Shown here in pieces: positions 1 to 64,000 of a stretch of DNA of 64,000 bases. Origin of the DNA: Zygnema circumcarinatum SAG 698-1b. Lineage: Eukaryota > Plantae > Zygnematophyceae. The DNA is taken from contig CM074811.1 in assembly GCA_037447605.1 (NCBI GenBank), forward strand, positions 3,410,001-3,474,000. The letters are read 5' to 3'. The notes under the pieces were generated by a model, which saw nothing but the letters and a program-made list of their open reading frames with translations, was not told the DNA's origin and made no database searches. A program made the translations under genes and the position numbers. Position 1 is the stretch's first letter. Every line of letters starts with the position of its first letter.

Positions 1-488
1 AGAAGGTGGTCCTGAGTTTTTATTTGTTATTATGCTGTCCTTTTAAAACATCCTTGATCAGGATGTGTACATGTAATGTGCGTATTGTTTATGGAACGTA
101 TTTTGCAACTGTTGATATTGTCGTTGAAATTCAAGTCGCTGGAGGTTGGAAAACTGGGGAACTGAGGAATAAAGTGTTCGAGTGCTTTGTATTTTGGATG
201 CTGTACGGTCCAGCCCAGTTCCCTGCTGCTGTTCACTTCAGCTAGAAATGGCCCACTGCTCAGAAGGAAATGAACACGGCTGTCAGTTTTGAAACGAGAG
301 GCATAGGAACTGAGCATAACTAACGAGAACTAGAGCTGAAGGAGAGCTCACGGTCGTTAGAATGTCAGTTCTTTATTGTTATTGTTACTGTTACCGTTAG
401 AATGTTAGTAGTAACGCCTCCGGTTATGGAGTATTTGACATGATTTTCCTTTTGGCTTTTTTCTATTGGTGGCTTGTGTGTTATTCAG

Positions 489-1033
489 ATATCTGCTCTT
501 GACAAACCAAACGACTTATGAAACAACGAGGAGAAAGAGAATACCGTACTTGAGGTGAGTGGCTACCTTTTTCTTTTACGGTCTTAAAGCAAATACGTCT
601 CTTTCTCACTCTCTCTCCCTCTCTCCTTCTCCTTTCCCCCTTGCACATAAATAGTTGTTGACTGCTGGTGAATTTTCTGTCATACCTTATTTTTTGATCT
701 TCATTTGGGTTTTTTCTTCGTCCATCGAAGTTTGCATGCTACCTGCAATAGCATTTTCCATGCTTTTTAACATCCCTAAGAATGCCTTACATGTCCCTGT
801 CTCTCCCTCTCCCTCTCCCCCTCCGCCCCCTCGCCCTTGTCTGGCCGTGCGCCAACAGGCATGTTCCTGAACAAGTTCATCCGTTCAGCATGGGCTTCTG
901 GAAAAACCTTTACAGCTTTTGCTGCACCCCTAGCGACGTGTATCCTGCCTACGTGCTGCCGTCAGCAACGGAACTGCAACGGAGGGCGGAGACACAGGGC
1001 TGCTGCCAATCTGACTACTTCAGTTGTATGTGA
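489..1033 (+). CDS. PAT10: DHHC protein S-acyltransferase, PAT10-like; last two coding exons (489-554, 859-1033), 5' part outside the window
   Basis: AG/GT-bounded, phase-compatible exons splice to YLLLTNQTTYETTRRKRIPYLRHVPEQVHPFSMGFWKNLYSFCC...ELQRRAETQGCCQSDYFSCM*. This contains the TTxE motif of DHHC PATs and a C-terminus I recognise as plant PAT10-type. The DHHC motif itself is not in the window. Confidence 0.82.
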
Positions 1034-1824
1034 CGGAATTAGGGCTTGTCCATGTGCGAAGTCTTGAGGCGTAATGCGTTCTGCTTAGGTCTAACGGGTT
1101 TAAAGGGCTATCAAAGAGAAGATATAGAGGGGATTTTTGTTAGTTTGCATGTGTGGGATTCCCAGAATTCACCATGTCTACGTGAAGGCAAACTTTTCGA
1201 GGATTGCCGAGAATAAAAGTTTAGAATACTTGTCAATCTTTTGTAAACCTCACTGTACAAGTGGTCGTGCATATTATCGTAATTTAATCAAAGTTGGTCG
1301 ACGGTATTTTGAATTGTCAACAGAAAGAGAATTGACAACAGATTACTCACCTATTCAGAATATTGCGAACTGTCACCTTTTAGTGGGAGAAGTGGCATTG
1401 ATCTCACGATGGCGAGGCCATCAAATGTACATGGACAAAAGCAGCATGTGGAACCGCGAGGAACTGCTCGCAAAGGACCCAAGCACAAAAGGAATACTAC
1501 CTTTTCAGTCACCTTTTCCTTTCGTCTGCCTTTCCTTCCATTAACTATTAGACTTTCTGTATCCACAGCACTGTAACTGAACACAGTACTGACGTGCATA
1601 TTTGTGCAGACCAGCATATATACATTAATTACCTTACTGTAACTGTAACCGTGACATGGAACCAGACACATGTACACACCTCAGTGGTCTACCACTACAC
1701 TGCTCTCCGTGATTCTATGCACATTCCCAAAACGCTTAACTGAGAAACTGAGTAGCATCGGGCATAGATCGCCCTCGATAATATTCCCTCTCCCCCTCCC
1801 TCTCCTTTGTCCAGCGTGTCCTCA

Positions 1825-1840
1825 GCCGCCACGTGGCGGC
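1825..1840. promoter_or_regulatory. G-box (GCCACGTGGC) in a perfect 16-bp palindrome upstream of FBPase
   Basis: GCCGCCACGTGGCGGC lies ~230 bp upstream of the FBPase ATG. G-boxes are established light-responsive elements of photosynthetic genes. Function here is inferred. Confidence 0.5.
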
Positions 1841-2065
1841 CCCGCGCGCCCTCCGCCTCTCGATGGCGATAATCCGCGCCCTTCCCTGAACGGATGGCGC
1901 CGCGCCCGCGCGCCGCGCCGCGGCGTACGGCATTTTTTGGGCAGGGGCCTGCGCGCCCTTTCATTGCGCCCCTTCATCGCGCCCTCCCTCTCCCTCCCTC
2001 TCTGTCCCACTCTCGCTCACTGCTGCCAGGTTTGTTTGCAGCATTCGGAAGGAAGGGAGGAAGCA

Positions 2066-4925
2066 ATGGCGACAGCAACGGCATCGCTGGTGGGAGCGTC
2101 CGCGAGCTTGAGTGCAGCGTCTGTCTCAGGAAAGAGCCATGGAGTCTCTGCAGGAGCGCCATCGATGGCTGTTTCAAGGAGAGTGGCTGCTGAGAGCTCC
2201 GCCTTCACAGGCTCCTGCTCGGGGCTGAGGGCGAGCAGGAAGGAGAGGAAGGCTGGAGGAGAGGGAGGCATGGTAGTGAGGGCGTCTGTTGCGACAGAGG
2301 CTCCTCCCAAAGTGAAGGGACAGTATGAGATTCAGGCGCTTACAAACTGGCTTCTGCTGCAAGAGAGGGCTGGCGTCATCGACAATGAGATGACGATAGT
2401 GCTTTCTTCTATTTCTCTTGCATGCAAGCAGATTGCATCGCTAGTGCAGCGAGCAGGGATCTCGAACCTGACGGGAGTGCAGGGAGCTGTGAATGTTCAA
2501 GGAGAGGATCAGAAGAAGCTGGACGTCATTTCCAACGAGGTAACGTGATGATGAAATACATTTTACAACAAACAGTAAAAAAACAGTTTATAGACGATGT
2601 TGCAGTCGTTCTGGACAGGTGTCACTTCACTGTGTGAATGCATGCATATTTTTGCTTGTCTGCTTTGGTTGTCATCCCTGTCACGTACGATCTTCTGTTT
2701 GATTCTTAAGCAAGTACAGCTGTTTATATCGGGAGAAATTCTGAAGCATTTCTGGAGCTCTCAGCATGCTCCTGTGTATCGTCGTACTTTTTCATATCAA
2801 ATTTACGAATGATGACCATGAGTTGTGGTTTTTCTCCACCATTGATGATGTAACGATATGGATATTGAACCTTAATAATTTTCACTCTAAGAAGGTTGAC
2901 GTGGATTTTCATTGGAAGTCGTGATAGCTGCTTCCTGTCGGGAGGCAATGCTGAACATGTCTTTTGTATTGAGAGAGGGAGAGGGCATTTTTCTGATAGT
3001 TTTGTTTCTTACTTGCAGGTCTTTTCTAACTGCCTGAGAGCAAGTGGAAGGACCGGTATTATCGCTTCCGAAGAAGAAGATACTCCAGTGGCGGTGGAGG
3101 AGACATACTCCGGAAACTATGTTGTGGTTTTTGATCCCTTGGATGGATCATCCAATATTGATGCGGCAGTGTCTACTGGATCCATTTTTGGAATCTACAG
3201 GAGCGAGGAGGGCTGCTTCACTGACCTTGGTGACAATCCCACTGTAAGGTTTTCTCCCTGAATGACAATATAGCTGCAATGCGCATGGGCAATACTAGCA
3301 ATGTACCTTCTGTTGGTTGAGGTCATTCATTTCTCGAATGACTTGTGAAGGCATCTTTGCATTTTGGCCTCAGTTTCTTACCTTTCACTGCATTCACATT
3401 CTGATGCGGGCTGCATTTTCAGGAGCCGCAACACTCCCACTGTGAAGCTTCCTTCATGTATTGACATGGATCTTAGGCTGTTGCTGTTTGGAATGTATTC
3501 ACTCAGTGTGTTCTGTGAGAGTGAACAGCTGTTGCTGACGGAGCTCTGAGAATGCAACTTCTGATTGAAACCGAAATGCCTCTTATTCATATTTCACCGA
3601 TCTGAACGTGCACGAAGTTCTATTTTTGCAGCTGGATGATATCGAAAAGGCCTGCATTGTCAACGTCTGCCAGCCTGGAAGCAGCCTTTTGGCTGCCGGT
3701 TATTGCATGTACTCAAGCTCCACCATCATGGTGCTGTCTGTGGGCGATGGAGTGTACGGATTTACACTTGATCCCATGTATGGAGAGTTTGTGCTCACCC
3801 ATGACAAAATTCAGATTCCGAAATCTGGAAAGATCTACTCCTTCAATGAGGGGAATTATGCTATGTGGACTGACAAGCTCAAGAGCTACATGGATTCTCT
3901 GAAGGTAAATTCCTCCGAAGCTCAATTTTCTCTGGTCTTTGCGTGAAATGATCAGTCACTACTGCAAGATAACAGTTCTGTTAACACCATCTCGACTTCA
4001 ACAGCTTTTAATGTATTATTCCAAGAAAAGGGCTGTCGAATGCTCCAGACTGTCAGCTAGAAAAACTGTACTTGCTTCCGGGACTGCCATATGCTCGATT
4101 TCTAGTTTCTAATGCTTCTTGAAACTTTCCCCTTTGGCAAAAAAGTGAAAAATAGGTAATGGAGAGGGCTGGCCTTCCATTTCTCACATTACTTTTGCAA
4201 AATTCTTATTGAGTAATAGCCATTCCCGATAGTTCAATGATAACGGATAATGATTTCCTATGTTTTGGACTCCTGAAAAAAAAAGAAACATCTGGACTGC
4301 TTTGTTCCACTTTTGTTCTCGGCATGCTCCGTTTGTGAGAAGTTTCTTGCTGAACTGGTAAACAACATCGAAGTGATTTACCATTCTTGCCTTTCTTCCC
4401 TTTCCCTCATCTCAGGACCCCGGCACAAGTGGAAAGCCATACTCTGCACGGTACATTGGAAGCTTGGTCGGAGATTTCCACAGGACAATGCTCTATGGAG
4501 GCATCTATGGCTACCCTTCAGATACGAAGAATACCAACGGAAAGCTCCGCTTGCTGTATGAGTGCGCCCCTATGAGCTTCCTGGCGGAGCAGGCCGGCGG
4601 AAAGGGCTCAGATGGAGGGAAAAGGATTTTGGATATCATCCCAGAGAAGGTGAGATAGTTTTTTTACTTTCTTAGAGAATGTGTTCCTATGAGTGTAGAT
4701 GTTTGCTGGGTTCAGGCTCTATGCAGAATTCAGGCTTGATTACTGTTGGAAATAATTGTCCTAAACACCAGCAGGAATGGAGTGAGAGACGTTCTTTTGT
4801 CCTTTTTTTTTTTGAACTCTCATTTAAAAATTATTTGAATGGATTCTATGCAGGTGCATCAACGTGTGCCTCTCTACATTGGGAGCGTGGACGAGGTCGA
4901 CAAGCTTGAGAGCTACTTGAAGTAG
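2066..4925 (+). CDS. FBP: Chloroplast fructose-1,6-bisphosphatase, redox-regulated type; 5 exons (2066-2539, 3019-3243, 3632-3904, 4416-4649, 4854-4925), 425 aa
   Basis: All introns are GT-AG, phase 0. Ala/Ser-rich transit peptide. Motifs [36 protein letters not shown] and [12 protein letters not shown]. Redox insertion with three Cys (EEGCF...[11 protein letters not shown]). Confidence 0.97.
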
Positions 4926-6247
4926 AGGGAGAGCAGGAATGAGAGTGCGAGCGAGAGAGAGAGATGGAGACAGAGAGAGAGAGGCTTAGAGTAGGGAAGG
5001 AGATAGTCAGCGAGCAGACATAGTTCTCACATTTAAGAAAGGGAAGCAGCACTTTTGCCTGGTTGAGATAGAAAATGTGTGCTAGTTGAACTGACTCGTA
5101 GGTCCATGCTCAATTTATTTGTTAAGATTGTGAGGAACAGCGTCTGCGGCTGAGTGAGGGACAGGGAGAGGGAGCGAGAGGGAGAGAGAGAAAGTGAGGA
5201 AAAAATGCAGGTAGTGATAGTCGCTGTGGCTTGAAAAAAAGGTCCAAGCCACATATAATGTATTATGAAAAAGCCAATTCCTGTTAATGATTTTTTTTCA
5301 AGTTAAAAACTTCCTCCGAATTGTTAACTGCAAGATAACAAGGTAGAAGGGGGGATTCACTGACTTTATCGCTGGATTGTTGGTTGAATCGGACAGAAAA
5401 AGCTGCAATTGGTATACTAATCTCATATTGGCTGTCTGCCTCACTCATAAAATGAGTCATCGAGTTACTCTCGGAGGGTGACCCTCCCTTTATCGCTGAC
5501 TCCCTTGTTCTCTTTTGCGGGTTTGGTTTGAAGGATAGCGAAATAGAAAACTTAGTATGCGGTAATCTTCTTTAATAATATTTCTAATTCTTTCTCTCTT
5601 TCCTCTTTTTTCATGAAAGAGGTCCTTCTCACCTCTGTTCTATCCAGGGGTCCGCCTTGACTCTTTAAGTTTGCCCTTTGGCATGTGCGTGCACCACACC
5701 CTTTATTATGAGCCCATATTATGATATGGGTGGCAGTCTGCCTCAAAGGACTCACCTTCAACACATCACTTTGGTTCGAATCGTACCTCTCACTGAGCCA
5801 TTTTGTTAGACTCGCTTAATTTCTTGAAAAAAACAAAGAAAACAGAAAAGTGTGAATAACGAAATAAGTCAGGGCATTAGTTCCTTCAAAAGGCACAGCA
5901 TTTTTGTGCTGCATGTATCGTATCGAGATATATCGCCAAAAATCAACTCCACCGTACTGAATATCGAGATCGTTTACATTTTTCGTATCGGATGGCTTGC
6001 GCGATATATCGCCTTCCCTCACAGTCATCCTCCTCTCTCGCCCTCTTCACTCCCTCTCTCTCTCTCTCCCTCCTCGTTCTCTCCTTCTTCAATGGCGCGC
6101 ATTCAAGATTAAAATTAGGGTCAAATTAGGGTTTGGGGTCTCACCAGCTTCACTCATCCCTGCCATTCACCAAGCTTCAAAACTCGCTTTTTCCTGCGAA
6201 GTTAAGCAGACATGTATAGCCCCTCTCCTTGACGCTTTCATCGTAGT

Positions 6248-9200
6248 ATGGCGACAATAAGGTATTCCCAACAGGCGTTTCTGGCTCCCAGACGCCGCAG
6301 AAAGCGGCCATGGCCGGCATCTACACGAGTATTCGTCTTTGCCGTTTTTTGCGCCGCAATGCTGTATGCATCCCTCCGCATTTTTACCCTTAAATCTCTC
6401 TCTCAGACCGCTGAGAGAGCTCCGCCGACGGGTGTACAGAATGATACTTCTTCTAATAGGTTAGCAGAAAGTAGGGCACTGCAGAAAAGCGGAGGAGGTT
6501 TCTATTTGAGTTGGTGGTATGAAGGGACGATTGAGCGCTCGCAATTGAACAGAGGGAGGGGGAGGAGGAGGAGGAGACATGCATTTGAGAGTTTTAGGGT
6601 TCCTTTAATGTATTGGTACGCCCCAATATCGCCAACTTGGAAAATAAAAACAGGAGATTATCCGGATAGTGGGCCGAGGACACATGCTCCTCCTTTTGAA
6701 GGAATGACTGATGACAAGAGGCCGGATTGGGCATGGGAGAGAAAATTGGCGAATGTGGAGGGAGAGGGAGAGGGAGAGGGAGAGGCAGAGGGCGAGGGAG
6801 AGAGAAAAAGAGAGGGAGGTAAGAATGTGAAGAAGATGACGCCATGGACTCTGAGAAGTCAAGAGCAAGTAGAGGGTCCTGTTGTGTGTTGGAATGGAGG
6901 AGCTCTTAGAGTGAAGGGAGGTAAGGGTGGGAGAGGGGGAGAGGGAGGAGAAGGAGGAGGAGAAGGGGGGGAGAGCTCCCTTGGAGAGATCATACAAGTA
7001 TCAGGTATGAGGCAATAAAGCGGTTTTTTATAGAGGCTTTGAAACCAAAATTTAAATGCTTGAGATTAATTTCTTAATCCGAGTGAAGGAATCGCTTGAA
7101 GTAGGATCAAGTAAGAAAAATAGGAGAGACAGAGGAGATGGAAACGGAAGAATCTAATTAGCGAGGGGGGGGGGAGGGAAGGGCTGGGCGGAGGGGAGTG
7201 ATAATTGAAGGATCATTCTAGAGAGGGCGGAGAGAGAGAGAGAGAAGAAAGAGGAGAGAGAGAGAGGAGAGAATGGAGAGAGGCAGAGGAGAGAGAGAGA
7301 TTCTACATTCTAACATGGTCCATATCGGAGAGAGGAGTGCAGGAGAAGGCTGTAAGCGATGCATTGTGGGCCTCTCTTGTGAATTTCTTTTGAAGTTTAC
7401 TCACAGCGACCGGAGAAAGCGAAATTTTTTCCGCCGCCAAGAGCTCGTCGTGACATTAAGCGGTCAGTGCATTTCAAGCGAAGAAATTCTCATAATAATA
7501 CATGAATGATTAGTTGAATTAAAAGTAAATCGTCAATCGTCTATTGTCGAGCAATTTTGAAGCAAAGGCGAAGCCCCAAACCCTAAACTGTACGAAATCT
7601 GAACTCTTAACGCGAACTAACGAAGCTAGATCCTATGAACATCCTCCCGGTCCTAAATGTCTAAATTTTGGTTTTTTTTAATGCTCATCCGACAAAAAGG
7701 ACCCCTTAACCCTAAAACCTAATGTTCAAAAACTCTACACCCTAAACTCGAAAACTCGAAACCCTAGAACCTTAGCCCCTAGTACCGAGAATTCTTGAAC
7801 CTTAAACCTTAAATGAACCTTAAACCCTAAACCTTTGAACCCTAAACCCTGAACCCTAAAACTCTAAACCGTAAACCCTAGAACCTTAAACCCTAAACCC
7901 TAGAACCTTACACCTCAAACCCTATAACTTTAAACCTTAAACCCTTAAACCCTTAAACCCTTAAACCCTTAAACCCTTAAACCCTAAACCCTAGAATCTT
8001 AAACCTTAAACCCGAAACCCTTGTTGTGATTGCAGGGCCGGCGGTGATGCAGGCGGAGGTGTTCGAGCTGACCACTCAGAGCGCGACAGCTGTCCTCTTC
8101 AGCGTCCTCTACCAGCTGTGGGACGCGGGGACCTATGTCGTCTCCGTGACGAGCGACTGCTATCCGTTCAGTTCCGGAACCCTAAAAACCCTAAAAACCC
8201 TAAAAGCCCTAAAAACGCAAAAAACCCTAAAAAACTCTTATAGCCCAATGTGTGGGAGTTTAGGGTTTGGGGGGCTTCATTCTGGTTTTAGGGTTTCAGC
8301 GTCACAGAATTCTAGGGCTTCTTAAGGACTTTTAGGGATTGATGTGTGAAGTAAACCCTCCATTACTTAGAAATCAAACCCCGATTCTGGAAAAAAGAAT
8401 ATTGTCTTAACTTAGAAAACACATACTTTTGCAAGAAATGCATCCTTTTCATCGTCTTCTTCTTTCCTGTCAGATCGTACTCACTCAACTCCGATGCTTC
8501 TCATCACCACTTTCTCAAACCCAAAAAAATAAAACTTCATCTCTCTTTATCTCTATATACTTTATATCTCTAACTTTATCTCTTTATCTCTCTTTATCTC
8601 TCTTTGTCTATCTCTCATCATACTCTTATTTCTCAATTGCTTTACCTTCCCCTCAATCCCTTCCTCCCTCCCCCTCCTCCTTCTCCTTCTCCTTCTCCTT
8701 CTTCGTCTTCTTCGTCTCCTTCTCCTTCTCCTTCTCCTTCTCCTTCTCCTCCTTCTCCCTCTCCCCCTTCTCCTCCTCCTCCTTTTTTTTCTCCTTCTGC
8801 TCCTCCTTCCCGTTCTCCTTCGCTTTCTCCTTCTCCCCCTCCTCCTCCTCCTTCTCCTTCTCCTTCTCCTTCTCCTTCTCCTTCTCCTTCTCCTTCTCCT
8901 TCTCCTTCTCCTTCTCCTTCTTCTCCTTCTCCTTCCTTCCATTTCACACAACAGAGCGAGTGCCGACCCCCCGCAAACCAGTTCGCGCGTTTTGGCCGAG
9001 TTCGAGTTGACGGTGTTCAGTTCGCCCACCGCCCGCCCCCCCGCGAACTCCGCCCGCCCGAGCGCGCCCTGCGAGGTCGGTCTTAGCGCGCGCTGGCGCG
9101 TCGAGGGGCGAACTGCCTACCACAGTCCGTACGAGTGCGCGGGAGACCTCACTCCAGGCAAGCGCTGAGAGAGGGAGGGATGGCACTCTGTCTCGCTCGA

Positions 9201-12200
9201 GCCATATAAAGAGAGGGGGAGGGGGAGGGGGGAGGGGGAGGGGGAGGGGGAGGGGGGAGGGGGAGGGGGAGGGGGAGGGGGAGGGGGAGGGGGAGGGGGA
9301 GGGGGAGGGGGAGGGGGAGGGGGGAGGGGGGAGGGGGGAGGGGGGAGGGGGAGGGGGGAGGGGAGGGGGGAGGGGGGAGGGGGAGGGGGAGGAGGGAGGG
9401 AGGGAGGGAGGGAGGGGAGGGGGAGGGGGAGGGGGGAGGGAGGGGAGGGGGAGGGGGAGGGGGAGGGGGAGGGGGAGGGGGGAGGGGAGGGGGAGGGAGG
9501 GGAGGGGGAGGGGAGGGGGGAGGGAGGGGAGGGGGAGGGGGGAGGGAGGGAGGGGAGGGGGAGGGGGGAGGGGAGGGGGAGGGGGAGGGGGGAGGGGGGA
9601 GGGAGGGAGGGGAGGGGGAGGGAGGAGGGGGAGGGGGGAGGGAGGAGGGAGGGGAGGGGGAGGGGGAGGGGGGAGGGAGGGTAGGGAGGGAGGGGGAGGG
9701 GGGAGGGGAGGGGGAGGGAGGGAGAGGGAGGGAGGGAGGGGAGGGGGAGGGGGAGGGGGAGGGGGAGGGGGAGGGGGAGGGGGGAGGGAGGGAGGGAGGG
9801 GAGGGGGAGGGGGAGGGGGGAGGGGAGGGGGAGGGGGGAGGGGAGGGGGGAGGGGGGAGGGGGAGGGGGAGGGGGGAGGGGGAGGGGGAGGGGGGAGGGG
9901 AGGGGGAGGGGGGAGGGGGGAGGGGGGAGGGGGAGGGGAGGGGGAGGGGGAGGGGGGAGGGGAGGGGGAGGGGGGAGGGGGAGGGGGAGGGGGAGGGGTG
10001 GGGGAGGGGGGAGGGGGAAGGTGGGGCGGGGGAGGGGGAGTGGCGGGGGCGGGGGGAGGGGCAGGGGGAGGGGGGGAGAGGGAGGGGGGGGGAGGAGCTG
10101 AGGAGGGGGAGAGGGGGCGAGGGGGGAAGGGAGTGGGCGGGGGGGAAGGGTGTTGGAAGGGTGGGGGGTGACAGGGGAGAGGTGGAGGGTGGAGAGAGTA
10201 TGGGGAAAGGGGGAGAAGGGGCGAGGGGGAACGGGGAAGGGGGGAGGGGAGGTGGTTGGGGAGGGGGGTGGAAAGGGGAGGAAGTGGGTGGGAGGGAGAG
10301 AGTGAGGGAGAAGCGATAGTGAGAGTCGGATAAAGTCAATTGTGATTTCGTTAATCTCTTGGAACTTTGCAAGTTTATTTTGTTAAGTTCCCCTTTTTCG
10401 TATCCACGTTTCGTAGGGCTTGTAGCGAGTCTTATCGTAGAAAGTGTTGGACCTTTGGCAGAGCAGTCAGCTCCATTGTGGAGATGCTTGTTTCAAAGGA
10501 GATGGAGGAGATCAGCTTTGTGGGAGGCTCCCACCAATTGGCACTTTTTCTTCACTTGCAGAGTTACCTCACAGGTACAACTCTAAATGACTATATGACT
10601 ACATGGAATAAGCAAGTATTTATTTATTTATTTATTTTTTTCCATTTTCTGCAAATGTATGAAGAGTGTTTGATGTGAAGCTGATATGAGTTTAAGCCGA
10701 TATGTGAGGGAGGTCAAATCGTACATTTTATTGTTAGAATATTGAATGCTTCTTCTACGTTGTACTGATGATTTGAACCCAAAAACCCCTAAAATTCTTA
10801 CCCTAGTAACTTCTGAATTCTTTTTCAGGTGGAAATTTTTCTCACAACATTTTTGACAAAAAGGACATAAGTTGGGTCTTCACCGCTTCCAGTAAGTTCT
10901 CTTCCACTTCAAAGACTTTTTTTTTTCGGAATGAGTACTTCTCAAACAATAAGGCTCGAGATTCGATAGCTTTAATGTTTTTTTACTAATCGATGTATTT
11001 TCTTTGTATGATTTGGACCTTTTTTGTTGTTTTTTTATTTTTATTTTTGTTGTCTTGTGTTTCCCGGTAGGGCAGGTTCAAATTTCACCCTGAAGATGAA
11101 TTTCTATTGGCTGGAAAACATCATTCCGGTCAGTGATTTTTTGGCTGATGTAAACCTAAAAAAAATAGAAAAAGAAGATAAATTTTTGTATTCTCTTTCA
11201 CGTGCCGCGAATTCCGCAGTCAAAAAATGAATGACTCCAAAAAAAAAAAAAAAAAATGAATAAAATTTCATTGGATCCTTCAGAAGTGGCCTGTTCCGTT
11301 AGAAACAAATCCAAAAAAAAAGTTGTATTACAAATTTCTTGAGGCTATTTTTGTATTTTCTTTCTTTTTTCTGCCCGATTTGCAGGACAAGAAATATGGG
11401 TGCGGAGATACGCCTTATTATGCGGCAAACGGCGACAGACGGGCAGAGGGAAATTTTTTAATTTCACCGAAATCTCGGATGATATTCCTCGAAGCAACTT
11501 CGTGGGTTTTCGAGGTACAAACTTCTTCCTTTTTTCTCCCCTTTTTTTTTTTTTGAGAAGGGGAGGGGGGGAGAGAGCACGCAAATCGAGGAAAACTTTC
11601 TAAAGTTAGAGGCAAATTGTGTCATATTTTGGTCTCAAAACCGGATTTTCTTCCTACTACAACCATTCTGCAAAATTCTAAGTAAACCCTCTAACAAGCC
11701 TACACAAACCCTTGAAACATCCCGAGATAACTCTTAAAGATTTTTTCTAAGGAAACCTAAAAATCCCCTAAAGACCAAAACCGCCCTGAAAGCAACCCTA
11801 AAAAAAAGCAAACCCTTAAGAAAAGTTGCACCTACCTCCCCCTATTGAACTTCCTCTTTAGCCCTAAATGTCCCTAGAGCTCCAACTGACCGTTCTCCGT
11901 TCCGTTCCGTCCCGTTCCGTTCCGTTCTGTTCCGTTCCGTTCCGTTCCGTTCCGTTCCGTTCCGTTCCGTCGCCCACAACAGAACTGCCGGTCCGCGGAG
12001 GCGGCCCACGTGCGGTTCCTTCCGTGGTTTTTGGACAACTTCGCGTGGTGGTACGCGAACAGCAAAGCGCTCGCGCACGTCTTCTGGAGGACCGCGCCGC
12101 CCAGACCGCTGCCGAGCCTGCCCCGAGCCTGCGAACGAGGCCCGGGGAACAGGGCGCTCAGGAGGGCCAACGTGTATGCCAGGTAAAGGGGGGGGGGGAG

Positions 12201-12809
12201 GGAGGGGGAGGGGGAGGGGNNNNNNNNNNGGGGGAGAGAGGGGGGGGAAAGGGGAGTGGGAGAGAGGGCGGGAAGAGAGAGGGAGGGAGGAGGGGAGGAA
12301 GGGGTGGCAGGTGGGATAATGGGGGGAGGAGAGGGAGAGAGATGGAGAGGAGGGGAGTGAAGAGGAAGAGAAGGGGGGTGGGAGAGGGAGGGGAGGCAGG
12401 AAGGGGGAGTGGTGGGAGGGGAAGGGAGGAGGGAGGGTGGGGCCAGAGTGTGGGGAAGTTGAAGTTTGCCTCCCTAGTCTCTCCTCTCCCTCCCCTTCCT
12501 GTCCGTCTGCTTTCCCCTCCTCCCGTTCCCCGCATTCATACAATGTCTCTGTGTCGCCGTGTTGTTGGCAGGACATTAGTGGAGCGGCACGGATTTTCTT
12601 ACTTGGATTTTTGGCCAGTGGAATCCGCCTTTTATTATTCAACTTGCTACGAAGGGCCGTCCGGTGACTCTAAGGAGAATCGAACCCTCTTGTCGTACTA
12701 TTCGTGCTTGACCAATAACGGAACGGTTATGAATGGAACGATTGGGGAGGCAGTTCTTGAGACGTTTGTGCACAAACTTTCTTACTATCCCACGCCTGTT
12801 GATTGGTAG
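6248..12809 (+). CDS. Type II membrane protein with Ig/filamin-like segment and PC-esterase/NXPE-like SGNH domain; ~9 exons (6248-7004, 8036-~8168, 8955-9157, ~10374-10574, 10829-10891, 11076-11128, 11386-11514, 11983-12182, 12572-12809), ~650 aa
   Basis: Basic N-terminus then a signal anchor ([16 protein letters not shown]). Spliced [11 protein letters not shown]...[19 protein letters not shown]...[38 protein letters not shown]...NRALRRAN and GFSYLDFW follow the motif order of PC-esterase proteins. Most junctions are phase-consistent. The end of exon 2 and start of exon 4 are uncertain. Confidence 0.72.
7575..8340. repeat. Interstitial degenerate telomere-like arrays flanking exon 2 of the PC-esterase-like gene
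   Basis: Dozens of AAACCCT/AAACCTT variants at 7575-8020, AAAACCCT-type 8-mers at 8176-8232, then reverse-orientation TTTAGGG variants at 8258-8340. Confidence 0.85.
8655..8940. repeat. (CCTTCT)n intronic microsatellite
   Basis: Direct inspection. Source of the spurious poly-SP, poly-R and poly-EG ORFs. Confidence 0.95.
9212..10310. repeat. ~1.1-kb G-rich polypurine tract (GGGGGA/GGGA)n in intron 3
   Basis: Almost pure G/A on the + strand, between the exon ending 9157 and the exon near 10374. Confidence 0.95.
11893..11970. repeat. (TTCCG)n pentanucleotide microsatellite just before a splice acceptor
   Basis: Direct inspection. A short reverse-complement copy (ACGGA)n lies at 47920-47940, again just before an acceptor of a minus-strand gene. 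Confidence 0.9.
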
Positions 12810-14087
12810 ATTACTTGCAGCCATCCCAATGTTACTTGAGCAAAATGAAGGTCTCTAGTGTTTCAAGTTCCAGGGTTGAGGGTTGAAAAAGTTTAGGGTT
12901 CTGACACATGAGTATGAACTGCCACTTGTTTATTAAAAACCTGGGGATAGTCTTCCACCAAGAATTGTACAAGGGTAGTTTTATTTGTAGAGTTTAGGAT
13001 TTTAACCGTTAGGCTTTAGGGCCAGTAGAGCTTCAAATGAAGCAGGAGTTTTGTGCAGATCACGAACAGATCAAGGTCGAGAGATCCTTCTGCAATCCGT
13101 GAAAAGTTCGCTTTCCGTCCTTTTCTTGCAAAATTTCAGCTTTAAATTGAACTTTCGATTCTGACAGTGTGGCCTTTCTTTTACCTTCACATGCAAACCG
13201 CAAACTTTGGAGACTTAATGTGTATTCTTATAAAACTGTCATAGCATGATCGACCAAAGGAAACAGACCCTTAATGCAGATAGAATTTTTACTCCATATT
13301 GGGGTCCTACCTTCTGGGCAAATTTGTCTTTTGCCCTCACTTTGTAGACATCATTGCATCACAGCACATCAAAGGGAGAGCCCAAACGGACAGTGGAGAA
13401 TCGCAAACGGAACCAAAAAAAGACGCTTCCATTATTTTGCGTTGAACGATTCACAAAGAATGGCCCTCGACTAGCGCGTTGGCAGAACTCGCTTCTCACT
13501 TGCTCTCTCCCTCCTCCCTCCCACAGCCTCCCCTTGAAAGCGGCCCACCAATTGCATTGATATGAGCTCTACAGCGGTGCGTCTCCCTCTGCTCTACCAC
13601 TCAGCTTCAAGAGTATCCAAGCCTGCCTCCCTCCCTCTCCCTTCCTTTCACTCTATCCATCTCTCTTTCGTGCTCCTCCTGTGCGTTGCATTAAGGGGCA
13701 GCTTTCGCCCCCACCAACCTGGCACCCATTTTTCTTCACTTTCTTTTTTCTCTAACCAGAAGTCCCCAAATTATCTCCCACTACCACTCCGGCTACCTAG
13801 ACATAGGAAGGATAAAAGCGGCCGTGCATTCAAAAGAGGGAAAAATCACCGAGTGCTGAACTCCCCTCCGTCTCCCTCTTCTTCCCCCCCCCCCCCTCCC
13901 TCCGCATCCTCTCCCCTCCCTCCTTGCTCAAAAACAATGCTCAAACAGATGACAGCAACCTAAAGCCCACATTTACTCGACTTCATTACAAAACCTGTCG
14001 CTACATAGCCATCACCCGCAGGCCTGCGAGCTTCTCATTCTTTACGCTCACTCTCACCCCTCCCTCCCCTCTCTCTGAGGCAGAAGG

Positions 14088-14529
14088 TCACTTAGAAACC
14101 TTCAAGCTCTGGAGACTTTGACTGATGGAAGCCACATCACCTCCCACTATACCGTTCGCCTCTGTCGGTAGGGACTGCCCGGAGTCTTCTCCCACAGGGA
14201 GAGACTCTAATGGTGGGCTCCCATCAGGCCTTGATGAAGTCACAGCTTCATTCGATACGGGAGAGACTTGTGCAGCTTCACCGGCTGAAGTTGAGGTTTG
14301 AGCTGACCCTTCCCCTCTACTTGCAGCTCCACTCTCCTCAGGAGCTGACTCAGCTGCTCCCGGAGTTGGGAGAGGATTCGCCTGTCCTCCAGGCTGTTTC
14401 TGCATATGAGAACAATGTCTTTTCCTTCAGTTTTCCTTCACAGTACACGTAAAACCCTCACATTTACTATCTTCTTGAATATTCCTCGTATGTACTTGAT
14501 TTCGAATCACAAAGACAGAGAGAGTGAGA

Positions 14530-14583
<54 letters not shown>

Positions 14584-14584
14584 T

Positions 14585-14618
<34 letters not shown>

Positions 14619-17600
14619 GGTGGAAAATGTGCCTCTATCTCACCTGCTGTCTCAGCCTTAACCTCTGCTGCTGCTGCAGCCTCGCCCGCTTCTCCTGCAT
14701 CGCCTTCTGCCGATCGTCGTAAAAAGTGAAATCGTCCAAAATTGAAGTTTTCGCCGCATAGTTTTTGAAAATCTCAAGAATCTCCAGCCCTTGCTCAAAC
14801 TTCACCTGCCGAAGAAACATCACCGTCACACAAACTTCAATAAATTTTGCCTTCACCCTCAAAACCCAAAGACTCTTCCCTTCCAACACCTCTCCATCTC
14901 GTCCCTCCACGTCCCTATCTACACACACAGACTTTTCCTAAGACTTCTTCGCAAAGTTTCAGCCTATCTCATTCACTTCCAAAGATAAACTGAAGTTCAG
15001 GATTAGGAACAAGAAGAGGGCAGAAATTATGAGAAAGGTAAATTGAAGACAAGCGTAAGAATAAGAATGAAACTAAACGCATTCTCTTTCTCTATCTCTG
15101 GCGCTCTCTCTATCTCACTTCCTCCCTCTCGCGCTCTCTTCCTCTCTTTTCTCCCCCCTCTATCTCTCGCTCTCTCTCTCCCTCTCTCCCCCTCTCCCTT
15201 TCCCTCTGAGAAAGGAAATACGACTATCTGCAGTCACCTACCTCCTGCGTATCTCTACTGTTTGTGACCGGTTTGTTCTCATTGTTTGCCAAAATTATGT
15301 GCCGAAACTGCCCGTTTGGAACATCTTTGATGATGTGCCATTTCACTTTGAACTGCCCACTCCACTTGTCCTGCTGCCAATACTCCACACTCTTCGTGTG
15401 GTCGACCGGCCCGACCATCTCTGCAACTCCGCAGAACTGACCACTCGCATTAACCTGCAAATACAATATCCAGCAGTTAATTTAGCACTAATAAAAACAA
15501 GTTCCAGTACAAATACAGTGTGTATACAGTGTCTACATTCTAAACTTTAGACAAGGAGACAAGAGGAAGTGAAAGGAGAAAAGGATTGCACATTAATCCT
15601 TTTGAGCAGGTTTTGAAATGAAATATTGCTTCCTTCCCAGAAATGGAGGAAACAGGAAATTCTGGACATGCTTTGAGGCAAAACTTTGAGGAGAATTGCG
15701 CATACCGAAAAGAAGAAGAAGACTGGACAGCCTCCCTTCGCTTTCTCTCCCGCCCCCTGTGCCTCCTGATAGGCTGCTTCCAACCTCTTGTTCCCTGTGG
15801 GAGTGCTCGCCCACACCCCATACTTGATGCTCTTGTGCACATCATCTTCACTGTAACTCTTTATCACAAAAAACTTGGCAGCCTCATACTTTGTCCGGAA
15901 ATCTGCCCTGTTATATTCCGATGCTCCCTCCACTCCACTCCCTCCTTGCGGGGCAGCATTGGGTCCTCTCTGTCCTCTCATTCTTATGGTTCTAGGTCCC
16001 CTATTCTGCTCACTAGCAACATCATACAGAGCTGTTCCATTGCCTGTTTGTACTCCCCCATTCCTGCCTCCTCTCCCTCTTCCCTTATCGAAAGCTCCAT
16101 TATATCCTCCTCGCCCGCCTCCTATTCTGTTATCATATCCTCCTCCAGCTCCTCCCCGACCTCTCCCAAACCCATTTTGGCCATTTCTAGGAAGCGATTG
16201 AAAGCCTCGGCCTCCATTAAGGGGAGCCATTCCGGGGGTCTGCACTCCAGCAAGTTGTGGAAATGTCTGCAGAGAAAGAAAAATAAAAACGCATGATTAC
16301 TTCAACCGGATCTCTGCAAAGAGAGTGGAAATGAAGGGGCTGATATGGGAGAATGGTGGAACCCAGGTAAGGAGATGTGCTTGATTTTGGCTGAGGAAAG
16401 GCGAGGCAGGAGAAGCAGAGAGAAGCAGAGAGAAGAGGGCACGAGAGAGTGGGAGAGACAGCGAGAGGAATAAATTCGATGGGGATGCAGGACGGGAGAG
16501 GAAAAGATTTGAGACAAAGAAGATTAGAGAACAGGGTAAGGGCGGAGAGAAAAAGTGCAAGGGATGTATATGTGACAATTCTCATCTGAACTCTAACCTG
16601 ATGCACGCATATAATTTGCACCATGTTAACATCCACACATGCACACGTGCATAATGATGGATGCATCACACGAAGACATGCATGTATGCATGTATGTATG
16701 TGTTTACACACGCGTACATAACCGTGCTACATGCATACCTGCAGAGGAGTCAGAGGCCTCGGCCCTCCACCCTGTGAATTCAAACCCCTCACCGGCATGG
16801 CTGCCCCTGGTCGACGCTGTCTCCCCCCCCACTTTCTATCCGTTACTTTAAGTTCCCTAACTACTGCCATTCCTCATTACTCCTCGCAATTCCAAACTCA
16901 CCATACCTCTCCCTGTTGCTTTCACTTTCAGAGCTCACATCTTCAACGTTTTAAACAAGCCGGTACATATCATCAAATGCAAATGCAAATGCTCCACACA
17001 AAACATTAAAATTCTCAACAAAAGCACCCTATAGAAGGATGATCTATCCTCACATTCATAGTGCCTGGCGGCTGCTCCGACATTGAAATATTCCCATTTC
17101 CATTTCCATTCGCTGCTACCTGCTCTCCCGCTCCTTGATGCGCTCCTTCGCTCCCGTTTCCAGTTCCATTTGCTGCCGTTCCGTTGGCCGTTCCCGGAAT
17201 GTATTGTCCACCAGCTGACATTTGATGCTGGTGGAACATCGGATTAGGGTATGGGAAAGGGGCTTGGGGCCCATATAGCTGCCCATCAACTCCCATCGAT
17301 GGACCTCCAGGACCATATGCGGAATAAGGGCCCGGAGATGGGTATCCATATCCCTGGGGAGTCTGCACATACATAGACCCCGTCTCCGCGTTGTACATCG
17401 CCTGAACAAGAATAATCATGAACCAATGTATGTGAGTGAATGAAGTGTCAAAATTAGGGAGCTTAGGGGTGCACAACCAAGCTGGATGGATAGAGAATGG
17501 TAGGGAACATGAAAGAAACTGTACATAACTCGACAGTGCGTAGCAGATCATGAATGAATATGCAAAACAATGTAGACGGAAACCAATGGAGGGACGAAGA

Positions 17601-18195
17601 GAGTGGAAAAGGAGAGGGAGTGGGAGGGAGAGAGAGCAAGGAGGGGAACCTCCCGCACCTGCTGCTGCGAGGATTCGCTATCCATGCCCATGAAGCGCAT
17701 GTATTCCTCCCATGTCTCTGGGGGAACTCCCGGGGATTCGGCATAAGCTGCAAAACCGGGAAATAGTCTCATTGAGCAAAAACAATCCTCCACTGAAGAC
17801 GATGTGCAGACATTAAAAACACACTACCTTTAGCACTGTCCAGGCGTGTAGCCCACATCTGCTCGTACCCTAATCATGCATCAACATATGTTTGATGGTA
17901 CGCAAGGCTTGATAGGGAACTCAGGATAAGGGAAGGGGCCCACAAGAGGGAGGAAGAGGTAGAGAGAGGGGATGAAGGAGTGGGAATGAAGGAAGGGGGA
18001 GGAGTGGGGAGACAGAGAGAGAGAGAAAGAGAGACTTCAAGGTTCACCTCCTGAATGGTAGTCATAGAAATAGTGAGTTGGGTATCCGTTGTTCCCATAA
18101 TAAAGAGATCCCTCCGCGTTGGGAGGCAGCTCCTGCACCACCACCGGCTTTCCCTCCGGCCCCACCGCCGCGGCCACCGCGCTCTCTGTGCCCAT
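14088..18195 (-). CDS. ECT: YTH-domain m6A reader of the ECT/YTHDF type; ~8 coding exons
   Basis: Exons encode a Y/P/Q/G-rich N-terminal IDR, an RGG-rich segment, then [57 protein letters not shown]...[23 protein letters not shown]...[12 protein letters not shown] and [15 protein letters not shown]. Aromatic-cage Trp residues are present. The start codon at 18195 is the best guess. Confidence 0.95.
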
Positions 18196-20824
18196 TTCTC
18201 CTCCTGCTGCGTGCACACACGTGTGAACGAATGAGTTCCGGTGCCATACGCTGATCGGTTTAACAGAGGGAGGGGAGAGAGGGAGAGTGCAAGAGGGTGG
18301 GGGCAGGAAAACACATACAAAGCCATGTAGAGTGGAAGAGAGAGAGAAAGAGCGATTGAGAGATAAGGAGAGAGAGGGGGGGGCAGGCAAAGCGAAGGAA
18401 GAGTTGGGATTGGAGTTGGAGTTTAAGTTAAAGTTGGAGTTGAAAGGAGACAAGGAGAGAGGCAGAAGGAGACAGGATGACAGCTGCAAGGGGAGAGGCG
18501 GGCAGAAAGAAAGGCAGCCCCCGAAGGAAGGGAGGGAGATGGGGGGAGGAGATGCGCAAACACTCTCACACCGCTCTCTGCTGCTTGCTGCTTCTAGAAA
18601 AATGAGTTAACAAAAAAAGCATAAGTCAAAAATCAAAGGCTCTACTGAAGAGAACTTTGCTGAAAAACGATCGCCTTTCTCTCGCTCCCTATCTCCCTCC
18701 TCTGCTTCCTCTCTCCCCTACCGCCCCTCCATCTCTCATTCTCTCTCGTCACCACTCACAATTGTCACGACAAATCATCCCTCATAGTCAAAATTCTCCC
18801 AAAAAAGTTATAGAACATGTGGATTTCACTACATCTACTTGGAACTGGCAACGACCATACAGATGTTGGCTGCTTCCAATCCGAGGCAGATGTGAACCTC
18901 GAAAATGCAACAAAGCAGCCGATATTCTATCGAGATTTCCTTCAGATTCACTAATACGATGCTTTCATCTGTGTTGCGTTCACACGGATTACAAAGAGCT
19001 CAGTCACGTGAAGAAGGGAAGAAGTTGATGTAAGAGAGCGAGAGAGAAGAGAGAAATTGAGAGAGGTTATTTCATTCCTTACTTCTCCATCTCACAACCT
19101 AAGATAGCAGTAATACATTCACAGATGTAATGCATTAATCCCAATTCTTTCTCTCTCTCTCTCTCTCTCTTCCCCCTCTCACTCTCTCCACCACAAAATC
19201 CATGCTTTCCAATTCTCCGATTTCCTGCACGTTTGTAACACAGATTCCGCGAAACGTTTTCAATTCTCCATATTTGACGAAAAATGAAGAGATTCAGAAG
19301 TTTGACTATTAGATAAATCAGAGGTGACAGATCCTTTGCCTCATTGTCTTCCCTTTGCCTCCAATCACACCCCTCCCCCAATTCTTCCACTCTCCTCATC
19401 TTCTCCCTCACTCTCTCCCTTCCTCCCCTTTCCCTGCACCTACTCCAACCTCACCCTTCCTTTCTCCCCCCTTATATCGCCCTCCGCAAATCAGCTCTTC
19501 AATGAGATGCTGCCTGCCTACCCCCTAACACCATATTCACGACTCATCTCTCTCCTTTCCCCCTCTCCCTCCGCCCCTCTCCCTCTCTCCTCCCCCTCCC
19601 CCCCCCCCTCCCTCCCCATCTCCCTCTCCCCCCTTCTCTCTCCCACACTCAGCCATCTCCTTCCCCTCGGATGCCACCTATGATGGACTCAGACCAGCCT
19701 TTTGGCCAATAAAGCTCACCTGAATATTCCCGCAGCCCTCCCTTGTAATTTTTTTGTTCTAAATCTGGCGCTTCCAAACCCTAATTTCTTCAAATGTCAG
19801 AAGGGACGAACTCTCCCGGAGTCTCCCAAAATCCTTCCGAGAGACAGCCGCTCACTCCTCCAAACTTCTCTCCTTTCACTGCTCGCCCTAATCCCCACTC
19901 CCTCTCCCTCTCTCACACACCCTCTCTATCCCTGACACTTCCTCTCTATGCTCTGAACTCTCACAGCTGGACCTGCTTGCGCTTTCCGTCACTCAGCCCC
20001 TCCCTCTCTCTCTCTCTCGCTCTCTCTCTCACAGGAAGCGGCGGTCGGCGTCAAGAGCGGCAGCAGACAGGACGGTGAACGAGAGCTCCCTTTCTGGGGA
20101 AGCCGCCTCGGAGCCGGGCAGAAAAAAAAATAAAAAAAGGTCAGATTAAAAAAAGTGCGGAAATATTTCAGATTTGGGCCCTCAAGGGAAGAAGCCTTGA
20201 AGCTCTTCCAGGTACAGCACTTTGCCTTCGGTCGGGGGGCAGGCGACGGGCAGAAAAAACAATTAATGTCTGCAGGAGATAAGAATAATAGTAATTACAG
20301 AACAGGTCAACTTGGACGACCTCCCTGCCGGAATTTCTAGAGCGAGCGCGCGCTTCCGCCGAATTTCAAATTTTGGGATCGAAAAAAACTCACATTTTAT
20401 GGAGCTTCAACAAAGAGCACGTACTTTACGAATTTTGTTTTTGAAAGGTGATCTCAATCCGGCAATGTATGTATTCTAAACATTTATCTCGTCGAGTTCA
20501 AATGAGTGGCCATTCTCTCGCCCCTCAGGCCGAGTTTCAAGGCTTATCCGAACAAAGGATTAATACATAGCACATAATTCATAGTATGAAAATTGATCTT
20601 GCACAGCACTTAATTTAAAAAATGAAATTTGCCCAAGCCCCGTTTTCTGTTCGCGATTTCCGAAATCTTCTGAAACTCATTTAACCAGAGCAGGCGGTTG
20701 ACTTTTGTCTATATTTGAGTATTCGTACATTATTTTCAAATTTTATCCTGCAATTCCATTTTCAGAGTACTGATTCTTTTTTTGCTGAGCAAGAATTCGC
20801 CGTCCGTGTGGATCATCAAATTGT

Positions 20825-21412
20825 GCTACGTGGCAGCGCCGGACGGCCCCTGCGCGAGGGTCCGACAAACGTGGCAGCTCCTTGTCCGCCGGATCCACTT
20901 CAGATCGAGAACCAGATCCACCACAGATCAACGATACCGATCCACTACCTGCCGCCTCCAGGCCACTACGTGGCGCCCTCCAGCCCGTCCACGTCGCCCA
21001 GGACGCTCGATCGCGCCACTTTACACGTGCAATGATCTCGACCGTTCTTTACACGAATATAAAATCGCAGCCGTCCAAACTAATCAATTTTCAGCCGTCG
21101 GATGGAAAATGGGAGCCGCGAGAATCTGCCACGTAGCAGCCAACGGTTGAATTTTCTTGACCTTGGACGACCACACTTCTGAAGAAGCTTCCAAGGGGTT
21201 GACGGGGAGCCGGGATGTTCGTACTTGTGTACAAAATCTGTACGGGAGATTGATATTTTTTGCGATTGTCGGCCTTCTCGAAGGTTCTGAAATTCCCGCG
21301 ATCTCCTTTTTTTTTTTTTTTTTTTTTTTTTTCCATTTTTCTTTTTCAGAGGCAAAAGAAGGGGCGAGAAGGACAGCCACGTGGCGGGATTAGCGGTCTT
21401 TGTGGACACGTG
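20825..21412. promoter_or_regulatory. Cluster of six ACGTGGC (G-box/ABRE-type) motifs upstream of the ECT gene
   Basis: Copies near 20828, 20870, 20968, 21130 (reverse), 21378 and 21406. A TGGGCC site-II-like motif is at 20175 and a telo-box AAACCCTA at 19776. The cluster could instead belong to a decayed TE. Confidence 0.35.
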
Positions 21413-21530
21413 GCGACTGGCGAGATGTCATGCCATGCCGTGTTCGAGGTTTTCGAGGCTTGGGTGCTTCCGCGCATGGTTGCGCGACGCATGGAAGTGT
21501 GGAACCGCGATCAGAGAGAGCGAGATGAGG

Positions 21531-21532
<2 letters not shown>

Positions 21533-21609
<77 letters not shown>

Positions 21610-21610
21610 G
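21533..21610. repeat. (GGGCAT)n hexamer microsatellite followed by a CATG-rich tract to ~21900
   Basis: About 13 tandem units seen directly. Confidence 0.95.
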
Positions 21611-22432
21611 GAGTGACATAGCCACATTGGCATTAGGACGTGGGGATGGCATGCACATGACACGGGCATGGACTCAATTGCGAGGCACCGCAAGGTGACG
21701 GCAAAGACTGCGGCTGCTTGGGCATGGCAAGGGGCATGGGGAGATCTTGGGTGAGTATGAACGTAAGTTGCATGCCATGACTTGCCATGACTTGTTGGCG
21801 CTCGACGGTTTCACATGAAAGCAATAGTAAGTTCATGCATGAAGGGGATCGCGCAGGCCATGCCATGAAGTTTTTCATGGAAGACATGCACCGTTCATGA
21901 ATGCAACTTGCACACATCACAAACAAAGTCAAACCCGACACCCCACGATCAAAGATCAGAAAAGCAGAAAACATGCAAGAGTCAACAGAGTTATCCATAC
22001 TGTAAAACGGCCCAACGGACTGCAGAATATTCATCCTGTGATCCTCATATTCCTTCACCTTGACATTCATTGATGCCTCCTTCCCCCATTGATGTCTTAT
22101 GTCATAGACAAAGGACTCGAACAGTTTTAAATTTCACCGTCCGACCTGATCTCCGGCCTCTCGGCACGACGAGAGTGCTCCTATACAGACTTTAGTGACA
22201 GAGAGCAACCCAGCCGGCCTTCCACTTGCATTAACTACTCTCGAATATGACGAAGAGACTCAAGCAGAGAGAGGGACGGGGAGAAAGGGATCATCGCAGA
22301 GGGACATCGAGATGGAAAGAGGAGGCGAGGAGTCTGAAGGGGTATGGAGAGCTATCCTCTAGAGGGAGACTGTGAAGAGGATGAAAGAGTAAACTCGATG
22401 AGAAAGTGAGAGAGAGACAGAGCGAGAGTGAG

Positions 22433-25400
22433 TCACAACCGTCTGTCCTGGTGGTAGGAGTAGAGCACGAGAGTGCCGTCCATAGCCGCTACCGCAAGCA
22501 GACCGGATGCCTCGTATGCCGCGACACATGTGACTTGAGAGCCTGCGGGACCGGTCACATACGGCAAAACCTTACTCCCTTACAGAGACAACGCTTCCTT
22601 ATTGAAACCCGGCGATGCAAGGGGAGTTGGGACTCAGGCTGAATATATTATGCAGGCAGCTGTTTTCGCCATTAGCACCTCCTCAACTAGATGAATCTCC
22701 CCCCCCTCCATCAATCCCTCTCCCTCTCGCCGTCTCTTTTTTCTCTCCCTCTCTCCCCCTCTTCCTCATATAATGTCATGGAATATAATTTAGATTTCCT
22801 CCACCCTATTTTTTCCTTAATCTTTTCTGAATCAGACAGAGGAAACCAAGGTAACACACCTTTCAAGTCGGACAGTTGAGTGATTTTTTTCCCCGTCCAA
22901 ACGTCCCAGACATATAGGTAGCCATCCTTTGTCCCGGCAGCTCCAATGCGCCCCATTCCTGCAAATGCAGTCATTCTGCACCAACGGAAAATGCATGAGT
23001 CATAAAAAGACGACTTATCACTTTTGTTCCAACCTATTGCAAGATTACCAGAAACGTAAGGAATGAATAGATTGAAAAATGTGCCAGAAAAAAAAAAATG
23101 AGTACATACCTTTGGTCCACTGGGCCGCCGATGATCAGAGTGTTACGGTGAAGCCATGACGGGCAACATGTAAACTCCGGTTGAATGCCGTTGGATTTTT
23201 CCGTGAGCGGCAACTGAAACTGATTCTCATGTAGAGGGGCAGTTGCCCTTGAGGACGCCATCACCATGAGAGCCATAGGCTGGGTAAAAACATCCTCTAC
23301 TTCATCTCCACCATCTAAAAGCATAAGAGATCCCCCAAAAGCCCCATCCGCCGCAATTTGAGCAAAGTAATTGAAGGGAGGAGAGGAAGAGAGAGAGTAG
23401 TGAAACTTAGACGATTTTAAAAGGAAGGCGATAATGGAATCAAATAGTAAACTCTGATAGAGAATGCATCAACTACTCACTTTGAGGGAAAATGTTCTTC
23501 TGTCCTTCGACCAATGGTGTTGGTGAAGAGGGCTTTCTCTCTGCCGTCCTTAGTTTGGCTTCGCTAGTTGTGAGAGGCTCCAAAACATGTACTGAAGAGA
23601 GGAGAGAGAATCGGTTATGGCATGTTGAGATAAGAAGCCCTTTCTCAATGTCCCTGCAAAAGGCACCGATGAATATAGAAACGGTAGCATAATTAAACGC
23701 ACTCAAAACAGACCCAAGTAGTAAACGCCCTTATGTTAACGGTGAACATAGTTCAAAGAAATCTGCTTAGGGGGGCACAGAATTCAGCAAAACAGTGGAA
23801 GAAGTAGCTCGTCGTCACCAAATAGCAAGAGAGCCGCGGTATGCAGCTCCCACAATGTGGGTGGGCCTTCCTGGCACTGCCGATAATGAGATAATCCGAT
23901 CAAAAGGAATCCCGTGATAATGAGCTGATGGAAGCATGTACCTCCTTCTACTCCTTCTGGCCATCCCAAACAATCTGATGTCAGTCCACACCACAAGTTT
24001 GACCCAGGATCCCACGGAAACTCAGTGCACCTTTCGCAGCATAATCTATTGCCTTGCGAACTCTAAACCTCTAAGTAAGGAGAGACTTCACAGAAACATA
24101 CGTCCAGTTCTCTTCCATCTGCCAGCACACTAGTGCTCCTCCGTCTCCTCCGGCTAACAAAGTGGTCGGAGAGGGTGTAAGTAAGCAGCGGAGACGGACG
24201 TCAACTTCAAGCCTGGCGATGGCTTGCTCAGAATTAGGACTCCAGTCCACAATAGAAATAGCATTCTTGTCGGTCGCACGCTGCTGGAAATCATTGCTGC
24301 CACATCCAAGACCAATAAAACAGTCTTAAGGGGGGTGGAGAGAGTAAGAGAGGGAGAAGGGGAGGGGGGGGGGGGGGGGGGGGGGGGGGGNNNNNNNNNN
24401 GGGAGGAGGGGGCGAGAGGGTGAGTGGGGGAGGATAATGACGGACGTCGAGAAACACGTTCAGAAAGGGAGGGCGAAGGATGGTGGGGAGGATGGATGGA
24501 GGCAGCGGGTGGGGCGAAGGAAAAGTTGCGTTCATCGTGATCATGATGGTGTTCTGTACATCTGATCTTGGACCTCGCCTGCAAGAACACACCTTTGCTG
24601 AGGCAGCACAATGGAGTGAATGGTGAGGAGACGATCGCCAGTTGGAAGGAACGCAAGTCCACTGCTTCCTGCCATTCCCTGCATCAGCATTTCCACACAC
24701 AATAAGCTTCTTAATAATCATCAACTCTTCAACCAGTTTTCCCCCCGGTACAGCTCGAGAGAGAGATACAGAGATACAGAGATTGCTCGTTTAAGTATGC
24801 ATACTGCTGAAACCAATTCACAGACCTTGGAAAAGCTATATCAGAACCAAGCCGGTTTCAGCTTCATGCTAAGAACTTCAGATGCATTTCATGTCCAGGA
24901 GCAATGCTACTTACATTCTCTCTATCCTCAGAGTCAGTATCATACTCCTTTAACGCCAACCGCAGGCTAGCCTCCAAGTTGCAGCTGTATTGTATTGTAC
25001 TGTTCCCTTCATCTTGTAACGGTCTCAACTCCTTATTTGAACTCACACGATATACAAAGACTTCGCGGTCTAGTTGCTTGGGTTCTCCACAACAAACACT
25101 TAGTCTAATGTTCCCATCGTTTTTGTTGACGTGAACGGAAAGAACTGGCAGTGGATGTTTTAGACCAAGGGCAGGTTCCAAGTTCTTCAACAGCTTAGAG
25201 TCCCAGCGAGGCAAAGACTCCTTAGTCTCGACCACACATAAAATTGAGCTTTTACCAGCTACCGTCTGATTGTCTTTTGATGTGGATCTATGTGGAGACG
25301 ACCTTTCACTTGCTTCCGCCATTGAAGCTACAGCTTTATCTGGACCCAGTGACTCAGATTGAGCGACAGAGAATGCTTGAGCTCGAAGAATTGGACATCT

Positions 25401-28400
25401 TCCTTGATTATCTTGAGAAGAAAAAGGAGCCTCTGAGACTGAGTGGATGGATGATTGAGGAACAAGCTGCAGATTTAGAAGTTCTGCCACTGCCAGATTG
25501 TCTGCCAATGGCGGCATGACAGTTGTGGAAACACTCTGAGTAAGCAGCATATGTCCACTGCTCACCTCCACATTTGGAAGACTTGAACTTTGCCTCGCCT
25601 CCTGCTGACGTAAGTTCTCGAAACCGTTGCCTTCTGCAGCACTTTTTTCTTGATCTTCATGTCCAGCTGTCGATGTGCCCAGAACCAGTGGAGCATAGAC
25701 AGCATTTCTTGACTTCATTGGACTTCGGAAGGGAGGACAAGTTTCATCTTCTTCATATCGAGCTGGTGATGGACTCAGGACCAAAGGAGTGTATGCAGCC
25801 CTTCTTGACTTGAGTTCACTATTTGTCCTCGTGGGCATGGGACTCTGGAAGGGAGAACAGGAAGCTGGGAATTGTGAATCTTCTAGCTTCAGAGTGCTTC
25901 TCGCGGTTACCCTATTGTCTACAATATGCCACGGTTCTGTGAAGTTGGCAGTCGCTGCCTGAGGACTCGACAGGTTGCACTGTGAGCTTCTCTCTCTATC
26001 GCTACTAGTAATACCATTACTGGCTAATAGTGGATGTGCTGGATCAAAGTTGGGAAGATGAGCATCATGATTGGGAACCTCAGACTTGCAGTTGGAATGT
26101 GAATGCATGCTAGAGAAAATGCTCTTCTCCTTGGCTGCCGGGTCGACGGTGTCACCTGGTAAGCCACATAAGTCCAGAAGAGACTCTGCAGCACGAATCT
26201 CAGCTGAGTGGATAGATATTTCGCCAGAACTACCTCTCGGACAAGGACTCTCAGTTGCGGTTGGGGATTCTACCTTAGAAGCAGTTGGTGAATTTTCTGC
26301 ACGTTCGGAGTTAGGGGCTTGCAGTTCTTCAAGCTCAGGCAGAGATGGATCAGCTACAATTGGAGAATCTACCCTCTTCAAGTTCCCAAAGGAAGTATTC
26401 TTCACAGAAAGCCCGAGGTTCTCTTCCAAAACATCAATTTTTAATCGCATGGCAAAACCACTCGTTCTTGCTTCCTTATCACCAGCAAAAGCCTCCCTTA
26501 ATGACCGTCTCTCGAAAGGCTCAGAGGAGATCCTCTCTTCCGAGGGCGAGGGTGGCCATTGAGTTGCTTCAACAATGTCATTGGAAGGGCTTTCCGTTTC
26601 ACTGTCCTCACCTACAGCGTTTCTGCAAGGCCGCCTCTGAGCAGTGGGAGAATCAATGTCTTCTGAAGATTCAGTTTTCGGCTCTAACTTGGCTATAGCA
26701 GCCGCCGGATTTGAAATGAAAGTGTCATTTTCTTCACTTTCATGGCCACAGGCAACATCCAATATGGGTGGCAGGATTTGCTTTTCCTTTCTGACATCGT
26801 TGACAACTGCCTCTTGCTCGCTCTGATGGTCCTGTCCTTGAGATCTACAGCTCTTACCAATGATTTCTCCGTCCAGCGATCTCAAATCCTGCTTTGAGTT
26901 GGCTTCAGACACCTGAGCCTTCTCCATTTTCTCCTTGTAAACCTCCTGAAGCTGCGCTCTCATTTTTCTTTCCTCAAGAACGCCTTCTGAATGAACTGGG
27001 TGCATCACCGCATCAGAAAAAGCACAAGGATCGTCTGTTTCTTCATCCTCAACGTTAGGTTCTCTCGCCATCTTCGTGTCCAACAGTTCGCCAAAAGGAC
27101 TGCGCCTCAAAAGTTCGTTAAAGTTTTCTCTGCCGTCCGGTGCCTTTAAATATACATTACCCGCAGTGTCCTGTTCACAAAATTCCTGAAGTCCATCCGT
27201 GGGATATCCGAAAACTTGCCTCTCAGGATTTCTTATAACATTGACACCAGTTTCTGCACTTCTGTTAATCTGAATGACTTTCTTATCCCCTTCACTATTA
27301 GGCAATTCAACACGAACTACTCCAAACAAATTCCGGGAGTCGCTTCGCCTCCGCTTTTTTCTCCAGAACAGATCATCTAGTTGCCTTGCAGATGTCACTT
27401 GCTCTGCAATACCAATCTCCTGCTTAGAACTACGGAATGCAAGGTCTCCGATTTCTGCTGGACTGAAAAGTTCCGTTTCCTGCTTGCCATCCAGATGGTT
27501 CACACCTACAGGCCCATTCAATCTACCTGCGTTCTTCCAAGCCACATTTAGCTCTAGTTTTTGCTTTCCGGATGCTGACTCCGTTCTGGGATCAAGACTT
27601 TCCAGTCGACATTGAATGTGACTGGATTCAAATAGATGGGGATGCTGCTGGTCCGCCATATACTCGCTCTTGCTAGAGTCTGTCTTTCGGTCGATTTCCT
27701 TTACCTCTTCCTGCTTACAAACAAGGTCAAGCTGCCGATATGAATCCTGATAAATGTTTTTATAGACCAGTGGATCGGTATAGGAAATTTGGCCTTTGGG
27801 GACATCAAACCCTGAGAGTTTCTTGCTAGTATGGTAAATTTCCGTTTTTCCTGCTTGTTTATGAGAACGGGCTCCACCATGCTTGGGACGTTGCTTCCAT
27901 GGACTGTTTCTAGAAACAGAATCTGTCTTAAAAGCGTTGCTATCCGACTCAAAATCGTGTGTCATCTCAGTTTTGACTATGACACCTTTTCGCCTGATAC
28001 TCTCATCTGTCAAAGCTGCTGTTAACATCCTCCAGACCATTGCCTGTGACGAACATTTTGCAGTTAAGCCCGTCTCCCTACGAAAATTTTCCAACCTCCT
28101 TAATACAGTCCTTTGAGGAAGGGTCCGTTCAAATTCCAAACTGGCTATTGCAATCCTCCCACCGAAAGGGCCGGCGCCCTCAGTATGCTCATTCCCTATT
28201 GCTGAGGGTGAAAGTACTTGAAATTTTTCCAGCCTCCGACTCCCCTTGGGCCTATTTCTAGATGTCGCACCAGACCCGATCCTCCTGCTCTCCCATTTGT
28301 CTAATTCTTCGTTTTCTTCATCTTCCGCATCTTGTTCATGTTGTCTGCAAGGCGTTCTATAACAGTCACCTTCGGCTGTGAAATCACTTGTACCAGGCCT

Positions 28401-31004
28401 GAACGAGGGAACTGACGGCTTCATCTCCCAATCAGAATTGCCAGTGCAATCTCCAGCTTGGCTGTCACTCCAAGCTGTAAGGAATGCTAGAGAATATGCA
28501 TCACCCGCATCCTCAACTTGACCTGGGGTAATAGAATCCACGCAAGCACCATAAGGGCCCATAGAAACACCTACAACTCTGCTCGACACTGCTGGTTTAG
28601 CTGCAGTTGAGTCCAAGACGTTTGACCTTTCTATCGAAATATCTTCTCCATTGGCCCTTTCCGCTATATTGCCGTAAACTACACTCCGACCAAAAGATTT
28701 GTCAGTGCCAAACTCCGGAGACTGTTTGGCCCTCTTTCTCTGGTGAGGAGTTGCAACGTCGTCCGATCTAGCCATTGCATCACACAAGATATCCTTCATA
28801 GAACGATGGGCCACGTGAAACAAGGGAGCATTCGAACGCGCCGTTGCTGGGTCCGTAGGACAACTTGAATTCCTGCTAAGTGGACAGACAAAAGATCGTT
28901 CACCCATGTAGCATCCAGTTGTTTGGGTCTCCTGTACTTTCTTCCTATTGGGCTTTTGCATCACGGGAGCGCCTGCAGTAGGGTCTATTTGCATGCGTGT
29001 AAGTTTAGCGGACTCTTCTTTCTCTCGCTCTGTCGCCAAGATGCGGCTGCTTCTTGCTTTTTTGTACAGGTTGAGAGGGGCAGCATAGTCAGTTGTTTCC
29101 AATGGAACATCCTGACAGTGGCTTGCTTGGGGTCCATCGCTAATGAATTTTCTTTTTGCCCTTGGCTTCCTTTCCTTCGTCATAGCGAGCAATGTATTCG
29201 TCGAGAGCTCCACAAAGGGCGACCGTCGTCCATCTGACTGGAGAAAAGAGGCAATGTTTTAGCTCATATCTAGCCATACAGAAAAGTTGTCTATCTCTTA
29301 TAATGCTTTCAGCAGGACACTGAGGATGTGTCGCTTAGAAGTGTTGTAGCTTGAAAGAATTCTGGGACACAGCAAAATCACAAAAGTTACGCATACAATG
29401 AGAAAAAGCTATGCTGTAGCACCTTAGAGCCTACACTAGTGCAAGACAGGGATATCTAACCTTGTAAGACGAAGCCGACGGTGTATGTTGTTCACATCCG
29501 AGAAGTGGAGCATTAGTTTTTGGCGATAATTCGAGCGGTTGCATATCCTGTTGCCTTGCAGTATCTGGCTCGGCAGGCACATTCTGCATCTCAAAAGCGG
29601 CAGCGGTGCCTGCTAGCCATAACTCTTGTTCTTCAAGTGTTTCCTTCATGGCTCCATCGAATCTGCTGCTGACACTTTGATGGGTGCTAGGTTCTTCCAC
29701 ACTGATTGAATCTTCTAGTAAATTTTGCAGAAAGTTTCGTACAACCCTCTTTTGGAAGCCAAAAGCCTGGAAGTTATAGAAAGGGTCTTAGTCAGTCAGC
29801 CAAATTGAATCGCCAATGCAAACTTTGCGAAGGCCGGAACAAGAAAGATGATCATTGCGCAAGCGTTCTAATCTAGAGTTGGCAGCATTACGCTGAATTA
29901 GTAAACGTAGTTTTCCCAACTATAAAGACTCAAAAATCCGAAAAGCTAAATGCTGAGTTTAACCGAGCAACAGGAACAACGACAGGAAGTGAAATACTTC
30001 AAGGCCGTTCATTCTTCTGCGCTTCGAATGACTCCAAAGGGCGCCACTATGCTTCCACTTCATGGTTTCAATCCAGACCACATCAGGGCTATGGCCTGTA
30101 TGTCTCATGCCTTCCTCGCATTCCACCTGGCACAATAATGCGAATTTGCTTCTCTGATTACGTTCCATGGAACAAAGCAATTACAGCCACAGCACATTGA
30201 AATGAATTGATTTTCGTCTAAAGTCAAAAAGCTCAGCAAAGAGTTTTCGTGATACAATACACTCTAAGCTCCTGATCAAACAATTTGACTGGACAACTGC
30301 TGTAATGTACAAAAGCAAATAATCGTCTGCGGCGTGCTGCGTGCAATGGAGTAAGAGAGAGACAACTACGTATCAAACCAAGCTGCAACTAAATCTGAAC
30401 CAAATTAGAGAATGCGAGCAATGATGTTGTCAAAAATATTCATAATCTGCTTTCAACTTTCCACAAAACATTTAACAACATCGTTATTATAATGGATTTA
30501 CGTCCTGATTCAATCAACATCTAAAGAGTGGCCATTTCGGCGTTGAGATTCATGAAATGGTCGGTGTTCCAGCAATGCAGTCACATACCACGAAAACAGG
30601 GCCCCTTTCCCCTTGTTGAATTGACATATAAAAGTTGTGTCCACAAAAGGTGCGAATCACTGAATAGCCAACAGGATAGGGAATCCTATCTTTTCCCTGC
30701 ATAGACATTTCCAAAAGGTTACTGACCACTGTGCTAACTCTGCAAAAAGAAACACGATCTATGAGCAACACAAACAAGTACAGAAGAATAATGCTGCTAC
30801 TAACGTTCCCTTACAAAAACGCCCTGCGAGCAACTATTTTCAAACGTTTCCTAGCAGTCATTGGAATATCTGCAATTCTAAGGCAAATTTCAGAATGACG
30901 GCTACCCTGCAGCTGCTGAAGTACTTCTTCCTCCATGGACCGCTGTAAATCATTCCAATGCTCCTTATCTCCAGTCCTTCGTCGTCTTGCGAGACACCAG
31001 TCAT
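22433..31004 (-). CDS. Large protein (~2000 aa): N-terminal FYR-type domain, ~1400-aa disordered middle encoded by one ~4.3-kb exon, C-terminal WD40 propeller
   Basis: Exons 31004-30906 and 30696-30589 splice to EIRSIGMIYSGPWRKKYFSSCRGKDRIPYPVGY...GERGPVFV, followed by GHSPDVVW...GLELFGFQK (FYRN/FYRC-like). ORF 24864-29213 ends with KHPLPVLSV. Downstream exons give WD-like repeats (LLAGGDGGALVCW, GAAGTKDGYLYVWDVWTG, LLAVAAMDGTLVLYSYHQDRRL*). It resembles a conserved uncharacterised plant family. Some internal boundaries are approximate. Confidence 0.85.
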
Positions 31005-32072
31005 CCAGATGACTTTCCTGCTTTTCAGCTGGCAGAACCGTCTAAACAGCAGATTCAGCAGATATCCAGAAAACAACAATGAAAAATAAAAACACTCATA
31101 ATAACCGGGCCCTCCGTCTATCTCTATCTCCCAACTGCTATCCCCCTCTCCGCCATCCCTCCCTCCCTCCCTCCTGTCTAAATTTCAAGCTAGTTTGGCT
31201 GGTTGAAAAGTCAACTTAAGTAAAGCTAGCTTGCTTTATTAGAAGTCTCTGAGTTCCGCTAACTCAGCTCAAGTAAACTGAAAAAGCGATCCCAACTCGC
31301 TTACATAGTTTCACGAATCGTCAAAACAACGAGGCAAAAAGCAAAAAGTAGAAAGAAATGCTTTCTGCATGCAGTAGTATGCTTCTCCGCATGGTTCTGC
31401 AGCAACACAGTACAGTCTGCAATGCTGTGCGGCAGCACTTCACAGCCAATTTGGCAGCAGAGAGAGTGGGAGGGAGGGAGGGAGGGTGCGCCAAGATTTT
31501 CCAACAATCTGAAAAAGCTTCAGTGTAAAGGTTTCAAATTTTGCCGCTTCCAAATACCGTACGTACAATGGTACCGTACTGTAATGTGCATTTACCCACA
31601 TATAATGTGTCCGAGTACAGTATTGCCACAGCCAAACAGCTTACGATGCAGCTCGTGATGTGCCCTTGCCATACGGTACGGCCTGACTGCTTTAGTACGA
31701 TGCAGTAAAGGCACCACAGATCGGACCATTAGACAAACCAGTCGACTGGTTGGCAACCAGTGGTTGCGGACCGAAACAACCATTCGACTGGTTGCCAACC
31801 AGTAGACGTCCAACCATTGCCATCCAATGGTTGTCCAATGGTTGCCGATCCACTGGTCCGAACTGTGAAAGGCAAAAGCGCTTGTGCTGTGCCTTTACCT
31901 TACTGTACGATTTAGCATCATTAGAGAATTCCTAATTACACACCTTTTTGTCTAGATACACATCTTTAAACAGCGTCCCCTCCCAACAAAAAAATACTGT
32001 ACCATAAAAACAAAAAATGTGACCGTCGAAAAAGGTGCATATCTAGACGAAAAGGTGTGTGAATAGCGTTTT

Positions 32073-33145
32073 CCTATTTTTTTAGGAAAATGATACAGGC
32101 GCCCCACTTTTTGGATATCTGCGCCCCCTTTCGGGAAAAAACTGTACTTTCATTTTGGCTAATCACGCCCCCCCCCCTTGGATCTTTCGGGAGGAGAGAT
32201 CTTGTAGACAATCGGACCCCGCGCCTCGCGCGCAGGATCCGACCGTGCACCGACGTACGGCGCCGCGCATCGCGGCGCGGCCCGCGAGATGCGGCGAGCC
32301 TACGGAAACGTTGTCCTTACCTGACCCTTTTGGGCCAGAGGTTACTACGTGGCAGTCTACCATTGGACAGCCCTGCTGCCGGTCCCCCATGCCGATACAG
32401 TGGACCCCCATAATATTTTCGCCATGGTTTCGGCAAATACTGGGCGAAAATATTATAATTTGCAAATATAAGGTCCGTGTTACCAATAGGCGAGCGGTAT
32501 TATGTTAGAGTTCATGTCTGTTTGTACGTAACGTATCGTATCGTATCGCACCATTCTTTAGATACACGAGCTCCTATTGGTGCCGTACATATACCGTACT
32601 ATTTAGAGATTCTATTCGTACTTACCGTACAGCGTAAAAGCGTGACCCATGTTTGAAATCCGTTTCGATTAGCAGATTTTGTATTGGAGAATAGGTCAGG
32701 TTAGGTTAACACCCCTAATACGTTAACATTGAGTTACCGTACAAAAAGGTGGTTTCGGCAAAATCGGGGCGAATTTCTTGGGGACGCACTGTACAAGGTG
32801 GAAAATATTATGGGGGTCCACTGTATCGGCATGGGGGACCGGCAGCAGGGCTGTCCAATGGTAGACTGCCACGTAGTAACCTCTGGCCCAAAAGGGTCAG
32901 GTAAGGACAACGTTTCCGTAGGCTCGCCGCATCTCGCGGGCCACGCCGCGATGCGCGGCGCCGTACGTCGGTGCACGGTCGGATCCTGCGCGCGAGGCGC
33001 GGGGTCCGATTGTCTACAAGATCTCTCCTCCCGAAAGATCCAAGGGGGGGGCGTGATTAGCCAAAATGAAAGTACAGTTTTTTTCCCGGAAGGGGGCGCG
33101 GATATCCAAAAAGTGGGGCGCCTGTATCATTTTCCCTAAAATAGG
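32073..33145. mobile_element. Foldback/MITE-like element with ~345-bp near-identical inverted arms (about 32073-32420 and 32800-33145), possibly Mutator-derived
   Basis: The arms are reverse complements with only a few mismatches. The end GGAAAATGATACAGGCGCCCC resembles the TIR at 42916. No TSD or coding capacity found. Confidence 0.75.
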
Positions 33146-33389
33146 GGGAGAGACCTTGACCATCGCCCGCGGAATTGAAAGATTCCGCCGGCGAAAAGGT
33201 ATTGATTTCGATTGCAGAATTCGGGTCGGAAACCGCGGCTCCCCCCGAACCTGTCTGTCCCGTCCGTACTTCAAAATAGGTTACAAAAATGAGATACAGG
33301 CTCGGCGCCCGAGCCTGTCGAACGTCCACTTTTGGCGAAAAAGGCCAGCCGTACAACGCGGAATTGGCCCGACGGGCTCGCGGAATTGG

Positions 33390-33397
33390 TTTGGCGC
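33390..33397 (+). promoter_or_regulatory. E2F consensus site TTTGGCGC in the divergent intergenic region
   Basis: Exact TTTSSCGC match between the head-to-head FYR-WD40 and RG-repeat genes. It is a short motif and may be chance. Confidence 0.25.
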
Positions 33398-33970
33398 TGG
33401 TCAAGGTCTGACTCCCCCTAATAGGCGAGCGGAATGCTGTTAGTGTTCATGTCTGTCCGTACGTATTGTGTCGTATCGTTTGTTGTCATATCGTACCGCA
33501 TCGTACCGCATCGGCTACTATAGATCGTACGGCTAGTACGGATAGTACCGTATCTGGACGTATCGTATCGTATCGAAGCCAAAAACAAGGGAAGAAGAGC
33601 GAGCGCCACTTACGGCGGCTCGTGCGGGGAGATTAGGTGAAGTTTTGCGTAAGCCCGTAACGGCTAGTACAGCTATTACGGCTAGTACGGGTTTTAGGGT
33701 TTTTAGGGTTTTCAGGGTTTTAGGGTACGGATAGTACGAATAGTACGGCTAACACGAAGATACCGTACAAAAAGGTGGTTTCGGCAAAATCGGTGCGAAT
33801 TTATTGGTGACGCACTGTTGAAGGTGGAAAATATGACGACCCCCTGTAAGTGACAGTACTGTACGGACATACCGAGGCCGTACCGTACGGTTTGCAACTT
33901 GCCAAGCCAAAGCCTTTTGCTTCCGCCAAGAGCAGAACTCGTTCCTAGACAAGCAGACCTCTTGGAAGCC

Positions 33971-36900
33971 ATGGCGGCCGCGGACATGGCTGCAGGAGGA
34001 GGAGGAGGACGAGGCGCAGCAGAAGGGAGCGGAGGAAATGGCGGGGGAGGGGGACCGATGTCCCGGCGGGATGAGACATGGCGCCGCCTCTACGTCGAAA
34101 CAAGTCTGAATACGCGCCTGGTGCTGGCGGCTCGTGGTTTCTGGACCGTTCTGCAGGCCAAGAGTGAGTTTGTTTAGTGCTAGGGTTAGGGCTATGGTCG
34201 CTGCTGAAGTGCGTGTCTCGGCCAAGCATAGGGTTAGAAATTTAGGGTGTTAACGTTAGGATCTTGTGGCTCTGCACCAGAAATGCATTCAAATTGCATT
34301 GTGGAGTGATAGTGGAGTGATACGACGTTATCATAATGTCATTCCGGCTTCTTTTCTCCACAGTCTTGTTTTTTTATTTCTTAGTTTTTTCAACAGCATT
34401 GTCATCTACATTTTTTATCAATATCGTCATTTTTTATCTCTTATTGAAGTGGCCTGCGAGTGTGACAAGTGTTGGATTTCATAGTCTCAAGGCATTCTGC
34501 ACCACAAAACATTTGCACGATAGTCCTGACCTTTATACGAGGCCATATATGCACGGCGAGGCCATTTTGTCTTTATGTGTATGTATACTCATGTACTTTT
34601 CTGTGTGGAACTTTGGCTGTGTATTTTTTCCCCTGTAACTGTCTGCTTGTATTTGTATCCATGTATTTTTTTATTTCTCAATATTTATCTGCATCGTATG
34701 ACTGCAGGGGAGTTGGAGGCTGAGTATAACATGATTTTCGGCTATGAAATAATCTGCCGCACATTTGAGGTAAGAACCATTTTAGACTGGAAAAAAAAGA
34801 GAGTTTCGAGCCGCTGCCCTCAATGCATGAGTTTCTACCGCAGGTGCAGGATGTAGGCCTTCCATTTTTTTATAGAGAGAGCGGCAAAGAGACTGACGTG
34901 TTTCCATTTCTAAGTGGTGAAGACTTTGGTTGATGTGCAGACAAATGGTTTTCGATGGGGAAACGCTTATCTGATTGGGGACATGCTTGGTAACAAGGGG
35001 ATGGAAGAAATTTATGCTTTAGTTACAAGAAGGAGTATAGAAGAGATTCCACCGGTTGTGCCATATCCAGAAGAGTTCCCTAGGTTCAGAGAAAGAGCAG
35101 CTGAAGGGTTGGTGGAAGCATTAGAACCACCCCCTTTGCCTCTCCAATTACAGCCACTCATTGTACAGCCCCCCGCTTTACAGCAAGCCGCTGTGCAACC
35201 ACCCGGGCTAGATCCACGATCTGTACAACCTGCAGTCGAGCCAGGTGCTGTTGCGGAAGAAGGTGGGCATAATGACCTGCCAGCTGTTCCTTTGGCGAAC
35301 ATGGGAGGTAATGTAGCTGACGGGGAAGTAGCTGCAGGTCCCCCCGAGGTTGAGGCTACGAGCTCCGGCGTCTTGTTGGTGTCACCCAGTACGGCAGGCA
35401 GTGGAGGAAAAGGCCGAGGACGCGGAAAAGGCTTATCGAGTGCAACAAAGAGGGAGAAACAGCCAAATGTTGAGGGAAAGGATGCACCGAAGAAGCGCCA
35501 GAGGAAACCAAAAGATGGGGAGGCAGTTATAAACGTTGGAGTAGGTCAACCTTTGAGCACTGGACCCATGGATGGAGGAACATTGCAAGTGAACAGGTTT
35601 CAAGATATGGCTGCCGGGCCGTCTAACGTGTCAGTGAACGCGCAGAATGGTAACCCTGAGATGGTAAATGTGCCGGTTTTTTCCGTTGGAGAGAATGGAC
35701 GTGTGGAAGAATCTGCTGAAAGACATGCAGAGGTGGCTTTACCGAGCTCCAATACTTTGCTGGAACTGCCAAAAGTGGGTGGCGGTAGAGGACGAGGACG
35801 TGGAAGTGGTCCAGGGAAAATCTTAGGGACTGAATCGAGTACAGAGAAATCAGCTGCAGGCAAGGAGGCAGGGGATACACCGAAGAAGCGCCAGAGAAAA
35901 CCGAAAGATGGAGGAAAGGTTGCGGATAATAAAACAGAGGAACTCGCCAGAACTGAAGCGCTTAATGAAGCAACGATGCAAGAGAGCCAAGATATGGCTG
36001 CAGGCCCATCCACCCCCGCAGAAACCAGGCAGACTGACGACCCCGAGATGGCAAAAGAGCCAATTCGTTCCCCTGAGGGAAGAGGAGGGAATTTAGGTGT
36101 TGAAGAGCCTGCTGCACAAAATGCCGAGGTGGCTGTACTGGACTCCATTGATTTGTTGGAATCACCAGAAGTGGGTGCCAGCGGACGCGGAAGAGGTAGA
36201 GGACGAGGAACGGGAAGCTTAATGAAGAGAGAGAAGTCTAAGGAGGGAGAGGATACGCCAAAGAAGCGGCAGAGGAAGCAGAAAGATGGAGGTAAATTTG
36301 CGGTTTTGGAAGCAAATGAACTTTTGAGAAGTGAACCTCTCAATGAAGAAAATGAGAACAGGCTTCAAGATACGGCTGCAGGACCATCCACTCTGATAGC
36401 AGACACAGGAAATGTCAATCCTAACATAGCAAAAGAGGCAGTTCTTTCATCTGAGGAGAGAGGGCGGAGTGTCGGCGGGAAAGAACTTGCTGCCGGAGAA
36501 ACAGCAATGGCTGTACCAGGTGCCGGTGATTTTCTGGAATCACCTAAAGTTGGAGATGGAAGAGGCCGAGGGAGAGGTAGAGGAAGTGGAATTGGGAGTG
36601 GAACGAAGCGAGAGAAATCGGCAAAGCCTAAGGAAGGAGAGGATACACCAAAGAAGCGGCCGAGGAAGCAGAAAGATGGAGTGAAACCTGCGGATATGGA
36701 AGCAGGTGAACTTTTAAGAACTGAACCTCTCAGTGGAGGAATGGTTCATGAGGATAGGTTTCAAGATATGGCTGCAAGACCATCCGCTCTGGGTGCAGAC
36801 ACAGAATATGTCAATCCCAATGTGGCCAATGAGCCATTTTTTTCCCTGGAGGAGAGAGGAAGGAATACAGGCGGGAAAGAAATTGCCACAGGAGAAATAA

Positions 36901-38153
36901 CAGTGGCTGGACCAGATCCCAATGATTTGTTGGAATCACCTAATGCTGGAGATGGAAGAGGCCGGGGGAGAGGTAGAGGAGGTGGAAGAGGAATTGGGAG
37001 TGGAACTAAGAAAGAGAAATCAGCAAAGCCTAAGGAAGGAGAGGATACGATAAAGAAGCGGGAGAGGAAGCAGAAAGATGGAGTGAAATCTGCGGATATG
37101 GAAACAGGAGAACTTCTAAGAGGTGAACCTCCCAACGGAGGAACAGTACGAGAGGACCGCGTTCAAGAAACGCCTGCAGGAGCATCCCCTGTGGTAGCAG
37201 AGAGGCAGGATAGCGATTCTGTGATGGTACAGGAGCCTATTCGTTTTCCTGGCGGTAATGGAACTGGAGAAGAAACTGCTACAGGACATGCGGAGGTGGC
37301 TGTACCGGCCGCTGGTGATATCTTGGAATCCCCTAGTGTGGGTGGCACTGGTAGAGGACGTGGAAGGGGTAGAGGAAAAGGCATAGGGAGTGGACAGTAT
37401 AGAGAGAAACCTGCAAAAGTTAAGGAAGGAGGGGGGACGCCAAAGAAACCGCAAAAAAAAACAAAGGACGGAGGAAAAGTTGCGGATATGGTTGTGGGCC
37501 AGGCCTTCGGAACGGATGGGATGGCAAGGCAAGAGCAGAGCCTCTCTCAGACGCCTGTACAGTTCCAAAGTGCTCATATATATACGCATGTACTACCAGC
37601 CCCAACTATGGAGACGGGTAGGCAGAACGGCGAACCTGCGATAGCAAAGGAGGCAGCTGTTACCGAACATCAGAATCACGACTCCTCAGTAACAGACGGG
37701 CCAGCTCTTCCATTTGCGAACGTTGTAGGAAATACTGGTGATGGAAATACAGTTGCAGATCATGCTGAAGTCGTCATAGTGGGCTCTGGTTTGGTGTTGT
37801 CGACACCAGCATCCGGAATTGGTGGAAGCGGAGGACAGGGAAAAGCGGTAGGGAATGGAACAAGAAAAGAGAAGCTGACACCAAAAAAGGGCCAAAAGAA
37901 ACCGAAAAACGGAGAGGAGAAAGCAGGTGTGGGAAATGTCACTGTCGATGCGGGAGCAATGGAAGAACAAGGGATTCAAGAAACTCCTTTAGGGTCACCC
38001 AATATGGAAACAGAAAGGCCCAACAACGAGGAGCCCGCTACCCCTTCAGCAGATGGTAGAGGAGATGGAGGCGCCAAACCGGGCACTCCAGATCGTCCTA
38101 AAGGACGGTCCTTACCAAAGTCACCCCCTTCCAAGAAATCTTCGTTGAAATAA
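33971..38153 (+). CDS. Uncharacterised protein, ~1155 aa; 3 exons (33971-34163, 34708-34769, 34941-38153); N-terminal ubiquitin-like/Net1-N-like domain plus 6-7 RG-rich NLS-containing repeat modules
   Basis: Phase-consistent GT-AG splicing gives RLYVETSLNTRLVLAARGFWTVLQAKRELEAEYNMIFGYEIICRTFETNGFRWGNAYLIGDML...IYALV. The long open third exon contains recurring [16 protein letters not shown]...TPKKRQRKQKDG units. Confidence 0.85.
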
Positions 38154-39447
38154 GGACCAGCTTTATCAAAAAATTCTCTCTCCTTAGGTAACTTCCCAAC
38201 CTTACAGTCGAGAAATCTCAGGTTGATACAGGGTCATCAACTGCTTTTGAATTGTTTAAGGTTCGCAGACGTATGACGTCTGGGCTGTTCGATTTCTTAT
38301 ATTTGGATTATCAAATGCTAAATGAAGGTAACTTCCTTTTTCAAAGTCTAAATCGGAGAAGATTGCTTACAAGGTGACCGTTAGGACTTTTTCGGCAGCG
38401 ACTTAGCAGCCAGTCTCTTCCTGGTTTTCATACTTCTTCTTTGACCAAGCTGTTCTTAGGTTTTGAGGGGAGAGAGGGCGATCAAAAAGTGGTGTTTGAT
38501 GATATCCATGTTGTGGTGCTCAAATTGCAGATTGGTCCGAATGTGGCTAGCCTTGAGACAGACGTGTGGAGGCTGGATTGTCATCAGCTCCAACTTTGTC
38601 TACTTTAGGGATGTAAGGGTGTCGTGGGGCTCAGCTTTTAGGGTTAGGTCTTTTGAAGACTGGATTTCAGGGTCTTTCAACAACTGGTTTTTTAGGGTTG
38701 GGGTTCGTCGGTTTAAGAGAGGTCCTCTTCAATTGACATCGGCACAGATGAAGGACAATAGCTGTAGAGGGGGGAGGCCGACAAACCCGCTGATGTCTTG
38801 TAGGAGAGGGGCAGTCATGCCGCCTTTGGGAATCACACTAAAGATGAAAGGCACCTTTTGTTGTGTTTGCCAAAGCTTGCCGGCTTGGCTCACTGGTCGT
38901 GCTTTGTAAGGTCCAACCAACCGACAGGCCGACCTACCCTCCGTCGCAATAGATGAGCCTCAATGTGTGGTCAGGTCGCATGAGAATACTTCATTGTGAA
39001 GGTGCTGATTTTGAAGCTGTACAGTATGTGTCTACTTCCTCCATGTCCTTCCTCCCTTCCACTCCACCCCCTTTCTCTCTCCCCGTACCCCACAGTCTCG
39101 TCCTCTCCCTGCCCCTCTCTCCTCCACCCTTCCTCTCCCTGACCCCTCCCCTCTCTCCCTGTCCCCCACAGCCTCTCCCGCTCCCCGGTCATTGCCACAC
39201 ATGACACATCATGCCTTTGCTCGAATGCCATGCCGTCCCACGCCATTCATCCTGCCAGAACCATAAATGGCATGCCATACCGTGACATGCGATGATGACC
39301 CAATTCGTCAGGCCATGCTTGCCATGTGCCATGCTTTTTCAAAAACCAACATCTACAATGCAAAACCCTCGAAAACATGAAGCTGCTCACTCTTTCTTTC
39401 TTTAAAAAAAAAAAGGGGGGGGGAAGAAGTACAGGAGAAAGCTTTCC

Positions 39448-40750
<1,303 letters not shown>

Positions 40751-42915
40751 GGCTGTGCCACGTGGCAACAGGAGAGAGGGAGGGAGGGAGAACGGGGAGG
40801 GAAGGAGGAAAGGAGAGGGAGAAAGAGGGAGGGAGGCGGGAGGGAGGGGGGGAGAGGCGAGAGGCGAGAGGGAGGCGGATTTCTCATATAAAGAAGGGGC
40901 TTATGTGTCGGGAATGCAGCAGTTCAGTTGGACACGTGTCGAAGGAGAGGAAGAGGGAGAGGGAGAGGGAGAAGGAGAGGGAGAGGAGATGTTAACCGCT
41001 GTGAGAGAGCAGTGGAGGAGGTACTCTTGGAGTGGCCTGCTCTCGGATAGAGAGGAGGACACGTGGCAAGCGGGGAAGCTCGAGGAGGGAGGATACATGG
41101 GGTCACAGTTCAACGCTGAAACTGCATAGTTCCATGTAGTGGCCCCCCTGCGACCTTGAGCCGTGGTCAGTGGTCGTCCTCGTAAAAATGAATTTGTGAT
41201 GACTCGAATCGTGAACTCCAAAGGTTGTCATATTGTTGTGCGTGTGCCTCTAGAACATGGGCCTTTCATGCTCAATGTTTGCCTGTTTTCAGGATTGTTG
41301 GAGGGGAAAAGGGTTGGGCGAGAGAGAGAAGGGAAACGAGTGCGCATGTGCCCGTTTGACCGTTCTCAACAACAACATGGTTAACCAGTCTCTCACCAAA
41401 GACTTGAAGTGTGGAGCTGAACCGTGTTTAACAAATACTGTACATTAAAGATTTCCAAAAATTTAGGAGAACTATATACCGCCCCCCCTTTTTGGTTATC
41501 CCGCCACTGTTTTTTTGAAATCCGACCCTCCCATTTCGGCTATTCTGCCCCCTGTTTTGAAATATCCCGCCCCCCCCCCCCCATTTTGGATATTCCCCCC
41601 CGTTTTCTCCTTCTCACACATCAGCGCAACGTTCGAGAGAGAGAGCAAAGGAGAGAAAGAGAGTGAGCAGAGTGAGAGCAAAGGAGAGAGAGACTAGAGT
41701 AGAGAGCACAGGAGAGAGCAAAGGTGAGAGAAGAGAGAGAGAGCAAAGGAGCGAGAGCCGAGGGGAGAGAGTATAGAGGAGAGAGAAAGTGCAGAGGAGT
41801 GAGAGTAAGGGAGAGAGAGACTAGAGGAGAGAGCAAAGGAGAGAGAGACTAGAGGAGAGAGCACAGGAGAGAGCAAAGGAGAGAGAGAGAATGAGCAGAG
41901 GAGAGAGCAAAGGAGAGAGAGAGAGTAGAGTGAGAGCAAAGGAGAGAGACTAGAGGAGAGAGCAAAAGAGAGAGAGAGAATGAGCAGAGGAGAGAGAGTA
42001 AAGGAGAGAAAGACTAGAGGAGAGAGAGCAGAGGAGANNNNNNNNNNGGCCGGCCGGGCCGGCACGTCTCTCGCATGGGGTTCCGCAGGAGAGGGAGGGG
42101 GAGGGGGAGGCGGAGGGGGAGGGGGAGGGGGAGCCGCTCGGGGGACTACCTTTGGAGCGTGACGTGACATGGAGGTGGCACGGCTGGCGCTCTGCCCCAT
42201 GGCTGTGCCACGTGGCAACAGGAGAGAGGGAGGGAGGGAGAACGGGGAGGGAAGGAGGAAAGGAGAGGGAGAAAGAGGGAGGGAGGCGGGAGGGAGGGGG
42301 GGAGAGGCGAGAGGCGAGAGGGAGGCGGATTTCTCATATAAAGAAGGGGCTTATGTGTCGGGAATGCAGCAGTTCAGTTGGACACGTGTCGAAGGAGAGG
42401 AAGAGGGAGAGGGAGAGGGAGAAGGAGAGGGAGAGGAGATGTTAACCGCTGTGAGAGAGCAGTGGAGGAGGTACTCTTGGAGTGGCCTGCTCTCGGATAG
42501 AGAGGAGGACACGTGGCAAGCGGGGAAGCTCGAGGAGGGAGGATACATGGGGTCACAGTTCAACGCTGAAACTGCATAGTTCCATGTAGTGGCCCCCCTG
42601 CGACCTTGAGCCGTGGTCAGTGGTCGTCCTCGTAAAAATGAATTTGTGATGACTCGAATCGTGAACTCCAAAGGTTGTCATATTGTTGTGCGTGTGCCTC
42701 TAGAACATGGGCCTTTCATGCTCAATGTTTGCCTGTTTTCAGGATTGTTGGAGGGGAAAAGGGTTGGGCGAGAGAGAGAAGGGAAACGAGTGCGCATGTG
42801 CCCGTTTGACCGTTCTCAACAACAACATGGTTAACCAGTCTCTCACCAAAGACTTGAAGTGTGGAGCTGAACCGTGTTTAACAAATACTGTACATTAAAG
42901 ATTTCCAAAAATTTA

Positions 42916-43506
42916 GGAGAACTATATACCGCCCCCCCTTTTTGGTTATCCCGCCACTGTTTTTTTGAAATCCGACCCTCCCATTTCGGCTATTCTGCCC
43001 CCTGTTTTGAAATATCCCGCCCCCCCCCCCCCATTTTGGATATTCCCCCCCGTTTTCTCCTTCTCACACATCAGCGCAACGTTCGAGAGAGAGAGCAAAG
43101 GAGAGAAAGAGAGTGAGCAGAGTGAGAGCAAAGGAGAGAGAGACTAGAGTAGAGAGCACAGGAGAGAGCAAAGGTGAGAGAAGAGAGAGAGAGCAAAGGA
43201 GCGAGAGCCGAGGGGAGAGAGTATAGAGGAGAGAGAAAGTGCAGAGGAGTGAGAGTAAGGGAGAGAGAGACTAGAGGAGAGAGCAAAGGAGAGAGAGACT
43301 AGAGGAGAGAGCACAGGAGAGAGCAAAGGAGAGAGAGAGAATGAGCAGAGGAGAGAGCAAAGGAGAGAGAGAGAGNNNNNNNNNNGAGAGAGAGAGAGTA
43401 GAGTGAGAGCAAAGGAGAGAGACTAGAGGAGAGAGCAAAAGAGAGAGAGAGAATGAGCAGAGGAGAGAGAGTAAAGGAGAGAAAGACTAGAGGAGAGAGA
43501 GCAGAG

Positions 43507-43554
<48 letters not shown>

Positions 43555-44337
43555 CGAAGGAGCGAGAGCCGAAGAGAGAGAGTATAGAGGAGAGAGCAAA
43601 GGAGAGAGAAGAGAGAGAGAGAGCAAAGGAGCGAGAGCCAAGGAGAGAGAGTATAAAGGAGAGAGCAAAGGAGAGAGAGAGTGAGTAGAGGAGTGAGAGC
43701 AAAGGAGAGAGAGACTAGAGGACAACAGACAGATTTTACAACCCACGTGTCCTTCTTCTTGGAAAACGTCGCCCTAATCTCGAAAGGGCAATTTTTCAAG
43801 CGGCTGGAAGTATTCCTCTTCTTACTACTCTCTTCCAGACCTCTGTCCTCGTAGGTCCCCCCGCTATAGCATTGTAGGTAGAGTCGGCGGCTATCGCTAT
43901 GCTTGCCGATCTTGATGTGAAATCCTTCCTGCTTGTAGTGCTTAGTCAAGACTTGTACAAGCTCATCGCGAGTCTTATACTCAGTCATTTGTGTGGAGAT
44001 TGCAAACCGAGAGGAAGAAGGGAAGGGNNNNNNNNNNAGGGGAGGGGAGGGGAGGGGTGGGCAGGGGAGGGGAGGGGAGGGGAGAGGACGGGAGGGGAGA
44101 GGACGGGAGGGGAGGGCAGGGAAGGGGAGGGAAGGGGAGGGGGAGGGGAGGGGGAGGGCAGGGGAGGGGAGGGGAGCGGACGGGAGGGGCGGGAAAGAAA
44201 TATTCAAAAAAGGGGGGCGATCTCCTCCCGAAATATCCAAAATGGGGGAGGGGGGCAGAATAGCCGAAATGGGAGGGTCGGATTTCAAAAAAAACAGTGG
44301 CGGGATAACCAAAAAAGGGGGCGGTATATAGTTCTCC
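42916..44337 (-). mobile_element. Non-autonomous Mutator-like element: ~140-bp TIRs, 8-bp TSD AAAATTTA, FAR1/WRKY-GCM1-type transposase N-terminal fragment and internal GA-rich minisatellite
   Basis: GGAGAACTATATACCGCCCC... at 42916 (also 41466) is the reverse complement of the end at 44337. AAAATTTA sits at 42908-42915 and 44338-44345. There are two internal N gaps. Confidence 0.85.
43722..43988 (-). pseudogene. Truncated MULE transposase DNA-binding domain
   Basis: MTEYKTRDELVQVLTKHYKQEGFHIKIGKHSDSRRLYLQCYSGGTY...RNTSSRLKNCPFEIRATFSKKKDTWVVKSVC fits the FAR1-type zinc-finger pattern. It is cut off by the minisatellite before the expected HNH, and there is no DDE domain. Confidence 0.8.
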
Positions 44338-44645
44338 AAAATTTATGTACAATAATGTTGAAAGATACTGTTGGCCCTTCACCTACAAAACAGGGATGTC
44401 TGCTGAAACCTTCACTAGCCCTAAATGTGCTCCATCCTTTCAACAGTCTGAAGGGACTCTCTCCCTCTCTCAACTCTCTCCCTTCCTCCCTTCCTCTCCC
44501 TCTCCGTCCTTCCCTCTCTCCCTCCATGATACACGCACGCCCCTCTCTCGCCTTAAAACCCACGAAAAGAATAAAAAACTGAATTAATTCAACCATACCC
44601 CAAAATGTAAAGTTCTGCCTTTTCTCTAAGTATTCCACCGCTTTT

Positions 44646-44677
<32 letters not shown>

Positions 44678-44718
44678 GTCATCTCACTATCCTCCCCTTG
44701 ACCACAAGAGAAACTAAC

Positions 44719-45796
44719 TCATCCCTTTCCTGCTGCTGCTCCACTCTCTCCAGTAGGGTGCAGCCATTCGCCGTTAATAGTAACCTCCCTATTATGGTCA
44801 AGTAGCCCTCCTCGCCCTAATCCCCACCCTTCCATCTCCTCCTCCTCCTCCCCACTCCCTCCATGCCCTCTCTCTCCCTCTCCCTCTCCCCCACCCAACC
44901 CTCTCCCACCAGCACTCGCTGATGCCGCCACCTCACTACCGTCTCTCTCGCTCTCTCTCTCACTATCAAAGCCGCAATCCGACCACCTCCCTGAGACCCC
45001 GTACGGCTCTCTCTCCTCGCCCACCCTCCCACTATCTTCTCCCTTTGCTTCTCCTCCTCCTCCTTCTCCCCCTCCTCTCCTTCCCTCTCTCTCCCCGTTA
45101 CCATTGCTATCTTCCTCTTCTCCCCTGCGAGATGAAAAGCTTCCCCTCCCAGAAATAACAGAGGCAGCATTCGGGAGCGGAGGGCATTTTATTCGGACGC
45201 TTCCTCTGCAGAAAATAATGAAGAAAAACAATAAAGGAAATGTTATTCAATTCAACAAATAGATAATGATGAAATGAAAAGCAAAGTCTATGGGGATTTA
45301 CTAGCCCTTTCGTGGTATTCTTAGGGCTTTCAGGGCTTGAAACAGTTGGTGTTTTTAGGGTTTTTAGGGTTTAAGGGGGAGCTTAAGGGCAGAACCTTAA
45401 GCTGGAGAAGCTGCCTGTACGGCTGGGGGGGTTCTTTGTGGCCGACTGTGGAGGGAAAATCCGTTGCAGGCGACGGTTAACCATTTCTATGAAGTGCTGC
45501 TCAACTTCCGCCAGAGATTTCTGATGGCTCTCGTGCAGGCTCTGCAGGGAGAGAGAAAAAATAAGAAAGAAATAAGAAAGAAAAATGAAGGAAAGCAAGG
45601 AAGTAAAGAAAGGGGAGGGGAGCAGAGGAGGGGCTAAAAAACTAAGGAAAAAAGGCAGCGATTTGCTGGGCTGTTTTAGCATATTAGAAGCTGGAAATAA
45701 TAAACTATGGTTTTCAAGATTAGAAATTTTACATGCTGATCTTCCTTGCAGACTCAAACAGAACTAGCACAACCTAAATTAACTAAAACTATATCG

Positions 45797-45827
<31 letters not shown>

Positions 45828-48800
45828 GTAAATGTTTATATAGATATACGTTTTTCAATTTATATGTATATATGTTTATAATGACCTCCAAGCGGGCGGA
45901 AAACGCAGCGAGCTGCTTCGCGCGAATGCGCTCCTGCGCCGCAAAAATGTGATCCAACACCAACACTCGCTGGCAGTCGGCTGCGGAGGGAGAGAGAGAG
46001 AGAGGGAGGGAGGGAGGAAGGGAGGAGTTAGAGAGAGTGGGGAGAGAGGCGAGATAGAGAGGGAGGGAGGGAGGAAGGGAGGGAGGAGTGAGAGAGAGTA
46101 GGGAGAGAGGCGAGAGAGAGAGGAAGGGAGGGAGGAAGGGAGGAGTGAGAGAGAGTGGGGAGAAAGGCGAGAGAGAGAGGGAGGGAGGAAGGGAGGAGTG
46201 AGAGAGAGTGGAGAGAGGCGAGAGAGAGAGGGAGGGAGGGAGGGAGGAAGGGAGGAGTGAGAGACAGTGGGGAGAGAGGCGAGAGAGAGTGAGGGGGAAA
46301 AGGGGGAGAGAGAAGATCGAGGGATTGAAAGACGGAGGAAAGATAATTAGGATTTCAAAGACCTCTTTTTCTCTCTCCCTCTCGTGCATATATGCGCAGG
46401 ACGGAGAAGGGGTTGAGAGGGACAAGGAGACGGGATGGATGGGAGAGGGAGAGAGGGAGTGAAGGGATATGGGAAGCGTGAACAGAAGACAGGAAGGAGT
46501 GGGAGGAGCAAATGCAGAAGGGGAGAGAGTGAGGGAGCGAGTGAGAGAGAGACGGAGAGAAGGGAAGTGAGGTAGAGGAAAAGCTTGAGAATACAAGGGG
46601 TCAAGAGAAAGCGGGAGAGACAGAGTGCTTACCTAAAGACAGCATCACCTCTTCCCCTCCCTCCTGCCTCCCCTCTCCCTCCCCCTCCCCCTCCCTCCCC
46701 TTCTCCAACCTATCCTCAACTCCACCGCTGTATTGCGACAACAATGGCTCCAACAAACCCTCTCTCTTGCTCTCTCGTCCCCTTTCCCACTCCCTCCCCC
46801 TCTCTCTCTCCCCTCTCCCCCCTTGCTCTCCCACTATGCACAGACTTCCAGTACCTTTCGAACTACTTTTTGGGACCTTTTCTCCTTCACATTGTCCCGG
46901 GAGAAATTCAGCAATTTCCGACTTCATAGAATTAACCCCTATTCCAGGACTAAATGAAGAAATTTCTCGATTTAAAGCAAAAGTCGGCCCCCTATCTTCG
47001 ATTTTAAACCGTCCGAAAACTCTCGGGTCATCCAAAGTCTCTCCCACTCCTCCTCCTCTCCTACCCCCATCTCCTCTCCCTCCCCCTTCTCCCTCTCCTC
47101 CCACTCCTCTCCTGAACGTCCCCATTCCAGGATGAAGTTTCGAACTACTCTCAGCCAAATTTTGGTTCGGAGGTGGTAAATTCTGTGCTCGTAGTTCGCC
47201 GTTGTTTGCTGAAAATTCAGACTTCAAATTTTCTTTATTCGACATAGAAAGGGGGCTCAGAGCTCCTCCGTTAAACGGACTGAGCAGCTCCTCCAACAAA
47301 TGGTCGTCGAAAAAGAGGTCGACGTTATTGCCAAATCTGCAAGTGACACGTGGCACTGTTATACCTTCCGTCAAGGAAAAAAAGACGTGAAACAAAATTT
47401 CAAAAAACAGTGGTTCCATGCTCTTCAAATCTTCAATCGTTTCGGCCACTCGAAAAAACTAGTCTAATCAGTTTTCTCACTATTTTTCTCACTAAAAACG
47501 CTCTCAGAACTACATCAGTCAAGTCAGTAAACATTCCATAAGTGTTGACCTCCAACCTCTCCAACCTTTACAAACATATAAAACTACGTTTTTTAAACTT
47601 TGAGTTGAGTTGAGTTGAGTTGTTTTTGAACTTGTATGTTTATTTTTTCGAGGAACTTTTTTTTTTTTTTAGGTCAAAGAAGCATGCGAGCAAACAAACC
47701 ATACATACATGGAGGCGGAGGTCTGCGTGTTCCTCCTATAGAGCATCCTTGAGGAGTGCACTGCGTCCTCCATGATGTAAATGAACACGTTGAGGACGCA
47801 GTAGATGAAGCACATCACAAAGGAGACAAGGAACACCCTCCCAATCCACTGCACCTCCTGCGTGTACTGCCGGAAGGTTCCATGCATGTCGTCTCCGTTC
47901 ACGATGCTGGAAAACGGCAAACGGAACGGAACGGAACGGAGCATGGAACGGTCAAGGGAACAGTCGACAGGGGAGGGGAGGGAGGGAAGGGGGGAGGGAG
48001 GGGGGTGAGGGAGGGAGGGAGGGAGGGAGGGAGGGAGGGAGGAGGGAGGGAGGGAGGGAGGGAGGGAGGGAGTGGAGGGAGGGAGGAGGGAGGGAGGGAG
48101 GAGGAGGGAGGAGGGAGGGAGGAGGAGGGAGGGAGGGAGGGAGGGAGGGAGGGAGGGAGGAGGGAGGGAGGGAGGGAGGGAGGGAGGGAGGAGGAGGGAG
48201 TGGAGGGAGGGAGGGAGGAGGGAGGGAGGGAGGGAGGGAGGGAGGGAGGGAGGGAGGGAGGGAGGGAGGGAGGGAGGGAGGGAGGGAGGGAGGGAGGGAG
48301 GGAGGAGGGAGGGAGGGAGGGAGGGAGGGAGGGAGGGAGGGAGGGAGGGAGGAAGACAAAGATGAGGGGAGTTCCATGTTGGAAGGGGAACAGAAAGTTT
48401 TGAACGGTTTTTTGTTTGGCTTCGTGCTTGATTGAAAGGCAGTGGGAGGAAGAGGGGAGGAGGAGGAGAAGAGAGAAAAGGAGGAGAGAAGAGAGGGTGG
48501 TATATGGCAAGTAAGTACCAGAACAAGGTGATTGCGGAATCTCCGAAGGTTCGGAACGTATCTGCGAATGCGCCGAAAAAGGTCCATCCAAATAAAACAT
48601 AGCCTGCAATTCGAAGGACAGGAAAGTAGGACAAATTTGAATGAAAGGAAGGAGATTATGTAAATGTTACTAAAACGTATGGTAGGAAAGTTGGATTTAT
48701 AAGAACGACACAAGAGAGGGGGGCGGCGAGAGGGAAAGAGAGAGAGAGAAGGGGGGTGGGAGAGTGTGTGTGTGTGTGTGTGAGAGGGAGAGAGAGAGAG

Positions 48801-51249
48801 AGAGAGGGAAGGAGGGAAGGAGGGAGGGAGGGAGGGAGGGAGGGAGGGAGGGAGGGAGGGAGGGAGGGCCTCGCTGGAACGTTACCCACAAAGACGGGGC
48901 CTATAGCAACCACAAGTCGCAGAATGTACGGAAGGCCTGTCCGCATTGCGAACAGTATGATCGCCATCTCGTCGTTGAACCTGCGCATGATGCCGCCAAG
49001 GGGGGGGCTTTAGACACATCTCACACTTATTTTCCTCTTTTCATGTAAACGTTCGTACATGCATACATACGCATGCATGTGTATGCATGTGCATGCATGT
49101 TTGCATGTGCATGCATTTGGCGGCGCATGGGACTCACTCAAAGTACTGCGTGTTCTGCACCCACGCGAACGCCGCGCCGAGGCCCATGATGAGGTGGATC
49201 CACCTGTGCGCGCCACGTCAGCCTCCTATGACAAGTGAGCTTTAGGGTTCTTAGGGTTTTAGGGGGGTTAGGGCAGGGTTCAGAAAATGAATCAGGCGAG
49301 GCGAGCAACCCAGCCCCCCCTCCCCCTCCCCTCATACTAAAACCCTGCATCCCTGAACCCTGCAAGGAGGGTTCCCCCCCACCCACCAGTGGCGGTCGAG
49401 CGGGAGCGCGCTCGCCGGGAGGAGGTACATGGTCGAGCTGACGGCGCAGCACACGTCACAGATGACGGTAGCAACGCCCCATAGATTGAAAAACCGAAGC
49501 TTGTCCTGCACCATGCATGCATGGATGTATGTATGGGCATGAATGGATGATCTATGGATGGCCACATCCATGCATGCATGCATGCATGGGTGGATGTTTG
49601 TATGTATGTATGTATGTATGTATGTATGTATGTATGTATGGCCATGAATGGATAATCTATGGATGGCCACATGCATGCATGCATGTTCGACATATGCATC
49701 CATGCGAGCACGCACGCATGGATGCATGGTCCCATGGACAATGGCATGCCCGGCATAGGCAAGGAGGCAAAGGGGCTCACGTTGAGAGAGAACGACTCCC
49801 AAAAGAACGGCGGCCATTTCCCCGCGAGGTGGCTCGAGCTCGCCGCCGTGTAGTGCATCCGCACCGTCCGATACATCTCACACGATCTGGACCGTCCGTC
49901 ACGCTTACAACGTCAGATCCTGCGAATCTTCCAGAAAAGATTCTAGTAATCTGAAATGTCAGATCTACTTCGAGATCACATTGAAGATCCACAGATGCGA
50001 TTGTGACTTGATACCTTTTAGAATCCACCGATTCAGAGGTAAATATTTGAAAAATCTTTTCAGATTTACCTGGATATGGACCGAATCGTAAGGACCAATG
50101 AGGCGAGCGAGAGGGCGATCACAGATACGGAGATCCAAAAGATTGCGCTGCTCGGATGCGTCCACCACCGACTTTCCGTCTCCTTCTCGCGGCAGAACTC
50201 ATCCGTCGCTTGCCGCCAAAACATGCTGCCCGCAATCATTACGGACCCGTCCAATCAGACAAAAAAAACGAGCGTCAGCGCACCCCGTCCAAAATTAATA
50301 ACAAATTTATGCCCTGCAAGAAGCAACGGTCAGCGACGACTGACAAAAAAAAAAAAAAAAAAAAAAAAATCCCGTCTTGTTAAAATTGTGACGGGCAGGC
50401 AATCCCGGGGAAGGCATAAAACGTATCGAGATACTTGGGTATATTGCGATATGAGATATAGTCGATATATCGTACCGAAAGTCGAGGCGAATATGAGACG
50501 CCTTGGAGAAGTCGTATCGGTGGCGCAGGTCCCATAGCCAGCACGCGGGGGGGAGTCGGCCGGAGGGGTCCGAGGCCAAATTGTGGACAAAATATTTCAG
50601 TTCTACCCACTCCAAATATTGGGAAACTTCGCGGATCTGAAAGCAGAGGAGGAACAGGAAAGCAGAGCACGAGTTCAACAAAAAAAAAAAAAAAAGCCAA
50701 AACTCGAAAGTTTTAATGAAAAAAAAGTATTTTTTTTCTTTTCAAAGTCCTTGTTATCATGCGCACCTGCGTCAAATTGTTCAACTGAAAGGGTCCGTAC
50801 GGAGGGCTTGTCAGGATATACGTTTCACCTGCCCGAAAGAAAAACCAAACAAAAAATAACTTCATAAAAAAAAAATTATTAAATAACTCAAAATCCCTCA
50901 AGTCATGAGACCCCCTCCTCCAAACCTTCCTCCAACTTTCTCCTTCTAATATTTCAAACATCTCTCCCTTTTTTATTTTTTGCTAAAATAAAATTAAAAT
51001 TTCTCAATCTCGTACCTACCGTCTTTGCCCATGGTCCATTCCCGCCCGGCGGGCCCCAACCGGTCCTTAAAGTCAACCGTCATGATGACATCTCCAAAGG
51101 GCGCAAAGTCCCCCACAAAGTCAAAGTCCTGCATGCCGCGCAGCGCCATCATGACGTGCCGTACGCTGTCGGCGAAGTCCGAATATTTGCGGATCGCATA
51201 GGCCGCCCCCCGGGGCCCGCTGCTCGCAACCTGCTACCGCCAAAAACAA

Positions 51250-51307
<58 letters not shown>

Positions 51308-53391
51308 GGAAAGGGGAAAAAGGAGTTGGCAATCGGGCGCAGAAAGAAAAAGAAAATTAAAGAATAGAAGAAGAAGAAGAAGAGTAGTAAAAGAGAAGAA
51401 AGAGTATTGAGGAGTAGAAAATTTTGAAGTACATAGTGGATATTTATAGAGTTAACCACCGGGGAGTATATCCATGAGGTTGAAGGAAAAGATAGAAGGG
51501 GGAGAAGGGGGGAAGGAGGGAAGTGGGGGAGGGGAGGGGGGGGGGGAAGAGAGGGAAGAGGGGGAGAGGGAAAAGGGGGGAGAGGGAAAAGGGGGGAGAG
51601 GGAAGGGGGAGGAGGAGGGAGGGGGATGGGGGAGGAGGGGGGAGGAGGAGGGAGGGGGATGGGGGAGGGGAGGGGGGGAAGAGAGGGAAGCGGGGGGAGA
51701 GGGAAAAGGGGGGGGAGAGGGAAGGGGGGGAGGAGGGGGGGGGGGTGGAGCGGGAGAGGGAGTGAGTGGAGAGGGAAGGGGGAGGGGAGAGAGGGAGGGG
51801 GGGGGGAGGAGAGGGAGGGGGGTGGAGGAAGGGAGGGGAGGGGGATGAGAGGGAAGAGGGGGGGAGAGGGAAAAGGGGGGAGAGGGAAGGGGGGGGAGCG
51901 GGAGAGGGAGAGAGGGGGGGGGAGGAGAGGGGGGGGAGAGGGGGGAGGGAGGGGGGAGGAGAGGGGGGAGGAGAGGGAGGGGGTGGAGGAAGGAGGGAGG
52001 GGGATGAGAGGGAAGAGGGGGGGAGAGGGAAAAGGGGGGGGAGAGGGAAGGGGGGGGAGCGGGAGAGGGAGAGAGGGGAGAGGGAAGAGGGAGGGGGAAG
52101 AGGGAGGCGTGGGGGGGAGGAGAGGGAGGGGGGTAGGGGAGGGGAGGGGGGTACCTCCATATCTTCCTGAATGAATATATTGCGCAGCGATTCTTGAGTG
52201 TGTTCTATGTATCTGGTGCTTCCGTTCAGATATGAGACCTGCGTTCCATGCGTCAAATCAACGAAAATGATCAAATTTTCCACATTTTTCAAATCTGCCG
52301 ACAATTATCCCGAGTTATTTCCGATAAAGCGTCGGCGATAAAAAGAAATGGGCTGAGTATAGATGGTGCTTGCGTTTTAGGGTTTAGGGTTTTTGGAAGG
52401 CTACACACGTACTTGAATTGTAACGAGCAGCGTGAGAGCCATGTGAATCATGAATTTCCATGGCGGCCTGCAACCAGAAGAAGTGGGCCAAAGAAAAACC
52501 CTTTATTTTTGGTTTTAAACAGGTTAAATAGGTTACGTAGACCATTCCCGCAGTGATTATCATCATGTTCAAAAAACTCAAGCATTCAGGGTATCGGTCA
52601 ATTGACCAAATAGCTGATTAGCATTGAAGCATGTCAGCAATGTTCGAACATATTAGTTTCTAACTCAAATTTGCTGCTCTCAAGAAGCATGAGCTTATCA
52701 AATCAATACAAGTTATCAGATTAGAACTAAGATTTAGATCGGATAACTCAATGCACGTGTGAGTATGCGATAGAACATTTTTTCTTGTTAGAGGGAACAG
52801 TCGCTTAAATCTTTAAACATTCTCTCTATTCGCGAGGAGAGAGAGAGGGGGGGGTATGGGGGCGGGGGAGTGTGTGAAGATCTGAGAGGGGGAAGGAGAG
52901 GGAGTCCGGGCTGGAAGTAGCGTGAGGGGGCCATGGGGTGGGGGAAGAGCGAGTGGGAGAGAGGCACAGAGAGAGAGAGGGAGAGAAAGAAAGGCAGTGG
53001 GAGAGAGGGGGAAACGAGCGACAAAGAGAGAGTGGGGATGGGTAAGAGGGAGAGAGAGACGACGATGAGGGGCAAGATTCGATGTGGAGGAAGAAGCAGT
53101 TACTTGAATTGGAGAGGAGAGAGGAAGGAAAAAAAAATAGAACAGAGTGACAGAGAGGAGCCAAGGAGCGGTGACGGTGGTGAATAAAAGAAGGAAAAAA
53201 GAGCCAGAAAGTAAGAAAGGACCCAGTGAGGCGGTAATCAGAGACTAAACGAGGGAGGAATTCCGACAGAGTGGGAGAGAGAGAGAAGAGAGGAGAGCTT
53301 CTGACCTTCCGTACTTCTTCCACTTCATCCACGGGCTGAGAATGAGCCTGTCGGACGCAGGCATCGCCTTTGACCGATTTTGATCCGCCAT
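44719..53391 (-). CDS. MCOLN: Mucolipin/TRPML-like cation channel, ~17 exons, ~990 aa with a long C-terminal tail
   Basis: Spliced product shows LILSPWMKWKKYGR, an S1 segment, a luminal domain (CWLWDLRHRYDFSKASHIRLDF), S2 AIFWISVSVIALSLASLVLTIRS, DKLRFFNLW, MGLGAAFAWVQNTQYF, TGLPYILRLVVAIGPVFVGYVLFGWTFFG, pore FRTFGDSAITLFCIVNGDDMHGTF and S6 FIYCVLNVFIYIMEDA. Junctions from exon 2 onward are phase-consistent. The exon 1 (53391-53306) to exon 2 (52613-52537) junction is not resolved. Confidence 0.93.
47970..48355. repeat. (GGGA)n intronic tract splitting the TRPML pore-helix and selectivity-filter exons
   Basis: Direct inspection. Confidence 0.95.
51495..52150. repeat. G-rich polypurine intronic tract
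   Basis: Direct inspection. It lies between TRPML exons 52238-52155 and 51230-51020. Confidence 0.93.
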
Positions 53392-54404
53392 GGCTCCTTC
53401 TCTCTTTCCCTCCCACTTCTCCCTCCTCGCTCGTGGAGAAAGATTCTCTCCCGCACACTCTGTCTCTCCCGCTCTCTATCCCTGTCTCCTCGTTTCACTT
53501 TACGATTGTCTCTAATATCTGTGCATATCCTGCCTCGTCTACTTCTCCTTTTCCCTCCCCGAATCTGCCTTCCTCACCATTCTCATCCTTCCCTGAAACC
53601 TCAGTCTCTCCCTCTTTTAACTCTCTCGCTCCTTTCTCTCTCCCTTCCCCCCCCTCCCTCCCCTCCCCCCCTTCCTCCCCTCTCCCTCCACTCTCCCTCT
53701 CCCTCCTCTCTCCCCCTCCCCTCTCCCTCCTCTCCCCTTCCTTCCTCCCACCCCTCTCCCCACCTCCCTCTCTCCTCTCTCCCGCTCCCTCCTCTCTCCT
53801 TCCTCCCACCCCCCTTTCTTCCCCCCTCTCTCCTCTCCCTTCTCCCTCTCCCTCTCCCAGCTATCGAGCCCTCCCACTTCCCGCACATCGTTTCTCCCGC
53901 ACCCAAAGTCTTTCGGACGGCCCCCCCCGCCCGGAGGTTTTCCATGATGTCTGTGCGCAGTCCCGATTCACGCTCGTGTACGCCTCCAACTGATTTCCAT
54001 GTGTCGGTGCTGAGCTGGACGACGGTAGACTTGCGCCACGTGGCAAAGCCTTTGGGAGACCGTCCGATTGGTCAAAGGAAAACTATTTTCAAGTTTGGCC
54101 CCATAACCGTCTGGCGGGTCGCCGAAGGGGTATAAATTCGGTTTCGGGCAGATAAATAATCCTTTCACGGTCAGCTTTGGATAATTCAATAGCATGGGCC
54201 GTCGATTCTGCCACGTTTCGACATATCGCACAAGTCGTCGGCCTCATCGACGGCTGACAATGATTGCGACGTGACGTAAGGTTAAAAAAAAAGGTTCGGT
54301 TTCTGGGGGATGTGAGCCGTTGGGAGTTGGAAGGACGTCGGATACGCCAAAATAGCCGATCCCGGTGTGCCTGGACGTGACACGTTGACACTTGACCTGC
54401 TTAC

Positions 54405-54692
54405 CTGTGCTCCCATTGGTCCACTCCACTTGACCCGGCAAGACTGGAAGGTCCGTGGTGCTGACGTGGCGACTTGTCTGTGCTCCCATTGGTCGATTCC
54501 ACTTGACCCGCCAAGACTGGAAGGCTCGTGGTGCTGACGTAGTGCCCCTGTCTGTGCTACATTGATCCACGCCGCTTGACCCGCCAGGACTGGAAGGTTC
54601 ATGGGGATGACGTGGCGCCCTGTCTGTGCTCCCATTGGTTCACTCCTCTTGACCCGCCAAGGCTGGAAGGTTCGTGGTGCTGATGTGGCGCC
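54405..54692. repeat. Tandem array of four ~73-bp units upstream of TRPML
   Basis: The unit CTGTGCTCCCATTGG...CTTGACCCG..A.GACTGGAAGG..CGTGGTGCTGACGTGGCG starts near 54405, 54478, 54551 and 54624. Confidence 0.9.
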
Positions 54693-55800
54693 CTTTAGGG
54701 CGAGCCCCTGATCGCAGGATCCGGAGCGGCCGCCGCCGGCAACCAACAGTCACCGACGGTTGGCGGCGGGTCGAACGTTCTGTCGGTGCCCAAAACAGTC
54801 AACCGACGTCAGCCGACACGAAAAAAAACCTCCTTTTTGCCCTTTTTTCGGGCAGACAACAAAACGACGAGGGACGGGTGTTAACCGCCCGAATTTCTTG
54901 GTAGCCGTACGGACGAGGCTGCAAATTTGGAGTCGGTGGATCTGTTCTACCGGTGGATTGCCTCCTGGAAACGCAGCAGTGGAATGGGAATACGTTGATC
55001 CTGCGTGACGTGGCAGGATCCACCTTCTGTCGATGGAGCTCTCACGTGATGCCATGTGTCAAGCACGGAATGACATGGACGCTTCCTGATGACGTGGTGA
55101 AGGGTTTCCATGCCGAAAATTTGTAAGCGAAACAGTTTATTCAGACTGAACGGAACTGAACGGCGTGGGAGTTGGTTTCCACATAGATCCAGAGGCGGCC
55201 TCGTGCTGGGCTCAACCAAGCCACAATGTTGTCGCATCATGATGATGATGATGATGGCATACATGTGTGTGTCCAGGCATGCATGCATGCTTCCCATGTT
55301 GCATGACTACACAGGAAGGATCAACCTCCTCACAACAAGAAAAGGCGCGCAAGCGCTAGACAAACATGAACATTCATGACTTCACAAAACTTTGATTGTC
55401 AACAAATAAACAATAAAAGTCTACGAGGAGCTACTTCCCTATACAACGTTCCCCTCTACGTAGACCCACCGCTAGAGCCACCGCGTGCTACAGGACAGGG
55501 ATGGGCGCGCTGCACACTCTTTATTCCCCCCTATGCCCATGCGTGCCATCCATCCATCCATCCATCCATCCATGCATCCATGCATGCATGCGTGCATGCC
55601 TTCACCCCAATAATGCCTAAACCATCTCAACGCTTACTAGTCTTTGCTTGAGAACAAGCACACAAATGTATATACTCTTCGCAGGTACGCTCGAGCTTCT
55701 CAAGCGTCTCGCTCTAAAGGTGGACCCTCCCTGGCCCATACATAAACACGATGAAACGTGAAGGGAACAATGTGTATGGAGTGACCAAGGGAGCGAATGT

Positions 55801-57895
55801 CTACGAGTCCCTACTGTCGCCGCCTTCCTTCCCTCTCGCATCTTCTCTCTCTTCATCGAGGTTTGGCTCCAAACGAACCTCCTCCTCCTCCTCCTCATGT
55901 TCGGCACCTGTCGCCGGTTTATCCAACGAGCAATGATGAGCAACCTGCATATCATATCCGCAAATTCTCTGAATCGTTAGTAGGTGATCGGCAATCGAGC
56001 TTCGATACAGAGAGAGACAAGTAAAGAATTGTCTGTGCAATTGAGAGGGAGAGAGAGAGAGAGGGACAGAGCGATTTAACGAGATGGGAAAAGGGGGAGA
56101 CAGTTTGGGAGAGAGGGTGGTGGAGAGAAATAAGAGAGGCGGATTTGAGAAAGGGGGTGTAAGAGGGAGGGAGGGAGGGGGGGAAAGAGGGAGAGAGGGA
56201 CAGAGGGGGAGGGAGAGACAGACTCCTGCACACACATACCTGTACGGCAGAAGCCCCTCCCGTTTCATTCGCACATCGCTTCTCCTCTCCCTCAATCTCT
56301 CCCTCTCTCGCCTCTCCTTCTCTTGCATCCGCATCACCTTTCGTCAGAGAGTCATTCTCACATCGCCCTCCTCCCCTCCATCCTCCCTCCCTCTCCTCCC
56401 TTTCTGGAAGTACAGAAAGGACCCCTTCTCCTCCTTCTCCGATAGCACTACTCAAAGCCACTCTCAACTGCTCCCCACGCAGTGGAGAGGAAGGAGGCGC
56501 CCTCAGGAGGGTGGGAGAGAGAGGGGTCTCATTACCCAGTAAGGGCTTTCTGGTCTTTTGGGTCTCAATCAAAGCTCTTCTGAGAGGAGGACTCTGTGGG
56601 AGAGGGAGAGGGGCTCTCTCTGAGGGAGGCGAAGAGGATACCAGATCCGGCGGAAGCTTCTGCGCAGCTTCGTTCTCTCCGAGACAGTTGCCAGGACGCC
56701 AAGGAGGGGAATTCGGAGAACTTGTCCCGGAAAAGTCGGCAAAATCCCGGACCCATTTTTGCTTTTCCTGCTTGCCATTAATATTATTCACGTTTTCTTT
56801 ATTTTTAGGAGATGCCGCTCCCTTTTTCTCCTCCAGATAGTCTGCCCAAATGCCTCCATTTGCACTGAAGCTCACATTTTGAAGGCGGGATTTAGCGCGA
56901 GAGTCAGGGAATAGACTGAAGGGGAGCTTTGATTCAGTGGAGGATAGCGCATACTGCTGCACTGAAGAAGGGGGGAACGGGGAAGAGGGAGGGGAGGGAG
57001 GGAGAGAAAGAGAGAGGGAGAGGGAGCGGCCTCCGCCTCTCTCATTGTCGTAGAATATGTAAGCGAGGCCTTCCGAGGGGGGGGGGGCTCTTACTGGTTT
57101 TAAGGGGGGAGGGAAGGGAGAGGGTGACTTAGTTGGAGAGGAAGAAAGGGAGGAGATTCGGTGGGAGGGAGAGAATGAGTGGGGAAAGCGGGGAGGAGGG
57201 GAGAGAGGGGAGAGAGAGAGAGGAGAGGCAGAGAGATCTACTGATCCCAGTGAGAGAGAGGAGTCCGGAGACCGCTGAGGAGTAGGAGAGATCTCCGGAG
57301 ATGGTCCAGGAAGGACAAAAGGAGGAGAATTCACCCCCCCATAAAATGATAATCTTGAATTTTCTTTGCCATTCTCCATAAAATGCACTTCTTCTTGCGC
57401 AATTTCGGGGCTTTGCAGCACTCCCTTGACGACCCATACAGCGGAATATCGCCTTTTTCGTGGAGATCCTCTCCCCTCAATCCCTCCAGGAAGACCGCGA
57501 GGGGGAGAGCCTCTCCCTCCCCCTCTCTCCGCTCTCCTTCCTCCTCCTCCCTCCCCCTCCATCTCCCTCTCCTGCATTCGAGTGTACCGCAGGGGCCCCT
57601 TATCGTCCCGAGACCCCGCCCTTGGAGTCGTAGTCCTTGGAGACCAACTTCCTAGGGTCCACTCTCCCGGCGAATCCTCGCCTAACACCTGGCGCCACGT
57701 GGGAGCGTAGGAGGGACACGTGTCAGTCTGTGAAAGCTGGGAGACGTACGGACGGCCCAGGCGGGCAGCTGCTTCCAGCATCATCTCCTTTTCTAAGGAG
57801 CGACGAGCGGGAGAGAGAGGGCCTTCTATGGCGCGCAGGTGAGAGAGAGCTGCACGTCGGGCGCGCAGGGGTTTCGGGGGGGTTTTTGACGCCAT
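55801..57895 (-). CDS. Intrinsically disordered Ser/Pro-rich protein (~600 aa) with KEN boxes; 2 exons (57895-56240, 55944-55801)
   Basis: The ORF stays open for >1.6 kb through non-repetitive sequence. MASKTPPK follows a CT-rich leader. Phase-0 CAG/GTATGT donor and ATGCAG/GTT acceptor. No folded domain recognised. Confidence 0.65.
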
Positions 57896-58330
57896 GGATG
57901 GAAGCTTGGGAGGTAAAGGAAGGTGGTTTATTAGACGGAGAGAGCGGAAGGAGGGAGGTGGTGACAGAACATAGCAAGGTGGGAGTTGCGGTGTCGAGAG
58001 GGGGAGGAGAGGGAGAGAGAACTGAGGTGGAGAGAACGAGAGGAAGAGGAAGGTAAGATGGAGAGACAGGGAGATGGCTATCGAGACTGAGAGGGAGTGG
58101 GAAAGGCAGGAAAACGAGAGTGGGAGAATGGGAGGGAAAGAGGGAGGGAAAGAGATGGTGAGATGGAGGAGAGGGAGAGGGGGTGGGAGTGCGCAGAATG
58201 CAGGAGACAACGGTACAGAGGGAGAGAATGTGCGGGAGCTGGCCCGGGAGGGAGGGAGGGAGGGAGGAAGAGGGAGAGGCAGAGGGAGAGGAGGTGCCGT
58301 GCGTGTGCACACGTCCTCGGATGTCGGAAG

Positions 58331-58698
58331 TGGCCGTTCGGAAGTGACGGCGGGGGTCGCCACGTCGGCACTCGGCAACCTCTGCCTGTCCACATGGCAT
58401 CCCACGAATGGGTACTTAGTGCCACGCAGCCGATGGCCTTCTCTGATTGGCGGAGAGCGTGCCACGTCATCCCCGAGGCGGGCCCGTCCCGGCCGCGGGA
58501 AGTTTCGCGCCGTCGGATTTGGGCCGGCGCTTTGGGCCGTTGGGGGCGCAGGGGTAGAAGCTTCGAGGAAGGTGCGAGAGAGGAAGGAAGTGAATGTTCA
58601 CACTATGGGAATGGCTCGCATAGCTTGGGGAGAGAGCGTCGTTAACATTTGTTGGGGCTAGAACGAAGCTGAGGGTGGGTCATACGCTAGCCGTTGGG
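58331..58698 (-). promoter_or_regulatory. Three MSA-like (AACGG) elements plus a CCAAT box upstream of the KEN-box gene
   Basis: On the minus strand: CCCAACGGCTA (58688-58698, exact YCYAACGGYYA), CCCAACGGCCC (58534-58544) and CCGAACGGCCA (58331-58341). CCAATC lies near 58445. Confidence 0.5.
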
Positions 58699-59093
58699 TT
58701 CGCCGATGGTTTATTTATGTACTGGTGGTCTCACATTGTTTCTGTATTAGACTTTGATTGTGTTGTACCATACAAACAAGCATGTTGTCATGAGGTCACA
58801 TGGCGAGATGTATGCCAAATGTCAAATGCAAGTTCAATTCCCATGCATGCCATGTAGGGGTTGAATAGGCATTGATCTCATATGTAAATGGAGAAAGACA
58901 GATGTAGAGCCCAATGTGAAAGGGTCACAAATGGGTCACAATCTGAGAACGAAAGGAAGGTTTGAGCGGACACATGCCACATTTTTAACACCGCGACTGC
59001 TTACCATGCTTTTACAATTACATTTGCCATAGTTAAAATCGTCTAATGGGTTATTTGTATGAGGTCCTAAAGAAGAGGAATGTTGTTACACGT

Positions 59094-63671
<4,578 letters not shown>

Positions 63672-64000
63672 CTGCACAGAAACAATACGGTGGGCAAGTA
63701 CGATAACAGAATGAGATTTGGGTTTTTATTTCAGTTCAAGTTTCAGCTTTCACAGTAAGCACACATTGCCCTTAAGCAGCCCTGCCCTCCTTTCCCTCCC
63801 CTTCTCCCCCTCCTCTCCCTCTCTCACTCCCTCCATCACCCTTTCTTCTCCTCCCCCTCCCGTTCACCCTCTCCCTTACCGATTTTCCAACCTCTCTCTC
63901 ACTCAATTCCACCCCTCCTCTCGCACTACTGATATGCCCTACATGCTGCAGTTTAATATGATCAGTTCAAATGAAATAGCTGGCACATCAAAACTGGATG

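Follow-up and report, generated by a model that had tools for sequence, protein, structure and literature searches.

Several reviews describe TRP channels as absent from land plants (PMC7312350, PMC12806904, PMC11085791, PMC10762896), and their complete loss was dated by one review to early plant evolution (PMC7312350, PMC11085791). A locus in the genome of the alga Zygnema circumcarinatum SAG 698-1b raises the question whether an intact gene for a mucolipin-type (TRPML) channel has been kept in a streptophyte. An earlier note, made from the sequence alone, had read the locus in this way and had mentioned the loss of TRPs in land plants, a statement that agrees with the literature cited above. 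We analyzed the window, i.e., the whole stretch of 64,000 nucleotides in which the locus lies (contig CM074811.1, positions 3,410,001 to 3,474,000); all coordinates given below are positions within it.

Using comparative evidence together with ab initio prediction, a gene of 17 exons was assembled on the minus strand, running from the ATG at 53391 to a stop codon that ends at 44719. The coding sequence comprises 2919 nt and encodes 972 amino acids followed by a single terminal stop. All introns (16 of 16) are of the GT-AG type with pyrimidine-rich acceptors, and the reading frames chain without stop or frameshift. This model is weakest in exon 17 and in the central, low-complexity part of exon 14. 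A search of the window against Rfam yielded no match.

The exons, all on the minus strand, follow the order of the domains of a TRPML channel. Exon 1 (53306..53391), located by tblastn (P0080, P0077, P0081) and ending in the donor AAG/GTCAGA, encodes the N-terminus and the greater part of the basic motif before S1, SPWMKWKKYG(R), the Arg of which is completed by exon 2 (52413..52467); the latter also contains PPWK and S1 (WKFMIHMALTLLVTIQ) and is 60-65% identical to the Mesotaenium and Mesostigma proteins. The luminal domain between S1 and S2 begins in exon 3 (52155..52238) and continues through exon 4 (51020..51233), which carries an insertion of 14 amino acids relative to Mesotaenium and for which an acceptor at 51230 is equally possible (NAGNAG), exon 5 with a YGPF motif (50767..50828) and exon 6 with a conserved C-W-x-W (50476..50636). 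It ends in exon 7 (50070..50225) together with S2. The cytosolic S2-S3 linker is encoded by exon 8 (49781..49886), the sequence DKLRFFNLW and S3 by exon 9 (49387..49505), S4 (WIHLIMGLGAAFAWVQNTQYF) by exon 10 (49138..49203), and the S4-S5 linker with the first half of S5 by exon 11 (48886..48980; 73% identity to Mesotaenium). Exon 12 (48519..48603) contributes the remainder of S5 and the pore helix, and exon 13 (47709..47906) the filter and S6 (C-IVNGDDM...NVFIYIMEDAV...YRRNTQTSAS). Exon 13 matches mucolipin-2/3/1 in the PDB and is 73-81% identical to Mesotaenium and to L001, a genomic fragment of a related organism, with which the donor position of exon 12 is also shared.

The part downstream of S6 is encoded by the last four exons. 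Exon 14 (46633..47336) starts with a conserved acidic, dileucine-like block, FFDDHLLEELLSPF (47314-47273), which is followed by a low-complexity stretch and an EPLLSQ motif (about 46756-46736); it may hold internal introns. Its junction with exon 13 reads SASIFG, comparable to NSIFG in Mesotaenium, with the same splice in L001, and its donor is AG/GTAAGC. A conserved C-terminal helix is divided between exon 15 (45886..45980; DCQRVLVLDHIFAAQERIRAKQLAAFSARLE), placed by tblastn (P0080, P0006, P0077) and its splice sites, and exon 16 (45396..45541; SLHESHQKSLAEVEQHFIEMVNRRLQRI). Exon 17 (44719..45205), with a Gly/Glu-rich tail and the stop codon, is the least certain; it was placed by a phase-compatible donor at 45396 and acceptor at 45205 and by two weak collinear matches.

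Hydropathy of the protein and an AF2 model for its orthologue in Mesotaenium (core pLDDT 84.7, pTM 0.77) gave six transmembrane helices, with S1 and S2 separated by a loop of about 200 amino acids; in the model of the orthologue, residues 51-209 form an alpha/beta domain. The motif SPWMKWKKYGR corresponds to amino acids 19-29, encoded by 53337-53306 together with the initial base of exon 2 (52467). The filter NGDDM (amino acids 433-437; 47885..47899) lies within exon 13, N-G-D being invariant in the family alignment, and the Cys preceding IVNGDDM is assembled across intron 12 from TG at the end of exon 12 (48519) and C at the start of exon 13 (47906). The resulting LFCIVNGDDM (amino acids 428-437) aligns with LFSLVNGDDM of mucolipin-2. 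All the features which the earlier note had listed, namely six transmembrane segments, a large S1-S2 loop, the basic motif and the filter joined at TG/C, were thus recovered at the positions it had given for them. The C-terminal tail of about 480 amino acids contains a DDxLLxELLxP block and a helix of about 65 residues, both conserved; with these elements it is specific to streptophytes and absent from animal TRPMLs, and it may serve in sorting, assembly or regulation.

The earlier note had named the channel a mucolipin on the strength of NGDDM and the accompanying motifs, and had named a grouping with polycystin/TRPP as the outcome that would speak against this. Sequence profile, single-exon search and fold search all uphold the mucolipin assignment and set the protein clearly apart from TRPP. 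The pore exon alone, compared with the PDB, matched only mucolipins (E 2e-7). A profile built from the streptophyte clade and its protist relatives aligned end to end with mucolipin-2/3/1 chains (profile positions 23-484, E 2.6e-70 to 2.6e-61), and its positions 64-245 aligned with the isolated luminal domains of ML2 and ML1 (6hrs, 6hrr, 5tja; E 1e-9 to 9e-6). When the AF2 model of the orthologue was searched with Foldseek, ranks 1-36 were all TRPML chains (E 1e-20 to 5e-13, TM 0.57-0.68), and PKD2 followed after them (E about 1e-10, TM about 0.5). The N-terminus of the orthologue alone found no match in the PDB with phmmer, and among candidates of 180-574 amino acids none was matched by the pore exon in a word-indexed search. 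In the tree, PKD2 was the only outgroup; monophyly with the metazoan TRPMLs is presumed from the profile and the fold ranking, not from phylogeny.

That the gene might instead encode a polycystin-2/TRPP-type channel, like the flagellar PKD2 of Chlamydomonas, is suggested by Pfam, in which PKD_channel is the sole model for this region: the three orthologues score 32-56 bits against a cut-off of 22.4, and among the single exons of the Zygnema gene only the pore exon matched, at 19.6 bits, sub-threshold and over part of the domain. In addition, fish polycystin-2 weakly matches the Chlorokybus orthologue. Polycystin-2 and PKD2L1 are likewise group-II TRP channels with an extracellular S1-S2 domain and this pore module. 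However, they align with the clade profile over S4-S6 only (E about 4e-15 to 1e-11), far more weakly than the mucolipins, which align over the full length, and rank below all 36 TRPML chains in the fold search. Furthermore, their filter is of a different type, the NGDD of the algal protein being that of mucolipins, and their EF-hand tail is missing from the Zygnema gene: Pfam found neither EF-hand nor PKD2/polycystin tail domains in the orthologues or in the tail exons of the window. PKD2 also falls outside the clade on a branch of length 2.5. A TRPP identity is therefore rejected as extremely improbable. A foreign origin of the TRPML gene, as a contaminant or by horizontal acquisition from a non-plant eukaryote such as an amoebozoan, can hardly be entertained at all. 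The gene has its nearest relative in Mesotaenium endlicherianum (ME000403S06863; 50% identity over amino acids 7-493, E 2.6e-177), followed by the Mesostigma and Chlorokybus proteins with 36-37% identity; because the spliced model matches Mesotaenium at this E-value and the pore exon matches mucolipins at that given above, chance similarity is excluded. It is true that the next named relatives beyond the streptophytes come from amoebozoans, a jakobid, an oomycete and a metamonad, but their identity is no higher than 22-30%, compared with 36-50% among the streptophyte proteins. The Zygnema, Mesotaenium, Mesostigma and Chlorokybus genes form one clade (SH-aLRT 99) that contains a Zygnema and Mesotaenium pair (SH-aLRT 99) and has an internal order compatible with the species tree. 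The contig also carries a plant chloroplast-type FBPase gene and a YTH gene, and a CT-rich intron style is common to the whole window. Given the identity gap, the clade support, the FBPase gene and the shared intron style, contamination and horizontal transfer were both rejected. With three streptophyte algae as nearest relatives in one clade and the FBPase gene on the contig, the streptophyte-type genome assumed in the earlier note is upheld.

The gene could also be a decaying relic of an ancestral TRP from which no channel is made any more; the reported loss of TRPs in land plants would then mean that loss is under way in this lineage, and the low-complexity tail would fit such a history. 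This, too, we regard as very unlikely, since the 17 exons have canonical splice sites and an open frame, and the residues of pore and S6 that are invariant in the family are all present. Moreover, the fragment L001, which covers exons 12-14 with the same intron positions, gave a dN/dS of 0.08, with synonymous sites saturated and introns diverged past alignment. The gene is under purifying selection, and a pseudogene is rejected.

Comparison with known channels showed how far the TRPML likeness extends. The mammalian TRPML1/2/3 (PDB 9ekw, 6aye, 5wj5, 7sq7) share with the algal protein the six-helix fold with a luminal S1-S2 domain, the basic segment SPxxK...R.P.K before S1, the LF motif of the pore helix, an identical filter NGDDM and the S6 pattern FIY..L..FI. 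They align over the full length, with a TM-score of 0.64-0.68 in the fold comparison, and are only about 18-20% identical to it; their tail measures about 60 amino acids as against about 480 in the alga, and ahead of the SP motif the algal protein has a short N-terminus. Mesotaenium ME000403S06863, Chlorokybus Chrsp94S08249 and Mesostigma Mv12479 have the same architecture as the Zygnema protein, down to the long tail with its DDxLLxELLxP block and C-terminal helix; their tails diverge in the low-complexity parts, and their filters (NGDSI, NGDNI, NGDDI) differ from NGDDM at residues four and five. Since orthologues differ at filter position four (NGDSI, NGDNI), selectivity may vary. TRPML-like proteins of protists, i.e., of Amoebozoa (Flabellula, Cavostelium, Pyxidicula), the jakobid Stygiella and the oomycete Lagenidium, have the same core, the motif SPxxKW.KY.R.P.K and an NGD filter; they belong to the same large clade opposite PKD2, yet fall outside the streptophyte clade, and their tails are mostly shorter. 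Among 20 further matches, mostly metagenome or SRA contigs, no named land plant was found. The representative library searched was clustered at 50%, and in a word-indexed search with a full-length alignment, low-complexity words of the tails filled all 8000 candidate places, so that only two members of the alignment itself came back; land-plant members may have been missed in this way. A more distant TRPML-like gene is carried by contig L003 (SRR20204234; 59% GC), which comes from a compact genome.

The earlier note had proposed a retained vacuolar or endosomal channel. Its family and lineage are upheld, the location and gating by PI(3,5)P2 are presumptive, and the known set of gating residues is conserved only in part. 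The basic cluster before S1 (MKWKKYGRPPWK) is kept, with K, R, P and K invariant in seven sequences, and the basic residues K23, K25, K26, R29 and K33 are retained, as is an Arg where S2 ends on the cytosolic side. Beyond the pre-S1 Arg, Pro stands in place of the second basic residue. At the positions that we take to be Y355 and R403 of TRPML1, the presumed pair that couples PI(3,5)P2 to the channel, the streptophyte proteins align with Gly/Val and Gln, so that these two residues appear to be lost. Because of these substitutions, lipid gating may differ or be absent. It is conceivable, if doubtful, that the gene encodes a genuine TRPML-family channel that is not gated by PI(3,5)P2 or is not vacuolar, for example one at the plasma membrane or in a contractile-vacuole or exocytic compartment, gated by pH, Ca2+ or the long tail. 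The altered positions, whose roles we presume from TRPML1, would fit such a channel, as would the conserved tail of about 480 amino acids without counterpart in animals, and the mucolipin of Dictyostelium acts on post-lysosomes and exocytosis; an activity at the plasma membrane like that of TRPML3 is possible. On the other side stand the retained pre-S1 cluster and the Arg of S2, and the fact that PI(3,5)P2 is made by FAB1/PIKfyve in plants and algae. For the algal TRPML we infer, by analogy, a vacuolar/endosomal location and gating by PI(3,5)P2.

Taken together, the locus is likely to be a functional nuclear gene for a TRPML-family subunit, inherited vertically within the streptophyte algae. 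By analogy with the solved structures of TRPML1-3, four such subunits would assemble into a Ca2+-permeable, non-selective cation channel, presumably in an acidic endomembrane such as an endosome, a lysosome-like compartment or the vacuole. From there, luminal cations could be released to the cytosol under the control of phosphoinositides, which would bind at the basic cytosolic pocket formed by the pre-S1 segment and S1-S3.

With regard to novelty, orthologues are present as unnamed gene models in the published gene sets of Mesostigma, Chlorokybus and Mesotaenium, so that the Zygnema gene is not unique and the argument for dating the loss is already provided by Mesotaenium. These orthologues are nevertheless not well described: we found no paper on streptophyte TRPMLs, and neither the Mesostigma/Chlorokybus genome paper nor a paper on Zygnema genomes mentions TRP channels. 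The gene is of limited significance, as it belongs to a well-known family with streptophyte members in public gene sets already, and the function of the algal gene is predicted. What it provides is an intact, selectively conserved algal TRPML gene that extends the known family. A much bolder proposal, which we consider improbable as a whole, is that, in the algae from which land plants descend, the streptophyte clade with its long tail was the vacuolar channel that released Ca2+ in response to PI(3,5)P2, that it persisted up to the common ancestor with the Zygnematophyceae, and that some bryophytes, lycophytes or ferns may still carry it unnoticed. Were such survival true, the view that TRP channels are missing from land plants would be overturned. 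In the algae most closely related to land plants, the Zygnema gene is a concrete candidate for a channel that releases Ca2+ from endomembranes and acts as a PI(3,5)P2 effector.

Six-frame reading of 44719-53391 showed a minus-strand, multi-exon gene with short stop-free blocks between CT-rich low-complexity stretches. Exon boundaries were placed by tblastn with full-length relatives as guides, enumerating frame-keeping GT and AG sites for each boundary. The resulting model contains 17 exons, numbered in transcript order on the minus strand (53391-53306, 52467-52413, 52238-52155, 51233-51020, 50828-50767, 50636-50476, 50225-50070, 49886-49781, 49505-49387, 49203-49138, 48980-48886, 48603-48519, 47906-47709, 47336-46633, 45980-45886, 45541-45396 and 45205-44719). 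Its coding sequence of 2919 nt (972 codons and one terminal stop) is free of internal stops and frameshifts, and each of the 16 introns runs from GT to AG and has a pyrimidine-rich acceptor. Least secure in this predicted model are exon 17 and the interior of exon 14, which is of low complexity. The gene limits proposed in the earlier note are both present in the assembled model (ATG at 53391, stop ending at 44719). The basic motif SPWMKWKKYGR described there lies at aa 19-29 of the spliced protein and the filter NGDDM at 47899-47885; the filter region is indeed joined across an intron, the codon for the Cys before IVNGDDM being divided between TG at 48520-48519 and C at 47906. The six transmembrane segments and the large S1-S2 loop claimed earlier are both seen in the hydropathy layout: S1 at about aa 32-48, the loop at 49-247, S2 at 248-266, S3 at 313-337, S4 at 349-366, S5 at 389-410 and S6 at 452-475. 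The introns, including intron 12 (47907-48518), are rich in CT/CCCT microsatellite-like sequence, read in translation as PPSL repeats. Because no stop interrupts intron 12 in the exon frame, exons 12 and 13 lie within one 328-codon open frame; ORF lists of this genome therefore exaggerate coding length.

With the pore/S6 exon as query, an exhaustive phmmer search of 1.84 billion representative proteins (50% clusters) returned 75 matches, the top full-length ones being Mv12479 of Mesostigma viride and Chrsp94S08249 of Chlorokybus atmophyticus; ME000403S06863 of Mesotaenium endlicherianum came from a further search, in which the Chlorokybus protein was the query. The protein of the spliced window model shares 49.9% identity with that of Mesotaenium (aa 7-493, E 2.6e-177), 36-37% with those of Mesostigma and Chlorokybus, 22-30% with amoebozoan, jakobid, oomycete and metamonad proteins, and 23% with fish polycystin-2, there over 119 aa only. 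In an IQ-TREE phylogeny of 30 proteins, with PKD2 as the only outgroup, the four streptophyte sequences form one clade (SH-aLRT 99), within which the window gene and Mesotaenium are sisters (support 99); PKD2 falls outside on a very long branch. This pattern agrees with vertical inheritance of the channel gene in Streptophyta. The genome would be that of either a streptophyte alga nearer to Mesotaenium than to Mesostigma or Chlorokybus, or Mesotaenium itself carrying the channel gene as a second paralogue.

The orthologues exceed the cut-off of the Pfam family PKD_channel, and polycystin was weighed as the rival identity. Among solved structures, the pore exon alone matches only mucolipin-2, -3 and -1 (E 2e-7 to 1e-2). 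A profile built from seven sequences (the three streptophyte orthologues plus four relatives from protists) aligns over its full length with chains of mucolipin-2/3/1 (profile 23-484, E 2.6e-70 to 2.6e-61) and also with the isolated luminal domains of mucolipin-1 and mucolipin-2, whereas PKD2L1 and PKD2 match S4-S6 only (E about 4e-15 to 1e-11). With an AlphaFold2 model of the Mesotaenium orthologue core (pLDDT 84.7, pTM 0.77), the first 36 chains of a fold search are all TRPML1/2/3 (E 1e-20 to 5e-13, TM 0.57-0.68), and PKD2 ranks below them (E about 1e-10, TM about 0.5). Polycystin identity was thus rejected, and on the pore-exon, profile, fold-search and Pfam results the window protein belongs to the TRPML family. 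A distant TRPML-like gene was also seen at 6252-8273 of L003, a 16-kb contig (59% GC, Logan SRR20204234) from a compact eukaryotic genome. It has a strikingly streptophyte-like pre-S1 segment (LSPFAKWTKYGRVPWKF) and the filter NGDGV, and adjoins FYVE, kinase and cyclophilin genes.

Contamination is an unlikely source of the channel gene, because the same contig carries a chloroplast-type fructose-1,6-bisphosphatase (FBPase) gene and a YTH gene, in line with the streptophyte-type genome suggested earlier. The multi-exon FBPase gene (2869-4655, plus strand; FBPase_C domain at 4377-4655) matches the plant chloroplast-type structures 5iz1, 1spi, 1dbz and 1d9q (E 1e-42 to 2e-47), other FBPases being far weaker (E 1e-24 and above). 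The YTH domain (YT521-B-like, m6A-reader type; 15227-16296, minus strand, Pfam E 2e-26 and 1e-14) spans at least two exons, with a Gly/Arg-rich region before it. Downstream of the channel gene and close to it, a block of ~1450 bp occurs twice in 40904-43113, the ORFs at 40904-41663 and 42354-43113 having the same translation. The block, which is bracketed by 10-N gaps at 42038-42047, 43376-43385 and 44028-44037, represents a tandem repeat or else a scaffolding/assembly duplication. Two long open frames, one of 1079 codons (34914-38150, plus strand; Net1-like or RG-box protein according to the earlier reader) and one of 881 codons (55955-58597, minus strand), had no Pfam match.

Equivalents of exons 12, 13 and 14 were found in L001 (Logan SRR24581284), a 1.1-kb contig of genomic DNA from a related organism, with three splice positions identical to the window gene and 59-81% protein identity; no alignment of the introns was possible. 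Across 113 codons, pS (saturated) is 0.70, pN 0.16 and dN/dS 0.08. With the reading frame also intact, this comparison argues strongly that the predicted gene is under purifying selection.

According to reviews, chlorophytes have TRPs and land plants lack them (PMC7312350, PMC12806904, PMC11085791, PMC10762896), and chlorophytes were the sole green algae sampled in a TRP-wide survey (PMC9242649). Our literature search found no paper that connects streptophyte algae with TRPML, mucolipin or polycystin, and neither TRP nor ion channels are mentioned in the main texts of the Mesostigma/Chlorokybus and Zygnema genome papers. The TRPML family itself is well known, and the streptophyte orthologues are public as unnamed models.

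A feature specific to the streptophyte clade is its tail, about 480 aa long. Directly after S6 it carries a conserved acidic dileucine-like block (FFDDHLLEELLSPF; DDxL[LM]xE[LM]LxP in four of four streptophytes), and it also has a C-terminal helix, likewise conserved, of about 65 aa; neither matched Pfam. A role of the tail in sorting or assembly is speculation.

The basic pre-S1 segment is retained, with K, R, P and K invariant across the seven-sequence alignment, and aligns with SPCEKYRARRQIPWK of mucolipin-2. Also shared with TRPML structures are the Arg where S2 ends on the cytosolic side, the LF motif of the pore helix, the NGDD filter and the pattern of S6; the fourth filter residue differs among orthologues (NGDSI, NGDNI). 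At the positions that we take to be the Y355/R403 coupling pair of TRPML1, the streptophyte clade has G/V and Q. With these substitutions and the filter variation as caveats, the several features shared with TRPML structures lead us to expect, by analogy, that four subunits would form a tetrameric, Ca2+-permeable, non-selective cation channel, which would sit in an acidic endomembrane and would be regulated by phosphoinositides.
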